A stretch of 63,521 nucleotides of DNA, counting the filler, from Hausera hauseri (Eukaryota), in assembly GCA_046269625.1 (NCBI GenBank). It is 11 parts of 11 records of this genome, joined end to end, with 100 filler letters (N's around TTAATTAATTAA, not from the genome) between each part and the next. Parts side by side here need not be neighbours in the genome. Positions count along the whole stretch, not along the records: positions 6,296 to 11,628 come from JBJURY010276951.1; 10 more parts are not named here. One strand, written 5' to 3'. The translations under genes and the position numbers were made by a program. Below are positions 1-63,521 of this stretch, in pieces. Below the pieces are notes generated by a model. The model was not told where the DNA came from. It was given only the letters and a program-made list of their open reading frames with translations, and did no database searches. Numbering within the stretch: the stretch's first letter is position 1; each line of letters begins with the position of its first letter.

Positions 1-3000
1 GATCGGATGTGATTGTCATGTTAAAAATCCATTGGTATTAAGAAAGCAAAAAAGAATATGCTTAATCACCGCTGCCTGGGGAAAAATTCTAGGAAAAGTT
101 TACTTAACCTAGAGGATCCTATTTGACTACACTAAAGTAAAACACAGATAATCACACACGGATAACTTATTCGGTTTGTCATTAAAACACTTTACCTTTA
201 GTACAATCATCTCCATAATAACCGGTCTTACAAGCCAAACACTTGCCAGATTCTTTATCACAGGTCTCATTCATACAGTTTGTTGAACACTCTAACTGAC
301 ATGTGGGGCCATAATAACGTGCGCTGCACTCTGGTCAAAACAGAAAACGTTTTGTCAGTATTAACACTATATCATAACAGTCATAGCTGTCACTGGATTA
401 TATATATACTAGTGATGTGCCATACAGACAAACGGCACTGACTACATAAGTCATTTCTCATTCATTTCCCATTTGTACAACCATAAAATGGTATTGACAC
501 CGCTGCAGCCTTAATCACCAGTGGCAGTATAGGTGGTTACCTATTCATATATTCAGTTGGCAGCGTTCATGCAGCCTGTTTCGCACATGTGCAGAAGATA
601 AAATGCTTTTTTTCACATCTGCTCAAATAGATGTAAGTAAGTCTTAGACATTTGCCTCATACTTTGGTTATCCATTTTATGTGTGCACTTGGTTGCAGGG
701 TGTGTCTCAGGAAGAAGCCAAACTGTATCCACCCACTCCCCCCACCGCACTGCTTTCTTCATTTTTCAGTCTGCGGCTAACTTCTTTAGGGGATATTGGA
801 GTCCCTTGCCATCAGGAAAGCACATTACTCCTCTGGTAGAGCGTTAGCCGCGGAGGTATAGCTTTACTTTTCCATTTTCTTTGTGAGTGTGTGTGAGCGA
901 GTCTATGATAATGTAATCAGAGGCTACAGTAGTGCACGGTAATGCCTGCAGCTGCATAATTTCTCATTTGGTGGACTCAGGAGCAAGAACCAGGACCGAG
1001 GCCCAGTTTCAGAAGTTCAGCTGCTCAAATTTATTCATTTTATTCACATATAACACCCCAAACATAGAAATCATTGATTATCTGAAGGCGTTCTGTCCGA
1101 TGGCGGTACGACTACCTAAGTAATCTGCGCCTTGATGCTACGGTTTTACTTATTTTATAAGGTATTCTTGATCCTTGTAGTAAACAACAATTGACACTAT
1201 CATTTCTATGTTCATAAAACTTTTGTCCTAATCGACAATAATACTACTCCTTCCGCAGTATACTATTTCCAATGGTAATTGATGTCAATATTCTCGATTT
1301 CATATCCTGTTATAGTCCATAAATTTCCGATAGTAATCATCAACTATATTGGTATATGGTCCTAAATATTATGGCTTGTAAGGTGCAACGTCATATGAAA
1401 CCCATTGATTGAGTCTTAGCTTGATTGCTCGATAGTAATCATCAACTGTATTGGTATATTTTTTTTCTTGAAATTGTGATTCTTTCGTCGTCTGTTTACA
1501 AGCACAGATATATAATCAAATAATATTTATTAATAAAAAGTAGGGTTATGAATATTTCTTCAATCATATATTTTTACCCCTCTTACGGTTATTATACTCA
1601 TGTTAATTGGTATCTGCATCAGATTATCAACATCATCTTCTTTGTCAAGGGACATCCTATTGTTATCATGTACGAACATCTTACCCTATAACGACTCTTT
1701 GTATTCATAACATATACACATTCACAACGACATCATAAGTGTACACTTGAGATTAGGCTACTTCTTCTTAAGTTAGTAACAAACATTTCATTATCAAGCA
1801 TTATAAAGCAAGTCACACGATCCCCTTAAATATCATTTATTCCAGTAAATATTCCGACTATTCGGCCGATCATACGGTACTGTCTCTCCAATTTCATATT
1901 GCATTATTAAACTACCACTAATTAGAGGTATACGTTCGGCAGTTGGAGGTAGGATCTTTTATTGATTGTAAAGACATTCCTTAATTTCTTCACCATACCC
2001 CCATTCTATTCTCGTCATCTTATCAGAGGATTTTGTCTCTTTGATTTTTTCACTTTATTCAACTCCATGTTTCTTACTCATGTACACAACATGTCTCCAA
2101 ACTTAAACCCATTGTCAAACTGCGAATACTAATTGTTTAAGTTTGAATTCCCATATACGCGAAAACTAATATCCAATTTACATAAATCACCATGGAATCG
2201 CAGGTCGTACTTAATAAGGGAACATCATCTTAATATTTCAGTGGTCATTCGATTTTAAACATTATAACGTCATAATAAATAGAACTATCATAATACTTCA
2301 ATGATTACTCATCATAATTATTATAAAGTCATAAATCATAAAAGGAACTATTACAATACTCTAATGATTATTCGATTTCATTGTACTGCAATCCGGACAA
2401 CCAACGGACACTCGACACAATATAATTACGGAGTTCCATCATTTCTTTTCAGATTGATGTAGACGAACCACAAAATTCTCCCTTTCAATTATCATCATCG
2501 AATTATCGAAGATCATATGTTACGAGAATGCCTCATCGACTTGTATACGATAACATAATGGCGGATTATTATCGTTTCGAATATTAAGCCATTACACCTT
2601 GCTATGGATCGATCGAATTTCTTCACACCTTGTCTATAAACGTTCTACCAACTATGTCTCCTCTCAATTTATGATTCAAAATATTTATTGGTTACAAAAT
2701 ATATACAAAGCAATACTCAAAATAAAGAAAATAAAAACACAACAAGATGCGGCTAACCATTTACCAATTTATAATAAAATTTGCCATTCTCTCTACCATC
2801 GGCATTAAAGAGGGAATCATTTTCAGTGGAAGTGTTCATCATGACTTGGTTTATATCGATTCGATATCTAAAAATCATTAACCTTGATCCAATGTCTATG
2901 AAACCTACTAGGTACTTTCACAAGTAGGTTCAAATGCCTGAGAAATCTTCACGAAAAGAAATTTTTTAAGTGTCTGTTTTTAATGTTCTCTGAGTGTATT

Positions 3001-3679
3001 TTATGTTAATGTTAGTTAGTTTATATACCCAGAGTGTTTCACTAATGGATTTTTTAAAATCAATAATCAATTTTGCTAATGGATTTTCGCTTCTAGAATC
3101 GACCATGTGTTTCACTACTGGGTTTTTAAAATCAATTTTGCTAATGGATCGAGGCCTAATTGTCGAAATTTACTAACATACTGTAAACAAGGTCTATTTA
3201 CAGGTTTTGTGTACAAATTGACAATTGTGTACAAATTGACAATTAGAGTATTAATGGTTTTAACGATTTCTATAATCTGTTCCTTCCAGAAGTTTAAGTA
3301 AAATTAACTATTGCAATGAATATTCTGTTCCTTCTAGAATGTTAATTTTATAATTTGATGAATCTGTAGTTTAAGTAAAATTAACTATTACCGCAAATCA
3401 ACTTGGTTAACAATGTATATACACAAACCAGTTATAAAAAAGATGACCATCAAGGGTCTCACAATTACCAAGACAGTGAACAAAGTCTAATTAGAGGTTT
3501 TATATACAAATTAACAAATAGAATTTTTTGCATTAATATTGTTTTTCAACAAAAGAAAAATCAAATCAAAATATCAATGTCAAAGTTCAAAAGGTTTGAA
3601 TCAAAGTTGCATGAGTTCAAAAAGTTCGAAATGTCAAAGTTGCATGGACAAAGTTAACGAATCCATGGGACAAAGTTAA

Positions 3680-4996
3680 CAAATCCTAACAAATCGCAGT
3701 TGGACCACACTCCTTCCGTGCGTTCTGCTTGGCTGGAGAAACACACCATCAACTTCTACAGGCTGTTCACCTGCAGAAGCATTGTTTGGAACTTCTATTA
3801 GATCATTATTCGAACTAACTGAACTGAACAATACTCCTACAGACGAAACCATACAAGCGGCACAGAGACACTTTGTTGAGATCAGCAAAGACTCATTTTG
3901 CAGATTGTTACACGCAAACAAACCTTACATACCCAACGATTTATATACTGCAAAATTTGTATGGCTAAAGAATCAGACGCCGTGTGGCTTTCAACCTCAG
4001 TATGTCGGCCCTTGCAAAGTAATTCGCTTGCACTCCCACAACATCATCATTCTCAAAGACGACAAAGAAGTAACCGTTCGCATCAATAATGCTAAACCGG
4101 CCTTCTTCATTGACGACACGTCTCCCATCGAAACCACTTCTCCACCAACATCTTTACACGACGCACAGCAATCTAACAATCCACCTTCCATCTCTGCTCA
4201 ATTTCTTAATCCACTTTTGCCTACGTTTTCCCGTAAAACTTCCACATCAATTTTTTCTCACACTTCACCCTCTTTCTCCCCATCCGATTTTGCACCTTCA
4301 AGCATTCCACCACCTCCTTCATCTCCTCACAACAACCTACTTTCTCCCTTGATAACACTTCCTCCATCAAACACCATTTCGACTTCACCAATATATCCAT
4401 CTACACCTTTCATCATTCCACCCTTTTGCACACGACCCTTCAACTACTCGCCCTTGCCTCCTCCATTTTCTCGCTCTCCTTCGCTTTGTATCTCTTCGCC
4501 ATTTTCTCTTTCTCTCTCTCCTTCTACTTCCACACCCTCCTTATCGTCGGCGATTTCTTCCTCCCTTTCTCCTTACACATCAACTGTTACTCTTTTTATT
4601 TCCGCTTCACAACTTTCTCCTCTCTTTACCTCTTTCCCTATCCCTTTCCCGCTCTCTACTACAACTTCTGTTTCACTTTCCACTTCCACTCTCTCACATA
4701 ATTCAATCCCAACTTATACTCCAACTCCTCTCCGTTCCCCTTTATCCGCCACTACACCTTTAATCACTCCTCCGTCTTCAACAATCTCGCCTTCTCCTTC
4801 ACTTTCTCCTCTTTATTCTGACTCATCTTTGCACGACACAACATTAACAACAAAATCCGACAATTTTTCCCCCAACTTCAATCTCTGCAAACAAACACAG
4901 CATACAAATAAAACACGTAGAATCACATTCAGCAAGTATAGCAGGGAAACATCATTAAAAGGCACCCAACGTCTTGTCCACACTAAGACCGACTAA
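3680..4996 (+). pseudogene. Gypsy/Ty3 pol 3' fragment: integrase C-terminus (GPY/F region) plus long Ser/Pro/Thr-rich tail
   Basis: In frame upstream of ORF 3782: NRSWTTLLPCVLLGWRNTPSTSTGCSPAEALFG (end of integrase core), then FQPQYVGPCKV (GPY/F-like). 5'-truncated; ends QRLVHTKTD* like the pol copy at 20060-20089. Confidence 0.85.
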
Positions 4997-5090
4997 CATA
5001 GACACTTTTGCGTTTTGCGTTTTTCTTTTTTTTCCTTTCTCTTTCGTCTTTACCCTTTATAGTTTTCAATTTGCCACGGGGGAGGGGTGA

Positions 5091-5931
5091 TGTGGTGCCC
5101 ATAGCGGCCGGTGCCCTCTGGCCCATTTGGTTGGACACGGACGGGCGTCCGTTGCCGCCGCGTCAGGCCAATAGTTGGGCCCGATCTTCCGCCTCGAAAT
5201 TACCACGAGATAGCTGTGTTAGTTCTCACTCGTTCATTCAAAATTCATCTGCTCCTGTATTTTTGGACAGTAAAAAATCTTATTCAAAGTACAAAAGAGC
5301 TCAGTCGATAACAAAAAAGCCAGTATATTCCGTTAATACAATTATTGAAGAGACAAATGGAAACGCCTTGATATCTGCTTGATTACCTTTCGGTTCCTCT
5401 AATCTGTATGTAAACAAATGTCTACTGACGAAGGTTAACAACAAATGTTTCATTCTTCACAAGTTCCCAAAAATCTTTTCTCTGATCGAATCAAAGGCGA
5501 CACCGACTTCGACATAAACGTGTCGTACGACTAAGGCATGGAATCGCATCCGAACCACTTCATGGACCAAGGGAACATCTTTTTACTGAAAGAAACCAAA
5601 GCCACATAAAAAAATCATGACGAAACTCAGCTCATTGAAGGAATGTTCAATGATGAATTCCGATTTGGAAAATTTTACCATCTTACAGACAGTTTCCGAA
5701 GCATCATAGAAAAATCAGTTTTTTAGACACGCCTGCAAATCAAGTTTGATCGTCAGGCTCATCGTACTCATTTTGCCGGTAACGTTGTTTCAAGCTCAAT
5801 CCAGAAATCACTGTTGCAATTTATAGTTGTCTTGAGAACGTTTCGTAGATCAGATCATTGTCAATCAAAGACTACATATTCTAACATTCTGAAGATTCCC
5901 AGGTCAGCAAGCGTAATCAGAAACTTTTACA
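5091..5931 (+). repeat. 3' LTR of Gypsy element (TG...CA), preceded by polypurine tract
   Basis: PPT GGGGGAGGGG at 5078-5087, LTR start TGTGGTGCCC at 5091. The 3' end (CAGAAACTTTTACA, 5931) is inferred from similarity to the end of the LTR at 20161-20857. Its first ~60 bp recur at 29096. Confidence 0.7.
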
Positions 5932-6195
5932 TTATAATCGCTTGATATATATTTTGTGTCGGTTGACAGATCTATTTTTCTTATTGGAAACATTTCTTAC
6001 TTTGTATAATATTGGTCGATGTTCATTGGCAGTAATTTCATAATACAATTTGGTGCATGTATTTAAACAGACTTTATCAAACATTGAAATTCTTTGCAAC
6101 TTTTCACTTGTTGTTTTATGCGTCAGTTTAATTTCCAAATTTTTATGTACACTTTTTTATCGAGTATTGTCAAATTTTATAATGGCCTTTCATGA

Positions 6196-6295
6196 NNNNN
6201 NNNNNNNNNNNNNNNNNNNNNNNNNNNNNNNNNNNNNNNTTAATTAATTAANNNNNNNNNNNNNNNNNNNNNNNNNNNNNNNNNNNNNNNNNNNN
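6196..6295. other. Artificial contig-joining spacer (44N-TTAATTAATTAA-44N, stops in all six frames); also at 11629-11728, 16947-17046, 23556-23655, 31331-31430, 37591-37690, 43443-43542, 48624-48723, 53746-53845, 58744-58843
   Basis: Identical 100-bp structure occurs 10 times; sequence on either side is unrelated. Confidence 0.98.
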
Positions 6296-6519
6296 AAAAG
6301 AGTTGCTGTATCTGGCCATCAAAACTAATCCAAACCGAGAAAATGAATTCAATAGGGCTACTAGCTCGGCAAGGGGGGCTGCCAGGAAACGACCTCGGGA
6401 AGTGAACTGGTCAAAGTTATTCGAGAAAAAAGAACATCAAAATAGATTCTTCTTAGGCAACAATAGGTTCGAAGATCTGCTATGAAACGTAAACGGAAAT
6501 CACAGAGGAAATGAGTCAA

Positions 6520-8338
6520 ACTGGCTAATCAACTTTTTGACCGCGATGATGCTAATCAGGAAAAATGGGTGCAGTCATAGTATATGATTGTGACAAATTT
6601 AGACTTGGCAAAAAATATTCATTAATGGACTTAGAAATGTGCGAATACACGAGACCTAACAAATTAGAAACAAAAGAGAAAAGTTACGTACTATATCAAC
6701 AACGCAAACTAGTTACATTTCATGGGGTAGAATGTATGTTGCGACGATCTCGCAACATCTTCCATTGTGGACTGGTATATGGATACTAGTCAATAATCAA
6801 GCCAACGACCCCATCAATTCCGATGAATTTAGAACGTCAGCATTTAAGCAAGCTAGAGAGACAGGGAGAATAAAATGGGATGGCATGGAATTGGAAATGC
6901 AGCAAGGGAAAATAATCAGAGTGTATCAAGTGGCAGCAGAAAGATTAGACATGCACACCGGGCATTGTCATGGCGCAGAATACGATATCGGAAAAGGATT
7001 AGAGTCGAACATCGTAGTAGTAGACTTTTATGAAACCGAAATGCGCATACAGAAGATGATATTCCATAGAGTTACTAAACTACACAGACAACCATAAGTG
7101 CCACATTCAGGATGGCACATGCCCAATCCGAGGTTCCGTAGTAATTTGGGAACCTGCGACTAAGGCCGATTGCAACTTTAGAATTAAGGAGCTTAAATTT
7201 AATGAGACGACGGGGAAACGGTACATAAGTAGCACAGAATCTAACTCTAAAACACGAGAAGATGTAGCTGAACAGTCCACACCTACGATACTGATCTCTA
7301 ATACCCACGGACTAAAGTTTGTGAAGAAAGATGTACTCACAAGTTGTGACGTTATAATGTACGCCACCAACTATGAAGCATTTCTCGTAGCTGAGACGGA
7401 AATAAACGCCAGAACGTTCAAGCTCGAAACTCAGGACATCCGGATTGAATATTACCTGAAAAACAGACAACTATTTCTACTATAAGGGACAAGCAGGAAT
7501 AGCCGAGCTATACCACAAAATGATAACAAACGACTGCAAGATGGATTTGGAAATAATGAAAACTAAGCTGGCCCTAATATATGCCAATCCCGAGTTAGCA
7601 TCACCAATAATTGGATTGAAGGAAGGTGTTTTTGGACGATTAACCGGAGAGGTCTTACTTACATGTCAGAAGAAAGACGTACCTATTAATGTGGAGAAGT
7701 GTATACAAGAGCTTCCCGTGATATACCAGGACGTACCGAGATTAGTAACGCCGATTACCAGAGTATTGTTGGCAAATTCTACCCAACCAACAATCTTGAG
7801 AGATTGCAAGACCAGCCTGGGCGAACCGATGTTTAGACGTAGCGAAACTGACTGGGTAAGTTTGCCAAACGGTGGTATAATCGCGCCACCTACCAAATTG
7901 ACAGGGACAAACTTAATAAAAGGAATAACCGATGATAAATTTCAAGATACGGCCGCGAAGGGTATTTACCGACCAAAAGAAGTAGAGGCGTTCAGTCAAT
8001 ATCTCGCCTTCCCTTGTCAACGTACGCACGAACTAAATCGAGCAATGCATACAATATTAGAGGATTCGCGCTACTAAGCGAAATGGGAGTCATTACTCGG
8101 TGTTGGCTATTATAAAAAAGTAACTACGGAAATATTATATAAAATCTGAGGAAGATTCCTGATATTCGGACAAGCCGCGTCAAAATTTCTAGCAATATAC
8201 TTCTTAATTCAACTGGTAAAAGCTATAGTTCAAGCAATCATAAATGGATGCGAGATATTCACCTTGACCGAATTCTCGTGCAAAATTTTGACGTCTATTA
8301 TCACGCGTTTCGGCAAATTCTTAAAAACTTACAAATAA
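6520..8338 (+). pseudogene. env: Envelope glycoprotein, chuvirus-G / class III (herpes gB-like) fusion protein type; frameshifted
   Basis: Internal signal-like WLINFLTAMMLIRKMGA followed by VIVYDC...KYSLMDLEMC...LYQQ...EC..RRSRNIFHCG; then KCHIQDGTC...VIWEP...DC, SCDVIMYATN, GVFGRLTGEVLLTC...C.QELPV...VTPITRVL; C-terminal hydrophobic FLIFGQAASKFLAIYFLIQLVKAIVQAIING. Cys spacing matches chuvirus-type glycoproteins found in retroelements. Confidence 0.8.
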
Positions 8339-8559
8339 AGTAGACGGAAAACTGAAGTAGAACGGCACGTAGGCTATCAAAATCGAAATCGTAAAAGAAC
8401 GTACCTATTCAAGCGAAATTTTATAAATACTAAGATACAAAGAAATAACTCAAACGATGACGAGCCTAAGGGAGGAGACTATATACCTAAGTCGAAGGGA
8501 CAGAAATTATTCTATTGTGAAGTTACCATTACCAATACTGCCGCTGACGGCACCGGTAT

Positions 8560-11500
8560 ATGAGGATTGTGAAAAGCAACCTGAGTTCGTACCAGACAGA
8601 AATTTATCGGAAGCCGTTCAGTCTAGAGGATCCTTACGAAGGAACGAAGCACTATGGAGTGTTGCGTAAGGTAGGAAAACCGTCTATCCCACGTCGTCGC
8701 TCAGCGGTCGACGAACACAGTATAATCTATTCACCTAGAGTACTTAGACCAAACGAAACGCAGTCAATATTTGCCAGAAGCCGTGCGGCACGCAATCTTC
8801 GAAGCCAAGATGATCAGCCTCCAGTTAGAAACCAAGGAATAGAAAACACGAATGGTGCGAATAATGAATTGTACCCAATGGAAGAACTGAGACAGTTAAT
8901 CGACCAGCCCGTTGGAACTATGGAGGTTACCATTAACGGTTACAAAGTGTCCGCGATCCGACACCCTCGGGTAGCACCAAATTATTACGGCACGATAATC
9001 GAAGGAAGGCCATTTCCAAAAATTCAATTGGAAGACTGGGAAGTATATGCGCTAATGGACACAGGATTTGAAATATCACTAATAAAATATGATTCAATAC
9101 CACAAATCCTACGAAAACAATTGTATCCGCCTCCCACAACGGATCCAGGAAGAGTCGGAACCTTCGGACAATCATCGAAAAGTAAATTCCGTTGGAAACC
9201 GGAAATTCATATAATGGGACAATCTTTCCATCATGAATTCTCAGTAGTGGAGCAATTAACGGATGATGTAGTATTAGGATGTGACTTGTTGAGACAACTA
9301 CCCAATATAGCAATCGATATCAATGCAGGCAAGTTAATAGAACTTGGCCCAATAAAAAAGGTTTAAACCACCAAAGATAAAAAGTTCGAAAAAGTGTGGA
9401 TTCCAGTAGATGAAAACATACCACCCAGAACTGAAGTACTCATATATGCCCAAATACGTCAAGATGACGACCAGCCAGTATATTTCTAACCAAAGGAATC
9501 TCTTAATCCAAACGTTGTACTCAGCAATGTTTTGACAAGAGTATCAACAGGCCGCATACCAATCAGAGTGGCAAATAATGCGCCCACTTCAACCAAACTG
9601 TAAGCCAATACCACTTTGGGACACGTATAGAGTATCATCAATTACTATAGAAGAGAAACCGCATAAGGGTGCCGAATTTCCGCCCCACGTCGAGACTAAA
9701 TTTTCACCGGAATCATATTTTCGATTCTACGAATTACTTTGTCGCTATAACTCGATTATCGCGAAAGATGAAGAGGATATTGGCCAAGCCAGAACTTTAA
9801 GACTCACGATTCCACTTAAGAAGCCTGGTTCCAACGACGAAATAGATTTGGAAGATCAAAAGATGCCCAAATGGTACCCTCCACCACACTCGTTAAGGAC
9901 AAAAATAACTAAGGAAATTGAACGAATGTTAAAGGCCGACATAATAAAACCAAGCTATAGATCTTGGTATTCGCCTATACCTATGGTTAAAAAAGGTACC
10001 GATAAGCACCGATTTTGTATCGACTACCGAGCGTTAAACACACTTATGATGAAAGACTTCTTCCCATTACCATCGGTAAAGGAAGCTTTGGATAGACTTT
10101 AGGGAGCTAAATAGTTCACCACGCTCGATTTGCAATCCGGATATTGGCAGGTAGAGATAGACGAGGAAGATCGTTATAAAACGGCATTTAAGACTCATGA
10201 CGGTATATACGAATTTAATGTTATGCCATTTGGGATAACTACTGAACCGGCCATTTTTTCTCGCATGATGAACAAGATGCTAATGAGACTGGAACACGCA
10301 TTCGCCTACTTGGATGACGTTATGATTGCGTCGAAAACGGAAGAGGATCATTTGAAGGACATTGAGGGTACACTGATGAGATTGGAGCAGGCTGGATTGA
10401 AACTAAATCCCAAGAAGTGCAAATGGGCTCAGAATACTGTGTCGTACCTTGGACATATAGTTGGAGAAGGAGGGTCGAAATCGGATAAATCATTATTAAG
10501 TAAGATATAGGACTGCATGGAACCTCAGAATCAAAAGGAATTAAGGCACTGGTTAGGGTTATGCGGGTATTATGCTACCTATGTACCAGACAATGCGAAG
10601 ATAAACGCACCCTTGTATCGTTTATTGAAGAAGGGGATCAAATGGAAATGGACCGATGTCAAACAAAAGGCTTTTAATGAAATGAAGAAAATTCTAACTA
10701 GTGAACCTGTATTAAGATATCCTGACTTCAACCTACCGTTCATAATTAAAACAGACGCCAGTAAGGAATACATCATATATGAATTAGCTCAGAAACGAGA
10801 GGACGAGTCGCTAGAATACCCGATCGCATATGGAGGGCGTTTTCTAAAGAAAGCTGAGAAAAATTATTCTGTAACGGAGTTGGAAACGTTAGTGGTGAAG
10901 GAAGCCCTGCGACGTTTTAACGTGTACGCCTATGGACAGAGAATCGTAATCGTTACTGACCACAAAGCAGTCACGACCTTAAAGGGTAGAGCAAATAATC
11001 TAACCTGTAGACTTAACAAATGGATGGAGAAGATCTCACGTTATAATATTTAATTCTAATACAAGCCCGGAAATAAACATGTTGATGCCGATGCATTATC
11101 GATACTTAAAACTAAAACAAGCGCAGTTACGGTCATAAAGAAAGCCCACCTCGAAGACTCAGTAGAAAGACAACGGACCCTTACACTGGATAAGGCATTG
11201 AAGATTGCTGTAGAGCAAAGACAAGGTTATGCAACAAATTATCGAGTTCGTTGATACCAACAAAACACCAAAAGGTCATCAGTTACGAAAACACCTACGA
11301 CGACATGGTCACAAATAATACGTCACAGGAGATTCAAACCACGAAAATGTGTTGAATTACGAACGAAAAAGACGAAAATTAGTCGTCATACCAAAAGGAT
11401 TACGTGCAGAAGTGCTAATAGCTGAACACGACTCATACTTAGCCGGACATATGTCGCGAAAAAAGACATTGGAAAGGATATTAAATAAATACTATTGGCC

Positions 11501-11628
11501 AAGCATTTACATCGACGTAAAGAATTGGGTAGGTGCTTGCGAAGTTTTCGCGACAAGGCAAAGGAAAACGAAAGGTTACTTAGCAGAATTGAAGCCCATA
11601 AACGTACCAAATAGGCCCATGGAAGCTA
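8560..11628 (+). pseudogene. pol: Gypsy pol (aspartic protease, RT, RNase H, integrase N-terminus) with stops and frameshifts
   Basis: ALMDTG (~9049-9066), RFCIDYRALN, LDLQSGYWQV, YLDD (10307-10318), IKTDAS, YSVTELE, VTDHK, HDSYLAGH...C zinc finger; PR-RT-RH-INT order. Confidence 0.95.
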
Positions 11629-11728
11629 NNNNNNNNNNNNNNNNNNNNNNNNNNNNNNNNNNNNNNNNNNNNTTAATTAATTAANNNNNNNNNNNNNNNN
11701 NNNNNNNNNNNNNNNNNNNNNNNNNNNN

Positions 11729-11947
11729 TAATACTCTGACGATGGTCTGATCTACATACACAGTAATCCCATGTTCGCCCGGTAATTACGACATTTATGT
11801 ATTGGCAATAAAACCACCACCACCAGTTTGCCGTAAGTCACGCGGCACACAGTCCAATGGAAACATACCACGACATTTTGCACCCATGAGCAGTTTTTTG
11901 CAGTGATTAAGCTCAGTGGAGCTAAACGTAAACCGTGATTTATGCAT
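11729..11947 (-). pseudogene. Adenain-like (adenovirus-type) cysteine protease, N-terminal part, truncated by contig end
   Basis: Not in the ORF track. Minus frame reads MHKSRFTFSSTEL...CRGMFPLDCVP...FIANT*MS*LPGEHGITVYVD, matching the Polinton protease pattern G.FP.D.LP...IANT...PGEHW (catalytic His). Confidence 0.8.
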
Positions 11948-11965
11948 AACAACAATAATAATAAA

Positions 11966-13234
11966 TTACTTCATGGTACTAAGAGAAAGAGAGATATCGG
12001 ATGTTATATATATAATGACGGTTTCATTTTTCGTTATTTCCACCTCGGCATCAAACACGCCGTAAATGTACATCACAGTAGACTCTTCCAGTGCTTTGAA
12101 AAAGTGAACTTCTAGTCTTAGGTTTCCCTGCTGAAGTAGTTGTGACTGCGCAACATCATAATCATGAGCCAGAGCAAATGTAAAGAACGGATAGGTGCAC
12201 TGGAACAAATCCATCGATATGCCATTGTTAATGTTTTTGTTTAGCAAATCCATGTTGCGTACGATAGATTGCATATATGTGTATACATAATCACCAGTCT
12301 CAAAATATTGCTTATACATCTCAAGGAAATCTACATTATTGCCCAAACTGATGTAATTCACATTGCTATGGTTAAACGTTTCTGACTCAGTGGTATAACT
12401 GCCGGTTTGTTGAGTAGTTGTTTGAAATGCAACAAGCACAAATTTTAGCAGTCGCATATCGCGAAATAGCGCGTCCTTATAAAACGATGTCGAACTTTTG
12501 GGTATGATGTAAAACACGAGTTCGGTGCGTTGAAATTGATAACAGGCATTCTGTGTTTCCAAACCCATCGATGGCCTATGAGCACACATGGTTCTACATT
12601 TACACTACGAAAGTATAATTGTGCCTCGGTAATTTTCAGTATGGGTTTAATATTTGCAACGGTGGTTTTCAAACAAAAGACATTGTTGCTGCGTTTGTGC
12701 CGAATCATGGCTTTAACACCGGGCGGTAGGTATTTTGGCTGATCAAAAAAGTCAAAGTACAGCGGCCGACACATTGTAAGCGTTTTTGATTCTGCTACCC
12801 ATGCCTGACGGTTTGCTGCTGTGGCATCGTATCCGATGGTTTTCGTCAAATGAGTCGTTTTCGTGTCTGTGCTGTAATTCAGAGCCGTTTCAGTCAGTGT
12901 TTTGATACTGTATAGACTGGTGTTGCCTTAGATTTTGACGCTGTTCAGAGTCAGTGAAGCCCCCTGGAACAGTGTGAAGAAAAAGTAATTGGCCGGTGTG
13001 ACTGTCTGTTGCAGCGAGATCCGTTGACGAATCCTTTTTAACAATGACTTTTACATAGAGTAGAGTATCGTTCAAATCCAAGTATTCATTGTCCCATGCC
13101 ATGAATTTAATGCCAATGTTATCGTCCGTTGAAACCGAATCAACGGGGTAGATTTCTTCAAATGCCGCATTGTCAATAACAACATGTGGCGTCACTTTGT
13201 CAAATATACACAATTTAGATTTTGCAGATGCCAT
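11966..13234 (-). pseudogene. Maverick/Polinton major capsid protein (double jelly-roll, hexon-like), frameshifted
   Basis: AKSKLCIFD...EEIYP...EYLDLNDTLLYVK; PLYFDFFDQPKYLPPGV; LKITEAQLYFRSV; YPFFTFAL...GNLRLEVHF..AL...MYIYGVFDAEVEI; spread over ORFs 12890-13234, 12445-12849 and 11966-12589. Confidence 0.9.
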
Positions 13235-13237
13235 GAG

Positions 13238-13609
13238 TCAATCGAAAATCGTACGACGACGACGACGACGTTTGTTTATAGCTGATGAACTCGATGATGC
13301 TCTACGGCGTTTTCTCTTCATTAAGTCACTGCCAGCGAATTGTTTTTTGACTAATTCAACGAATCCCGGTGCAGCGTTTTTTATTTCGGACAAGGCGTGT
13401 TCCTTCAGTGATAGTAAAATCGAATTATTTTCATATAGTACGTCCTGTGCTGTTTTTGCTGCCACGACACCGACACGCATCAACACCGAAAATGCTAAGC
13501 GTGCCAATGTATGCAACCATCCAGAGCCATACTGTTTAACAACGAAATACGGTAGTTCACCGCCCTGCTGGGGTTTACTGTAAATGGAAACGATTTCAGA
13601 ATCAATCAT
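13238..13609 (-). CDS. Maverick/adintovirus small virion core protein (pVI/pVII-like: amphipathic helix plus Arg-rich tail)
   Basis: Intact 123 aa. QQGG and QYGSG putative protease sites, amphipathic WLHTLARLAFSVLMRVG, C-terminal KRKRRR...KRRRRRRTIFD. Lies between minor and major capsid genes and overlaps the upstream stop. Confidence 0.8.
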   Translation of the reverse strand: MIDSEIVSIYSKPQQGGELPYFVVKQYGSGWLHTLARLAFSVLMRVGVVAAKTAQDVLYENNSILLSLKEHALSEIKNAAPGFVELVKKQFAGSDLMKRKRRRASSSSSAINKRRRRRRTIFD

Positions 13610-14686
13610 ATTGTTGGATTCGACGGAAATGAAGCGTTAGACTGGTTGTGGTACCGTACGGAAATTCAATAAGGTAGCCCGCGTCACATCGGATATTCAC
13701 TTCAACATTGTTTATAGATGTAGATGCCACAGGTAGGTACATTGGATTATCGAGCTTGACAGTGACATTGTCACCGGCAGTATACTTGCTACTTTCCGGA
13801 TAAATTGCACGGAGTAGCGGTACACGTACTCCACCGACCAAAATCGGTTCAGTGACATTCACGTAAATGTACATTTGATTTAGTCCCGTTTTCAGTTTTG
13901 GTTTGAGTGTTGCAAAATGTACCGCCGCCGTGTTTGTATTCGTCGATGCATTAAACCGCTGTTTTCAAAACCCAATACCACAGCCAAATATTTGTCCAAT
14001 AAAATGTCAACAATATCTTTAGCCAGTTCAAATTTAATGTACCAATTTGCATCTGACTTGAAAACTTTAAATATCGCCTTGTACTTTTGATTTGAAAAGT
14101 GTTGACAGAGCTGTGCTGCAGATTCACAATAGACGTTGTCGCCAATCGATACGTATGACGTTGACACCCTTTCTGTTAAATAGGTAAATTTCACCGTTGT
14201 CTGGTAATATACGGGACTTAATCTAGGAGCATCTATATTTTCACCTTTAATATTTGTACCTTTGTACTGCGTATTTGTGAATCCAAATTTCTGCGCCATC
14301 TCAGAGAACTCAAAAGTAACAGTAAATTCAAAATCTGCCATAAAATGTAAGTATTCTCCTAATATAAGAACACCGATCTAACCGATTATACCGTAATTTG
14401 GTTTGGTCGTGCAAACGCCCGATTTTCCAACTGTTATTTTATTGTTAGGAAGTGTCAGAGGACAAGAATGTATTTTGGTTTCAGTAACATTCTTGTTGTA
14501 CGTTATTTCCATACTACCTTTCAATATCACCGGTGTGTAGGGAAAGTTAAATTCCGTCAGTGCAACCGCCCATTTTCCAACAGATAAATCCAAAGGATTG
14601 TTCCAATCTACAACGTATTCACTGACTGAATTGTTCGGACGAGTCGTCAGACAACTGTTGCTCGGCAAAACCACGTAAATACTCAT
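13602..14686 (-). pseudogene. Maverick/Polinton minor capsid protein (penton) paralog 2, frameshifted
   Basis: N-term MSIYVVLPSNS...NN..SEYVV...PLDL..GKWAVALTEF; C-term MYIYVNVTEPILVG...PLLR...PMYLPV...INNVEVNIR...G..I.F..G.TSLTLHFRR. Confidence 0.9.
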
Positions 14687-14740
14687 GATGTAAATGATGA
14701 TAATAATGATGATGATGATAGTGATGACGCAGTTTGTTTA

Positions 14741-15796
14741 TTATCGATGACGACGACGACGAAAATGTAGCATCAAATGTGCCTTGGCTCCGAACAGAAA
14801 TTTCATGGGTTTCCACAAATTCGTCTACTATATGCACGGAAATACTCTGCACAACATTGTGAGACAACGATAAATACATGAACCGGATGATATTTACATG
14901 AGCAGTTTCACCCGGTGTTTTGTACCACTCCGAATCCAGTTCAATACAAGCCGATAGTTGTTTACGGTCTCCGCCGTTATATACGGGTTTAGGTAAAGCC
15001 GTTAAAATATTTATTCGATGAAATTCTTCCTAGAGACGTGGTTTGTGTTTATCAACAATGGGCCGTCCGCCACCGGTTTGACCAAATTCTCGTTTCTTAA
15101 AATGCAGATTTATCGCCAATAGTTCATCAAAGGCAAAATATGTAACATTAACGTGTAGTGTAAACGAAATACGATCATTAGAATTTAATTCAAATGTTTT
15201 GAGAGCCAATTTAGCTACTGCCTTGATGGTTGCAGACAATTCTGTTTCCGTTTCCGTAAGAAAACCAATTCTTTTTGTATGAGAGTAAAAGAATCATTCA
15301 GTCTTTTGCCAATGCACTGTAATATCGGTGGTTTTCGCAGTGGACAAGTTTAGATTTTCACTAATTATACTCTGTCCACCGAGCTGTAAACCTTTCGAGC
15401 GCATATTGGCAGATGATTGAAAATCCCATGCCTGAGCGTCGGTTAGTGATTTAAATTGCAATTCAATCGGATATTTGTGTTTTATCACTAATCGATTGTT
15501 TAAATGAAAAATAAACCGGAAAATATTTCCGCTTGTAATTGCAAACGTGAAATGTTTCATTAGAGTCTCGGACTAACTGTAAACGACTAGATGCAGGAGA
15601 TTGTCTTACTAGGGTATAGTATATTCCACTGTTCTCATGTATTGTTATTGGTGAAAATGTAAACGTGAATTCCGCCAAAGCCACTTCCCAGGCTCCCTGG
15701 AGTAAGTCGAGCGGCTGGTTCAACGCCATGGTAAACCGTTCAGCGGTATTGTTATTGTTGTCATGTTCTATCAAGTATCAAATAAATGCTAATCAC
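14741..15796 (-). pseudogene. Maverick/Polinton minor capsid protein (penton) paralog 1, frameshifted
   Basis: N-term ISIYLILD...NTAERFTMALNQPLDLLQGAWEVALAEFTF; C-term MYLSLSHNVVQSISVHIVDEF, then after a frameshift KPMKFLFGAKAHLMLHFRRRRHR* (stop at 14741). Confidence 0.85.
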
Positions 15797-16299
15797 TCAA
15801 TCTGCGATGCAAAAATCCAACTCGGTGTAATGTATCCGTACGACTTGAAAAGATATTGTTTATTTGAACCTTTGCCGCGTGAACGTAGAATTTCCTGCAT
15901 ACAACATACATCGGGTTTCTCGGGCAGTAACTGCAGTCCCTGTTCGTAGAATTTACCGCGTATTTCCTTTCCGTTTTCTTCTTCTAAAACGTATATGACA
16001 GGTGTTTGTTTTGTGTGGATTGCCGAAATGCGGAAAACCTCGTCGCTCCAGTTCTAATTGAAATTCTTAATGAATGGCGTCGTACTTATTTTTGAAATAC
16101 GTACGTAAGCACCGATTTTATATTTTGGGCGTTTAATTGCCTGTTGTTGTGTTCGGTTTTGATAAAGCCACATGTCCAAATCATCGGTAACTTCAACCCG
16201 GAGCATTCCGTTAATTCCACGGTGTGTCGAATGATTGTATGCATGAATAATATCCGGTAGTACATCTACCCAGCGTTTGTTGCCTTCTACTGCCTTCAA
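15793..16299 (-). pseudogene. Polinton retroviral-like integrase C-terminal half with chromodomain remnant
   Basis: RWVDVLPDIIHAYNHSTHRGI, KYKIGAYVRISK...F.K...*NWSDEVFRI...PVIYVL....GKEIRGKFYEQGLQ, EILRSRGKG..KQYL.K..GY...SWI. Confidence 0.9.
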
Positions 16300-17329
16300 T
16301 TAGATACTGATGGTAATGGTAAAGTCGTAACTAGCGGTTCTACTGAAGAATTCAGAACCATAGCTATGACTACAGATCCAATTGACGAAATCGAAGAAAC
16401 TGCTATGGATGAAAACAGTGGCAAAATAGCTGATGATGAAATTATTATAAGCGAAACTGTTGCGGATGAAATAGCCGATTGAAATGAAGAATTTGAAGAA
16501 TGCCATGATCGAACGCATCTGATAAGTGCGAAATTTTATTTTCAATATCCTCTCTTTAATTATTTTAAAAAGACTGTCACGGTGATGACGATGTTGATGA
16601 AAGTTATTATGAAAAACCATATTATGAATATGTGGATAAACTATCAATGTACTGTCAACAAATCCATGCTAGAAGTGACTTTTACAAAAAAGAGAAAAAT
16701 ATGATTAATCTTGTGGAACATTTATCTGATACAATTGGAAGAAATGTACTTTACAAAGCAAAAATTTTACCTGAAGCCAAATTACCAAGAACATATTTTC
16801 TTTTTTAAGTTCTTTAATTCAACGCGTTCTTTTCAACAGTACTAAAGTAATGTGTATGATATAATCGGTAAATATACATTTGATTTATCACATTAATTAC
16901 ACTTTCCATTAACGTGCATTCTGTTGTTGTTACCAGTGCTACTGTTNNNNNNNNNNNNNNNNNNNNNNNNNNNNNNNNNNNNNNNNNNNNTTAATTAATT
17001 AANNNNNNNNNNNNNNNNNNNNNNNNNNNNNNNNNNNNNNNNNNNNGTCGATTTTACGACAAGCGTTATGTAGTAGACAGCTCTATCTGCATTTATTACA
17101 CAAAATATCAATCTTGTGCTAGGTCGTGTGTGCTGAAATGCAAACATTATAAAAATACCTTAAGTTTTTCTTCATCATCTCCTTCTCCTCCTTATTATTT
17201 TCGTTCCTCTTCTTTTTCTCAACAATCCTCAAAAAATTAATAACGCCGCCAGATGCCACGGCACATTCTGGCATAGGCAATACTTCTCAACTTACTGGCC
17301 GTCTTAACACCGCTTCTGCTGTCTTTTTG

Positions 17330-20089
17330 TTGAAAGCTGCGATCTTCTTTAGCGCTTCTTCGCACATCGCCTTCATTATCGATTCAGGAGTTGCTTTTTT
17401 ACGTCTTCCATTGTCCTTCGCTTCTGCATCTACTAAAGTTTTCACGCATTCACTTTTCACTGCGAGTTGTCAACCCTTGCACATTGCAGGTACCACATAA
17501 TTGGTTTTTACATACTCCAATTTACCAGACCAGTTTGCCTAGAAATTCTATGTCGCTAGTATTAAGTCGCCCATTATTGGCTCAGATGTCGTAGACGCAC
17601 ACGATCTGATTGTTGACTGCGGGCACGGTTGTTTGCTGCGTCGAAACTCCGTTGTGGATGCTAATGAATATCTAACAGACAGCCAAATAGGCATGTCGTT
17701 GCCCTCATCTGCTAAAAACAACATATCTAATAAGTCATCTATTTTTTCTATTATACCTAACGGAACTAATTCCATTCTTAAAGTCGGATAAGCTGAATGT
17801 TGATAATGGCGATGTCACTCGTTTTTCGCCGATCACAACCACATACTTTTCCGATAGCATACCGCCACCATTCTCATCTTTGGATGCTACTCAAAAATCT
17901 TTGATCACTCAATCATGATTCAGCACCATAAAGAAATATTAATCCTTCAAAGCACCTTCGACAATCTTACACCACATTGCCACCGAGCACCAGCACCCAG
18001 TTAAGCAAAAAGTCTGTCCATTGTCTCCTCGACGACGAAAAGCCACAGAATCTGAATTTCAGGCCTGGGAACAAGCAGGCATCGTACGTCGCTCAAAATC
18101 GCTTTGGTTCTCACTTCTGCATATTGTTACCAAAAATGCAGGACAATAAGATCATGTGGCTATTACCGCCAATTAAATTCACTTATAATCATGGACGCAT
18201 ACCCTCTGCCGCTGACAAATGATATTCTTCATCGCCTTGCATAAAGCGTATCATCAAATACCTGTTAATCTAGATGGCGGCCAAAACTGCAGTCACCATT
18301 TCATTTGGATTATTTGAATACGTCTTTATGCCATTTGGCCTTCGCAATGCGTCCCAAACATTCCAACACCACACTGATTCTATTCTTGCTGGTTTGAATT
18401 TCGCCTTTCCGTATCTTGGTGACATCCTAACAGCCTCTTCTTCGCCGCAACAGCATACTGAATATTTACAAGTAGTTCTTCATCGTTTACATCAGCACAA
18501 CCTGCAAATAAACTATGAGAAGTGCTTTTTCTTCCAGAAACATATAAACCTCCTGAGCCATATAATCTCACCCAATGGATATTCACCACAGCCTGACAGA
18601 CTGGTTCATCTCAAAAATGTCCAGCTTCCACGCACTACCTCTGGTGAACTTGGTTTCCCCGACATGTTGCATTTTGTACACAAGTACGTATCCCACCGAT
18701 CCGCTTTAACTGCACCATTCACTTCACTACGTGTTGGGAAGAAGAAAATGCCTATCCACTGGACGGCAGACTTTATTAACAGTTCTGTCCATCTGAAAGA
18801 AAATCCGAAGGTCGTTGAAATATCCGCTCTTCCGTATCCTTATGCTAGATTAATACTTTCAATTTACGTCTCTATTACTGCAACAGGCGCGGTTCTTCAC
18901 CAAATGCACAACGGAATCCATACACCGCTTGAATTCTTCACGCACAAATTCACGGCACCAGAACAACGGTACTGCACCTTTGTCCGTGAATTACTGGTCA
19001 TAGATTTGGCTGTGAAACACTTCAAGCATTTACTTCTCTCTTGTCCTTTCGTCACCCAAACCGACCATAAGCCGCTCGTGCAAATCATGTCACTAAGGCA
19101 ACCATCACCGTGGCAAGAACGGCAGGTATCGTACCTGTCCATATTCAGCTTTGTTATTAAATATATTTCAGGTATTAACAATTTGGTCGCGGATTTTCTG
19201 TTGAGGTCGGTTAGCTCAATTACGGTTCAGCCAATATTTTCTTCTGAAATCCTAAAACTCAACCAACCATCTACTGATATCCTTAATTCCCTCAGATCCT
19301 TTCAGATCATTGATGTCATCGCATATAATACTTCAAACTCCGGCAACAAAAAAATTATTCTCGATACTTCATTGCAAATGCCACCTTTCCTTCACACACA
19401 TTCACTTCATAATCCAGGCTCAAAAGCAACCTTTCATTTGCTCTAACGTCAAGTTGTTTGGCCTACAATGCGTACAGATGTACATGACTGGGTTAAAGAA
19501 TGCGTATCTTGTCAGAAATACAAGGTCACCAAAGAGCTTAAACCGCCACTTTACCACTTTCCCTGTACATCTCGCTTCGACACCTTTTATCTATATCTTG
19601 TTTGTCCCTTGACTTCCGACAATGGATATCAACACATTTTAACAATGATGGATCGTGTTTCTTTTTGACCTGAAGCTGTTATGTATGTTCAACAAACACT
19701 GATTCAGTAGCTGATTCCTTCCTTAAAATCTGGATCAGTCGATTTGGTTCCCTACGGCATATCATAACTAACCAAGATCCGCAGTTTGAGTTGAAACTTT
19801 TCAAATCGCTTGTTAAACGCTTATGGATGTCCCATTTTCACGCAATACCATACCATCCCCAAGCAAATTGCCTCCTTGAAAGGTTCTAACGAACAATAAA
19901 GATTTCTTTAAAAATCCTGGCAGACAATCGCCATAACTGGACCTCTATTTTGCCGTTCATCCTACTTGGTTGGCACAACACCCTCTCCACCACCACGGGT
20001 TGTGTCCCAAGTCGGTAACACTTGGTACGTACAGCAGGGAAAAATCCACAGAAGGAATACAACGCCTTGTACACACCAAAACCCAATAG
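17330..20089 (+). pseudogene. pol: Gypsy/Ty3 pol (PR-RT-RH-INT), decayed, with internal deletion in the integrase C-terminus
   Basis: FIIDSG (protease, ~17372), KTAVTISFGLFEYVFMPFGLRNASQTFQ, YLGD (mutated YLDD), TDHKPL, HNPG...CVSCQ, YHPQANCLLE; ends QRLVHTKTQ* like 3680-4996. Confidence 0.92.
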
Positions 20090-20160
20090 GCACTTAACAT
20101 TTTTTCGTTTTGGCGTTTTTGTTTGCCTAATAGTTTATACTTTTCCACGGTGAGAGGAGG

Positions 20161-20857
20161 TGTTGCAGTCCCGATGTTGCGGGTGCAACCCGGCGTTCAG
20201 CACATATGGCTGGCGCCGAATGCCCTTCTTAAACCGGCACAGATTTGGGACGTTTTTTTCTCACCGGCAATCCGGAAATCAGTCCCAACCACCAAATACT
20301 GCACACACACGCCTGACGAAGTTTTCCGAATTACCTAAATAGTGAGTTGGAAAGAAATAAGCCGAAAGGGTAAAAAAATTCTGCTACTTTCCCATTTCTT
20401 TTTCCAAGATTCAAAAGTCAGTCTGCACCCAACTCTAATATCGATTCAAACCGAGTAAACGTCTTTCAACAACGTGTAAATTTTAAAACCTCTAATCATC
20501 TGTAAATTTGTGTATAAACTTAAGGTTTTACTAAGCAAGTGCCGTTGATTTGATGCAGTTGAATTATTTTGCCTTTTGTTTCTCTTTCCTCTTTTTCAGA
20601 AAACTCGATAGGTCAATCCTGCACTCATCCAACGTGACAGATGGCGAAGCAACCGAAGAAACTAAAAATATTCTTCAAGGTCAAGAAAAAGAAAACTGTA
20701 GCCTCTTTTCGAAAGCCGTTGTTTTAACGATTTGTAAATTCCCAAGCAGACATTTCATTTTGAACACAAATCAAATCTCCGTTTCATTAATCGTCATCCA
20801 AATCAAAATACTGTGTTTCAAAGTCACTAAGAGGAAACCGTCAGAACCTTCAGCACA
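20161..20857 (+). repeat. 3' LTR of Gypsy element, preceded by PPT
   Basis: PPT GAGAGGAGG at 20152-20160 directly before TGTTGCAG; 3' end CAGAACCTTCAGCACA is inferred. Confidence 0.7.
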
Positions 20858-22043
20858 GTATCAATTATTTTCCTAAATTTCGAGAAGAATTACAACCGCG
20901 TTCCGAGTTTTAGTTCAGAGATTTATTTGTTAGTTCGCGTTTTTGCTGACGTATTGCAATTTTCAACTAACAATTAGAAATTGTTTCGACACACTAAGAA
21001 ATTTTGGTTGATTATTGCTTTGTGTATAATTGTCCGTTTCGACAGTTTTTTTGTTGGCGTCGTTAATTATGGTTTTCAGTCGTTTTTGTGTAACTGGAGA
21101 AATTCCGTTATCCATGTTGCTCTCGTCAAATTGAATCTGATATGCAGTCTAGTTGGATAATCAAATAGTTGACATAATTCCAATCTGCTCAGTTTAGTCA
21201 ACCTTCAGAATTGTAAACATCAGTTTTTAACTATATACTTCCAAATTAAGCAAAATGTCACATTGACACTAACTGGCTTGAATTTTTTACAATTACAATT
21301 TCGGATATTTTATTTATTTCTCGAATTTTGTGAATCGCCAGAATGATATTCTCAGTTTGATTTTCATTTTTGCTTACGAGAATTTATGTAAATGTGTTTG
21401 TAATTCACTTTTCGTTCTTCATTTTTGTTAGAGTTGAGATATTGGACGAAACGCGGAGTGTGTGAAACACCATTTATTTTAACGTCACGTTGTACATTAA
21501 AACGCAGTTCTCCTTCGTCGAGTTGGTGATTTGACCGCTTGATGATTTCTTCGTATTGCATTATTGTCAAAATTCTTAATAGAAAAATCTACCGCCTTTA
21601 TTAGATAAAAAGAAACAAATTTTTAATTTCTATAATTTTATTTTGATTTTTTTGTTGGCGTTCATTTAACTGAAACGCCCTTTTTATAAAATTCAAATTA
21701 TGTTAACAATTAATATACAATTCAAATTTCATCAATCGAGTTTTCCCTTCACACATTGAAAGCAAAGAAAATTCAAAAATTTTGAGCACGATAGATAAAT
21801 ATCGTGTTCTTCTATACCACAGAGATACAGAGGAAATGACTTCTGTTATGCCAAAGTTACTCCAAGCATTAGAACTGTCACCAATTTAGGCCCAGAAATT
21901 TTGAGTCCTTTTTGGCAAGTAAGTTGTTTGAATAGATTGAGGTGTGTGTTAACGAATTTAACAAGAGAAACATGTAGCAAAAATGAACTATTAAAAGAAG
22001 ACATGAAAAAATTGATTCCTTTTGCCACGAATATAAACGAATA

Positions 22044-22487
22044 ATGTCACTTGTTCCAACAGAATATGAAAAACTTATATTACCATTAACGACAAAGTTG
22101 TATAGAGAAATTGACATCGAAATGGATCACGATATAATGACTGCTGAGTACGCAAGTCAAACAATGACTAAATTTGACATCCCTTATCCAAAGTCAATGG
22201 GTGACTTAATTAAAGCCGTTAGATGCAATTATAACAGAATGAGGGATAACGAATTTAAAACAATGGATCACATTCTATCTATACAAGGATTGTTAAGTAA
22301 TACCACAACTCTTAAAAGTGATGTCGCAGAATTTATTGATGACTACCATGAGAGAGGACCAACGAAACCTGGTCTGCCGCCTGTTGAGATATTGGACAAA
22401 CAGATTCTTTTTAAAAATCGATATGACAATTTACTGAGAAAAATGGAGAAGCTGTCAAAGGAGATAAAAAATGAGAGAACGGAATGA
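22044..22487 (+). pseudogene. Intronless fragment of axonemal dynein heavy chain (DNAH5/8-like tail region)
   Basis: EFIDDYHERGPTKPGLPPVEILDKQILFKNRYDNLLRK matches the outer-arm dynein heavy chain segment F..DY...GP..PG.PP.EA.DR...F.NRFD.L.RK. Only ~150 aa present. Confidence 0.7.
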
Positions 22488-22876
22488 AGAGAAATAGATT
22501 TAAGAAAGAAAAGATTAGGTTTGAAGAACCCCAATTAAGACAGGTTATTGTAAAGATAAACCAAGATCCCTCACTTGTTATTGATGTTAACGGAGTAGAG
22601 ACCGTTACTATGTTGAAAAGAAAAATATCCGAAAAATGTCACATGAGAATAGGTAACGCTGTAATCATCTATAAGAACAAAAGGTGGAACAGTGACAAAA
22701 CAATACGGAGGATTCCACATGGGACAACTATAAACAACATTTGTGGATTAAAACGAGGAAGTGTTAATGAAAATGAAGATCTCGAGAGTCGATTATTGGC
22801 CAAAGATGGATTAAGATACGAGTTAATAGTACAGAGAAAATCGTTAATGAATGGTAGATTAATAGATGAATTTTAA
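22484..22876 (+). CDS. Ubiquitin-like domain at the N-terminus of a BEL/Pao gag (stop at 22874 probably a lesion)
   Basis: QVIVKIN..SLVIDVNGVETVTMLKRKISEK....NAVIIYKNKRWNSDKTI...PHGTTINNICGLKRG aligns by eye with the ubiquitin fold ending LRGG. The frame continues past the TAA into a coiled-coil stretch. Confidence 0.65.
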   Translation: MKRNRFKKEKIRFEEPQLRQVIVKINQDPSLVIDVNGVETVTMLKRKISEKCHMRIGNAVIIYKNKRWNSDKTIRRIPHGTTINNICGLKRGSVNENEDLESRLLAKDGLRYELIVQRKSLMNGRLIDEF

Positions 22877-23555
22877 TGCCAAAACAATAAGTACGATGAA
22901 ACCTTCAAAAAGTTATCTATGGAAATTAATGCATTGAAATTACTCACCAGGAAATTAAAGAAAAAAGAAGAATTAGCGGAATTGATCGACGAGTCAAAAA
23001 TATCGAAGTACAAAATGAGGAAATAATAAAGATGATCAAAATGAAAAGTCTTATGACATTAGAAGACAAATAAGATGTGAAAATTCGGAATGAATATCTA
23101 GCACCAAAGTTAAAACGTGCTGAGAACTTCCGAAATTCGGTGGGAATGTTGCAGAATTTGAGAAATGGCGACAAATATTCAAAACGTGTGTAGATAAAAC
23201 ATCGCTTTCTAGTATAGACAAGCAGATTCAATTAGAAAATTATTTGTATGGAGAAGCAAAACGTTTAGTTCAAAACTATGATTTCAGAAGATTCATACAA
23301 AGCAGCTGTCGAAAAATTGGAACGATATTATGGAGGAAATCAGAGGAACTACGCATTCCTTATGTCAGAAATTATGGAATTTCAGAAAATTAGCGTGCAT
23401 AATATTAAAGAACTGGATTCTTTTGCTGCGTTATTGGATTCGGTCATTATAAGGTTAAAACATTTAGACCGTAAAATAGAGTTTGAAAGCGATCTATTGT
23501 ATCAAAATTTAATCCAGAAGTTACCCGAAATTATGGTGTTAACATGGGAGCGATA
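22877..23555 (+). pseudogene. gag: BEL/Pao retrotransposon gag (DUF1759-type), truncated by contig end
   Basis: FKTCVD....DK.IQLENYLYGEAKRLV...SEDSYKAAVEKLERYYG...LIQKLP....WER is the typical Pao gag pattern. Confidence 0.85.
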
Positions 23556-24393
23556 NNNNNNNNNNNNNNNNNNNNNNNNNNNNNNNNNNNNNNNNNNNNT
23601 TAATTAATTAANNNNNNNNNNNNNNNNNNNNNNNNNNNNNNNNNNNNNNNNNNNNCTCTCAATAATTATAATAATCTAATAAATATCCAAGGTATTTTTT
23701 TGGTTATCCGACATCTACGTCTGTTGCATTTGACAGCAGCAAAATTCTGTTCGTTAGCTTCCATGGAAATTTTTGTGTAAATTATTTATCGGTGGTGTTT
23801 GATGTTACTGTTCATGCTCGAATTTCCGTGTCGAATTGTAGATAGGTATTGTACTATAGTTAGGATATTATTGCTCTATTAGGTTAGAGCGGTAACTAGT
23901 TACAATAATAACAATAATTTTATTTGTTATTTTTCGCATAGTAGGACTTCCGTGACGTAGTTAAATTTGTTAGGAAAATATTGCATTGGACAAAACCGTG
24001 TTTTTCACAAGTGTAATATTTGTGTTGAACTTAGTAATGAGGACTTTTTGTCGAGGTAGAAAAGTTGTGTTGGGATCGAATTGTAGGAATTTATCTAGCA
24101 GAAAAAACTGTATTGCGAGAATTGAATTGCAATGAATTGCATTGTAGTAGTGGAAGGAAAATTGTATTGACTTGTATTGAACAGTATTGAATTATGTATT
24201 ACCAAAATTGTATTATCGAGGAATTTCAAATTGTGTTTCGTTGCTGTATGATGACGCTTCTTATTCCGTCGTGTTTATAAAAAATTTAGTTTGAATTCGG
24301 GTCAATCACAATTCAAAATTGAATTTTGAAATTGTCCGTTCAACGACAGAGTTGAATCATTATCTGACAACCCATATCCCAAATTCGAATTCC

Positions 24394-24466
24394 ATGACTC
24401 ATGAGTCATCATAGATTTAAGTATGGACTGTCACATGACGTCCAAAATTGTATGATTTATGAGTCA
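24394..24466. promoter_or_regulatory. Putative viral promoter/enhancer: AP-1 palindrome, CRE-like site and a further AP-1 site
   Basis: ATGACTCATGAGTCAT perfect 16-bp palindrome (24394-24409), TGACGTC (24436-24442), TGAGTCA (24460-24466), 80-150 bp upstream of the ATG at 24546. Confidence 0.45.
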
Positions 24467-24545
24467 TCAAAATTGTAATTTTTTAAATTTATTAAATAGT
24501 TTTAATATCAAAATTTTTTAATTTTTGTACTTTTCTTCAGCTAGA

Positions 24546-25089
24546 ATGGGGAGTAACTCCCGTTATGTTGGGCGGTGGGTTGCTCCGCACATGGGCGGCA
24601 AAAAGAAGAGCAATGCACTCATATCAGACAATGAATCTAAAATAATTCCCGATTTTTGCTTTGTCAGTCCCAATACTCAATCATACAATTGCACTAAAAC
24701 CTGCTCGAATTAACAAAGCCGCGGAAACTGGTAAGATAAGAAAAGAAATAGAAATGCAAAATTTGAACACATCAGTTCAAAGCACAACATCACTCTTACC
24801 AAGGCAACCAAAACCAATAAACAATAAAAAGCTTATTACAGCCGGAACAGGAAGCGTGGAAAATGGAACAGGCATTGGAACAGGAATAGGCATGATTATA
24901 GAACGGCAAATGGAAAATAATATACCAGACTATATAACTAAGAAAAATTTTCCTAAGCAAAACAATACACCTACTCAAAATACAGATGACGAAAATACTA
25001 AGAAAAAAGTTTTAATACGAAAACGAGCAAAACCATCTGTATATAAACGACGCAGAATACGGAAGCGTCATATTTCCAACCATGACTGA
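24546..25089 (+). pseudogene. VP1-unique-like minor structural ORF (possible degenerate PLA2, Gly-rich stretch, basic NLS-like tail)
   Basis: MGSNSRYVGRW...DNESKIIPDF resembles an eroded YxGxG...D...HD motif. Continues via frameshift into GTGSVENGTGIGTGIG and RKRAKPSVYKRRRIRKR; overlaps the capsid ATG at 25082. Confidence 0.45.
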
Positions 25090-26209
25090 AAAAGATTCTA
25101 TTCCTCCCGACGTTGTAGAAGGTGGCGAATTACAAAATCCGACAAAATATCATATGAACTTAGCAGAAACAGAGATAATTACATTACCTTTAAATATTAC
25201 GTTCAGTATTACATTTCAAAATGATTTAACAAAATTGCATGAGCTGAAAACTGCTTATTTCCAACCGTACGTGTGGACAAGAGAATTCCTAGATTTAATG
25301 AATTACTATGAATACTGGAGACCGAAACATATGAAAGTAAAATTCATGAACGCACAACCGACGTATCAGACGAGAACAGTTGATTTCAAAGGTATTAATC
25401 CCGAGTGCTGATTACAATTCTTCATGGATTACAATAATATATTTTACAACTATGAATCAAGACCAAATACAGAAATTACTGGAAAAACTGAACTATTAGC
25501 TTTTTGGGATGAAGGATTATTGAAAAACGATGATTATCTACAAGGATGGACAACCAGTTTGACAAATATTACAACACCGGCAAAATGTGCAACAAAAACA
25601 TTAACAATATTAACAGATAACAGAGGCAATCCAGCGACATTACGTCATTATTATGAACACTTACCATTCCAAAGAAGTGTAACAGAAATAATAGCTAACG
25701 AACCAGAATTATTCACATATGAATACAAACTAACACATGATTATTGGAAACAAACACATTTGGGCACAGAATTATGGTATGCAATCAGATCAAAAAATGG
25801 AAAATTAGCCGATAATCAATTCGGAAGTATACGAGCACAAAAAAATCCATGGATTGCAGATAGATTCGATTATAGGTTAATAGTTAAACCAGATTGAAAT
25901 ATATTAGCAAATTGGTTCGATATAGAATCACAAGAAGCGATAATGAAACAATATTACGAAATGAGTTTAGACAAAAGTACATACAATACATGGAACGCAC
26001 ATTTCCACAAAGAACAAAGCATAGTTGGGCAAACTTTCGAATATTGGTGGAGAGATTGTGAATATGTATATGAAAGTAAACCAATGCCGGGTCTATACTT
26101 CAAAATAAGTCCATTAGCAGGCAGATAATAATTCATGTGCACAAACATGTCAAAAGAATGTATCAATAGAATACATTCGAATTCACACGTGACCAAGTAA
26201 AAGAAATGT
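25082..26209 (+). pseudogene. Parvovirus-like single jelly-roll major capsid protein (~375 aa)
   Basis: ORFs 25082, 25424 and 25943 share one frame, separated by single TGA codons. EFLDLMNYYEYWRPKHMKVKFMNAQP parallels parvoviral DWQ.L.N.Y..FRP....K.FN; PMPGLYFK...TCQ..VSIEY parallels PPPQI.IK...GQVSVEI. Confidence 0.7.
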
Positions 26210-26226
26210 GAAGATAAGCATTTATT

Positions 26227-27092
26227 ATGTCGGATCAAAATATAAAATTACTTCTTAAACGAAAATTTTATAAACGACTAGTGATTGTGTGCCAAACATT
26301 TACAAAATTAGCAAAATTCAATACAAATGGAACAGAAACAGATTTAAAAGATTGCTGGAATAACAAAATTTTCAACAACCAATTCAGTTATTACAATGTA
26401 TAAATAGGTATGTTTCATTATTTTATTTCATTTTTTAATGAATTACAAAAAGTTCGAGGTCGAAGCTATCAAAAATGTACATATCCTTATCTTCAATCTG
26501 TTTATTATATACCTGATGATTGGCCAGATGATATGTTACATAATCGCACCAGTCTTCCAAAACTTATCAATGCAATTATTAACGGCCACGGCAGTAAAGT
26601 TAATACAATCCAGCTACTTGGTCAGAGAAATTGCGGAAAATCGTTCCTCATCAATTTATTAACAGCCAATAAAAATATGCGAGCAGTACACGTCATGTTC
26701 AGCAGAAGTAATTTTTGGTGTCAAGATTTAATTGGTAAAGATATTTATGTGGGCGAAGAAATTGTTTTAGATCAATTCAATGCACAGTACTTCCTCATGT
26801 TAATGCAAGGCAGTCAATTAACACGTGCAGAAAATAAATTCCAACACAGTTCCAAATTACCGATGAAACCGATAATAATTGCGAGTAGAGTGTTCGTTCC
26901 GCCATGTTAGTTCGTTATACGATGCGTTCAACGTATGCCGATTATTTATTTACGTGCACACCAATAAAATTCAGCATACCAATTAACTATGACGATTTAG
27001 ACGTTGTGCGAATATTACAACATGTGATTAAATATTATTCAGGATGTAAATGTATGCAACGTCGGGGTTTTTTAAAATTTCAATCACCTTAA
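26227..27092 (+). pseudogene. NS1-type superfamily 3 helicase lacking an N-terminal HUH endonuclease
   Basis: ATG at 26227 is in frame with ORF 26410 (one TAA at 26401). Walker A GQRNCGKS, Walker B IYVGEE, B' LMQG...ENKF, motif C PIIIAS. Frameshift near 26905. Confidence 0.85.
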
Positions 27093-27228
27093 CACGAATT
27101 CGCCTGCTGTGGCAGGGTATTTCCGTCATGGAGGGTCGGAAACGGCTGAAAGGGGGTCGAAAAATGGTTAATGGGGGTTAAAAATGAAAAAGCGGGGCAA
27201 AAATATTTTTTCAAACAAAGTCAATAAC

Positions 27229-27410
27229 ACCACGCCACCCACGCATTTCACGCCTACGCCACCCACGCGTATCACATCCACGCACTTCACGCCTACACCA
27301 CTCACGCATTTCACACCCACGCATATCACAACCACGTATTTCACGCCTACGCCACCCACGCATTTCACGCCCACCCCATCTACGCATTTATCGCCCACGC
27401 CACCCACGCA
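27229..27410. repeat. Degenerate tandem array, 24-bp unit ACGCCACCCACGCATTTCACGCCT with interspersed shorter units
   Basis: About 7-8 imperfect CACGC-rich units directly downstream of the helicase gene. Confidence 0.85.
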
Positions 27411-27578
27411 AAAAACCTACCCTCTACATTTATGTCGGCTTGGGACGACCAAAAGCTGCATTATAGGCTTTTTCCCTAAGACAAGACAAATTTATTTAAC
27501 GACAACAATTACAAAATATAAGAAAAGAATCCTCGATTCTCGGAATCTGGCAAAGAATCCCGATATTCAAGAATTTGC

Positions 27579-28170
27579 TTAGAACGAGCGAAACACATGT
27601 TCGGGAGTATTCAGCCAGAATCTCTTCTGAACGAGCTGGAGAAGTAAAACTTTTGGTTCCATTTCCTCCTCGTATTGTCGAGAAGACGCGAGATTCCTTT
27701 CGAATAACTTGAGAGATTCCCGCAAGCTTAGCAAAATCCAGGGTGGCCGAATTCCTGGATTTGCTTCGAGTAGTTCGATTTCGTGCCGCATATTCTCGAT
27801 CTCAAATCTCAGTTTTGCCAATTCTCCACGATATCGAGACAAATCTCTTCCAAAGTTTTTTGTTCTTCCTTGTGATATGTTATCGTTAAACAGAGGATAA
27901 CTTTCACCGACGCAATGACATAGGACATTGCCTGCCGTAAGTATACGAGAAATAGTAGAGAAATGATAATTATTGACCATACCGATAAAATATGCCACTT
28001 GGGAATGTCATCCGGATTCAAGGCTGTTCGTAGTAGCGACCCGCCCCGCAAATATGTGATGCAACTGGTTCATACTCAGGCATGACGCCAACGTGAATCT
28101 CTGTGAATGTCTGTGAATTTCCATAGGGCTCAATTTTCGGTCCAAATACAAAATCCTCATAAGGAATGTA
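27579..28170 (-). pseudogene. Unknown multicopy gene (EPVASHI.G.GRY.EQP / ESYPLF.DNI family) with C-terminal coiled coil
   Basis: Homologous to 55975-56290(+) with synonymous third-position differences; AATAAA downstream on the minus strand (27491-27496). 5' boundary approximate. Confidence 0.55.
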
Positions 28171-28409
28171 AAGATAATCAGTACATAAGATTAAAATAAC
28201 AATATTTATGGATACAAATACTATACGGCTAAATAGTTATACTGTCGATGAAGAATATATACAGGGGCAATAACATTAATACTCAATAGAATGTTTTTAA
28301 ATGTTTGGATAACAATTTCACGACGCATAGTGGTTAAAATGCGTTTGCGTTTAAATGGGCTAATTATTGGATCATATCATAATGTCATTAATTGACAGCT
28401 GAGAGTTTC

Positions 28410-29095
28410 TGTCGTTCCTAGATGGAGAAGTATTTCCATTGTTAGGGGAAACCATAGTTTTTCGAATTTCCATCTGATGATCGTGGATTTGTCCTTATTG
28501 TGTCATGGTTTTAGTGATGTGGCTCGATTTCGATCCCATTGCGGATATGGATCGGGGTTTCTGCCATATCTACCAAATTCGCATCTAGGTGAAACATAGT
28601 CGCATCCTCGTCCAGTCTCCTGGTATTGAATCATTATAACTATTTCAGCAGTCGTCCTTTTGGTTATACCAATCTCGACTATCGCTTCTACTGTTATCTC
28701 TTTATCTACTGTCACTTCTATAGCTGCTAAATATTTCACGACTAATATTTTGTATATTGCTAGTATAAGGATTTCCTGTCGATAATAGATGTATCTTGTT
28801 TGACCATCATTTCATCTATTATAATATTAGTTGGATTGACTTTATTGTCAAAACGATTTCTTTCAATTTGGTTCCAGTCATTATTATATGGTTTCCAACG
28901 ACGAAATCTGTTTCGATTATCATTTCTATTTTTTGAAGGATCTCGTGGCCTGTCATATTGCGAGTCATTTAGTTGTCTGTTGTCATAGTATTTTCTCAAA
29001 TCCTTGGCAAGAATTCCTTTGATAATTTCGATAATTTCGAGGTGGCTACTATTTCGTTCGGGTTGGCTGCTGTTTTGATGTCTGAGAATTGAACT
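28410..29095 (-). pseudogene. Probable LTR-retrotransposon gag C-terminal remnant (Arg/Asp/Asn-rich, eroded zinc knuckle)
   Basis: Low-complexity R/D/N/Y-rich frames and an RLCF..CEFGRYGRNP-like remnant; heavily disrupted. Confidence 0.35.
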
Positions 29096-29156
29096 TGTGG
29101 TGCCCACAGCGGCCGGCGCCCTTTGGCCCATTCGGTCAGGCACGGCCGGGCGTCCC
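29096..29156 (+). repeat. 5' fragment of the LTR family seen at 5091
   Basis: TGTGGTGCCCACAGCGGCCGGCGCCCTTTGGCCCATTCGG vs TGTGGTGCCCATAGCGGCCGGTGCCCTCTGGCCCATTTGG at 5091. Confidence 0.85.
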
Positions 29157-29981
29157 CGCTTTAAGAATCCAGTGGTTTCATCATTAGAAAAAGACGACCA
29201 TAATCAAAAATAATCCAGAATTTTATTCAGAAAGTAATAACAGTGAGACACCTGGTAATCTTGAACAAACGTCTGATAGTTGCAATATGATCGATGAAAA
29301 TATTGAGTTATCATACACAAAATCAGTGAACGTAACATTGAATAATTATTTGACCATCACTGAAAATATCGATGCAAATAAAGAATGCTCAGAAGTTAAT
29401 GATACAGAAAATGAAAATACAGTGGAATTGTCCACACCACCAGAGTCTTTGAAAATGAATAATGTAACCAACTGCTGCTTTTTAAACTAGTAGTCTCACC
29501 TGAAACAACATGTCTTCAGACATAAATAAGGAAATTGCTTCATTATTAAGGACCATCAAATGCTACTATTGATATCAAGTCAAACGGCAAATTCCTTACG
29601 TTAAATGCATCACGGAAATGAAGTTAATAATCAAACAACAGGTTCCGCCATACTATCGCAGCCTTTTTACGTAAGTTCTTAAACTGTGTCCACTGAAACC
29701 TGCGAAAGTGTACCCTTTAAACGTGAACGATAGTTTACCAAAGAAGTTTGGATTACAAGATTATCGATTTTGCAACATTTCGAAAATGGCAGAAACCCTC
29801 GTAGACTTCTGCAATAAAATCAAAGTGGCTGATAATTCAAATCCCTTTAAGATATTTGAAACGAATGGGAAAAGTTAACAAACATGATTTCGGGCTACAA
29901 ACTTGCCTTAATGTGAAGGAAATCTATGCGGAAAATCCTTGGAAATTAAGAATCAGTAAAATGATCGAAAAATGAAAATTA

Positions 29982-31330
29982 TTGGCAAAGAAAATTCCAC
30001 ATGTTGTAAAATTTGTCAAATCTGAAACTGTATTGGTTTGTTTGGAACTGTACACATTTAGTGGCAATACGAAGGAATGCATATTTTTGAACCATAATAT
30101 GCCAAATGTAGTGAGCACTGAACTAATCAACTTAGCACAGAAAAAGAACATAATGTCATCTATGTCTGATAATAAAGATATTTTGTTAATGAAACCAGTA
30201 ATAAACGAGGGTGGTGACAAAACCTATTTATTAATTCAAAGAAATGACGTGAAAGATTTTTTTGAAAAGGATCGGAACGTAGAAATCAGTAGTAAGTACC
30301 AATTATCGATCAAACACGTTTATGACTATCTGACCATTGGCGAAATCAGAAATTCGCCATTCTTTTCGTCAAACGACATTAATATTCATAGTAAATTATT
30401 TTGGGTTACTCCTGAAGAACAAATTGAATTAACGATATGCACAAAAGAAAGTCTTGAAATATGTGTATACAACCTTGATATTCTCGAAAAAGGAGTTGAT
30501 CGAACGAGTGTTATTGAATATGATTACAACAATTTCGTATCCAGATTATCCACCGATTTATTACTATACATGACACAAACAACGATTGATGACATGCAGG
30601 AATATCAAAATACTGTGTTCCCCCGAACGTATAGTGAATTGCTAGACGATAGAAATTTGGATACTTGTTCAACTTGTAGATCGATTTCTGTTTCATTTAA
30701 ACCGGACAATATTGATTTACGGAATCTTGTATCTGCACAGTGTAAATTCGTACGGCTAACTGATTCGAATGTTACACTTACAGGAACCAAAATGACGATA
30801 CAAATTAAACAACCAAGACTTGAATTGTGCTCATCAATTCGTACAGATAGTATGATCAGTTTAAATTTATCTATCGCTCCTACCAAAAAGGAACTTATTT
30901 ATGAAATTTGTAATCGTGTGGTCCAACCACCAACATGTTCGAATGAGATAATGTGTAAAGATATTGAGTATACCCTTGACATTGATATAAATAGAAATGA
31001 CGAAAGGGAGGTTTTAAACTTTTTTAACTTTCCAATCGAATATGGCATTACTGATAAATTGGAATTTTTTGTTTCGAATGAAAAATCTTTTGCTGATTGT
31101 GTAATGATACGGGACAAAATAAAATCTGTTTCCAAAAACCAAGGTTTAATTATTTTTCATAAAGTGAAGAAAGACACACTTATATATCGATACTTTGCTG
31201 AAGAACGACTTCATCGAAATGTTGTAAAGAATACGAACCGTCAAGTTATACTGTCAACAGCATCGGAAAATTCGTTGAGTTCAATTAATCAGCTTTCTGA
31301 CATGATGACATTGATGCACTCCAATTTTCG
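29982..31330 (+). CDS. Long open reading frame (~450 aa) of unknown function, runs off the contig
   Basis: A ~1.35-kb stop-free frame in very AT-rich DNA is unlikely by chance; no family recognised; upstream 29160-29980 looks like eroded coding sequence. Confidence 0.55.
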
Positions 31331-33353
31331 NNNNNNNNNNNNNNNNNNNNNNNNNNNNNNNNNNNNNNNNNNNNTTAATTAATTAANNNNNNNNNNNNNN
31401 NNNNNNNNNNNNNNNNNNNNNNNNNNNNNNAAACAGTCCATGGCTTGGCTGACCCACTTAAACCACGTGTTTCAGGTTTCATGGCTTTGTTACTGACAAG
31501 TACTTTCTCGCCATTCCCTCCCTCTCCCCCCTTCTGCTATTCACGCTGTCAGCTTTCATTCACGAACTGCATACACCACGCACACCTACGATAACAACAC
31601 ACGATAACAAGACGAAATTACAAAACACTTCCCAAACGCCTAAATAAAATAAACAAGTCAATCAATTTATTGGTGCTAAAAGTGTATTTCCATTCAGATT
31701 GTTAACAAAACAAATGAGGGAAATACAGACAAGCCCAAAGATAATAAACGGTTGCTTATGTAAACAATCAGCGGGGAGTTTCGCTGACCTCAATTAACCC
31801 CGTGGCGGGAGAATGACATCAATGTTGACGTAAGCGTGATTTATGTGCCCGCTGCTGTTGTTTTAGTGTCATGTTATCGAGTTTCGGGTCACGCCTCCAC
31901 GTTCAGTCGGTGTTAATGAATTGGTGAGCTCGGCAGACACTTTGAAGGACCCTTGCGTCCTGTAGAGTTCGCGTAAGGACATGTGTGATACATCATTGGA
32001 TTCATGGTTTCACGGGCTTTTTAATGGTACCGTATTTAAGGCTGAAAGAAATTTGTGAAGATTTTTGTCAAAGTGGCTACTAGTACCTGACTGTACTTAC
32101 TTTTTTTACTTTTTACTTCTTGTAGTGTTCAGAAGTCAGGCTTATACCGCTTATGTAGCGAGTTTGGTAAAGAGCGACCCCGCCCGCTTTTCCTGCCGCG
32201 TTTTTCGTATCCTGGCCGACCAACTTCCGATCGGCAATTTCCGTGCGGTAAAACGGGTGCGCGATCATTTTTACGATTTCGGCACTATAAAAAGGGATTA
32301 CACACGTGTTTGGCTGTCAGAAAGATTAACTTTTGACTCCAGATCACATTGATGTATGCCTTTCCTAGTATTGAAGAAGCCATCTACAGTTACTTTATTG
32401 TTAAAAGGTGGGTATTTTTCCAGTAGTAATATCTTTCTTCTCAGTCTACTTATAATGGAAAGACTTGAAATTTTAGTTCTTAGATTTATTGTTACACTTA
32501 GTTTATAAATTTCAAAGCTAGTCATTACGTATATCTCATGTTATTGCTGTTTGAAATGACTAGTATTTTAGTGCCAAGCTCCTCCGCCATTTTGTTTTTT
32601 TTACTTACTTTGTATAGTGGAAAAGAGACACGTTTTTCCATACTTATTATTATTTTCTTATAATCCACATGGCTAATATGTATTCAAATTCATGATCTTA
32701 AACCATTTCTACACTCTGTGTAGAAATGTTAGAGCTGTTAACTGTGTATAATGCCTGTTATTGCTAAGTGAAATGCATACCTATTCATCATTTTTACTTT
32801 CAGACCGCCATTTTTTTTTTCATAATTCCAAGTAACCAACTTTAAATAGGAACTGTACACATTACTTCTCCTTCTCCATTATATGTTTATAGAATTTAAT
32901 TTTAATGAATGTAAATTCAGATGAATTTCTTATTGTTTTTCACATTTGTTTTATACATGTAGTGAAGTTGAAGTTTAAGTTTAGTTACTCTACTACTGGC
33001 TGCCACTGCCGGCTGGTGAGCTCACCTCACTCTCAGAAATTTCCAAAAATACATTGTCATTACTATTAAAGTATAATTTTTTTAAATATATTGATGACTT
33101 AGTGAAATTTATATTATGATAATTGATTACTGTAGTCTTATATAATTGAAAGCATCTTCTGTTAGTCTTACTTACATAAATATAAATCTGTAGTATAATA
33201 AATAAATTTTTTTTAAAGTCACATCAAACACAGGCATCTGTTTGTCTGTATTTGAAAAGAAAAACTTTGACTATTTAGATGCTATGCTTTGTAATAAAGT
33301 ATTAAAACTTATATGTATTATTATATTTGCAGAGAATCTGACTGTTACTCATT

Positions 33354-36300
33354 ATGGCCAGCAAGAAGACCGTTGCTGATTTGCAGGCTCATTTATCTTC
33401 CTTTCGTCCAGAGTACCCCCTGAAGAAAGGCTATATTGCCCAGCTTTTATGTGAAGGCAACGACAGACATGAAGTATTTAAACAAGTTAAAGCTGTCGTG
33501 GAATGTGTAGAAAAGGATAAGTGTATCAATGAGCACAGGTTACAGCTGTCCATCAATGGTATTCAAGCTGCTCTAAGGAAGAAAAAACGTAGTTTGGCTC
33601 TTGAGTGGCCAAAGCTTGTGCAATGGTGTTGTGAAATAGTTAAAGTGCATTTCCAAATGTTTAATGGTTCTATTCCTCCACAGCCACCAAAAGCTTTGGT
33701 ATCAACAGAATTACCTGGGTCTTCAGTACCTGGAAGTACACAGGTGACCAGTAGAAAGACTGTTGCTGATTTGGAAGCTCATTTAAATTCTTTTCAGCCA
33801 GAATTTCCCCTGAAAAAAGGTTATATTGCCAAGCTACTTCAAGGCAACAGCAGAAATGAGGTGTTTACACAAGCAACATTTATTGTGAAGGCTGCTGAAA
33901 AGGATAGGTGTATTAATGAACCAGCTTTTCGTGTGTCTATCGATCGTTTTAAACATGCACTGAAGCAGAAGAAATATAACTTGACTTCTGAGTGGCCAAC
34001 ACTTGTAAAAATGTTTCTTGAGACATATAAGGTGCCTTTCAAATCATTTAATCATCCTCTTCCTCCACAGCCAGCACAAGCGTCCACGTCAACAGACATA
34101 CCCTGTACTTTATCATCTATTAACCCCCCATCTCCTAAGAAACTCAAACATGACTGTGAAAGTTGTTTAGCAAAACTGCGCACACTGGGGAACCTGACAA
34201 ATACTATTGGCAGTTTGCGCAAAGAGTTAAAGGAATGGAAGAGACGTTGCAAGGAGGCACTTTCAAATGCTTCATGTAAGCGTGACAAACAGACAATTCA
34301 AAGGAAGACTGAGAGTGTGAATAATTGGAAAACAAAGTACTTTAATACTAAAGTAAATAGCAGCCATATATTAATGTTGAAGAGCTCTGTGGAAGCCTTG
34401 AAACAGGTAATCAAGACTCAGAAGGAAGAGATACAGGAAAACGTGGACTATATTCATAGCCTGCAAAAGGATCTTAGGAAGTCTACAGAGGAAAATGAGA
34501 AACTGAAAAAGAATCATCAAAATTTAAAACACAAAAAGAGCCAGGAAGTTAAGGAAACAAAGAAACAGCACCAGAAAGAGATAGCAGCTGTGAGGAAAGA
34601 GGAACGTATGGAAATCAATTATTGGCAAAACGAAGCAGAAATACTGCAAGAGAAGATTGATGACAGCCATACAGACATCCTGGAGCTAAAGAAAGATAAG
34701 AAGACATATGGGAATGACATTAGAAAGTGCTTGTACATGTGTCTTACCAATCAGGTAAGTGTAGGTAAGTCATGTGCCGTGATTGAAAATGTTGGTAAGT
34801 ATTTGTTGAAGAAGGAAATGTCCAAGACGCCATGTCCATCTACTGTTTCTAGCATGGCGTTTGAGTTAGGTGTTCTGGCCAGCATCAAGGTAGGTTATAT
34901 ATTGCACAATGTAGATGAGGTTGCAACTTTACAATGGGATGCCACAACTCTCAAGGGCTCCCATGTTAATGAGGTTCATGTAGAGACACAGTCTCATAAA
35001 CTAACACTAAATATTTCTGTACTTCCAGGGGGAACTGCAAATGATTATGTCCAGCAGATAAATACAGCTCTTCTTGATGTCGTCCGGAATTATTGTGATG
35101 CCTTTCACCAAGATAAAGAAGAGGTCAGAGCCATCATCTTGAATAAAATCAAGAGTTGCCTCACTGACCGAGCAAGGGCCAATCACTGTGTTGCTGTGCG
35201 ACTTCAGGAGGAGTATGATATCCATCTCTGGGAATTATACTGTCATGTGCATCCTTTGGATGGCCTGGCTCGTGGTGCGAGGGCTGTTCTGAAGAGGCTG
35301 GATGACCTGTGGAAACTTGACGAAGAAGTACCGGTACCTTCCAAAAATGAATGTGTTCTGGCGGATCTGCTTTACGGCATTTCTAAACTGAGGTACATCA
35401 TCATACAGTTATAGCAGTTTATTTTTTGTTAACTCTAGGAAATGAAGAGTGAATTGTTATACATTTTGTGTGCTGTGTGCAGAATTCCAGACATAGAGAG
35501 GTATCATGATTTAATGTACATACACACATGCAACTTGTTAGATATTGGTGTGACAATCAGTGAATACAGAATGTTAATACGTGTTACAGACAAGAATGAT
35601 ACATACTTACCACAGATTCCAGTGACACAGAGTTAACACATTTTCTAACTTGTTGGTAATCCATTGTCTGAATCACGGTAAAATGTGACACATTTTTTTT
35701 TTTCAGTTAACACAATGAAAATTTATGACTAATTACAGGTACAAGCAGACGGGAGACCCAGCTGGATTCAGGATGTTCTTACAGCAGAAAGGACTGAGAC
35801 CAAGGCTGATTGTCAGATACGTTGGAAACAGGATGCACGTTTTCTTTCATTTGGCAGCAACAATATTTGTACACAGGAAGGACCTTCTGGAGTACTTAAC
35901 AATTTCTGGTCGGACCAACCTTAAGAAGCTGCTAGAGAACAAGCGTGTACAGGCCCAACTACAAGCTGTAGGACTGTTTTCAAAGTTGCTGACGGGGCCT
36001 TGGATGGAAGTTTTTTATGGAAATGCTGATAAAAAATCACATCTGCAAGTGGTGAGTAGCATCTTACACTTGACATTTACTTCATTTATGTCGTATTCAC
36101 TTTCACTAGTTTATAAAAGATAAATGGAGCTAAATATAGATATAAAATTGACTTGTATTTCATTTGAAAACATCCATTTATGTCTCATACCTTTCTCGTA
36201 CAGATCGCAGAGAAATCCTTTGAAACTATACTAGCAAATCTACGGAAAGCAGAGGAAGCACCAGAGACGATGTTATCATGCCCAAATAACTTCTTTGGTA

Positions 36301-37549
36301 AAGGTCTGGTATCGTGTGAGTATGTCAGTAATTTAAGAATTTCTGTTTCATGCATAGATAGTTTTAAGGCAACAGTTACAGATATAGCAAGAGAATTTAT
36401 TGCAACACTTGATAGACAGCTGAAACCATACCTGCAAGAGGGGGAGTTGTCAAATCCATCTGAACAGATGTTGACAGAAACTGCCTCCGCGCCCATGAAT
36501 AACATGCAGGCAGAAAGGACTTTAGGCATGGTGGATGCTCTTTGGCGCAGAGCTCCTAATGCTAGATGTGGCTTCATCGACGGAAAAATTCGAGGGAACC
36601 AAAACAAAGTACTGGAATGGTTGGAACAGTTTTCAGATGCTCAACAAGAAGCTCTCATTGAATTTGCAGTGAAACGTGGAGCAGAAACACAGAAGAGAAA
36701 TGCTGAAAGGATGAAGGCAACAGAAAGAGAAATCAGCAGAAGGCAGAAGGATCGTGCGCAGAAATTTGACACAGCCAGAAGAAAGGAACTGGAAAAAAAA
36801 ATAAGTCATGCTTTGTCACAGCAGCGGCCAGCAGAGGAACTTGCATTACTTCCAGAGTATGGTAATTTGGAAGAGGACAGCATGCATCTTTTAGAAAAAA
36901 TCATTGAGGACCCAACATTGTTGATAGGATGTACATTCCAGCACATCTGGTATAAGAACGGGACGGATATTAGCTACACGGAGAAGATCACTGGTGTGAA
37001 ACAAAGAAAGGGAATGTCAGGAAATGGTATTGCAGGGAAAAGTTTTTGCCTGACAAGTTGGCTGCCAGATGATCCCGACTCAGACACCGACTTCTCAATG
37101 ACTGTAGTGCAATTTATAGTTGATTTGCTTCTTGGAGATTTGAAGGTAAGATATGTTACATCACTGCATTAGTTTTAAATTAGCTGCATAAGGATTATTG
37201 TGCTCAGAGTTAGATTTAATAAGTTTTGCCATCAGTTTTAGTTTAATTTTGGATTGATAAAACTTGTCATGATTTATTTACATAACTTTTGCTGCATGAC
37301 TGTATTATCTTGGTGCCATTTTTCTAATAGCAACAGCATATATATATTTAAGAGTAGATCAGAGCACATGCAATCTGTCTGCTGTGCAGTGATGTTGATC
37401 TGCTTAAACTATTCAAGGCCCAGACTAATGACCTGTAAATATATGTGCATGTGTCTGTCATTTAGATGTGTATCTGTCTGTCATTTAGATGTGGATGTGT
37501 CAACAATTATTCAAATGTTTTTCAGCTGGTTTACACCGGTAAATATTAA
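33354..37549 (+). CDS. Intact spliced DDE transposase-like gene of the hAT/P/Mutator (CxxH) clade, ~1105 aa; join(33354..35392,35739..36051,36204..37145,37526..37549)
   Basis: GT-AG introns keep frame (branch-like CTAAT before 35739). Catalytic-like D in LQWDATT, D in LTDRA, C-x-x-H (YCHVH), RYVGNR, E in NNMQAERTLG. Last exon is less certain. Confidence 0.8.
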
Positions 37550-40500
37550 AGTAATCTGATGATTTATTCCTTAGTACATTACATTCATACNNNNNNNNNN
37601 NNNNNNNNNNNNNNNNNNNNNNNNNNNNNNNNNNTTAATTAATTAANNNNNNNNNNNNNNNNNNNNNNNNNNNNNNNNNNNNNNNNNNNNAAGAAACAAC
37701 GAATATTACGAGACCGGTTCTTCAGAGTATCCACAGCCAGATGATGCACATCAGGTAAAATGCTTATGCATAGAAAATAATCAATAATAATAATATTAAC
37801 TATGCTAATTATTAACAATAATAATTATATTTATACTTTTTTAATACCAAGCTTTCGCCTTTGAAATATTGTTATTATAATTGTTATTAAAAATACCTTC
37901 CTTTATGTACCACGGCGAAACAAATGACCTTATTCTCATGAGCATCCAGCGTCTTTCATGATATAGAGAAATATATTTTATGCGTTATTACACTTATTAC
38001 ACAAAATCCTAACCCCAAATCCATTTAAATAAATTACTACAATCTAAACTAGACTTTATCAATTTATTCGTGAAATGATAAATTTGACGAATTTTCGCGA
38101 TTTCTCCTAAATTCACGGCGCATTTATTTAGTCATATCCGTTTCTTTTAGATACTGATTCAGTTGTTTTACAACATTCTTATGATCTTGACGTCGGAGAG
38201 AATTCCATAGAATGCATTTTTATATCTCATTGGGTGTATTCCCAATGATTTTTACATAATAAAGTATAAAGTAAAATGTTTCTTCATGGTAATCGATATA
38301 TCCTATATGTTCAATAATATATAGATTTTGAAGGAAAAATGGGTAAATTGAGCAAGATCTGTAGATAAATCAAGGCATTAATCACATTTTACCTTGGACA
38401 TTCACTAACTATCCAACGCCAAATTTACTAAGACTGTCGGAAAATTGATCAATTTCCTCTAACCTAAAATAAATAAAATCCCATTATCTAAAATAAACAT
38501 GCCAATTTCGAACCGAATGGTAAACAATCGTCCTGAATTACAAATAAATATGAGTTGGACAATAAAACAATTACTGATATTTGACGATCTATTTTACTGA
38601 TCTTTTGATTGGGTATCCTGTAAATAAAGAAATCGTCTTGTGTTATTTTGGGTAAAAGTGGTGTTTATTTTTCTAGAATGGTGCATTATTGTATTTATTT
38701 AACATGTGAAATTTTACTATAAATATGGTGACTGTTCATTGTAAAGACAAGAAAAATTTCTCCTTTGCTGATTACTATTACATTCATACTTATTGCGTGA
38801 TTACGTAAGTGTTATTTTAAGTTGTATTGTTAACGTTGGTAATCGTGTTATATATTTTTGTTGTTATCGTTTCATGACCCATTATTTTGAATTTATTGAT
38901 TTTAATATATCGTATTTGTCTTAACATTGTTATCATCTCTAATTAAAGAAAGTAATTAAATAACTCCTCACTAATTGGTTACAAGCCGTCCAGGTCAACC
39001 CTACCTGACGGCGTCCTCTCTAACATTAAATAATTTGAGAGTCAAGTAAAACCTTAGAAAGTAATTGTTTAACCGCTGCCCTTGAGGCCACTTTGACCGC
39101 ACATATTACCCATAAGCTAGTGCTAGGTAAGATTCTTGACTCTGTCTCGCCCCATTTATATCGTATAAAGCATTTAAAAGACACAACGACGAAATATTGT
39201 TCCCCCACTGATTTGATCTGATTTTAAAATTAAAAGTCTCTCCCAACACAAATCGGTGAGGATTGAACAAAATTTATGGCAAAATTTTATATAATTCGAA
39301 TTTAAAAACGTATGTCTCATAAGAAGTCTTATATTCAAAGCTATATCACTGATTTATTTTATGTTAGGAATACAAATCTTGGACGCTGAAATTTAGTTTC
39401 AGAAAGCAATTTTTATAATTGTTTACTATATTGTTCATTTTTTTGTTTTAATATTTCAAAAATTCATTTTAACTTTAATTATAATTAACATAGTTTATTG
39501 GTTCGAAAACAATATTACCAGTTTTATAAACATTGGTAGATACTTGTAAATGATGCTTAATTCGTTTTATGTTAGCCTGTAACATTATTTTCTTGGCTTC
39601 CTGATGTGTGATAATTAATATTAATGTACCACATTAGATTTTTGTCATTTACTATTCTACTTTGAAGTATTATCTACGATAGTAAAGTTAATAATTCTCA
39701 GTTATATTTCAATAAACCATATGAAACTGAAGAAACGTTAAAGATCTCGAAGAGATTTATAAGGATAAAAAAATTGTCGAAGGTTATGTGTTGTTACTAA
39801 AAAGTGTATTTGTGTAAAACTACTCAAACATGGTAGAAATCTAAACGTCGGAATAGTTGTCGATTATGGCGATAAATTAAGCGACGAATACACAATTCAA
39901 CCTGACCAAGATGATATAGAATTGCTTGAGTATGGTATTCAGTATAACGACACTATACAAATGGAAATAGACAACCACAATGTTATTAAAGGTACGGTTA
40001 ATTACAACTATTAATATTTCGATTAACGGTGAGAGTTGCATTGACTATATATTAATATATGTTTGTTAATATCTGTGAATCATTATTGGACCAAGTGTTT
40101 AAAGGTGGGCGTGGTTCCCGGGAAGGAGCACTCCGAAATCAATGGCTAGAAATGTGAAAAAATTTGATATAAATATTATTTTGAATTATAGAAAATTTAA
40201 CAACAATAAAAATTGTGAACCGATTAATGAACTCTATAAACTTAGATATAATATGAAAATTGAGGTTGATACTTTCTTGTTTTATAGACAGTTTTCTTGT
40301 ATAGCATGGTTAATCAAAAAGGCTTACGAAATACACAGAACAATTTGGTTGAGTTAATAAAAGTAATTAAGAAGAAATGGATAATTATATTCAGTAAATT
40401 AATTTATTTCATTAAAATCTTGAATTGTGAACGAATTGTAAATATTCAAAGGGAAAATGATTTGAAAAGCACATTTTGAAGAGTACAAACTAAAAGAAAT

Positions 40501-40653
40501 CTGCAATTAACTTTTTATTGTTTTACTTAAAAATGACAAAAAACTAGGCGAGGAGCCCATGAAATCTACCAAAATAATTTTATCACTATGAATATGATAT
40601 TTTTAACAAAACGAATCAAAATAATTATGCAGGAAAATGACAAGTCCACATGA

Positions 40654-41433
40654 TCAGTAATCATTTACACTAACGTAAATATTTGCATTATTATAAATGG
40701 CCCACATTTCTATTGAATTGGCTAGACGCATTGTAGTAATGGTACTATAAGGATTGATGTAGCCAATAATTGGTGTGCCAGTTACATTTGGGAAATACTC
40801 ATAACGACACGAATCTGCACTCACGAAGGCACCCATGTAACCTGTATCACTATAACAACTACTCCACTGTACTGAAATGTAAATTTGACGATTGGCCAAT
40901 CCAACAATTGAAAATACGTTGTACGATGCTCCGGTTAATTGATTCAAACTCCATGGAAATGAATTTGTTAATCTTGATGGTTGGAACCATGACTCCGTTG
41001 TATCACCAGAATTCACCTGAAATTGAAGATTAACGACAATACTGCCATTGTTATCCTTCATCATGACATTTATCAATGATGGCGTCATTTGATTCCAGTA
41101 TTCCCATAAACGACTTTTATAATTGAAACCAACTTTTGGATTAACAAATCTGTTATCTCTTGAACTATTGAACACACTGTACGCATCAACACCCCCTCCT
41201 GCAACAACTCGATAAATTAAAACATTACTTGCATTTTGATAGATTTTAACTGAGTTATTATTTAGGAATGTTTCACTACTGATGATGCATTTGCCATTTT
41301 GTATGATAAACTGTAATGCCTGACTCACCAATGCATTGAATGCACAAGATTGTGCGACTGTATCTGATACATTTGTTTGAACTAGCCATACGAATATAAA
41401 ATAAGAAATTTCGGTAAATTTGAAAATAGGCAT
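40654..41433 (-). CDS. Secreted protein, 259 aa, invertebrate family of unknown function
   Basis: Intact intronless ORF with N-terminal hydrophobic signal. ESWFQPSRL..S.PW...YNVFSIVG...RQIYI.....C.SDTGY motif resembles domains common in annelid/mollusc proteins (recalled, not searched). Confidence 0.7.
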   Translation of the reverse strand: MPIFKFTEISYFIFVWLVQTNVSDTVAQSCAFNALVSQALQFIIQNGKCIISSETFLNNNSVKIYQNASNVLIYRVVAGGGVDAYSVFNSSRDNRFVNPKVGFNYKSRLWEYWNQMTPSLINVMMKDNNGSIVVNLQFQVNSGDTTESWFQPSRLTNSFPWSLNQLTGASYNVFSIVGLANRQIYISVQWSSCYSDTGYMGAFVSADSCRYEYFPNVTGTPIIGYINPYSTITTMRLANSIEMWAIYNNANIYVSVNDY

Positions 41434-42128
41434 TGCTATAGCTTACCAATTTCAATGTGCTTTTATAATAATTGTAAAATTTCTGTTGCTTAGTAGATAT
41501 ATAATATCCGTCACCAATACGAGAAAACATTTAATACCATTGCGTGATTAATGGAAACAATTAGTTTTCAACAATAAGCTTTGAGATTGGTTCCAGCGAT
41601 ATTTTTTAATATTATTTATTGTTACTATTTAGTAAACGGTATTACAAGTTAATGTTTTACGCACTGTCCAAAACCAATTTAAGAAAATTTAGTGGAAAGT
41701 TTTAATTGTTTAAATTTTTCAAACAAGAATATATTGAATGAAGGTAAATTTCAGAGTGATTATGGGAGGTACCCAATCAGTAACGGTAACTATTGATTTA
41801 ACCTGCACAAATGAACCTGATTAATAATGTGAAAACAATTTTTGTAAACAAAGCTAAGACTATGCAGTGTGTGTTTCTAAATGTAACGTCATTTTGCACT
41901 TCTTCAATTTTCTCTAACATGAATAAGATTTTTTAAGTTTTATAAAATTTTCATTTCTTTTTTCAACAAATATTTTACTGAAGTCGGATTTCAAATTTGT
42001 CGTTCATGTTATGTCAACGTACAATGTATTCGTGTAATTATAACATCAAGAAAACACAAATAGTCAAATATTAATGATTGAAGAAGGGGCAAAAACTTTG
42101 TTAATTCGCAAAAGTCCTCTGCATGTTA

Positions 42129-42149
42129 GGGGAATAATTGAACAAGTGC
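42129..42149 (+). repeat. Terminal-repeat-like motif GGGRATAATTGAACAAGTGC of a DNA transposon/MITE family
   Basis: Near-identical copy at 49561-49586 and a degenerate inverted copy at 41890-41914. Confidence 0.5.
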
Positions 42150-43556
42150 GAATGAATTAACATTTAAAAAGTAATATTGTAAACTTTTTTATATTATTAA
42201 TCAGTATAAAATTCTCCTATTGTTCCTAGCAAGTATTTGTAAAATTCCGTGAATAACTACAATATAAGTAGGTTGAAGTGTCCTTTCCTAACCTCTTCCC
42301 AAAAAATGCTTAGATCGACCTGAAAACCAATTTTCCCCACCTATCTCGAAATTCTGAGCATTTCATATCTGATGGTCGGAGACCCCCTCTAGGCACGGAA
42401 GAAGGTCGGGCAATAGACTTTGGACCGAGACCAATGGGTCGAGCCGGACAAGGCGAACAAAAGTCAACAGCGCCGCAAAGCGGAAAAATGTAACCCGGCG
42501 GCACAAGAGGCGGAAGAAGATAAACGAGCAATGTGCAACTGGCAACGCAACACATGTTGCTTGTATACCAAAATTTTGTACAGAGGTAAAATTGATGTTG
42601 GCAAGTCGATTAGACACGGTTTCGTCGTCGTTCGACCAAAGGAACATGGGAAACACTTATTGGTAAAATTTCCCTCGGGTAAAATTTCTCCCTCTTCAAG
42701 TCTGCCGGTGATGGAAATTTGTCTCGTACATTACCAATAAGTTGTGGAAAATTTCATATAATAACCAGATCAGAACAACGGATCCGTGTGAAAAATGCAA
42801 CCGAAAAACGAATCGAAACGCATTGTTAAAAAGAAATCAAAATCATCATCGTTATTATCGTTGTAAATGCGTTCGTTTTGTAGAAAAATCGTGAATTTTA
42901 TTTTCTACGACAATTACGACGACGACGCTTAAAACCGAACGGCGGTTTACGATCGCACAAATTACCACGGGCTCATAATTGAGTACTACTACTACTCACA
43001 AGGAGAATGATTGTGATCAAAAGTGAAATGGTGCTTGTAATGGTGGCACCGAGACCGTCTGTCTACAAACTAATGAGTACTACCAAATGTGTAACAGTGA
43101 TACTGAAATAAAATGGTGAAGCTCGCATTAATGAAAATATCATATTATTTCTCATAATTTGTTCGCTCTTTAGTCTAAAGTTCATTCCCGAAATATTGGA
43201 CATTTGTAGTCGAGACTGTGTTGTATTTTTTGGAAGCACTGTTTTCAAAATCAACCATTTGTGTCATTAAATTATGACCACTACACACACAAACATATAA
43301 AACACCATGGCACTTATTTTACCGTCATTTCAAAAATTTGCGACAATCGAAGATGGATCACCCAGTGAAGGTTCGTTTTTTTTTCTTTTAATATTTTTTT
43401 ATATTACTATTTTATTATTAATTTTTATATTTTATTAATTTTNNNNNNNNNNNNNNNNNNNNNNNNNNNNNNNNNNNNNNNNNNNNTTAATTAATTAANN
43501 NNNNNNNNNNNNNNNNNNNNNNNNNNNNNNNNNNNNNNNNNNAAGCTGGATCTCAC

Positions 43557-43650
43557 CTCACGAAACATGAACACGTTACCAAATAATGGAACTGGCTTTG
43601 GATGTTTGATTCCAAACCGAGAGAGGACGGAGAAAGGATAGACTGAATAC
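43557..43650 (-). CDS. TBXAS1: Cytochrome P450 clan-3 exon 2, thromboxane synthase (CYP5A)-like, teleost-like
   Basis: 94-nt exon with polypyrimidine-CAG acceptor and GTGAG donor. (W)YSVYPFSVLSRFGIKHPKPVPLFGNVFMFRE vs human [31 protein letters not shown]; size and phase as vertebrate CYP3A/CYP5A exon 2. Confidence 0.75.
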
Positions 43651-44424
43651 CTGCAGAAAGAAATGGAAGAAAATGTGTACTTTTTTCTTCTCACAGTGAA
43701 GTGGCAGTTGTATTTTTTAACGTGAGAAGCCTTTTAAAGATGCTGTTTAATTACTTAAATGATCCTTTAAAACTTTTCGATGATCTTCGCGGGATTGTAA
43801 ATGGCCTTTAGTACCTTAAAATGCCTTTTATACTTTTAAATGCTCTTTGAATATATTTAAATGACCTTTTTGGACTTTAAATTTCAAAAAGGTGACTTAA
43901 AAGTACAAATATGTCATTTAGTACAGTCCTAAAGGGTCATCATCCTAAAGGTATCATTTATCACTTTTAATACCATTAAAGTACCTTTTAGGACTCTAAC
44001 ACGGCTTTTCGATAACCTAATGTGGCCGTTTAGTATCATTTAATAATTGTTAAAGACCCATAAAAACCTTAACCATCATTATAATCTTATATGACAATGT
44101 AAAATGTTGTACCATGCATCCTCACCAAAATATTCCACACCACAGAAATCTTGAAAGAAAACATTTCCATCCAATCAAAAGATGCCGAAAATTTTAACAT
44201 AGACAGAACATCATTTTTTATTGTTAATCAGTTACAAAAAAAATCTTAAAAATAAAAACAACAAGCAAGACCATAATTCCATTATCAATAATTCCAATTT
44301 AATTTTACAGAAAAATAATTTTTACCAAATATTTTCCAATTACAAATGACGAAAATATACATACACTAACAAAATTAATAAATTAATCACAAATAAAAAC
44401 ATCAAACAAATAAACATAACAAAC

Positions 44425-44685
44425 CTGTAAACGACCATCCAACGTTTTCGGAATTGTAACACAACCGGTTTGTTGAGTTCCATTTGTCGTTACAGCCGTT
44501 ATCAAATTATCCAATTCTTCCGGTTTTTCTTTTAATTTTTTCACTAAACTCTCAATGGCCTTTCGAGAAAAATTCAAATTCTCTCCACCTTGTCGATGAC
44601 ACAGCAGACTGTTGACGATTGACATACAAGCATCATTGGAATTAACGGGAGATGGTGATTGAAGACTCATCAACATTGCCAACAT
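44425..44685 (-). CDS. SMAD4: SMAD4/Medea first coding exon (MH1 N-terminus)
   Basis: [48 protein letters not shown]....[12 protein letters not shown] followed by a GT donor at the conserved intron position. Confidence 0.93.
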
Positions 44686-45507
44686 AAACGATTAGTTCTA
44701 AAATATTTCTTTATTGGGAAAATGAAATAATATTATTGGGAACTGTTGTAATTTACATAAATGTATTATATTAATGCTTTATAAATCAGTAGCAATCTGA
44801 ATACAATTTTTCTCAAGATTCAGTTAGTAGAGCCATCCAAATGAATAAGTAAAACAAGTATCATTTCATATTGACTTGAATAAATTCGTGATCCTTAGAC
44901 TAAAATTTGTAAAAACTAAATTATACTAATTTTTGTTGAGCAGTATTGCATTGTGATTATTCACAAAATGAAAAATTTGAAAATCCCGAATTGATATTCT
45001 GGTTATGTGTATCACTGATAACTAAAATAAGGATGGATATTCATAATATAATAACATCGCATTTAGGAACTTGTTCAATCGGCCTCTTACGTTCAAAATT
45101 AAATATTTTACAACGATTAATATTCGACTAATAGGTTTTGATTAGTAATTCGTCTCTTCTATCCACCGTATAAATATTTTGTTATTAAAAGCGTGCTGTG
45201 TTTCTTTTTTTCGACTTACGTTGGATTCTTATTTAAAAATTCGGCGTTTCTTTTGGTCAGCTCTGTTTGTCTGATATTAATTTTGTACATGAACTTGGTT
45301 ATCGTGCCACTGCTGAAACAAGTATATCAAGTGTTATCACCAATTCGATTACTCTCGATTGCATGTATGCAAAGTCCGATACATGTGACGTTCCATAAAT
45401 CGCATAATTAACGCATTTTGCACTGTACTAGTTTTAAAATAGTTCATGGTTCATATATAAATAATGATGAGATCAGATAATATTTTACTTGTTAATTGTA
45501 TTTCTAA

Positions 45508-46875
45508 ATGACTTCAATAATATCGATTATAGACAGTATTGTACAGATGATAAAGAATTACAATATTGTATTTGTGGACGATGTCGACGACAGTCTGAAA
45601 TGTGTCTATTGCAACAATATTCTGAATGATGCAGTCCAGAATACATGTGGATGTCGAATGTGTTTGAAATGTATCCAAGAATTCATCGAAATCAACAAAG
45701 AATCCGACATGAATTGTCCCAGCGGATTGTCAGATTGTGACGGTCAAGTAGCAATTTCAGAGACGGAAATATTCTGCGACAATGCCGTCAACAAAATCAT
45801 ATCAACTCTAACAGTCAATTGTCCATTTGAACAATGCTCATTTCAATGTCAGTTGAAAGATTTGATGAGTCACATGGAGATTTGTGAATATCGAATTATT
45901 TCATGTGAAAAATGTTTACAGTCATTTGTTGTCAGCAATTTAGAGATGCACGACAAAGAACAATGCATAATGAGACAAGTGAAATGTGAATCGTGTGGTA
46001 AAAGTTTATCATTGGATGAATACGAAAATATTCATAGAAATATTGGCGCACCAGAATTATGTTCCATGTTCATTGATTACTGTCCAAATAAATGTCATGT
46101 TGATGGTCCAGTGAATTTGTTCCTTCATCGAAATGATTGTCCAAATAGAATGAAATGTCCCATTCACAGTTATGACTGTAATTTCAAGGAGATGTCGACA
46201 ACAGAAAGGATATATCACATAACAGAACAATACCAAATGGAAATTGCTAGTCTAATGAAACATGTCAATGAATTAGAAAATGAAGTGAAGCAATCGCGAC
46301 AATTTGAAATGGAGTTCAATCAATTTAAAGAACAGACAAATGCCGCATTGAATGAATTAAGAAACAAATTGAACATAAACAACAGTACGATAACTGCGGG
46401 TGGCATAAGAACTCAAACATGTTCTGGAAGTTTTGTATGGAAAATTGACAATTTTTCCTCACGACTAGTTGATGCCAAACAAGGGAATAATTTGTGGATG
46501 ACAAGTGATCCATTTTATTTGAAACCATTTGGATATAGAATGTGTTTGAAAATCTATCCGAATGGTGATGGGGTAGGAGAGGCCAGTCATTTGTCAGTGT
46601 ATTTTGCATTGATGAAAGGTAAATATGACGACATTTTACAGTGGCCATTTCAACAGAAACTCACAGTGAGTCTTGTTAACCAAACACATTTTGGTAATGA
46701 TTATCGACATCATTTCAAACCAAAATCAAATTCCATTTGTTACCAGAGACCAACTGATGAGTACAATGTGGCATCTGGTTCTCCAAATTTTATCTCTTTG
46801 GTTGATATGATGTCAAATCCTGGTTACTACAGAAACGATACAATTATTCTCAAACTGGATCTTTTTGATGTTTAA
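45508..46875 (+). CDS. TNF receptor-associated factor (TRAF family), intronless: RING - TRAF zinc fingers - coiled coil - MATH
   Basis: CVYC...QNTCGCRMCLKC...CP RING; VNCPFEQC...HMEIC zinc fingers; FVWKIDNF...SDPFY...GYRMCLKIYPNGDG.G..SHLSVYF.LMKGKYDDILQWPF MATH domain; intact 455 aa. Confidence 0.95.
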   Translation: MTSIISIIDSIVQMIKNYNIVFVDDVDDSLKCVYCNNILNDAVQNTCGCRMCLKCIQEFIEINKESDMNCPSGLSDCDGQVAISETEIFCDNAVNKIISTLTVNCPFEQCSFQCQLKDLMSHMEICEYRIISCEKCLQSFVVSNLEMHDKEQCIMRQVKCESCGKSLSLDEYENIHRNIGAPELCSMFIDYCPNKCHVDGPVNLFLHRNDCPNRMKCPIHSYDCNFKEMSTTERIYHITEQYQMEIASLMKHVNELENEVKQSRQFEMEFNQFKEQTNAALNELRNKLNINNSTITAGGIRTQTCSGSFVWKIDNFSSRLVDAKQGNNLWMTSDPFYLKPFGYRMCLKIYPNGDGVGEASHLSVYFALMKGKYDDILQWPFQQKLTVSLVNQTHFGNDYRHHFKPKSNSICYQRPTDEYNVASGSPNFISLVDMMSNPGYYRNDTIILKLDLFDV

Positions 46876-47105
46876 CTGAATATCATTTTTTCGTAAGATT
46901 TTTCTCAGAAATGTACTATTTTTTGAAATATTTTCTGTTGTTTTCAATTAATACATTTTTATGAAATTTGACTTTTTAAGGTTTATTATTTATGATCTGT
47001 AATTGAATAATATTGACAAATTATTGACTAAATTAAAATTCAAAATGCAATATGCGGTAAAAGTCTGATCACCTGTCATCCTTTATAAGAAAGCCAAACA
47101 AGACA

Positions 47106-47285
47106 AGTAGATGAAAAACCAGTTTTTGACTGGAAGGATCAGAACTCGCTGTCACGTGATTTTCAGCCAATCATTGTTTTTCAAATATTTTCAGAAACTG
47201 AAGACCACATCTACTTAAGATAAACTATCGTTACTAATAGCGGGGGTGGAATCCCTCCTGCCAAAAAGTGGTTTTTACATCTACT
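47106..47285. repeat. ~180-bp MITE-like element with ~45-bp imperfect inverted repeats AGTAGATG...CATCTACT
   Basis: AGTAGATGAAAAACCAGTTTTTGACTGGAAGGAT vs reverse complement of right end AGTAGATGTAAAAACCACTTTTTGGCAGGAGGGAT; no clear TSD. Confidence 0.6.
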
Positions 47286-47340
47286 CATAACATTAAAATA
47301 AAAGTTATCAGTTTCATTAATAATAAATTGGATATAATAA

Positions 47341-47562
47341 ATGGCAACAAATCAAGCACCCGAAAATAATTCGTATTGCGAAATTTGCGGAATTCAATTC
47401 AATAAACCATCAGGATTAGAAAGACATTTAAAATCAGAAAGACATTCAAATAAATCAAATATATTAGAAAATATTCAGGAATGTGAAAGATATCTTGAAA
47501 ATCGAATTCGCAATCAAATTCAAAACCCACCCGAATTTAAAAGTAATGAAAATATTTGTTAA
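47341..47562 (+). CDS. Short ORF with one C2H2 (matrin/U1-like) zinc finger; probably a gene fragment
   Basis: YCEICGIQFNKPSGLERHLKSERH. Confidence 0.55.
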   Translation: MATNQAPENNSYCEICGIQFNKPSGLERHLKSERHSNKSNILENIQECERYLENRIRNQIQNPPEFKSNENIC

Positions 47563-48723
47563 TTCATTTTTAATATTTAAAGAACGATTCTCACCTTAAT
47601 GTTGTAGTCCGTACTTTGTGATCCTCACTAGACTTGAATACCGATATTGACGAAATGTTTGTCAAACTTCCCGAACATGCTAATAATATAAATTTTCTAA
47701 CTCGGTTTTATACAAACAAATAACATCGAATTCTTTTCGTTATTATTATTATGACTATAAGCTGACCCATTTCTGTTATAGTTCTCCACAATTGAATTGT
47801 TATCAACAAATACTCATGGACCGAAACGTTCAATAGAGGTTATATTTTTCGGGATCCCTCTTCACCAACACTCTCATGATTGAGAACGAGAAGCTTGGTT
47901 AGATCGTGTAAAGTAGCTCCGTTCTTGGCATTAGATTTCGATGGGAGAGCCGACATTATGTTGGATGTAATTTGTCGAATGTTTTTCACACGTATAATCA
48001 GAGTATTTTTATTATTAATTGTTTGATTTCTCTTCTCTATCACCGAAATAAGTTTATCAATTCTTACATAACCTCTAGTTATTCTATCACGGTAGTGAAC
48101 ATACAAGAGGGTATCGCGAACCTCAACTATATTCTTCCAAGTCCGAAATGAGATACGTATAAGGTTTGGACCGTTTGGGTTCTTCCTACCTTGCGATTCT
48201 CCAACTATGCTAACCTTTATCCTTTTTTATCGACGGTAGTTTTTATGTTCGTTTAGCGAATATCTGTTATTCGGCTCTTATTTAAATTATTATTATTATT
48301 TGAAAATTCATTATTTCCGTTATGATTTTCAAGATCGTCATAACGAAAATTATAATTGTTATTATGATCAAGTAGGGCCTTAAAATCCCCTATTATAACA
48401 CCCTTGTACAGATCATTTTAAAATTTGTCTATGTGGTTCAATTTGATCTAATATTTTTCTACTTTGTGATCCAAATTTTAGATTTATTTATTAATGGAAA
48501 TATAAACAGCGGAAGTTTAAATAAAATGACCCAAAAGGTGGGTGATGAAACTGATAAGTTTAGAGGTTAAGATTTCTTAGTCTTTCGACCTTAAACTTAT
48601 ACTCTTTACTTCAAAAGCTTGAGNNNNNNNNNNNNNNNNNNNNNNNNNNNNNNNNNNNNNNNNNNNNTTAATTAATTAANNNNNNNNNNNNNNNNNNNNN
48701 NNNNNNNNNNNNNNNNNNNNNNN

Positions 48724-49115
48724 TGTCTTTTGTTTGAAAACCACCGTGGCAAATCTCAAACCCATACTGAAAATTACCGAGGCACGATTATACGTACGTC
48801 ATGTAAAGGTAGAACCATCTGTGCTCATGGGACATCGATTGGGTTTGGAAATGCAAAATGCCTGTTATCCATTACAACGCACAGAACTCGTGTTTTACAC
48901 CATACACAAAGGTTCAACTACGTTTTATAAGGACGCGCTGTTTGGCGATATCCGATTGTCAAAATTTGTGCTTGTTACATTTCAAACAACTACTCAACAA
49001 ACCGGCAGTTATACCACCGATTCTGAAACGTTTACACACAGCAATATATAAATTATATTAGTTTGGGCAAGAATGCGGATTTCTTTGAAACGTATAAGCA
49101 AAATTTCAAGACCGA
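48724..49115 (+). pseudogene. Maverick major capsid protein fragment, copy 3
   Basis: KTTVANLKPILKITEARLYVRHVKVEP...QRTELVFYTI...QQTGSYTTDSETF, highly similar to copies 1 and 2; truncated after NFKT. Confidence 0.9.
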
Positions 49116-50000
49116 TCACAATCTCCGGCATTCAGAATCCATCAACGATTGGCTTGACCAACTTCCACTTCTGCTAGAACAGACCAAGGCTGGATCTCGG
49201 ACACTTTTTGACCGATTATTCCGCTTCGGGCTTTCACCCCAACCCCTTGTATCCAATATCATTCGAACGTCCACCACCCAAACAAAAAATCATCCCATCT
49301 ACTACTGCTTAAATTTTGCTTCTGAAAGAAATCGTTTTTTTTTCTTTTGCATTTCCTGACTTCACCTAGGGTTACACGCACTCGCTGGGTGTACCACTGA
49401 ATTCCATGTACTCGAATTGACCAGAAACCACTCATTGCCTGGCAGCAACTGTTCCATTTCCTGTTTCTTCCCTCCTCTGTACTAGACTCTCTTTTCTTCC
49501 CCTACTAATAATAAAAGAACATTAGTTTTACAGGAGGAACAAAAACTTCTAAACGCAATTGGGGATAATTGAACAAGTGCAAAATGCTGTTCCATTTCGA
49601 AACTTCAATTGCGTCATTTTGACTTCGCTGGCAAAAAATATTTTTCACTTTATTTTGCATGTCTCTCTTACTATTTGTTATAAAAACCCAGATTTATGGT
49701 AAAATTCGTTTCCTTGTTAGATGAATTTTTACGACACAACTACATAAGGAGTTAATTCTTCAAATGCACTGTTTCTATATAATTATAAATAGTTATAAAA
49801 CTAACAAAATGACTTCGTGCAAAATGAGTATGTTGTCATGTGTATTGAGCTTTCTCATTGCTTGGATCTCCCGTAAACTGTTTACTTGTTCCAACCTAAA
49901 TTTTAAACGTCTTCGATAAATATGAATAGAATATTTAAAATAAAGAAGATACGTTCATCGACACATGCAACGTCCAGAAATGAAAGGTTCGCCGATTTAA

Positions 50001-52342
50001 TCCCTTTTGGTCCACTATGTCGAAATTAGCACAATGCAATTTATAATTTGTTATAATTATATAAAAGCTTGACGTTCACTTATGATCCATAATGTAGAAT
50101 TCAGCCCGTAGCCTTTTGTGTATAAAAAATAAAAGAAACAAGAATATTGTTGATATTTCTTTTAATTCTATTTCCTTACAGAATTTGTTTACACGTTGCA
50201 TTATTTTCATTTTACTGCCGAATTTGTGGCTCGTTTGCAGGTGAGTTACTCGTCATACTCATCAAATAAAAATATTTTTACGCAGAAGAAATGTTGTATT
50301 TTATGATTTGTGGTGCTATGATTGTTTGCATTGCCCTTCTGGTCATGAATACTGCCGTTTTGGGTATGTGTTGAATTCAGCAAATGGAGCTTTTGCAGAT
50401 AATTTTAGCATGCAATTTTCAGTTCTTCTATATATAGTTTTATTTCAAATACATTTGAGCCTAAACTGTTGGTATAGGAAACACTGTAGAAAGTTCATAC
50501 GAAGAGCCGACCCAGTATGTCCTTATAATAATGATACTTTTATTTCACTTAATTGCACTCATTATTTGTTTATAATGTGTTGTCTATGTTTGTTTCAAAA
50601 TAGATGTCCGGAAATTTTATCGACCAGTTGCTGCTAGTCAATCTTAAGTGCAAGGTTGTACAATTCCTGATGGCAGTGACGACAGTCAATTGAGCGACAG
50701 TGAAAATGAGATGGCTGATGAACGTGTGCCACAAACAGGAGATGATAACACATCATCTCATTCCAGCATGACATTACAGCAGCCATCAACCTCGAATGCA
50801 AAAGTGACTAAAGTTGTAAGTCGTGCTCGAAGAATTCTGTGGATGAAAATTGCAGCGGCTGATCACACCACAGCAATATCACATCCTCTGTGGAAAAGCT
50901 AATTGCTGTAAGCTGAATATGTAAAAGTGCCTCTGGAATATTTCCACCAGCTAATGGACGAACAGATACTAAACAGTATTGTTGAGCAATCTAACCTGTA
51001 CGTAGTGCAGACGAATGTCACAAAACCATTGACTCTTACAAGTGATGAGTTAGATCATTTCTTATCATCAATGTTGTGCTTATTCATGTACAATCCGCCA
51101 TAAGCACCAGCGGACACATGTTGCGCAAGTAGCAGAACTCATGTCTAAAAACAGGTGTAAGGAAATAAAAATCCGACTGCACTTAAACGACAACACTCCT
51201 GATCAAGCTGACCCCAACCATGACAGATTGTACACGATTCGTCCACTAGTCGACTCAGTGCTGAAGAAGTGCAAAGAAATCCCCTACGAACAGTTCTTAA
51301 GTACCGATGAACAGATGTGCCTTTTAAAGGTCAGTCAAGTTCTCGATAATACGTTCCAAATAAGACGTACAAGTGGAGCTACAAGATTTATATTCTGTGT
51401 AATACCTCAGGTCTTCTGCGCAATTTTCAGATGTGCATCAACAAAATTCAACAGCCCGTAGTTTCCTGATATTGGAGGTGCAGGCAACATCGTTTTCAAG
51501 ATGTGTGAAGTTGTGCAGCCAGGAATTAACAGTGTCGTGTATTTCGACAACTGCTGTACTACACTTGCGCTGGTATCAGAGTTGACCAAAATCAGTGCGG
51601 CCAGTTGGTACAGTTCGATCTAATCGCTAAAGTGGCTGTGCTGAAAAAAGGACGGGATTTGCACGAGGAGTAGGAAGGTAATGTAGACGAGGTGTCAGTG
51701 AGGTTGATCAAGTGGTACGACAACAGATCATTTGTGCTCGCCAGCTCTTCTTCATCTGCGTATCCACTTCAGACTGTGAAACAATAGGACAAATCAAGCA
51801 AAAGCCACGTAGAAGTCCCATATCCCACAATAGTTCAAGTCTACAATACAAACATGCAAGTGGATGCACTGAATGCGCTAGTGGCATACTATGGAATCTA
51901 CATCAGGTCAAAGAAATACTACCTGAAAATTTTCTTCCACTTCTTGGACTTGGCAGTCGTCAATGCCAGGCTCCTGTTCAAGAAAGACTGCAAGCTGATG
52001 AACGTTGAGTAGATCGACTTGCTTGAGTTACGCATGGAGTTAGCCCAGTGCCTTGCTAAACAAGAAAAGGCTACAGCTAAGAGTGCTCGTAAACTAAGAC
52101 GTCCGTCAGAAACTCAGTTTGAAGCCAAACGTCATCGAGAACATGTGTTCGTAATGACTCGGTGGAACATTGGCCCGCAGTTGGTAAAACGTACACGATG
52201 AAAGCTGCCTGGCTGCAAGGAAGCAACAGTTGTGCGTTGCCTAAAGTGCGATGTTTATTTGTGCGTAAGTAAGAGATACTGCTTCATGAATTTCCACTCT
52301 AACGAAAAGCAAATGAATAAATGTGACTTAATAACTGAATAA
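50001..52342 (+). mobile_element. piggyBac transposon (PGBD2/3-like transposase pseudogene ~50604-52300)
   Basis: Left end TTAA-TCCCTTTTGG (49997-50010); DRLYTIRPLVD, STDEQM, KWSYKIY, VYFDN, KWYDN, SKKYYLKIFFHFLDLAVVNA and C-terminal Cys-rich domain (CLKCDVYLC...CFMNFH). Confidence 0.88.
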
Positions 52343-53745
52343 TAGGGTGGCCACTAATAGGCATAAAATTTTAATGTAAATTTATTGGTCTCACCTCGCA
52401 ATGTTTTGGTATATTAAATTCATATGCAAAATTGGAACAAATAATTTTGAAAGTTAGAGGTAGCTCAACGGGGTCAAAGTTTAGATATCCTCAGCTATCC
52501 GAATTCAAGGAGTCTAGGGCATGCGTACGCCGTGCAGTATAAGAATTATTCTTGAACGATAAGATCTACACTTCACTCCAGCAAAAAACAACAATTAAGA
52601 GAAAATTAGTGTACTGATACAAAGATCGCGCATTTATTAAAGTCCGTCAATCAGTCAATTTGTCAAAGGATTTACTGATCTTGCTGTCAACTGTAATTTC
52701 TTTAGCGTTATATATACTAACAACTGAAATTGACGTGAGTGAACTGTCTAATTCTATAGCTCAAACTTATTTACTATTTAGTTCAAGTCTTTTTCAGTGA
52801 GTTTGGCAATTGTCGACAATGTTCCTCAACAACTTGAAGGTGAAACTGCAGCTGATTCTCGTCTTTCGTCAACAGTCCTGTGTAATCTCGAACCAATGCG
52901 ACACCACATTCTGCATGATCATTCACCACTGTAAGGGCACTGACTGTGACCCTGATCTGTTGGTAACTCAATCATGCTCCATAAAGCTGGATCTTCTTCA
53001 AGGAATGCTGTAGGAATTCTCAATAGTTCAAACAACACTAGTGACCTCTTGGATACAAAGCTTGATAACTGTTGGTACTTTATGGTCTTAATGTCAACTA
53101 CTGCTCTCGTGAGGATCTTCATCAGCTGAACTGTCTTATTGGCACGGATCATGGCAGTCTTCTCGCTAGGTGTATGGTCATCAAACAGCGCGAAATGCAC
53201 CAGTTCTTCTGATAAGTACCATAGGTGAGAAATGAATTTGTCAGCCGAAACTTTCGCAATTTGTGGTTGGACTGCCTCATGCAACCATGTCTTTAAGGAA
53301 TTTTAGATCACCAGTAGAAGCAGCTGCTGCATTTGGCACCATAAACCGTAACTTGATATACAGACGAGCCACAAAAACGCAAATGTCACTAAGGCCTTGT
53401 TCTTTTGAAGTGGGTTTGAACTGGGAGCGGAAGAGCCAAATTTTCATGGCATAACTTTTGCCATCCATCTAGCCTGGTGGAATGCGCCTGCAGCCATGGA
53501 GTGAGCACCCTTCTGAGGTGTAATTCCGAGAGAGATCAGAGTAAGCTCCAGCATCTCACGGTAGTCATCTGTGCGTTGTTGTTGCAGAAGTTTGTCACTT
53601 ATAAACTGAATGTTGGCTTCCTTTATGTCTGACATAAACGAGTGGCTGCCAGCTCGTCGAGGGTGACTTCTTGATAATGCAGGTGATTAATATATGGCCA
53701 CTGTTCCTTGAAGCGCTTGAAGATGCGGATATCCGGCCCATCGGA
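52343..53745 (-). mobile_element. hAT-superfamily (hATm-type) transposon 3' half; transposase pseudogene 52783-53745
   Basis: DDYREMLEL, GAFHQARWMAK, HLWYLSEELV.FALFD, FLEEDPALW, VVNDHAECGVAL...LTKDE.Q...LQVVEEH; terminus TAGGGTGG at 52343. Confidence 0.85.
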
Positions 53746-55974
53746 NNNNNNNNNNNNNNNNNNNNNNNNNNNNNNNNNNNNNNNNNNNNTTAATTAATTA
53801 ANNNNNNNNNNNNNNNNNNNNNNNNNNNNNNNNNNNNNNNNNNNNATCCACCTCCTAGACTCCACCAGGACAGCAGGAAAGCTCAGACACCCTCCTCCAT
53901 AGTCATTCTTTTGACTGCAACAGCCCTTCTCAGGGCTCATCCAGGGCTCGGTGATGTGGAGATCATCAATAAATCAATCATCAATCAATCTAAGATGGAA
54001 ACATCAAGGAGGGTGTCATCGATACTAAGTTAATTTCACGCTACAGTTCAAACGCACGTACATTCATTCGTTTACTGAACTTTTATTGTTTCAGACAGGC
54101 ATTACTCAGTTTGTTTTTGCGTACCTCCGAACTTCCCGTCGCTTACCTCTATGAGTTCGCCTTCAATTGGTTGAGAAGCCTTGATTTGGCAAATTTCCGG
54201 CGATCAATGTATTTTGCTTGAATATTAAGTTTTAATTAATTAACTCACGTATTGGATACACCCTCGATCAACAAGACGCTTGACGCAGAGAACACACGAG
54301 AAAGAAATAATTATTTGTTTTCAAAACTGGCTAGTAGATGTTTTTAGTCTCTCAGTAACGTTTCAATTAACATGCTGAGCCTTTTCCGAGACATGGAGTA
54401 TGTAATAACAATTATGATGTTTCAGAAAATTGCGTTAACCGAATATTGATGTGGGTTAAAGTATAAAATGTGTTCATTCATTTGAAACTAACACATATAT
54501 GATGCATATGTTTATTACTTTAATAATCCATTTCGAATCGCTACCATTATCAAAGATTTATTCAATACGTTCATCACCAACTTACGTCTAGATCATTTTG
54601 AAGATTAATGTGGTGTTCATGTTTGAAATTAAAAAATGCCTTATCGTATGCGCTCTAATTATTTGTCTTGTTACTGAATTTTTAGACATGTTGCGTAAAA
54701 TAATTTTTATTTAATTCTCGTTTTAGATCGATATGTTGGAGTAAATAATTGCAGTAATTACTATGATACTACGCTTACATGTTCTAGACCTCCTGAGTCG
54801 AACAGTCATAATATCGCCAGTTCAGCTTACTATACACTAACCCAAGTATATTTTAAATTATCAGTCCAAATTACTTCAGTGCTTTTGGATTAGCATTCTT
54901 AAAAATTTTTTGAGTAAGTAACGTTTAAACAAATAGACTAATGAGCAAATTTATAATAATTCTTGTAAAATGCAATATGGCTTCTGAAATTTACAACAGT
55001 TTTTGTCGAAGTATACAAATTGACATTCATTATTTCAAATATAAAATAAAACTACGCCGATACTCTGAAAATCAAAATTACACGTACCAGAACAATTAAG
55101 CAACTGTGAATAATAAGTTCGAACAGTTTTTGAATTCACAAAACTTCAAATGATTCCAACTTCCAACACATTAAGTTAACTTTTTAAATAATTCACAAAG
55201 AAAGCCAATATTTCTACATAATTAGAAACACATCTCCAATAGATTTTTCAAAGTTCCATCAAGCAATTTTACAGTTGCATTTTTTATAGTTGCGATTATT
55301 ATGGTTTGTTATCATTTAAAATTCGAAAGATGAAAATCCAGGATTAAACTCAGTCGAACTCGGCGAATACAGTGAAAATTATGTGATTCGAAATTAGCAA
55401 AACATTAACAGTTATATTTCATGATTCGAGATTTTGATGTTCAGATGGATATGACTGTGGCTGGGTGAGTGTTCTGTGTGACTAGTGAGCCATTGGGCGC
55501 GAGTGAATGTCTTCCTTCTTTTGACTGTGTGAACTCTGGTGGTCGTCTCCTCCACTTCTGTGGATTGTTTTTCCAATAGTTTTGCTTTCCAAATTACGGT
55601 TGGAATACACTTTCCGATGTGACCTTTCTTCAATTTTTGTTTTTATGGTTTTATGATGCAATGGAATCTTATTCGTTGGGACATAGTTTTCTCGAGTACT
55701 TGAATTTTGACTGCGAAACATGATTTTGTTGGTTCTGAGGGTTTCAATGCATGGAGTTAAAAACGACTCCATATGTAGCGTCCGTGTCTGCATTTCTGCT
55801 GAAACATTTGTATAAAGGCATGGTTGCTTATTTTGTATGTTGAATATATTCTAGAATGACTATAATTGTATATATCCGTCAATTCTATATTCTTATATTC
55901 TGACATTCATCACCTAACATGACAAATGTATATTATTTTATATCTTAATAACATTGTAAATAATTCATGTTTTA

Positions 55975-56290
55975 GTGAAAATGACCCATTTTCATTTTTT
56001 GCCTTTGCATTGGGGCTTAAAATGGGGCACTGCTGATTCACAGAATTTTTGCTGCGTGTTGGTCTTGGTTGGACCGGTTGCATCGCATATTTTTGGGCCG
56101 GGTCGCTACTCCGAACAGCCATATGGCCTAGTGACATTACAGAGTGGTATATCGTGTTGGTATGGTCGGCAATTTTTAATTTCTTCCATTTCTTGTATAC
56201 TACGACAAGCAATGCAAACGCCTGTATCATTGGATCAAGGAAAGCTATCCCCTGTTTAGTGATAACATAACACGGGCTATAAATCAGTGC
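55975..56290 (+). pseudogene. Paralog of the unknown gene at 27579-28170
   Basis: PVASHIFGPGRYSEQP...SGI...YG and ESYPLFSDNIT match the minus-strand copy. Confidence 0.55.
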
Positions 56291-57049
56291 AATTGTACGA
56301 TTGAGTATTGGGACTGTCTAAGCGGTGATTATGAATTACGTTGGATTCATTATCTGATATAAGTGGATTTCATCCGAATTTCATACAGTTTCAGTTGCGC
56401 ATTGCGCTTATTTTCTCCGCCGTATGCGTCGAGATTTTACCCGTCTTAAAGCGTTGAGACAATCCAGCCATTTCTTGATGATGTATGACGCATTGCGGTT
56501 ATTCGTTTGTCCATGTACGTTGAGACATTACCAGCCATTCTGCCCATGTCTAATGATTCTCTTTGAAATTATGATTATTGGAGCTCAATTACAAACCCCT
56601 TAATCATGTCAGATAATCGCTCCCAGCGTCTATTGCATTAATCCAGTAAACGACGCCATGCCAGCAATCATACCAAGACTCCAGTTACATTGATGTCGGT
56701 ACCCAAATTGATCCGGAGAAATGAATCTTTTTTCAAATAGGAAAGAAACGTTAAGGTTCTTTAATTGACTTCTTCCGAAGACATACAATACCAAAATCCT
56801 AGACATAATGTGCTTGTATACAAAAGTGCAACGCCAAATTTCAATTTAATCATAACCCGGCCCAAATCCAAAAATTTGAACTGAGCTAAAAACGATTATT
56901 TATGATCCGAAATTGACAGTATTTCGTGTTTCAAATTGTACAGTTTTGATAAATTGGATTCAGCCAATTGCCGTGGCCATCTCCTATTGTTATGGCAAAG
57001 AAAGCGGATAGCACAAAACTTCGCTAGTACGTGACAATACGCACTTGAC

Positions 57050-57255
57050 AATTCATGAGACATTATTGATAAGCTAAAGGACTGCAAATATTTCACTACA
57101 TTAGATATACAGAACGGATTTTGGTAGATCTCAGTAGCTGAAAAAGACCGTTGGAAGACAGCTTTCAAGATGCATGCATATGTTTATCAGTTTACACACA
57201 TGCCATTCTGATTAAAAACTGCAACTGCACCCTTCCGAGAGCTTATTCAATTAAT
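57050..57255 (+). pseudogene. Gypsy reverse transcriptase remnant
   Basis: DIIDKLKDCKYFTTLDIQNGFW*ISVAEKDRWKTAF...YQFTHMPF*LKTA. Confidence 0.8.
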
Positions 57256-57919
57256 TTTCGATTAATATGATTAATTGAAAAAAGCGACAATGAAAATGCA
57301 AACGCTGCGTTAGGTTCTTTGATAAATAATTACGAAGATAGCATTGACGAAAAAAGATTGGTTGTGTAAATCGATGTTTATAAGGTAAGAAATTGTTTTA
57401 ATAATATTGTTTGTTGTTCTTGTTTTATGTTCACGACTGTCGATATGGTTGTTAAATTCGATGTGTCTGTACCAGCACAAATGTTTAATGGTGGAGCTAT
57501 TCCCCACATTGCACAGCGATACATGCTTAAAAATGAATATATAATTAAAGAAAATTAAATTTTATGACAAGAAATCTATCTTTAGTTGTAACATTAAAAC
57601 AGAAACGAATTCATCACTTGTATCTTTTATCGAATTTAAAGCAGTTTCACAACAAAAAGGAGATGAAATAAAATTAAATGTTATATCTTATTATGAAAGT
57701 TAAATGTAAAAATAATATTTGGAGTGAATGAAGTTTTAGATCATGTCTTATATTTAATATTTTTAATATAAATTCTCCAAGATCTACAATTCTAATATTC
57801 ACCATCCAACATAGAGATACCTCGTGTTAATAGTTGAAAGTGGGTCCTATTCAACAACCAACTATAACAGTTATGAAACTCAAATTTATCAATAATGGTT
57901 TAGCAGATAAGTTCTAACA

Positions 57920-58561
57920 TTCTCGTTAGAAGGTTTGCACTATTTTATGATGCGTGTACTGCGGGCGGTGCCTTGCGTAGTTTAGACTTTCTCAACTTAG
58001 CTATAAAGTTTAATATGATTTTAATCCTTAGTGTAGTACAAGTCCCTCGTAAGGAGCGACGAAAAACTATATAAAATTTTATGCACAATTTATTAAATAA
58101 CACAAAGTATACCGATAACATGAATAGCTAGTATTACAGCAGAATTGAATCACTTCAGTAAGTTTTTCAGTCAATACAGAAAAACTGAAATTTCTCTTCG
58201 CTGATTAGTACTCCGACTGTTGCACTGAAATCTGTTCGCACTACAATACTTGTCCTTCACTACTAACTAGCTTTGTTTATATAGTCGTGGATGAATCGAC
58301 TTCTGCAATGAATTTCATTTAATTCTCTTATTAATTCCAACCAATACAATATTTGTTTGTATGCAGTCACTAATTTTATCTGAATACTCCATACGGTTTT
58401 TAACTAGCAATTGTGAATTAAAATCGATTTTCTGCTTAACTAATTCTAACTGATTAATTATCCCGTTTCTAAATACTAATATACAGTTTCGGTTTCGGTT
58501 CTGGTTTCACTTTCGGTTTTCCGATTTCTATACATATATACAATTTGTGGTTGCAATCACA
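57920..58561 (-). repeat. 3' LTR (minus strand) with upstream PPT and polyprotein tail at 58562-58743
   Basis: Minus strand reads ...AGGGAGGAG AAATAT TGTGATTGCAACC...; the distal ~170 bp is homologous to 61351-61510. Confidence 0.6.
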
Positions 58562-58843
58562 ATATTTCTCCTCCCTGAACGGCACTCTCGGATGTGCCCA
58601 TTGCGTTAGAAGAGATGCCGCGCAACCGATTCATTCGTCCGCGTAAGTCCGTTTCTGAATCCGATTCATTTTGTGGAGATCTGGGTCAAAATGATAGGAC
58701 GTGGTGGGTTTCTGAGGCAATATATCCACTTTGTTGCCTTCTCNNNNNNNNNNNNNNNNNNNNNNNNNNNNNNNNNNNNNNNNNNNNTTAATTAATTAAN
58801 NNNNNNNNNNNNNNNNNNNNNNNNNNNNNNNNNNNNNNNNNNN

Positions 58844-58891
<48 letters not shown>

Positions 58892-58920
58892 CCATCGTCA
58901 TCATCATCATCATCATCATC
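58844..58920. repeat. (TCA)n microsatellite in the Maverick mCP1-mCP2 spacer
   Basis: About 25 TCA units; a shorter related (ATG)n-rich tract sits at the same place in copy 1 (14685-14730). Confidence 0.9.
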
Positions 58921-58926
58921 GGAATC

Positions 58927-59931
58927 ATGAGTATTTACATGATGTTGCCGAGCAGCAGTTGTCTGACGACTCGTCCAAACAATTCAGCCATTGAATACAT
59001 TGTAGATTGGAACAATCCTTTGCATTTATCTGCAAAATGGGAGGTTGCACTGACGGAATTTAACTTTGCCTACGCACCGGTGACATTGAAAGGTAGTATG
59101 AAAATAGCGTACAAGACTGTTACTGAAACCAAAATACATTCTTGTCCTCCGACACTTACTAACAATAAAATAACAGTTGGATAATCAGCCATTTGCACGA
59201 CCGAAGTAAATTACCGTTCACACGACAAAATCGGTGTTTTTATTTCAGATCAAAACTTACATTTTATGGCAGATTTTGAATTTATTGTTACCTTTGAGTT
59301 CTCTGAGATGGCGCAGAAATTTTGATTCAAAAATACAGAGTACAAGGGTAAACCTTACTAAAAGTGAATATGCAGATGGTCCCAGATTAAGTCCCTTATA
59401 TTACCAGACAACGGTGAAATTTAACTATACAGCAGAAAGGGTGTCAACTTCATACGTATTGATTGGAGACAATGTCTATTGCGAATCTGTAGCACATCTC
59501 TGTCAACACTTTTCTTCAAATCAAAAGTATAAGGAGATATTTGAAGTTTTCGAGTCAGATGCAAATGGGCACATTAAATTTGAACAGTAGTTTGAGGCAT
59601 CGACGGCGGCGGCAGTGATGGCATATGTTGCAACACTTAAACCCAAACTGAAAACTGGTCTAAGTCAAATGTACATTTACGTCAACGTCACCGAACCGAT
59701 TTTGGTAGGTGGAGTACGTGCACCGCTGCTCAGTGCAATTTATCTGGAAAGCAGCAAGTATACTCTGACGACCATGTCACTGTCAAGTTCGATAATCCAA
59801 TGTACCTACCTGTGGCATCTACATCTATAAACAATGTTGAAGTGAATATCCGATGCTACCTTATTGAATTTCCGTACGGTACTACAACCAGTCTAACTCT
59901 TCATTTCCGTCGAATCCAACAACATTATTGA
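58927..59931 (+). pseudogene. Minor capsid protein (penton) paralog 2, copy 2, with internal deletion
   Basis: MSIYMMLPSSSC...KWEVALTEFNF...MYIYVNVTEPILVGG...TSLTLHFRR. Confidence 0.88.
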
Positions 59932-60284
59932 TTCCGAAATCGTTATCATTTACAGAAAACCTCAACAGGACGATGAACTGCCGTATTTCGTTGGTAAACC
60001 ATATGGCTCTGGATGGTTGCGTACATTGGCACGTTTAGCATTTCCGGTGTTAAAGCATATTGGAGCCGTAGCAGAAAAAACAGCACAGGACGTACTATAT
60101 GAAAACAAATCAATTTTACCATCATTGAATGAACACGCCTTGTCAGAAATAAAACGTGCTGCACGAGGAGTCGTTAAATCAGTTAAAAAAACAATTCGCT
60201 GTCAGTGGCTTGAGAAAACGCCGTAGTGCATCATAGAGCTCATCAACTATAAAGAAACGTCGCTGTCGCACGATTTTCGATTGA
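59927..60284 (+). pseudogene. Maverick core protein, copy 2
   Basis: PYGSGWLRTLARLAFPVLK...RTIFD*; start codon lost, frameshifted. Confidence 0.8.
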
Positions 60285-60291
60285 CTGACAA

Positions 60292-61350
60292 ATGACATCT
60301 GCAAAATCGGAATTGTGTATATTTGACAAAGGCGCACCACAAGTTGTTATTGACAATGCGGCATTTGAAGAAATTTACCCCGTTGATTCAGTTTCAACGG
60401 ACTATAATATTGACATTCAATTCAACATTATGGCATCGGACAATGAATACCCGGATTTGAAATATACGCTACTCTCTGTAAAAGACATTGTTAAAAAGGA
60501 TGAATTAACGGTTCTCGCTGTAACAGACACTGTCACACCGGCCAACTAGCTTTCCCTCGCACTGTTCCAGGAGGTTTCAGTGACTGTAAACAGCGTCAAA
60601 ATCGAAGGCAACAGCAATCTATACAGTATCAAAGCACTTACTGAAACGGCTCTGAATTACAGTACTGACACGAAAACGACTCATTTGCCGAAAACCATCG
60701 AATATATCGCCACTGCAACAAACCGTCAAGAATGGGTGGCAGAATCAAAAGCACTTACAAAGTGTGGACCCCTCTACTTTGACTTTTTCGATCAGCCGAA
60801 ATACCTACTGTCTGGTGTTAAAGCCATGATTCGGCTCAAACACAGCGACATTGTCTTTTGTTTGAAAACCACCGTGGCAAATCTCAAACCCATACTCAAA
60901 TTTACCGAGGCACGATTATACGTACGTCAAGTAAAGGTAGAACCACATATGCTCATAAAACTTCGATTTGTTTGGAAACGCAAAATGCATGTTACCCGAT
61001 ACAACGCACAGAACTCGTGTTTTACACCATACCCAAAGGTTCAACTACATTTTACAAATATGCACTGTTTGGCGACATGCGATTGCCGAAATTTGTGCTT
61101 GTTACATTTCAAACGACTATTCAACAAACGGGCAGTTATACCACCGATTCGGAAACGTTTAACCATAGCAATGTGAATTACATCAGTTTGGGTCGGAATG
61201 CTGATTTAGTTGAGACATACGAGCAGGATTTCGAGACCGGCGATTATGTTTGCATATATATGCAATCTATCGTGCGCAACATGGATTTTCTGCGAAAAAA
61301 TGTCAACAATGGCATATCGATGGATTTGTTCAAGTCCACCTATCCATTCT
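60292..61350 (+). pseudogene. Maverick major capsid protein, copy 2, cut off after TYPFF
   Basis: AKSELCIFD...EEIYP...GPLYFDFFDQPKYL...; homology to copy 1 ends abruptly at ~61350. Confidence 0.9.
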
Positions 61351-62029
61351 TCTCGTTAGAATGTTTGCACTATTTTAATTTGCAGGTACTGCGTGCAGTA
61401 AATGCGTAAATTACAAAACTCTAGTTTTAACTATAGATTTTAGAATATGATTTTAGAACCTAGTGTCGTGCTAGTCCCTCTTAAAGAGCGACGGAAAACT
61501 ATAACAAAGTTTAAGAATCAAATATATTGAAAAACAAATAAAATATACCACACACCGAATTAAGATCACGACGACAACAATTAATATCTTCAAAATTGAA
61601 AGTTTTCGATTCGATCTGAAATACTGATTCGCAATTCGAACTTCGATTCTGAACTCGTCTCATAAATTCGCAAACTTCGCAAAAATTTCACAAAACTACA
61701 AACTACATTGATGATGCTAAGCATTGACTTATATAGCAGTCAGCTATTGTTTACTGTTTCTAATTTTCATTTTCTCCGAATTTCATATAATTTCGCGATT
61801 GTTTATTTCAATTTTAAACTAATTTCCGATTTACAATCTATAATATTTACACGATGATTTCGATTAAAATCCATTTAGACTTGTATATTTACAATTTCTG
61901 CCTCTTATTAATTGGCAATATCGTACTATTTACATAATATTTTCAATCGAAATCCGGTTGCAATTTGTACATTTACATAATAGTTTCGATCGAAATCCGG
62001 CTTTCATTTGTACTTGTCATCTTATAACA
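61351..62029 (-). repeat. Solo-LTR-like element related to 57920-58561
   Basis: Shares TTCTCGTTAGAA.GTTTGCACTATTTTA...AGTCCCTC.TAA.GAGCGACG.AAAACTATA with 57920; starts TGTTATAAG on the minus strand at 62029. Confidence 0.6.
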
Positions 62030-62500
62030 CAAAGTATCGTCGTGTTTGCCTTTCAGTTTTGAAGAATACTGATAATTGAGTATTTCTTCAAATAACATCA
62101 CCATTCGGATAAACTCGAATGCAGAAACTGTACTGTTGAAGACTGAAGTAATCACCGCATACTGTAACACTGTTCTTGTCGTCCTTAAAGTTTTCTAATC
62201 GCCAAGTGAAGCTATTCATAATGAATGAATTCAGAGCAAAGATACTGTGATGCATACAAGAATCCAATCGATTAAAGAACAAGAATGACACATGCAAATT
62301 TGTATTTACATATTTACACTAAAATGTCCGTAAGCAACACTTTTCTTTTTGAGTCCAATGCGGTTTATTACCAAATTTTTATTTGCAATCATTGCAGGTA
62401 ACTGTTGAGATCTTATGTCAACACCACGACATTCAAGAAAGAAGCTGTCCGTGTCACGAGCAATAACATTAATCTGACAGTTAAACTGTTGCCTATACAT
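62030..62500 (-). pseudogene. TRAF-family MATH-domain pseudogene, truncated by the LTR
   Basis: SFTWRLENF...GDYF....YSFCIRVYPNGD...QLSVF..LKGKHDDTL; 5' boundary approximate. Confidence 0.8.
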
Positions 62501-63521
62501 CTATAATTTGATATAATTCAACTCATACATCCGTAACTTAGAAAGATCGACTACTGTGTATGTCAATGCTGCGATCCGCTCTATAGAAATGAAAGGTGAA
62601 AATAAATGAGTTCTTTGTAAATGTTGTAAATNNNNNNNNNNTTTATAAAATTTCTTTTATTCGTAATAAATATGTACAATTTTCTTTATAGTGCATTTAC
62701 ATTCCAGACATTGCTTACTTTAGAACATTTACGACATACAACCAAATGACCAAACATAAAAATACGGTATTTATTTTATTTTCTTTACATGCATCACAAA
62801 TAAACTGACATCTTATTACTTAGTCCAATACTTTCTTTTAGATTATTTAATTCAATACGAACCTTTTCAACAGTATTGAAATAATCTGTATCATAAAGTC
62901 AGTGAATGTACATTTTATTCAACGCATTCACTAGATTCTGTAACGATGTACAATCTGTTGTCATCAATGCTATTGACGCTAAATCTTCTTAAAATCCAAA
63001 ATCTGTTGTTGTTGTTGTTGTTATTACAACTAAATCACTATCAACTTCTTGCCACCATCCTGCCAAGTCTGAAATTGATAATCCATCAAAATTTCGCAAT
63101 TGCCTTAACTGTTCTTCTATGTCCATAATAGTATAACTAAAACTATATACTTCCTATATAAGTACCATTTTGGGACAAAATTCAAATTTTTTTCACGCTC
63201 TTGAATCCATACAGTACACCCGTTTGTGTGTATCCTTCACAACTATGTATACATACTATCTCCGCCTTATTAACCGTATGTGTGTATCAATTTCTTTCAC
63301 CCATTACTCATCTTCAAACTCCTTAGCTTCAACTCCTCACAAGGGGTGGTAGGTTTGTTGGCGTGCCCTCACTTCTATCTACAACCATGGCTCAAGAATG
63401 AAAGATTATGACTTACACATAATTTTTTATCGCGTGTAACAAGTCTTTTATTATTTTGACTACCTTCATATTCAACTGGTTAACATTATCACATTGACAT
63501 TCATATACTGAGTCAAAATTC

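Follow-up and report, generated by a model that had tools for sequence, protein, structure and literature searches.

The contig at positions 6296 to 11628 of the window (the whole 63,521-nt stretch of Hausera hauseri DNA that was analysed) carries an envelope-like glycoprotein in front of retroelement enzymes. This raises the question of whether the two belong to one element and, if so, where in its polyprotein the envelope stood. An earlier note on this DNA had claimed a gypsy-type retroelement of gag-env-pol order. We found that Env precedes pol on the same strand, and we consider it highly probable that what the contig holds is the central part of a single decayed LTR retroelement, of the Ty3/gypsy group and of the Gag-Env-Pol, or Burro-like, kind.

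Env precedes pol in a dead copy

The region is a single whole contig between N spacers, cut at both ends; both ends fall within the coding region, and the LTRs and PBS lie beyond them. All features lie on the plus strand. A hydrophilic leader without a Pfam match (6296–6518), apparently the end of the Gag/cargo region, is followed by an internal signal-like segment (6519–6560), the only hydrophobic 11-mer in 6296–6700, and then by a frame change. The glycoprotein ectodomain (6562–8173) is spread over four frame pieces with stops. After it come a single putative transmembrane (stop-transfer) segment (8174–8245) and the likely Env cytoplasmic tail or Env-protease linker (8246–8919), assigned by spacer length and interrupted by a stop and one or more frame changes.

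Downstream lie an aspartyl protease (9004–9300; PF00077, E 2.2e-5) with a DTG motif at 9055–9066, a reverse transcriptase of Ty3/gypsy type (9989–10462; PF00078, E 5.8e-36) with stops and a YLDD motif at 10307–10318, and RNase H (10649–11044; PF17919, E 1e-28, and PF17917, E 2e-25). The integrase (11388–11628) is seen only as a zinc finger (PF17921, match 11388–11561, E 5.8e-17) because the contig ends before the core. Thus, the proposed protease-RT-RNase H-integrase array on the same strand was recovered by Pfam for its first three enzymes and for the zinc finger of the fourth. The region between protease and reverse transcriptase (9346–9645) can be aligned with its counterpart in relatives; it has no Pfam match here and is probably a dUTPase-like domain, a label taken from the Burro elements (PMC6431247). 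The order of the Pol domains, the gypsy-type Pfam set and the RT neighbours uphold the assignment to a Gypsy-type element, and no BEL/Pao domain was matched in the contig.

The 5.3 kb fragment has no continuous ORF; its coding pieces show at least seven frame changes and 14 in-frame stops. This copy is dead and can no longer produce the polyprotein. No second copy, gag piece or env piece was found elsewhere in the window, nor any Rfam family or tRNA within it. The joint between Env and protease has no visible seam: base composition is steady across it (A 34–41% throughout the contig), the stretch between the two holds no run of 12 or more purines that would mark a polypurine tract and no sign of an LTR, and no repeat longer than 26 nt occurs anywhere in the contig. 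The claim that no LTR or PPT separates env from pol therefore held.

The gag part of the proposed order is absent from the contig. A Gag profile that recovers 55 proteins matched nothing in 6296–11628, and no CCHC knuckle was found there in six frames. Only 88 codons are available upstream of the signal-like segment. The leader matched none of 22 relatives (best E 0.45). For the Env fragment and for the leader of relative P0001, atlas look-ups scored below 0.9 throughout. A candidate Bcl-2 BH2 remnant in the leader was rejected, as it scored 0.7 bits and was equalled by 45 of 300 shuffles.

The glycoprotein and its tail

Env (6562–8335), a Cys-rich glycoprotein, takes up about 590 codons, close to the 600 first estimated. 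Against a 626-position profile built from 15 relatives it spans positions 21–618 in order, over its four frame pieces, and keeps 13 of the 14 invariant cysteines. Its PF24664 matches cover positions 18–88 (E 2e-6) and 322–599 (E 1.6e-31). A hydrophobic segment stands at the same place as 6519–6560 in all 15 relatives shown, and nowhere in the contig's three forward frames except at 8174–8245 does hydropathy over 19 residues exceed 1.7. Thus, the signal-like segment and the C-terminal membrane region of the earlier description are both present.

The proposed class III fold was assessed on an intact relative, P0009, whose Env model (pLDDT 80.8) has herpes gB as its best PDB match (E 7e-14) and chuvirus G as its best viral match (E 1e-39). 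These matches support a chuvirus-type class III fold. The copy's own 205-aa fragment found gB in all 15 of the best matches listed, yet at E 0.05 or worse, and in VIA-align only its long helix was matched (best Z 6.0). By homology to P0009 and by its cysteine pattern, Env is predicted to be a class III fusogen of the gB type, with fusion as its predicted activity.

The tail resembles those of elements in which Env runs on into protease. The membrane-proximal motif lies 271 codons before the first protease motif, compared with 131–391 in 15 relatives. An LYPx3L word at 8869–8889, a late-domain-like or sorting motif that is in the protease frame and appears to mark the end of the Env tail, is the only such match in the contig's three forward frames; a related YP word lies 20–79 residues from the tail end in 12 of 15 fused relatives. 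Directly after it, 8920–8958 seems to be what is left of an initial protease copy, ending short of its catalytic motif (23 bits, the best of 2831 windows, with the next best at 8.9). At least two protease motifs follow Env in 8 of 15 relatives. Spacer length, tail motif and stub are all consistent with what the Env-Pol relatives show.

Across the chuvirus-type glycoprotein family, tail words match viral late domains far beyond chance. YPxL-type words occur in 11 of the 15 fused tails and in 23 of the 57 free ones, and PT/SAP in 12 of the 57 free tails; PPxY showed no enrichment in tails, being equalled in 38 and 26 of 1000 shuffles. We dropped the idea that the motif is a displaced p6-like piece of Gag because free G proteins carry it too. 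The conservation of these words suggests that Env rather than Gag may recruit ESCRT for budding. A literature search outside subscription journals, judged by title and abstract, found no on-topic report of a late-domain or ESCRT role for chuvirus-type Env tails, or of virus-like particles of Burro.

Relatives and known elements

A full profile search found the longer Env relatives; a word-indexed search had passed none of 1633 candidates. Among the 12 best of 127 Env matches, nine have a protease in the same ORF after Env, three run on into reverse transcriptase, and in four Env is preceded by Gag or a CCHC knuckle; the Pfam scan covered 21 of the 127. Identity to the nearest Env relatives is only 34–39%. 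In a tree of 100 rows the copy falls in a 10-row clade (support 97) within a 19-row clade (support 93), and 15 of the 18 other rows of the latter are Env-protease fusions. In this tree Env groups with such fusions and not with free-standing viral G proteins, which speaks against a solo endogenous chuvirus glycoprotein.

Three relatives are single ORFs that encode Gag-Env-PR-RT-RH-IN: P0171 (2694 aa), P0173 (2871 aa) and P0049 (2146 aa). These three and P0002, P0007, P0012 and P0033 are open from Env through reverse transcriptase. Three others seem to be split into Gag-Env-PR and Pol ORFs (P0248/P0174, P0249/P0182 and P0008/P0227, paired by equal-sized contigs), and thus one unbroken ORF is not universal. 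Every relative with a recognisable Gag has it before Env. These relatives bear on two claims of the earlier note. Its gag-env-pol order stands in this copy for env and pol. Its placement of Env inside the polyprotein, between gag and protease, agrees with the nearest intact relatives (P0171, P0173 and P0049), from which both gag and the continuity of the ORF are read for this broken copy.

The Pol side gave a less uniform picture. The best single-domain RT-RNase H matches among 126 proteins were P0171, P0174 and P0173 (390 bits), two of which are complete Gag-Env-Pol ORFs; identity to P0171 is 45% over 453 aa. This search was restricted to proteins of 909–2893 aa, which favours long polyproteins, and its first 43 rows stood high through summed repeats, none of them being in the per-domain top 60. 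When Pol was divided into pieces and compared with 116 Pol proteins, the 12-member Env-Pol clade held 10, 9, 8, 6 and 5 of the top 12 places for the integrase zinc finger, RT core, pre-RT, linker and protease, respectively, and the 10 best zinc finger matches all belonged to it. The connection/RNase H piece showed no preference for this clade (2 of the top 12, p 0.23). An RT-RNase H tree of 47 of the 117 rows joined the copy to the Env-Pol clade at support 60/19 and in 64% of bootstrap trees, and the AU test rejected neither this placement (p 0.33) nor one among env-less elements (p 0.38). RT phylogeny, the check that the earlier note had called for, is thus weak when taken alone.

The gag-env-pol layout has been published since 2019, and this copy is a divergent, decayed representative of it. 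The available text on the planarian Burro/GYPSM1 elements (Arkhipova and Yushenova 2019, PMC6431247) describes giant gypsy-like elements of dugesiid planarians, up to 30 kb long, with Gag, Env and Pol in one frame, an Env between Gag and protease that is similar to mononegavirus fusion glycoproteins, a dUTPase-like stretch between protease and RT, and cargo domains of Bcl-2-like, ubiquitin/SUMO-like, MATH, BIR and ankyrin types. We compared our copy with Burro by description and through relatives. A Bcl-2-like domain precedes Env in relatives P0009 and P0249 (Pfam E about 1e-3; P0009 against Bcl-xL, E 6e-4), and the nearest relatives carry ubiquitin-like (by eye) and ankyrin cargo, whereas in our copy the 88 codons of leader contain no trace of a Bcl-2 domain; the cargo region otherwise falls outside the contig.

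Chary and Hayashi (2026, PMC13524379), in the available part of their paper, report GAG-ENV-POL errantiviruses of the HSV/gB type in Nematoda, Bryozoa and Platyhelminthes. Our copy shares with them a Ty3/gypsy Pol and a gB-type Env on the same strand, less than 2 kb upstream of Pol there and about 0.7 kb here, from membrane segment to protease. The Schmidtea rows of their supplementary file 2, compared unaligned and by eye, are far closer to our relatives than the bryozoan rows. Their elements are described as intact and often multicopy, whereas 6296–11628 is a dead fragment. Late domains, ESCRT, budding, Bcl and Burro all go unmentioned in the available main text. The earlier parallel with Anakin, a mosquito BEL/Pao element with a chuvirus G (Dezordi et al. 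2020, as described in the accessible text of PMC7642597), extends only to the glycoprotein family, PF24664, because the Pol here is Ty3/gypsy and not BEL/Pao. A BEL/Pao-type match, P0057, has its Env after the integrase-end domain and lies elsewhere in the Env tree. The nematode NERVs ascribed to Sacco et al. 2022 are reportedly metaviruses with a flipped env/pol order and an RNA-virus-type glycoprotein; by description, our copy is like them in both respects, although no nematode sequence was identified among its relatives.

Alternative readings and a model

It is improbable, yet worth weighing, that Env or Gag-Env-PR of this same element ended at a true stop and that Pol was made by frameshift, readthrough or splicing, which would give more structural protein than enzyme. 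A stop does lie directly after the membrane region (8336), the frame changes before and after protease, P0009 and P0010 end shortly past the membrane segment, and there are the three apparently split relatives. However, the family-typical tail motif lies 530 nt beyond this stop, in the protease frame, which suggests that the tail ran up to protease. Moreover, seven relatives are open from Env through RT, and any single stop, among the 14 that the copy contains, is likely to be decay.

We regard it as very unlikely that env and pol are of separate origin, an unrelated gypsy pol having come by nested insertion or misassembly to lie beside either a chuvirus insertion or the 3' env of a gag-pol-env element. 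Short contigs make up the window, pol-then-env forms occur among more distant matches (P0020, P0040, P0057) and the RT placement is weak, but Env nests among Env-protease fusions, five of six Pol pieces put the Env-Pol clade first and the joint is without LTR, PPT, repeat or compositional seam. We give the least credence to an Env-Gag-Pol order with a short Gag in the 8336–8919 spacer. The available text of PMC13524379 records this order in two oribatid mites, and no gag is seen upstream within our contig; yet the spacer has neither a Gag-profile match nor a CCHC knuckle, it is of a length and has an end motif that suit an Env tail, and Gag, where recognisable in the relatives, always precedes Env.

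Returning to a Gag-Env-Pol element, we propose a working ancestor with one long ORF translated into a polyprotein. Cytosolic Gag would come first, often with cargo domains, as in relatives. The internal signal segment observed here would then send the ectodomain into the ER, where signal peptidase may cleave it, and the ectodomain would fold as a class III fusogen, as the model of P0009 predicts. The one hydrophobic segment would stop transfer, leaving a tail of 200–300 residues and PR-RT-RH-IN in the cytosol, tethered to the membrane. As in retroelements generally, the protease, often in tandem copies, would free the enzymes at maturation. Finally, we tentatively suggest that the YPXnL-like tail word most likely recruited ALIX/ESCRT for budding, which is speculative. 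A broader hypothesis is more doubtful still: that in Gag-Env-Pol elements and chuvirus-type glycoproteins generally a YPXnL-like Env tail word, often with PT/SAP, recruits ALIX/TSG101 in place of Gag, with protease and Pol held at the budding membrane by that same tail, and that the Burro-like clade may, through this long-branch copy, reach into a host group as yet unrecorded.

As a sequence, 6296–11628 matters little: the group is already described, and this is one more copy of it, dead and divergent. Read from raw sequence, it nonetheless confirms env-before-pol as a stable design in gypsy elements. The tail words, a by-product of this work, may matter more than the copy itself, and they make it cheap to test how these enveloped elements and viruses of the chuvirus type leave the cell. 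If true, budding by way of the Env tail would set the assembly of such elements apart from that of retroviruses.

Domain order and decay of the element

The element lies at 6296-11628, a single entire contig of 5333 nt with assembly breaks at either end, in a window made up of short contigs separated by N spacers. Its Pfam domains run on the + strand in the order glycoprotein, retroviral protease, RT, RNase H and integrase zinc finger. The glycoprotein matches the Monjiviricetes fusion glycoprotein PF24664 on this strand (profile 18-88, E 2e-6; profile 322-599, E 1.6e-31), is collinear without rearrangement with positions 21-618 of a 626-position profile of 15 relatives, and retains 13 of 14 invariant cysteines. 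Upstream of it is a hydrophobic segment (6519-6560, +), and a single transmembrane segment closes it (8174-8245, +). The copy is decayed: its frame changes near 6560, 6780, 7080, 7475, 8550, 9640 and 11250, and 14 stops fall within its coding pieces. A gag profile that recovers 55 proteins stays below 2 bits throughout the window, and the contig lacks a CCHC knuckle in all six frames. The env-before-pol order that the earlier note had described is seen in the contig, whereas gag and the integrase core are both beyond its ends. The note's interpretation as a gag-env-pol polyprotein is right, but is already in print and not new. Chary and Hayashi 2026 (PMC13524379), following Sacco et al. 2022, describe nematode, bryozoan and flatworm elements of GAG-ENV-POL order whose Env is of the gB type; term counts in supplementary file 1 put the nematode elements at 36, the bryozoan at 10 and the flatworm at 9. 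The relatives of our element resemble, by eye, the Schmidtea rows of supplementary file 2.

A model of the intact relative P0009, built on a 78-row alignment (pLDDT 80.8), matched herpesvirus gB in 40 of the 40 PDB matches listed (best E 7e-14, TM ~0.3); its best viral match was a chuvirus glycoprotein (E 1e-39). For the window's stop-free 205-aa piece (model pLDDT 80.0), gB figured in the 15 best matches listed, and VIA-align recovered a long helix only. As none of those matches was better than E 0.05, it is by homology that the window glycoprotein is probably class III.

Env and pol as probable parts of one element

Purine runs at the joint between Env and pol all stay below 12 nt, the contig has no repeats longer than 26 nt, and its base make-up is even throughout. 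The membrane-proximal motif is 271 codons from the first protease motif, compared with 131-391 in 15 relatives. A protease-domain start that breaks off ahead of the catalytic motif (8920-8958; 23 bits, best of 2831 windows) is followed by a full protease, and 8 of 15 relatives carry at least two protease motifs at this joint.

Searching 1.84 billion representatives from the Env side yielded 127 matches. Among the 12 best, two of which are short fragments outside the Pfam scan, protease follows Env within one ORF in nine, the ORF continues into RT in three, and Gag or a zinc knuckle precedes Env in four. In a 100-row FastTree the window falls in a 10-row clade (support 97) nested in a 19-row clade (93) whose 18 other rows include 15 Env-protease fusions; the pol-then-env forms and the free glycoproteins are placed in other parts of the tree.

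On the Pol side, we took the best 120 of 2500 RT-RH matches, with lengths of 909-2893 aa only. After per-domain rescoring of the matches listed, P0171, P0174 and P0173 rank top; in P0171 and P0173 a complete ORF runs Gag-Env-PR-RT-RH-IN. When 116 Pol proteins, some lacking PR or IN pieces, were ranked piece by piece, the 12-member clade of Env-before-Pol elements held 10 of the top 12 places for the IN zinc finger, 9 for the RT core, 8 for the pre-RT piece, 6 for the linker and 5 for PR, but only 2 for the connection/RNase H piece. The RT tree is the weak point of the one-element case: a 117-row FastTree supports the window's placement at 0.94, but in a 47-row IQ-TREE, where the window's branch is long, the support is 60/19, and by AU tests neither a place in the Env-Pol clade (p 0.33) nor one among env-less elements (p 0.38) is rejected. 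Taking the joint, Env-side and Pol-side evidence together, it is much the likeliest that Env and pol are parts of one element.

Other contigs of the window

Within 3680-5100 a long ORF has weak integrase-end likeness (E 0.26) and a strongly C-skewed, Ser/Pro/Thr-rich tail; after it, near 5079-5090, is a G-rich, PPT-like purine tract of the kind found ahead of an LTR. Two more gypsy-type pol remnants, distant from our element, lie at 17850-20090 and 56950-57260. In the interval 21987-23555 an ORF with weak likeness to ubiquitin (E 0.01) is immediately ahead of the BEL/Pao Gag domain DUF1759 (E 0.0014). A decayed unit of several genes, for which neither Pfam nor PDB gave a match, is present in three related copies (11729-16946, 48724-49045 and 58844-61409; 84-89% identical); by eye we take it to resemble Polinton/adintovirus capsid and core genes. 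A parvovirus-like remnant at 24646-26910 includes an SF3 helicase/NS1-like ORF (26404-26910; E 2e-4 to 1e-3) with possible capsid-like ORFs upstream, and a tandem repeat lies at 27236-27424. Long ORFs of 690, 134 and 334 aa at 33342-37172 and 51054-51461 have no clear family and look transposase-like by eye; a piggyBac-type transposase piece (E 5e-8) lies in these intervals as well. An unbroken 455-aa TRAF-like ORF (45508-46875; RING plus MATH, E 3e-35) is either a host TRAF or Burro-type MATH/TRAF cargo, and no other Burro pieces were found on its contig. According to PMC6109357, the TRAF and piggyBac-type transposase families are expanded in Schmidtea. Our guess, held as somewhat more likely than not, is that the host is a flatworm; it draws on the by-eye likeness of the relatives to Schmidtea rows and, weakly, on these TRAF and piggyBac-type sequences.

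Tail motifs, cargo and a proposed ancestral polyprotein

An LYPx3L word lies immediately upstream of the protease stub (8869-8889). The pattern hydrophobic-Y-P-x-hydrophobic, picked after inspection of the data and not matched by the window's own longer YPx3L form, is carried by 11 of the 15 fused tails (Env running on into protease) and by 23 of the 57 tails of free glycoproteins. Shuffled tails, which ignore kinship, gave means of 0.3 and 0.6, respectively, and none of 1000 shuffles reached the observed counts. P[TS]AP is present in 12 of the 57 free tails and in 2 of the 15 fused ones. These counts leave out eight free rows, seven with tails under 25 residues plus P0123. According to PMC8402826, YPXnL is the ALIX late domain and PT/SAP that of TSG101. 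The YP word may alternatively be a tyrosine sorting signal or a Tyr-Pro protease site; the latter cannot account for the word in free glycoproteins.

In their cargo the relatives fit Burro/GYPSM1, giant gypsy-like elements of planarians with Env in frame between Gag and PR (PMC6431247). Bcl-2-like segments are immediately ahead of Env in P0001, P0009, P0029 and P0249 (Pfam E about 1e-3 for two relatives; P0009 against Bcl-xL, E 6e-4; weaker for P0001, E 0.18 only, and P0029, by eye), and P0174 and P0249 carry ankyrins. No Bcl-2-like remnant was found in the window's short leader. What stands between Gag and the Env signal varies as to cargo: by eye, it also includes ubiquitin-like domains in P0002, P0008, P0029, P0248 and P0249, and a DEDDh-exonuclease-like stretch in P0033. 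The Env signal occupies the place expected for a Bcl-2 tail anchor. After IN, in a region beyond the window's contig, ten relatives (P0002, P0007, P0033, P0171, P0173, P0174, P0176, P0180, P0182 and P0227) continue, as judged by eye, with a further signal-like segment followed by an ectodomain; most of them also have a membrane segment and a tail, and P0171 and P0173 carry PPxY words in theirs.

We propose that the ancestor made a single polyprotein, with an order of parts that its relatives show and that it would probably have shared. Gag and cargo, at the N-terminus, would be cytosolic; the internal signal that follows would direct translocation and be cleaved by signal peptidase, placing a class III ectodomain with putative fusion activity in the lumen. 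One stop-transfer segment would keep the tail and Pol cytosolic and membrane-tethered until the protease cut them free from the membrane, and ESCRT may be recruited. Since some gB-type ectodomains are bounded by two membrane segments, as described in PMC13524379, the first hydrophobic segment (6519-6560) may instead be an uncleaved anchor.

In some relatives Gag-Env-PR and Pol may be separate ORFs. The Gag-Env-PR proteins P0248, P0249 and P0008 come from contigs equally long as those of P0174, P0182 and P0227, respectively, which suggests, short of proof, that each pair is linked. The split ORFs may be mutations; alternatively, a programmed switch among the tandemly repeated proteases could control how much Pol is made relative to Gag in these pairs.
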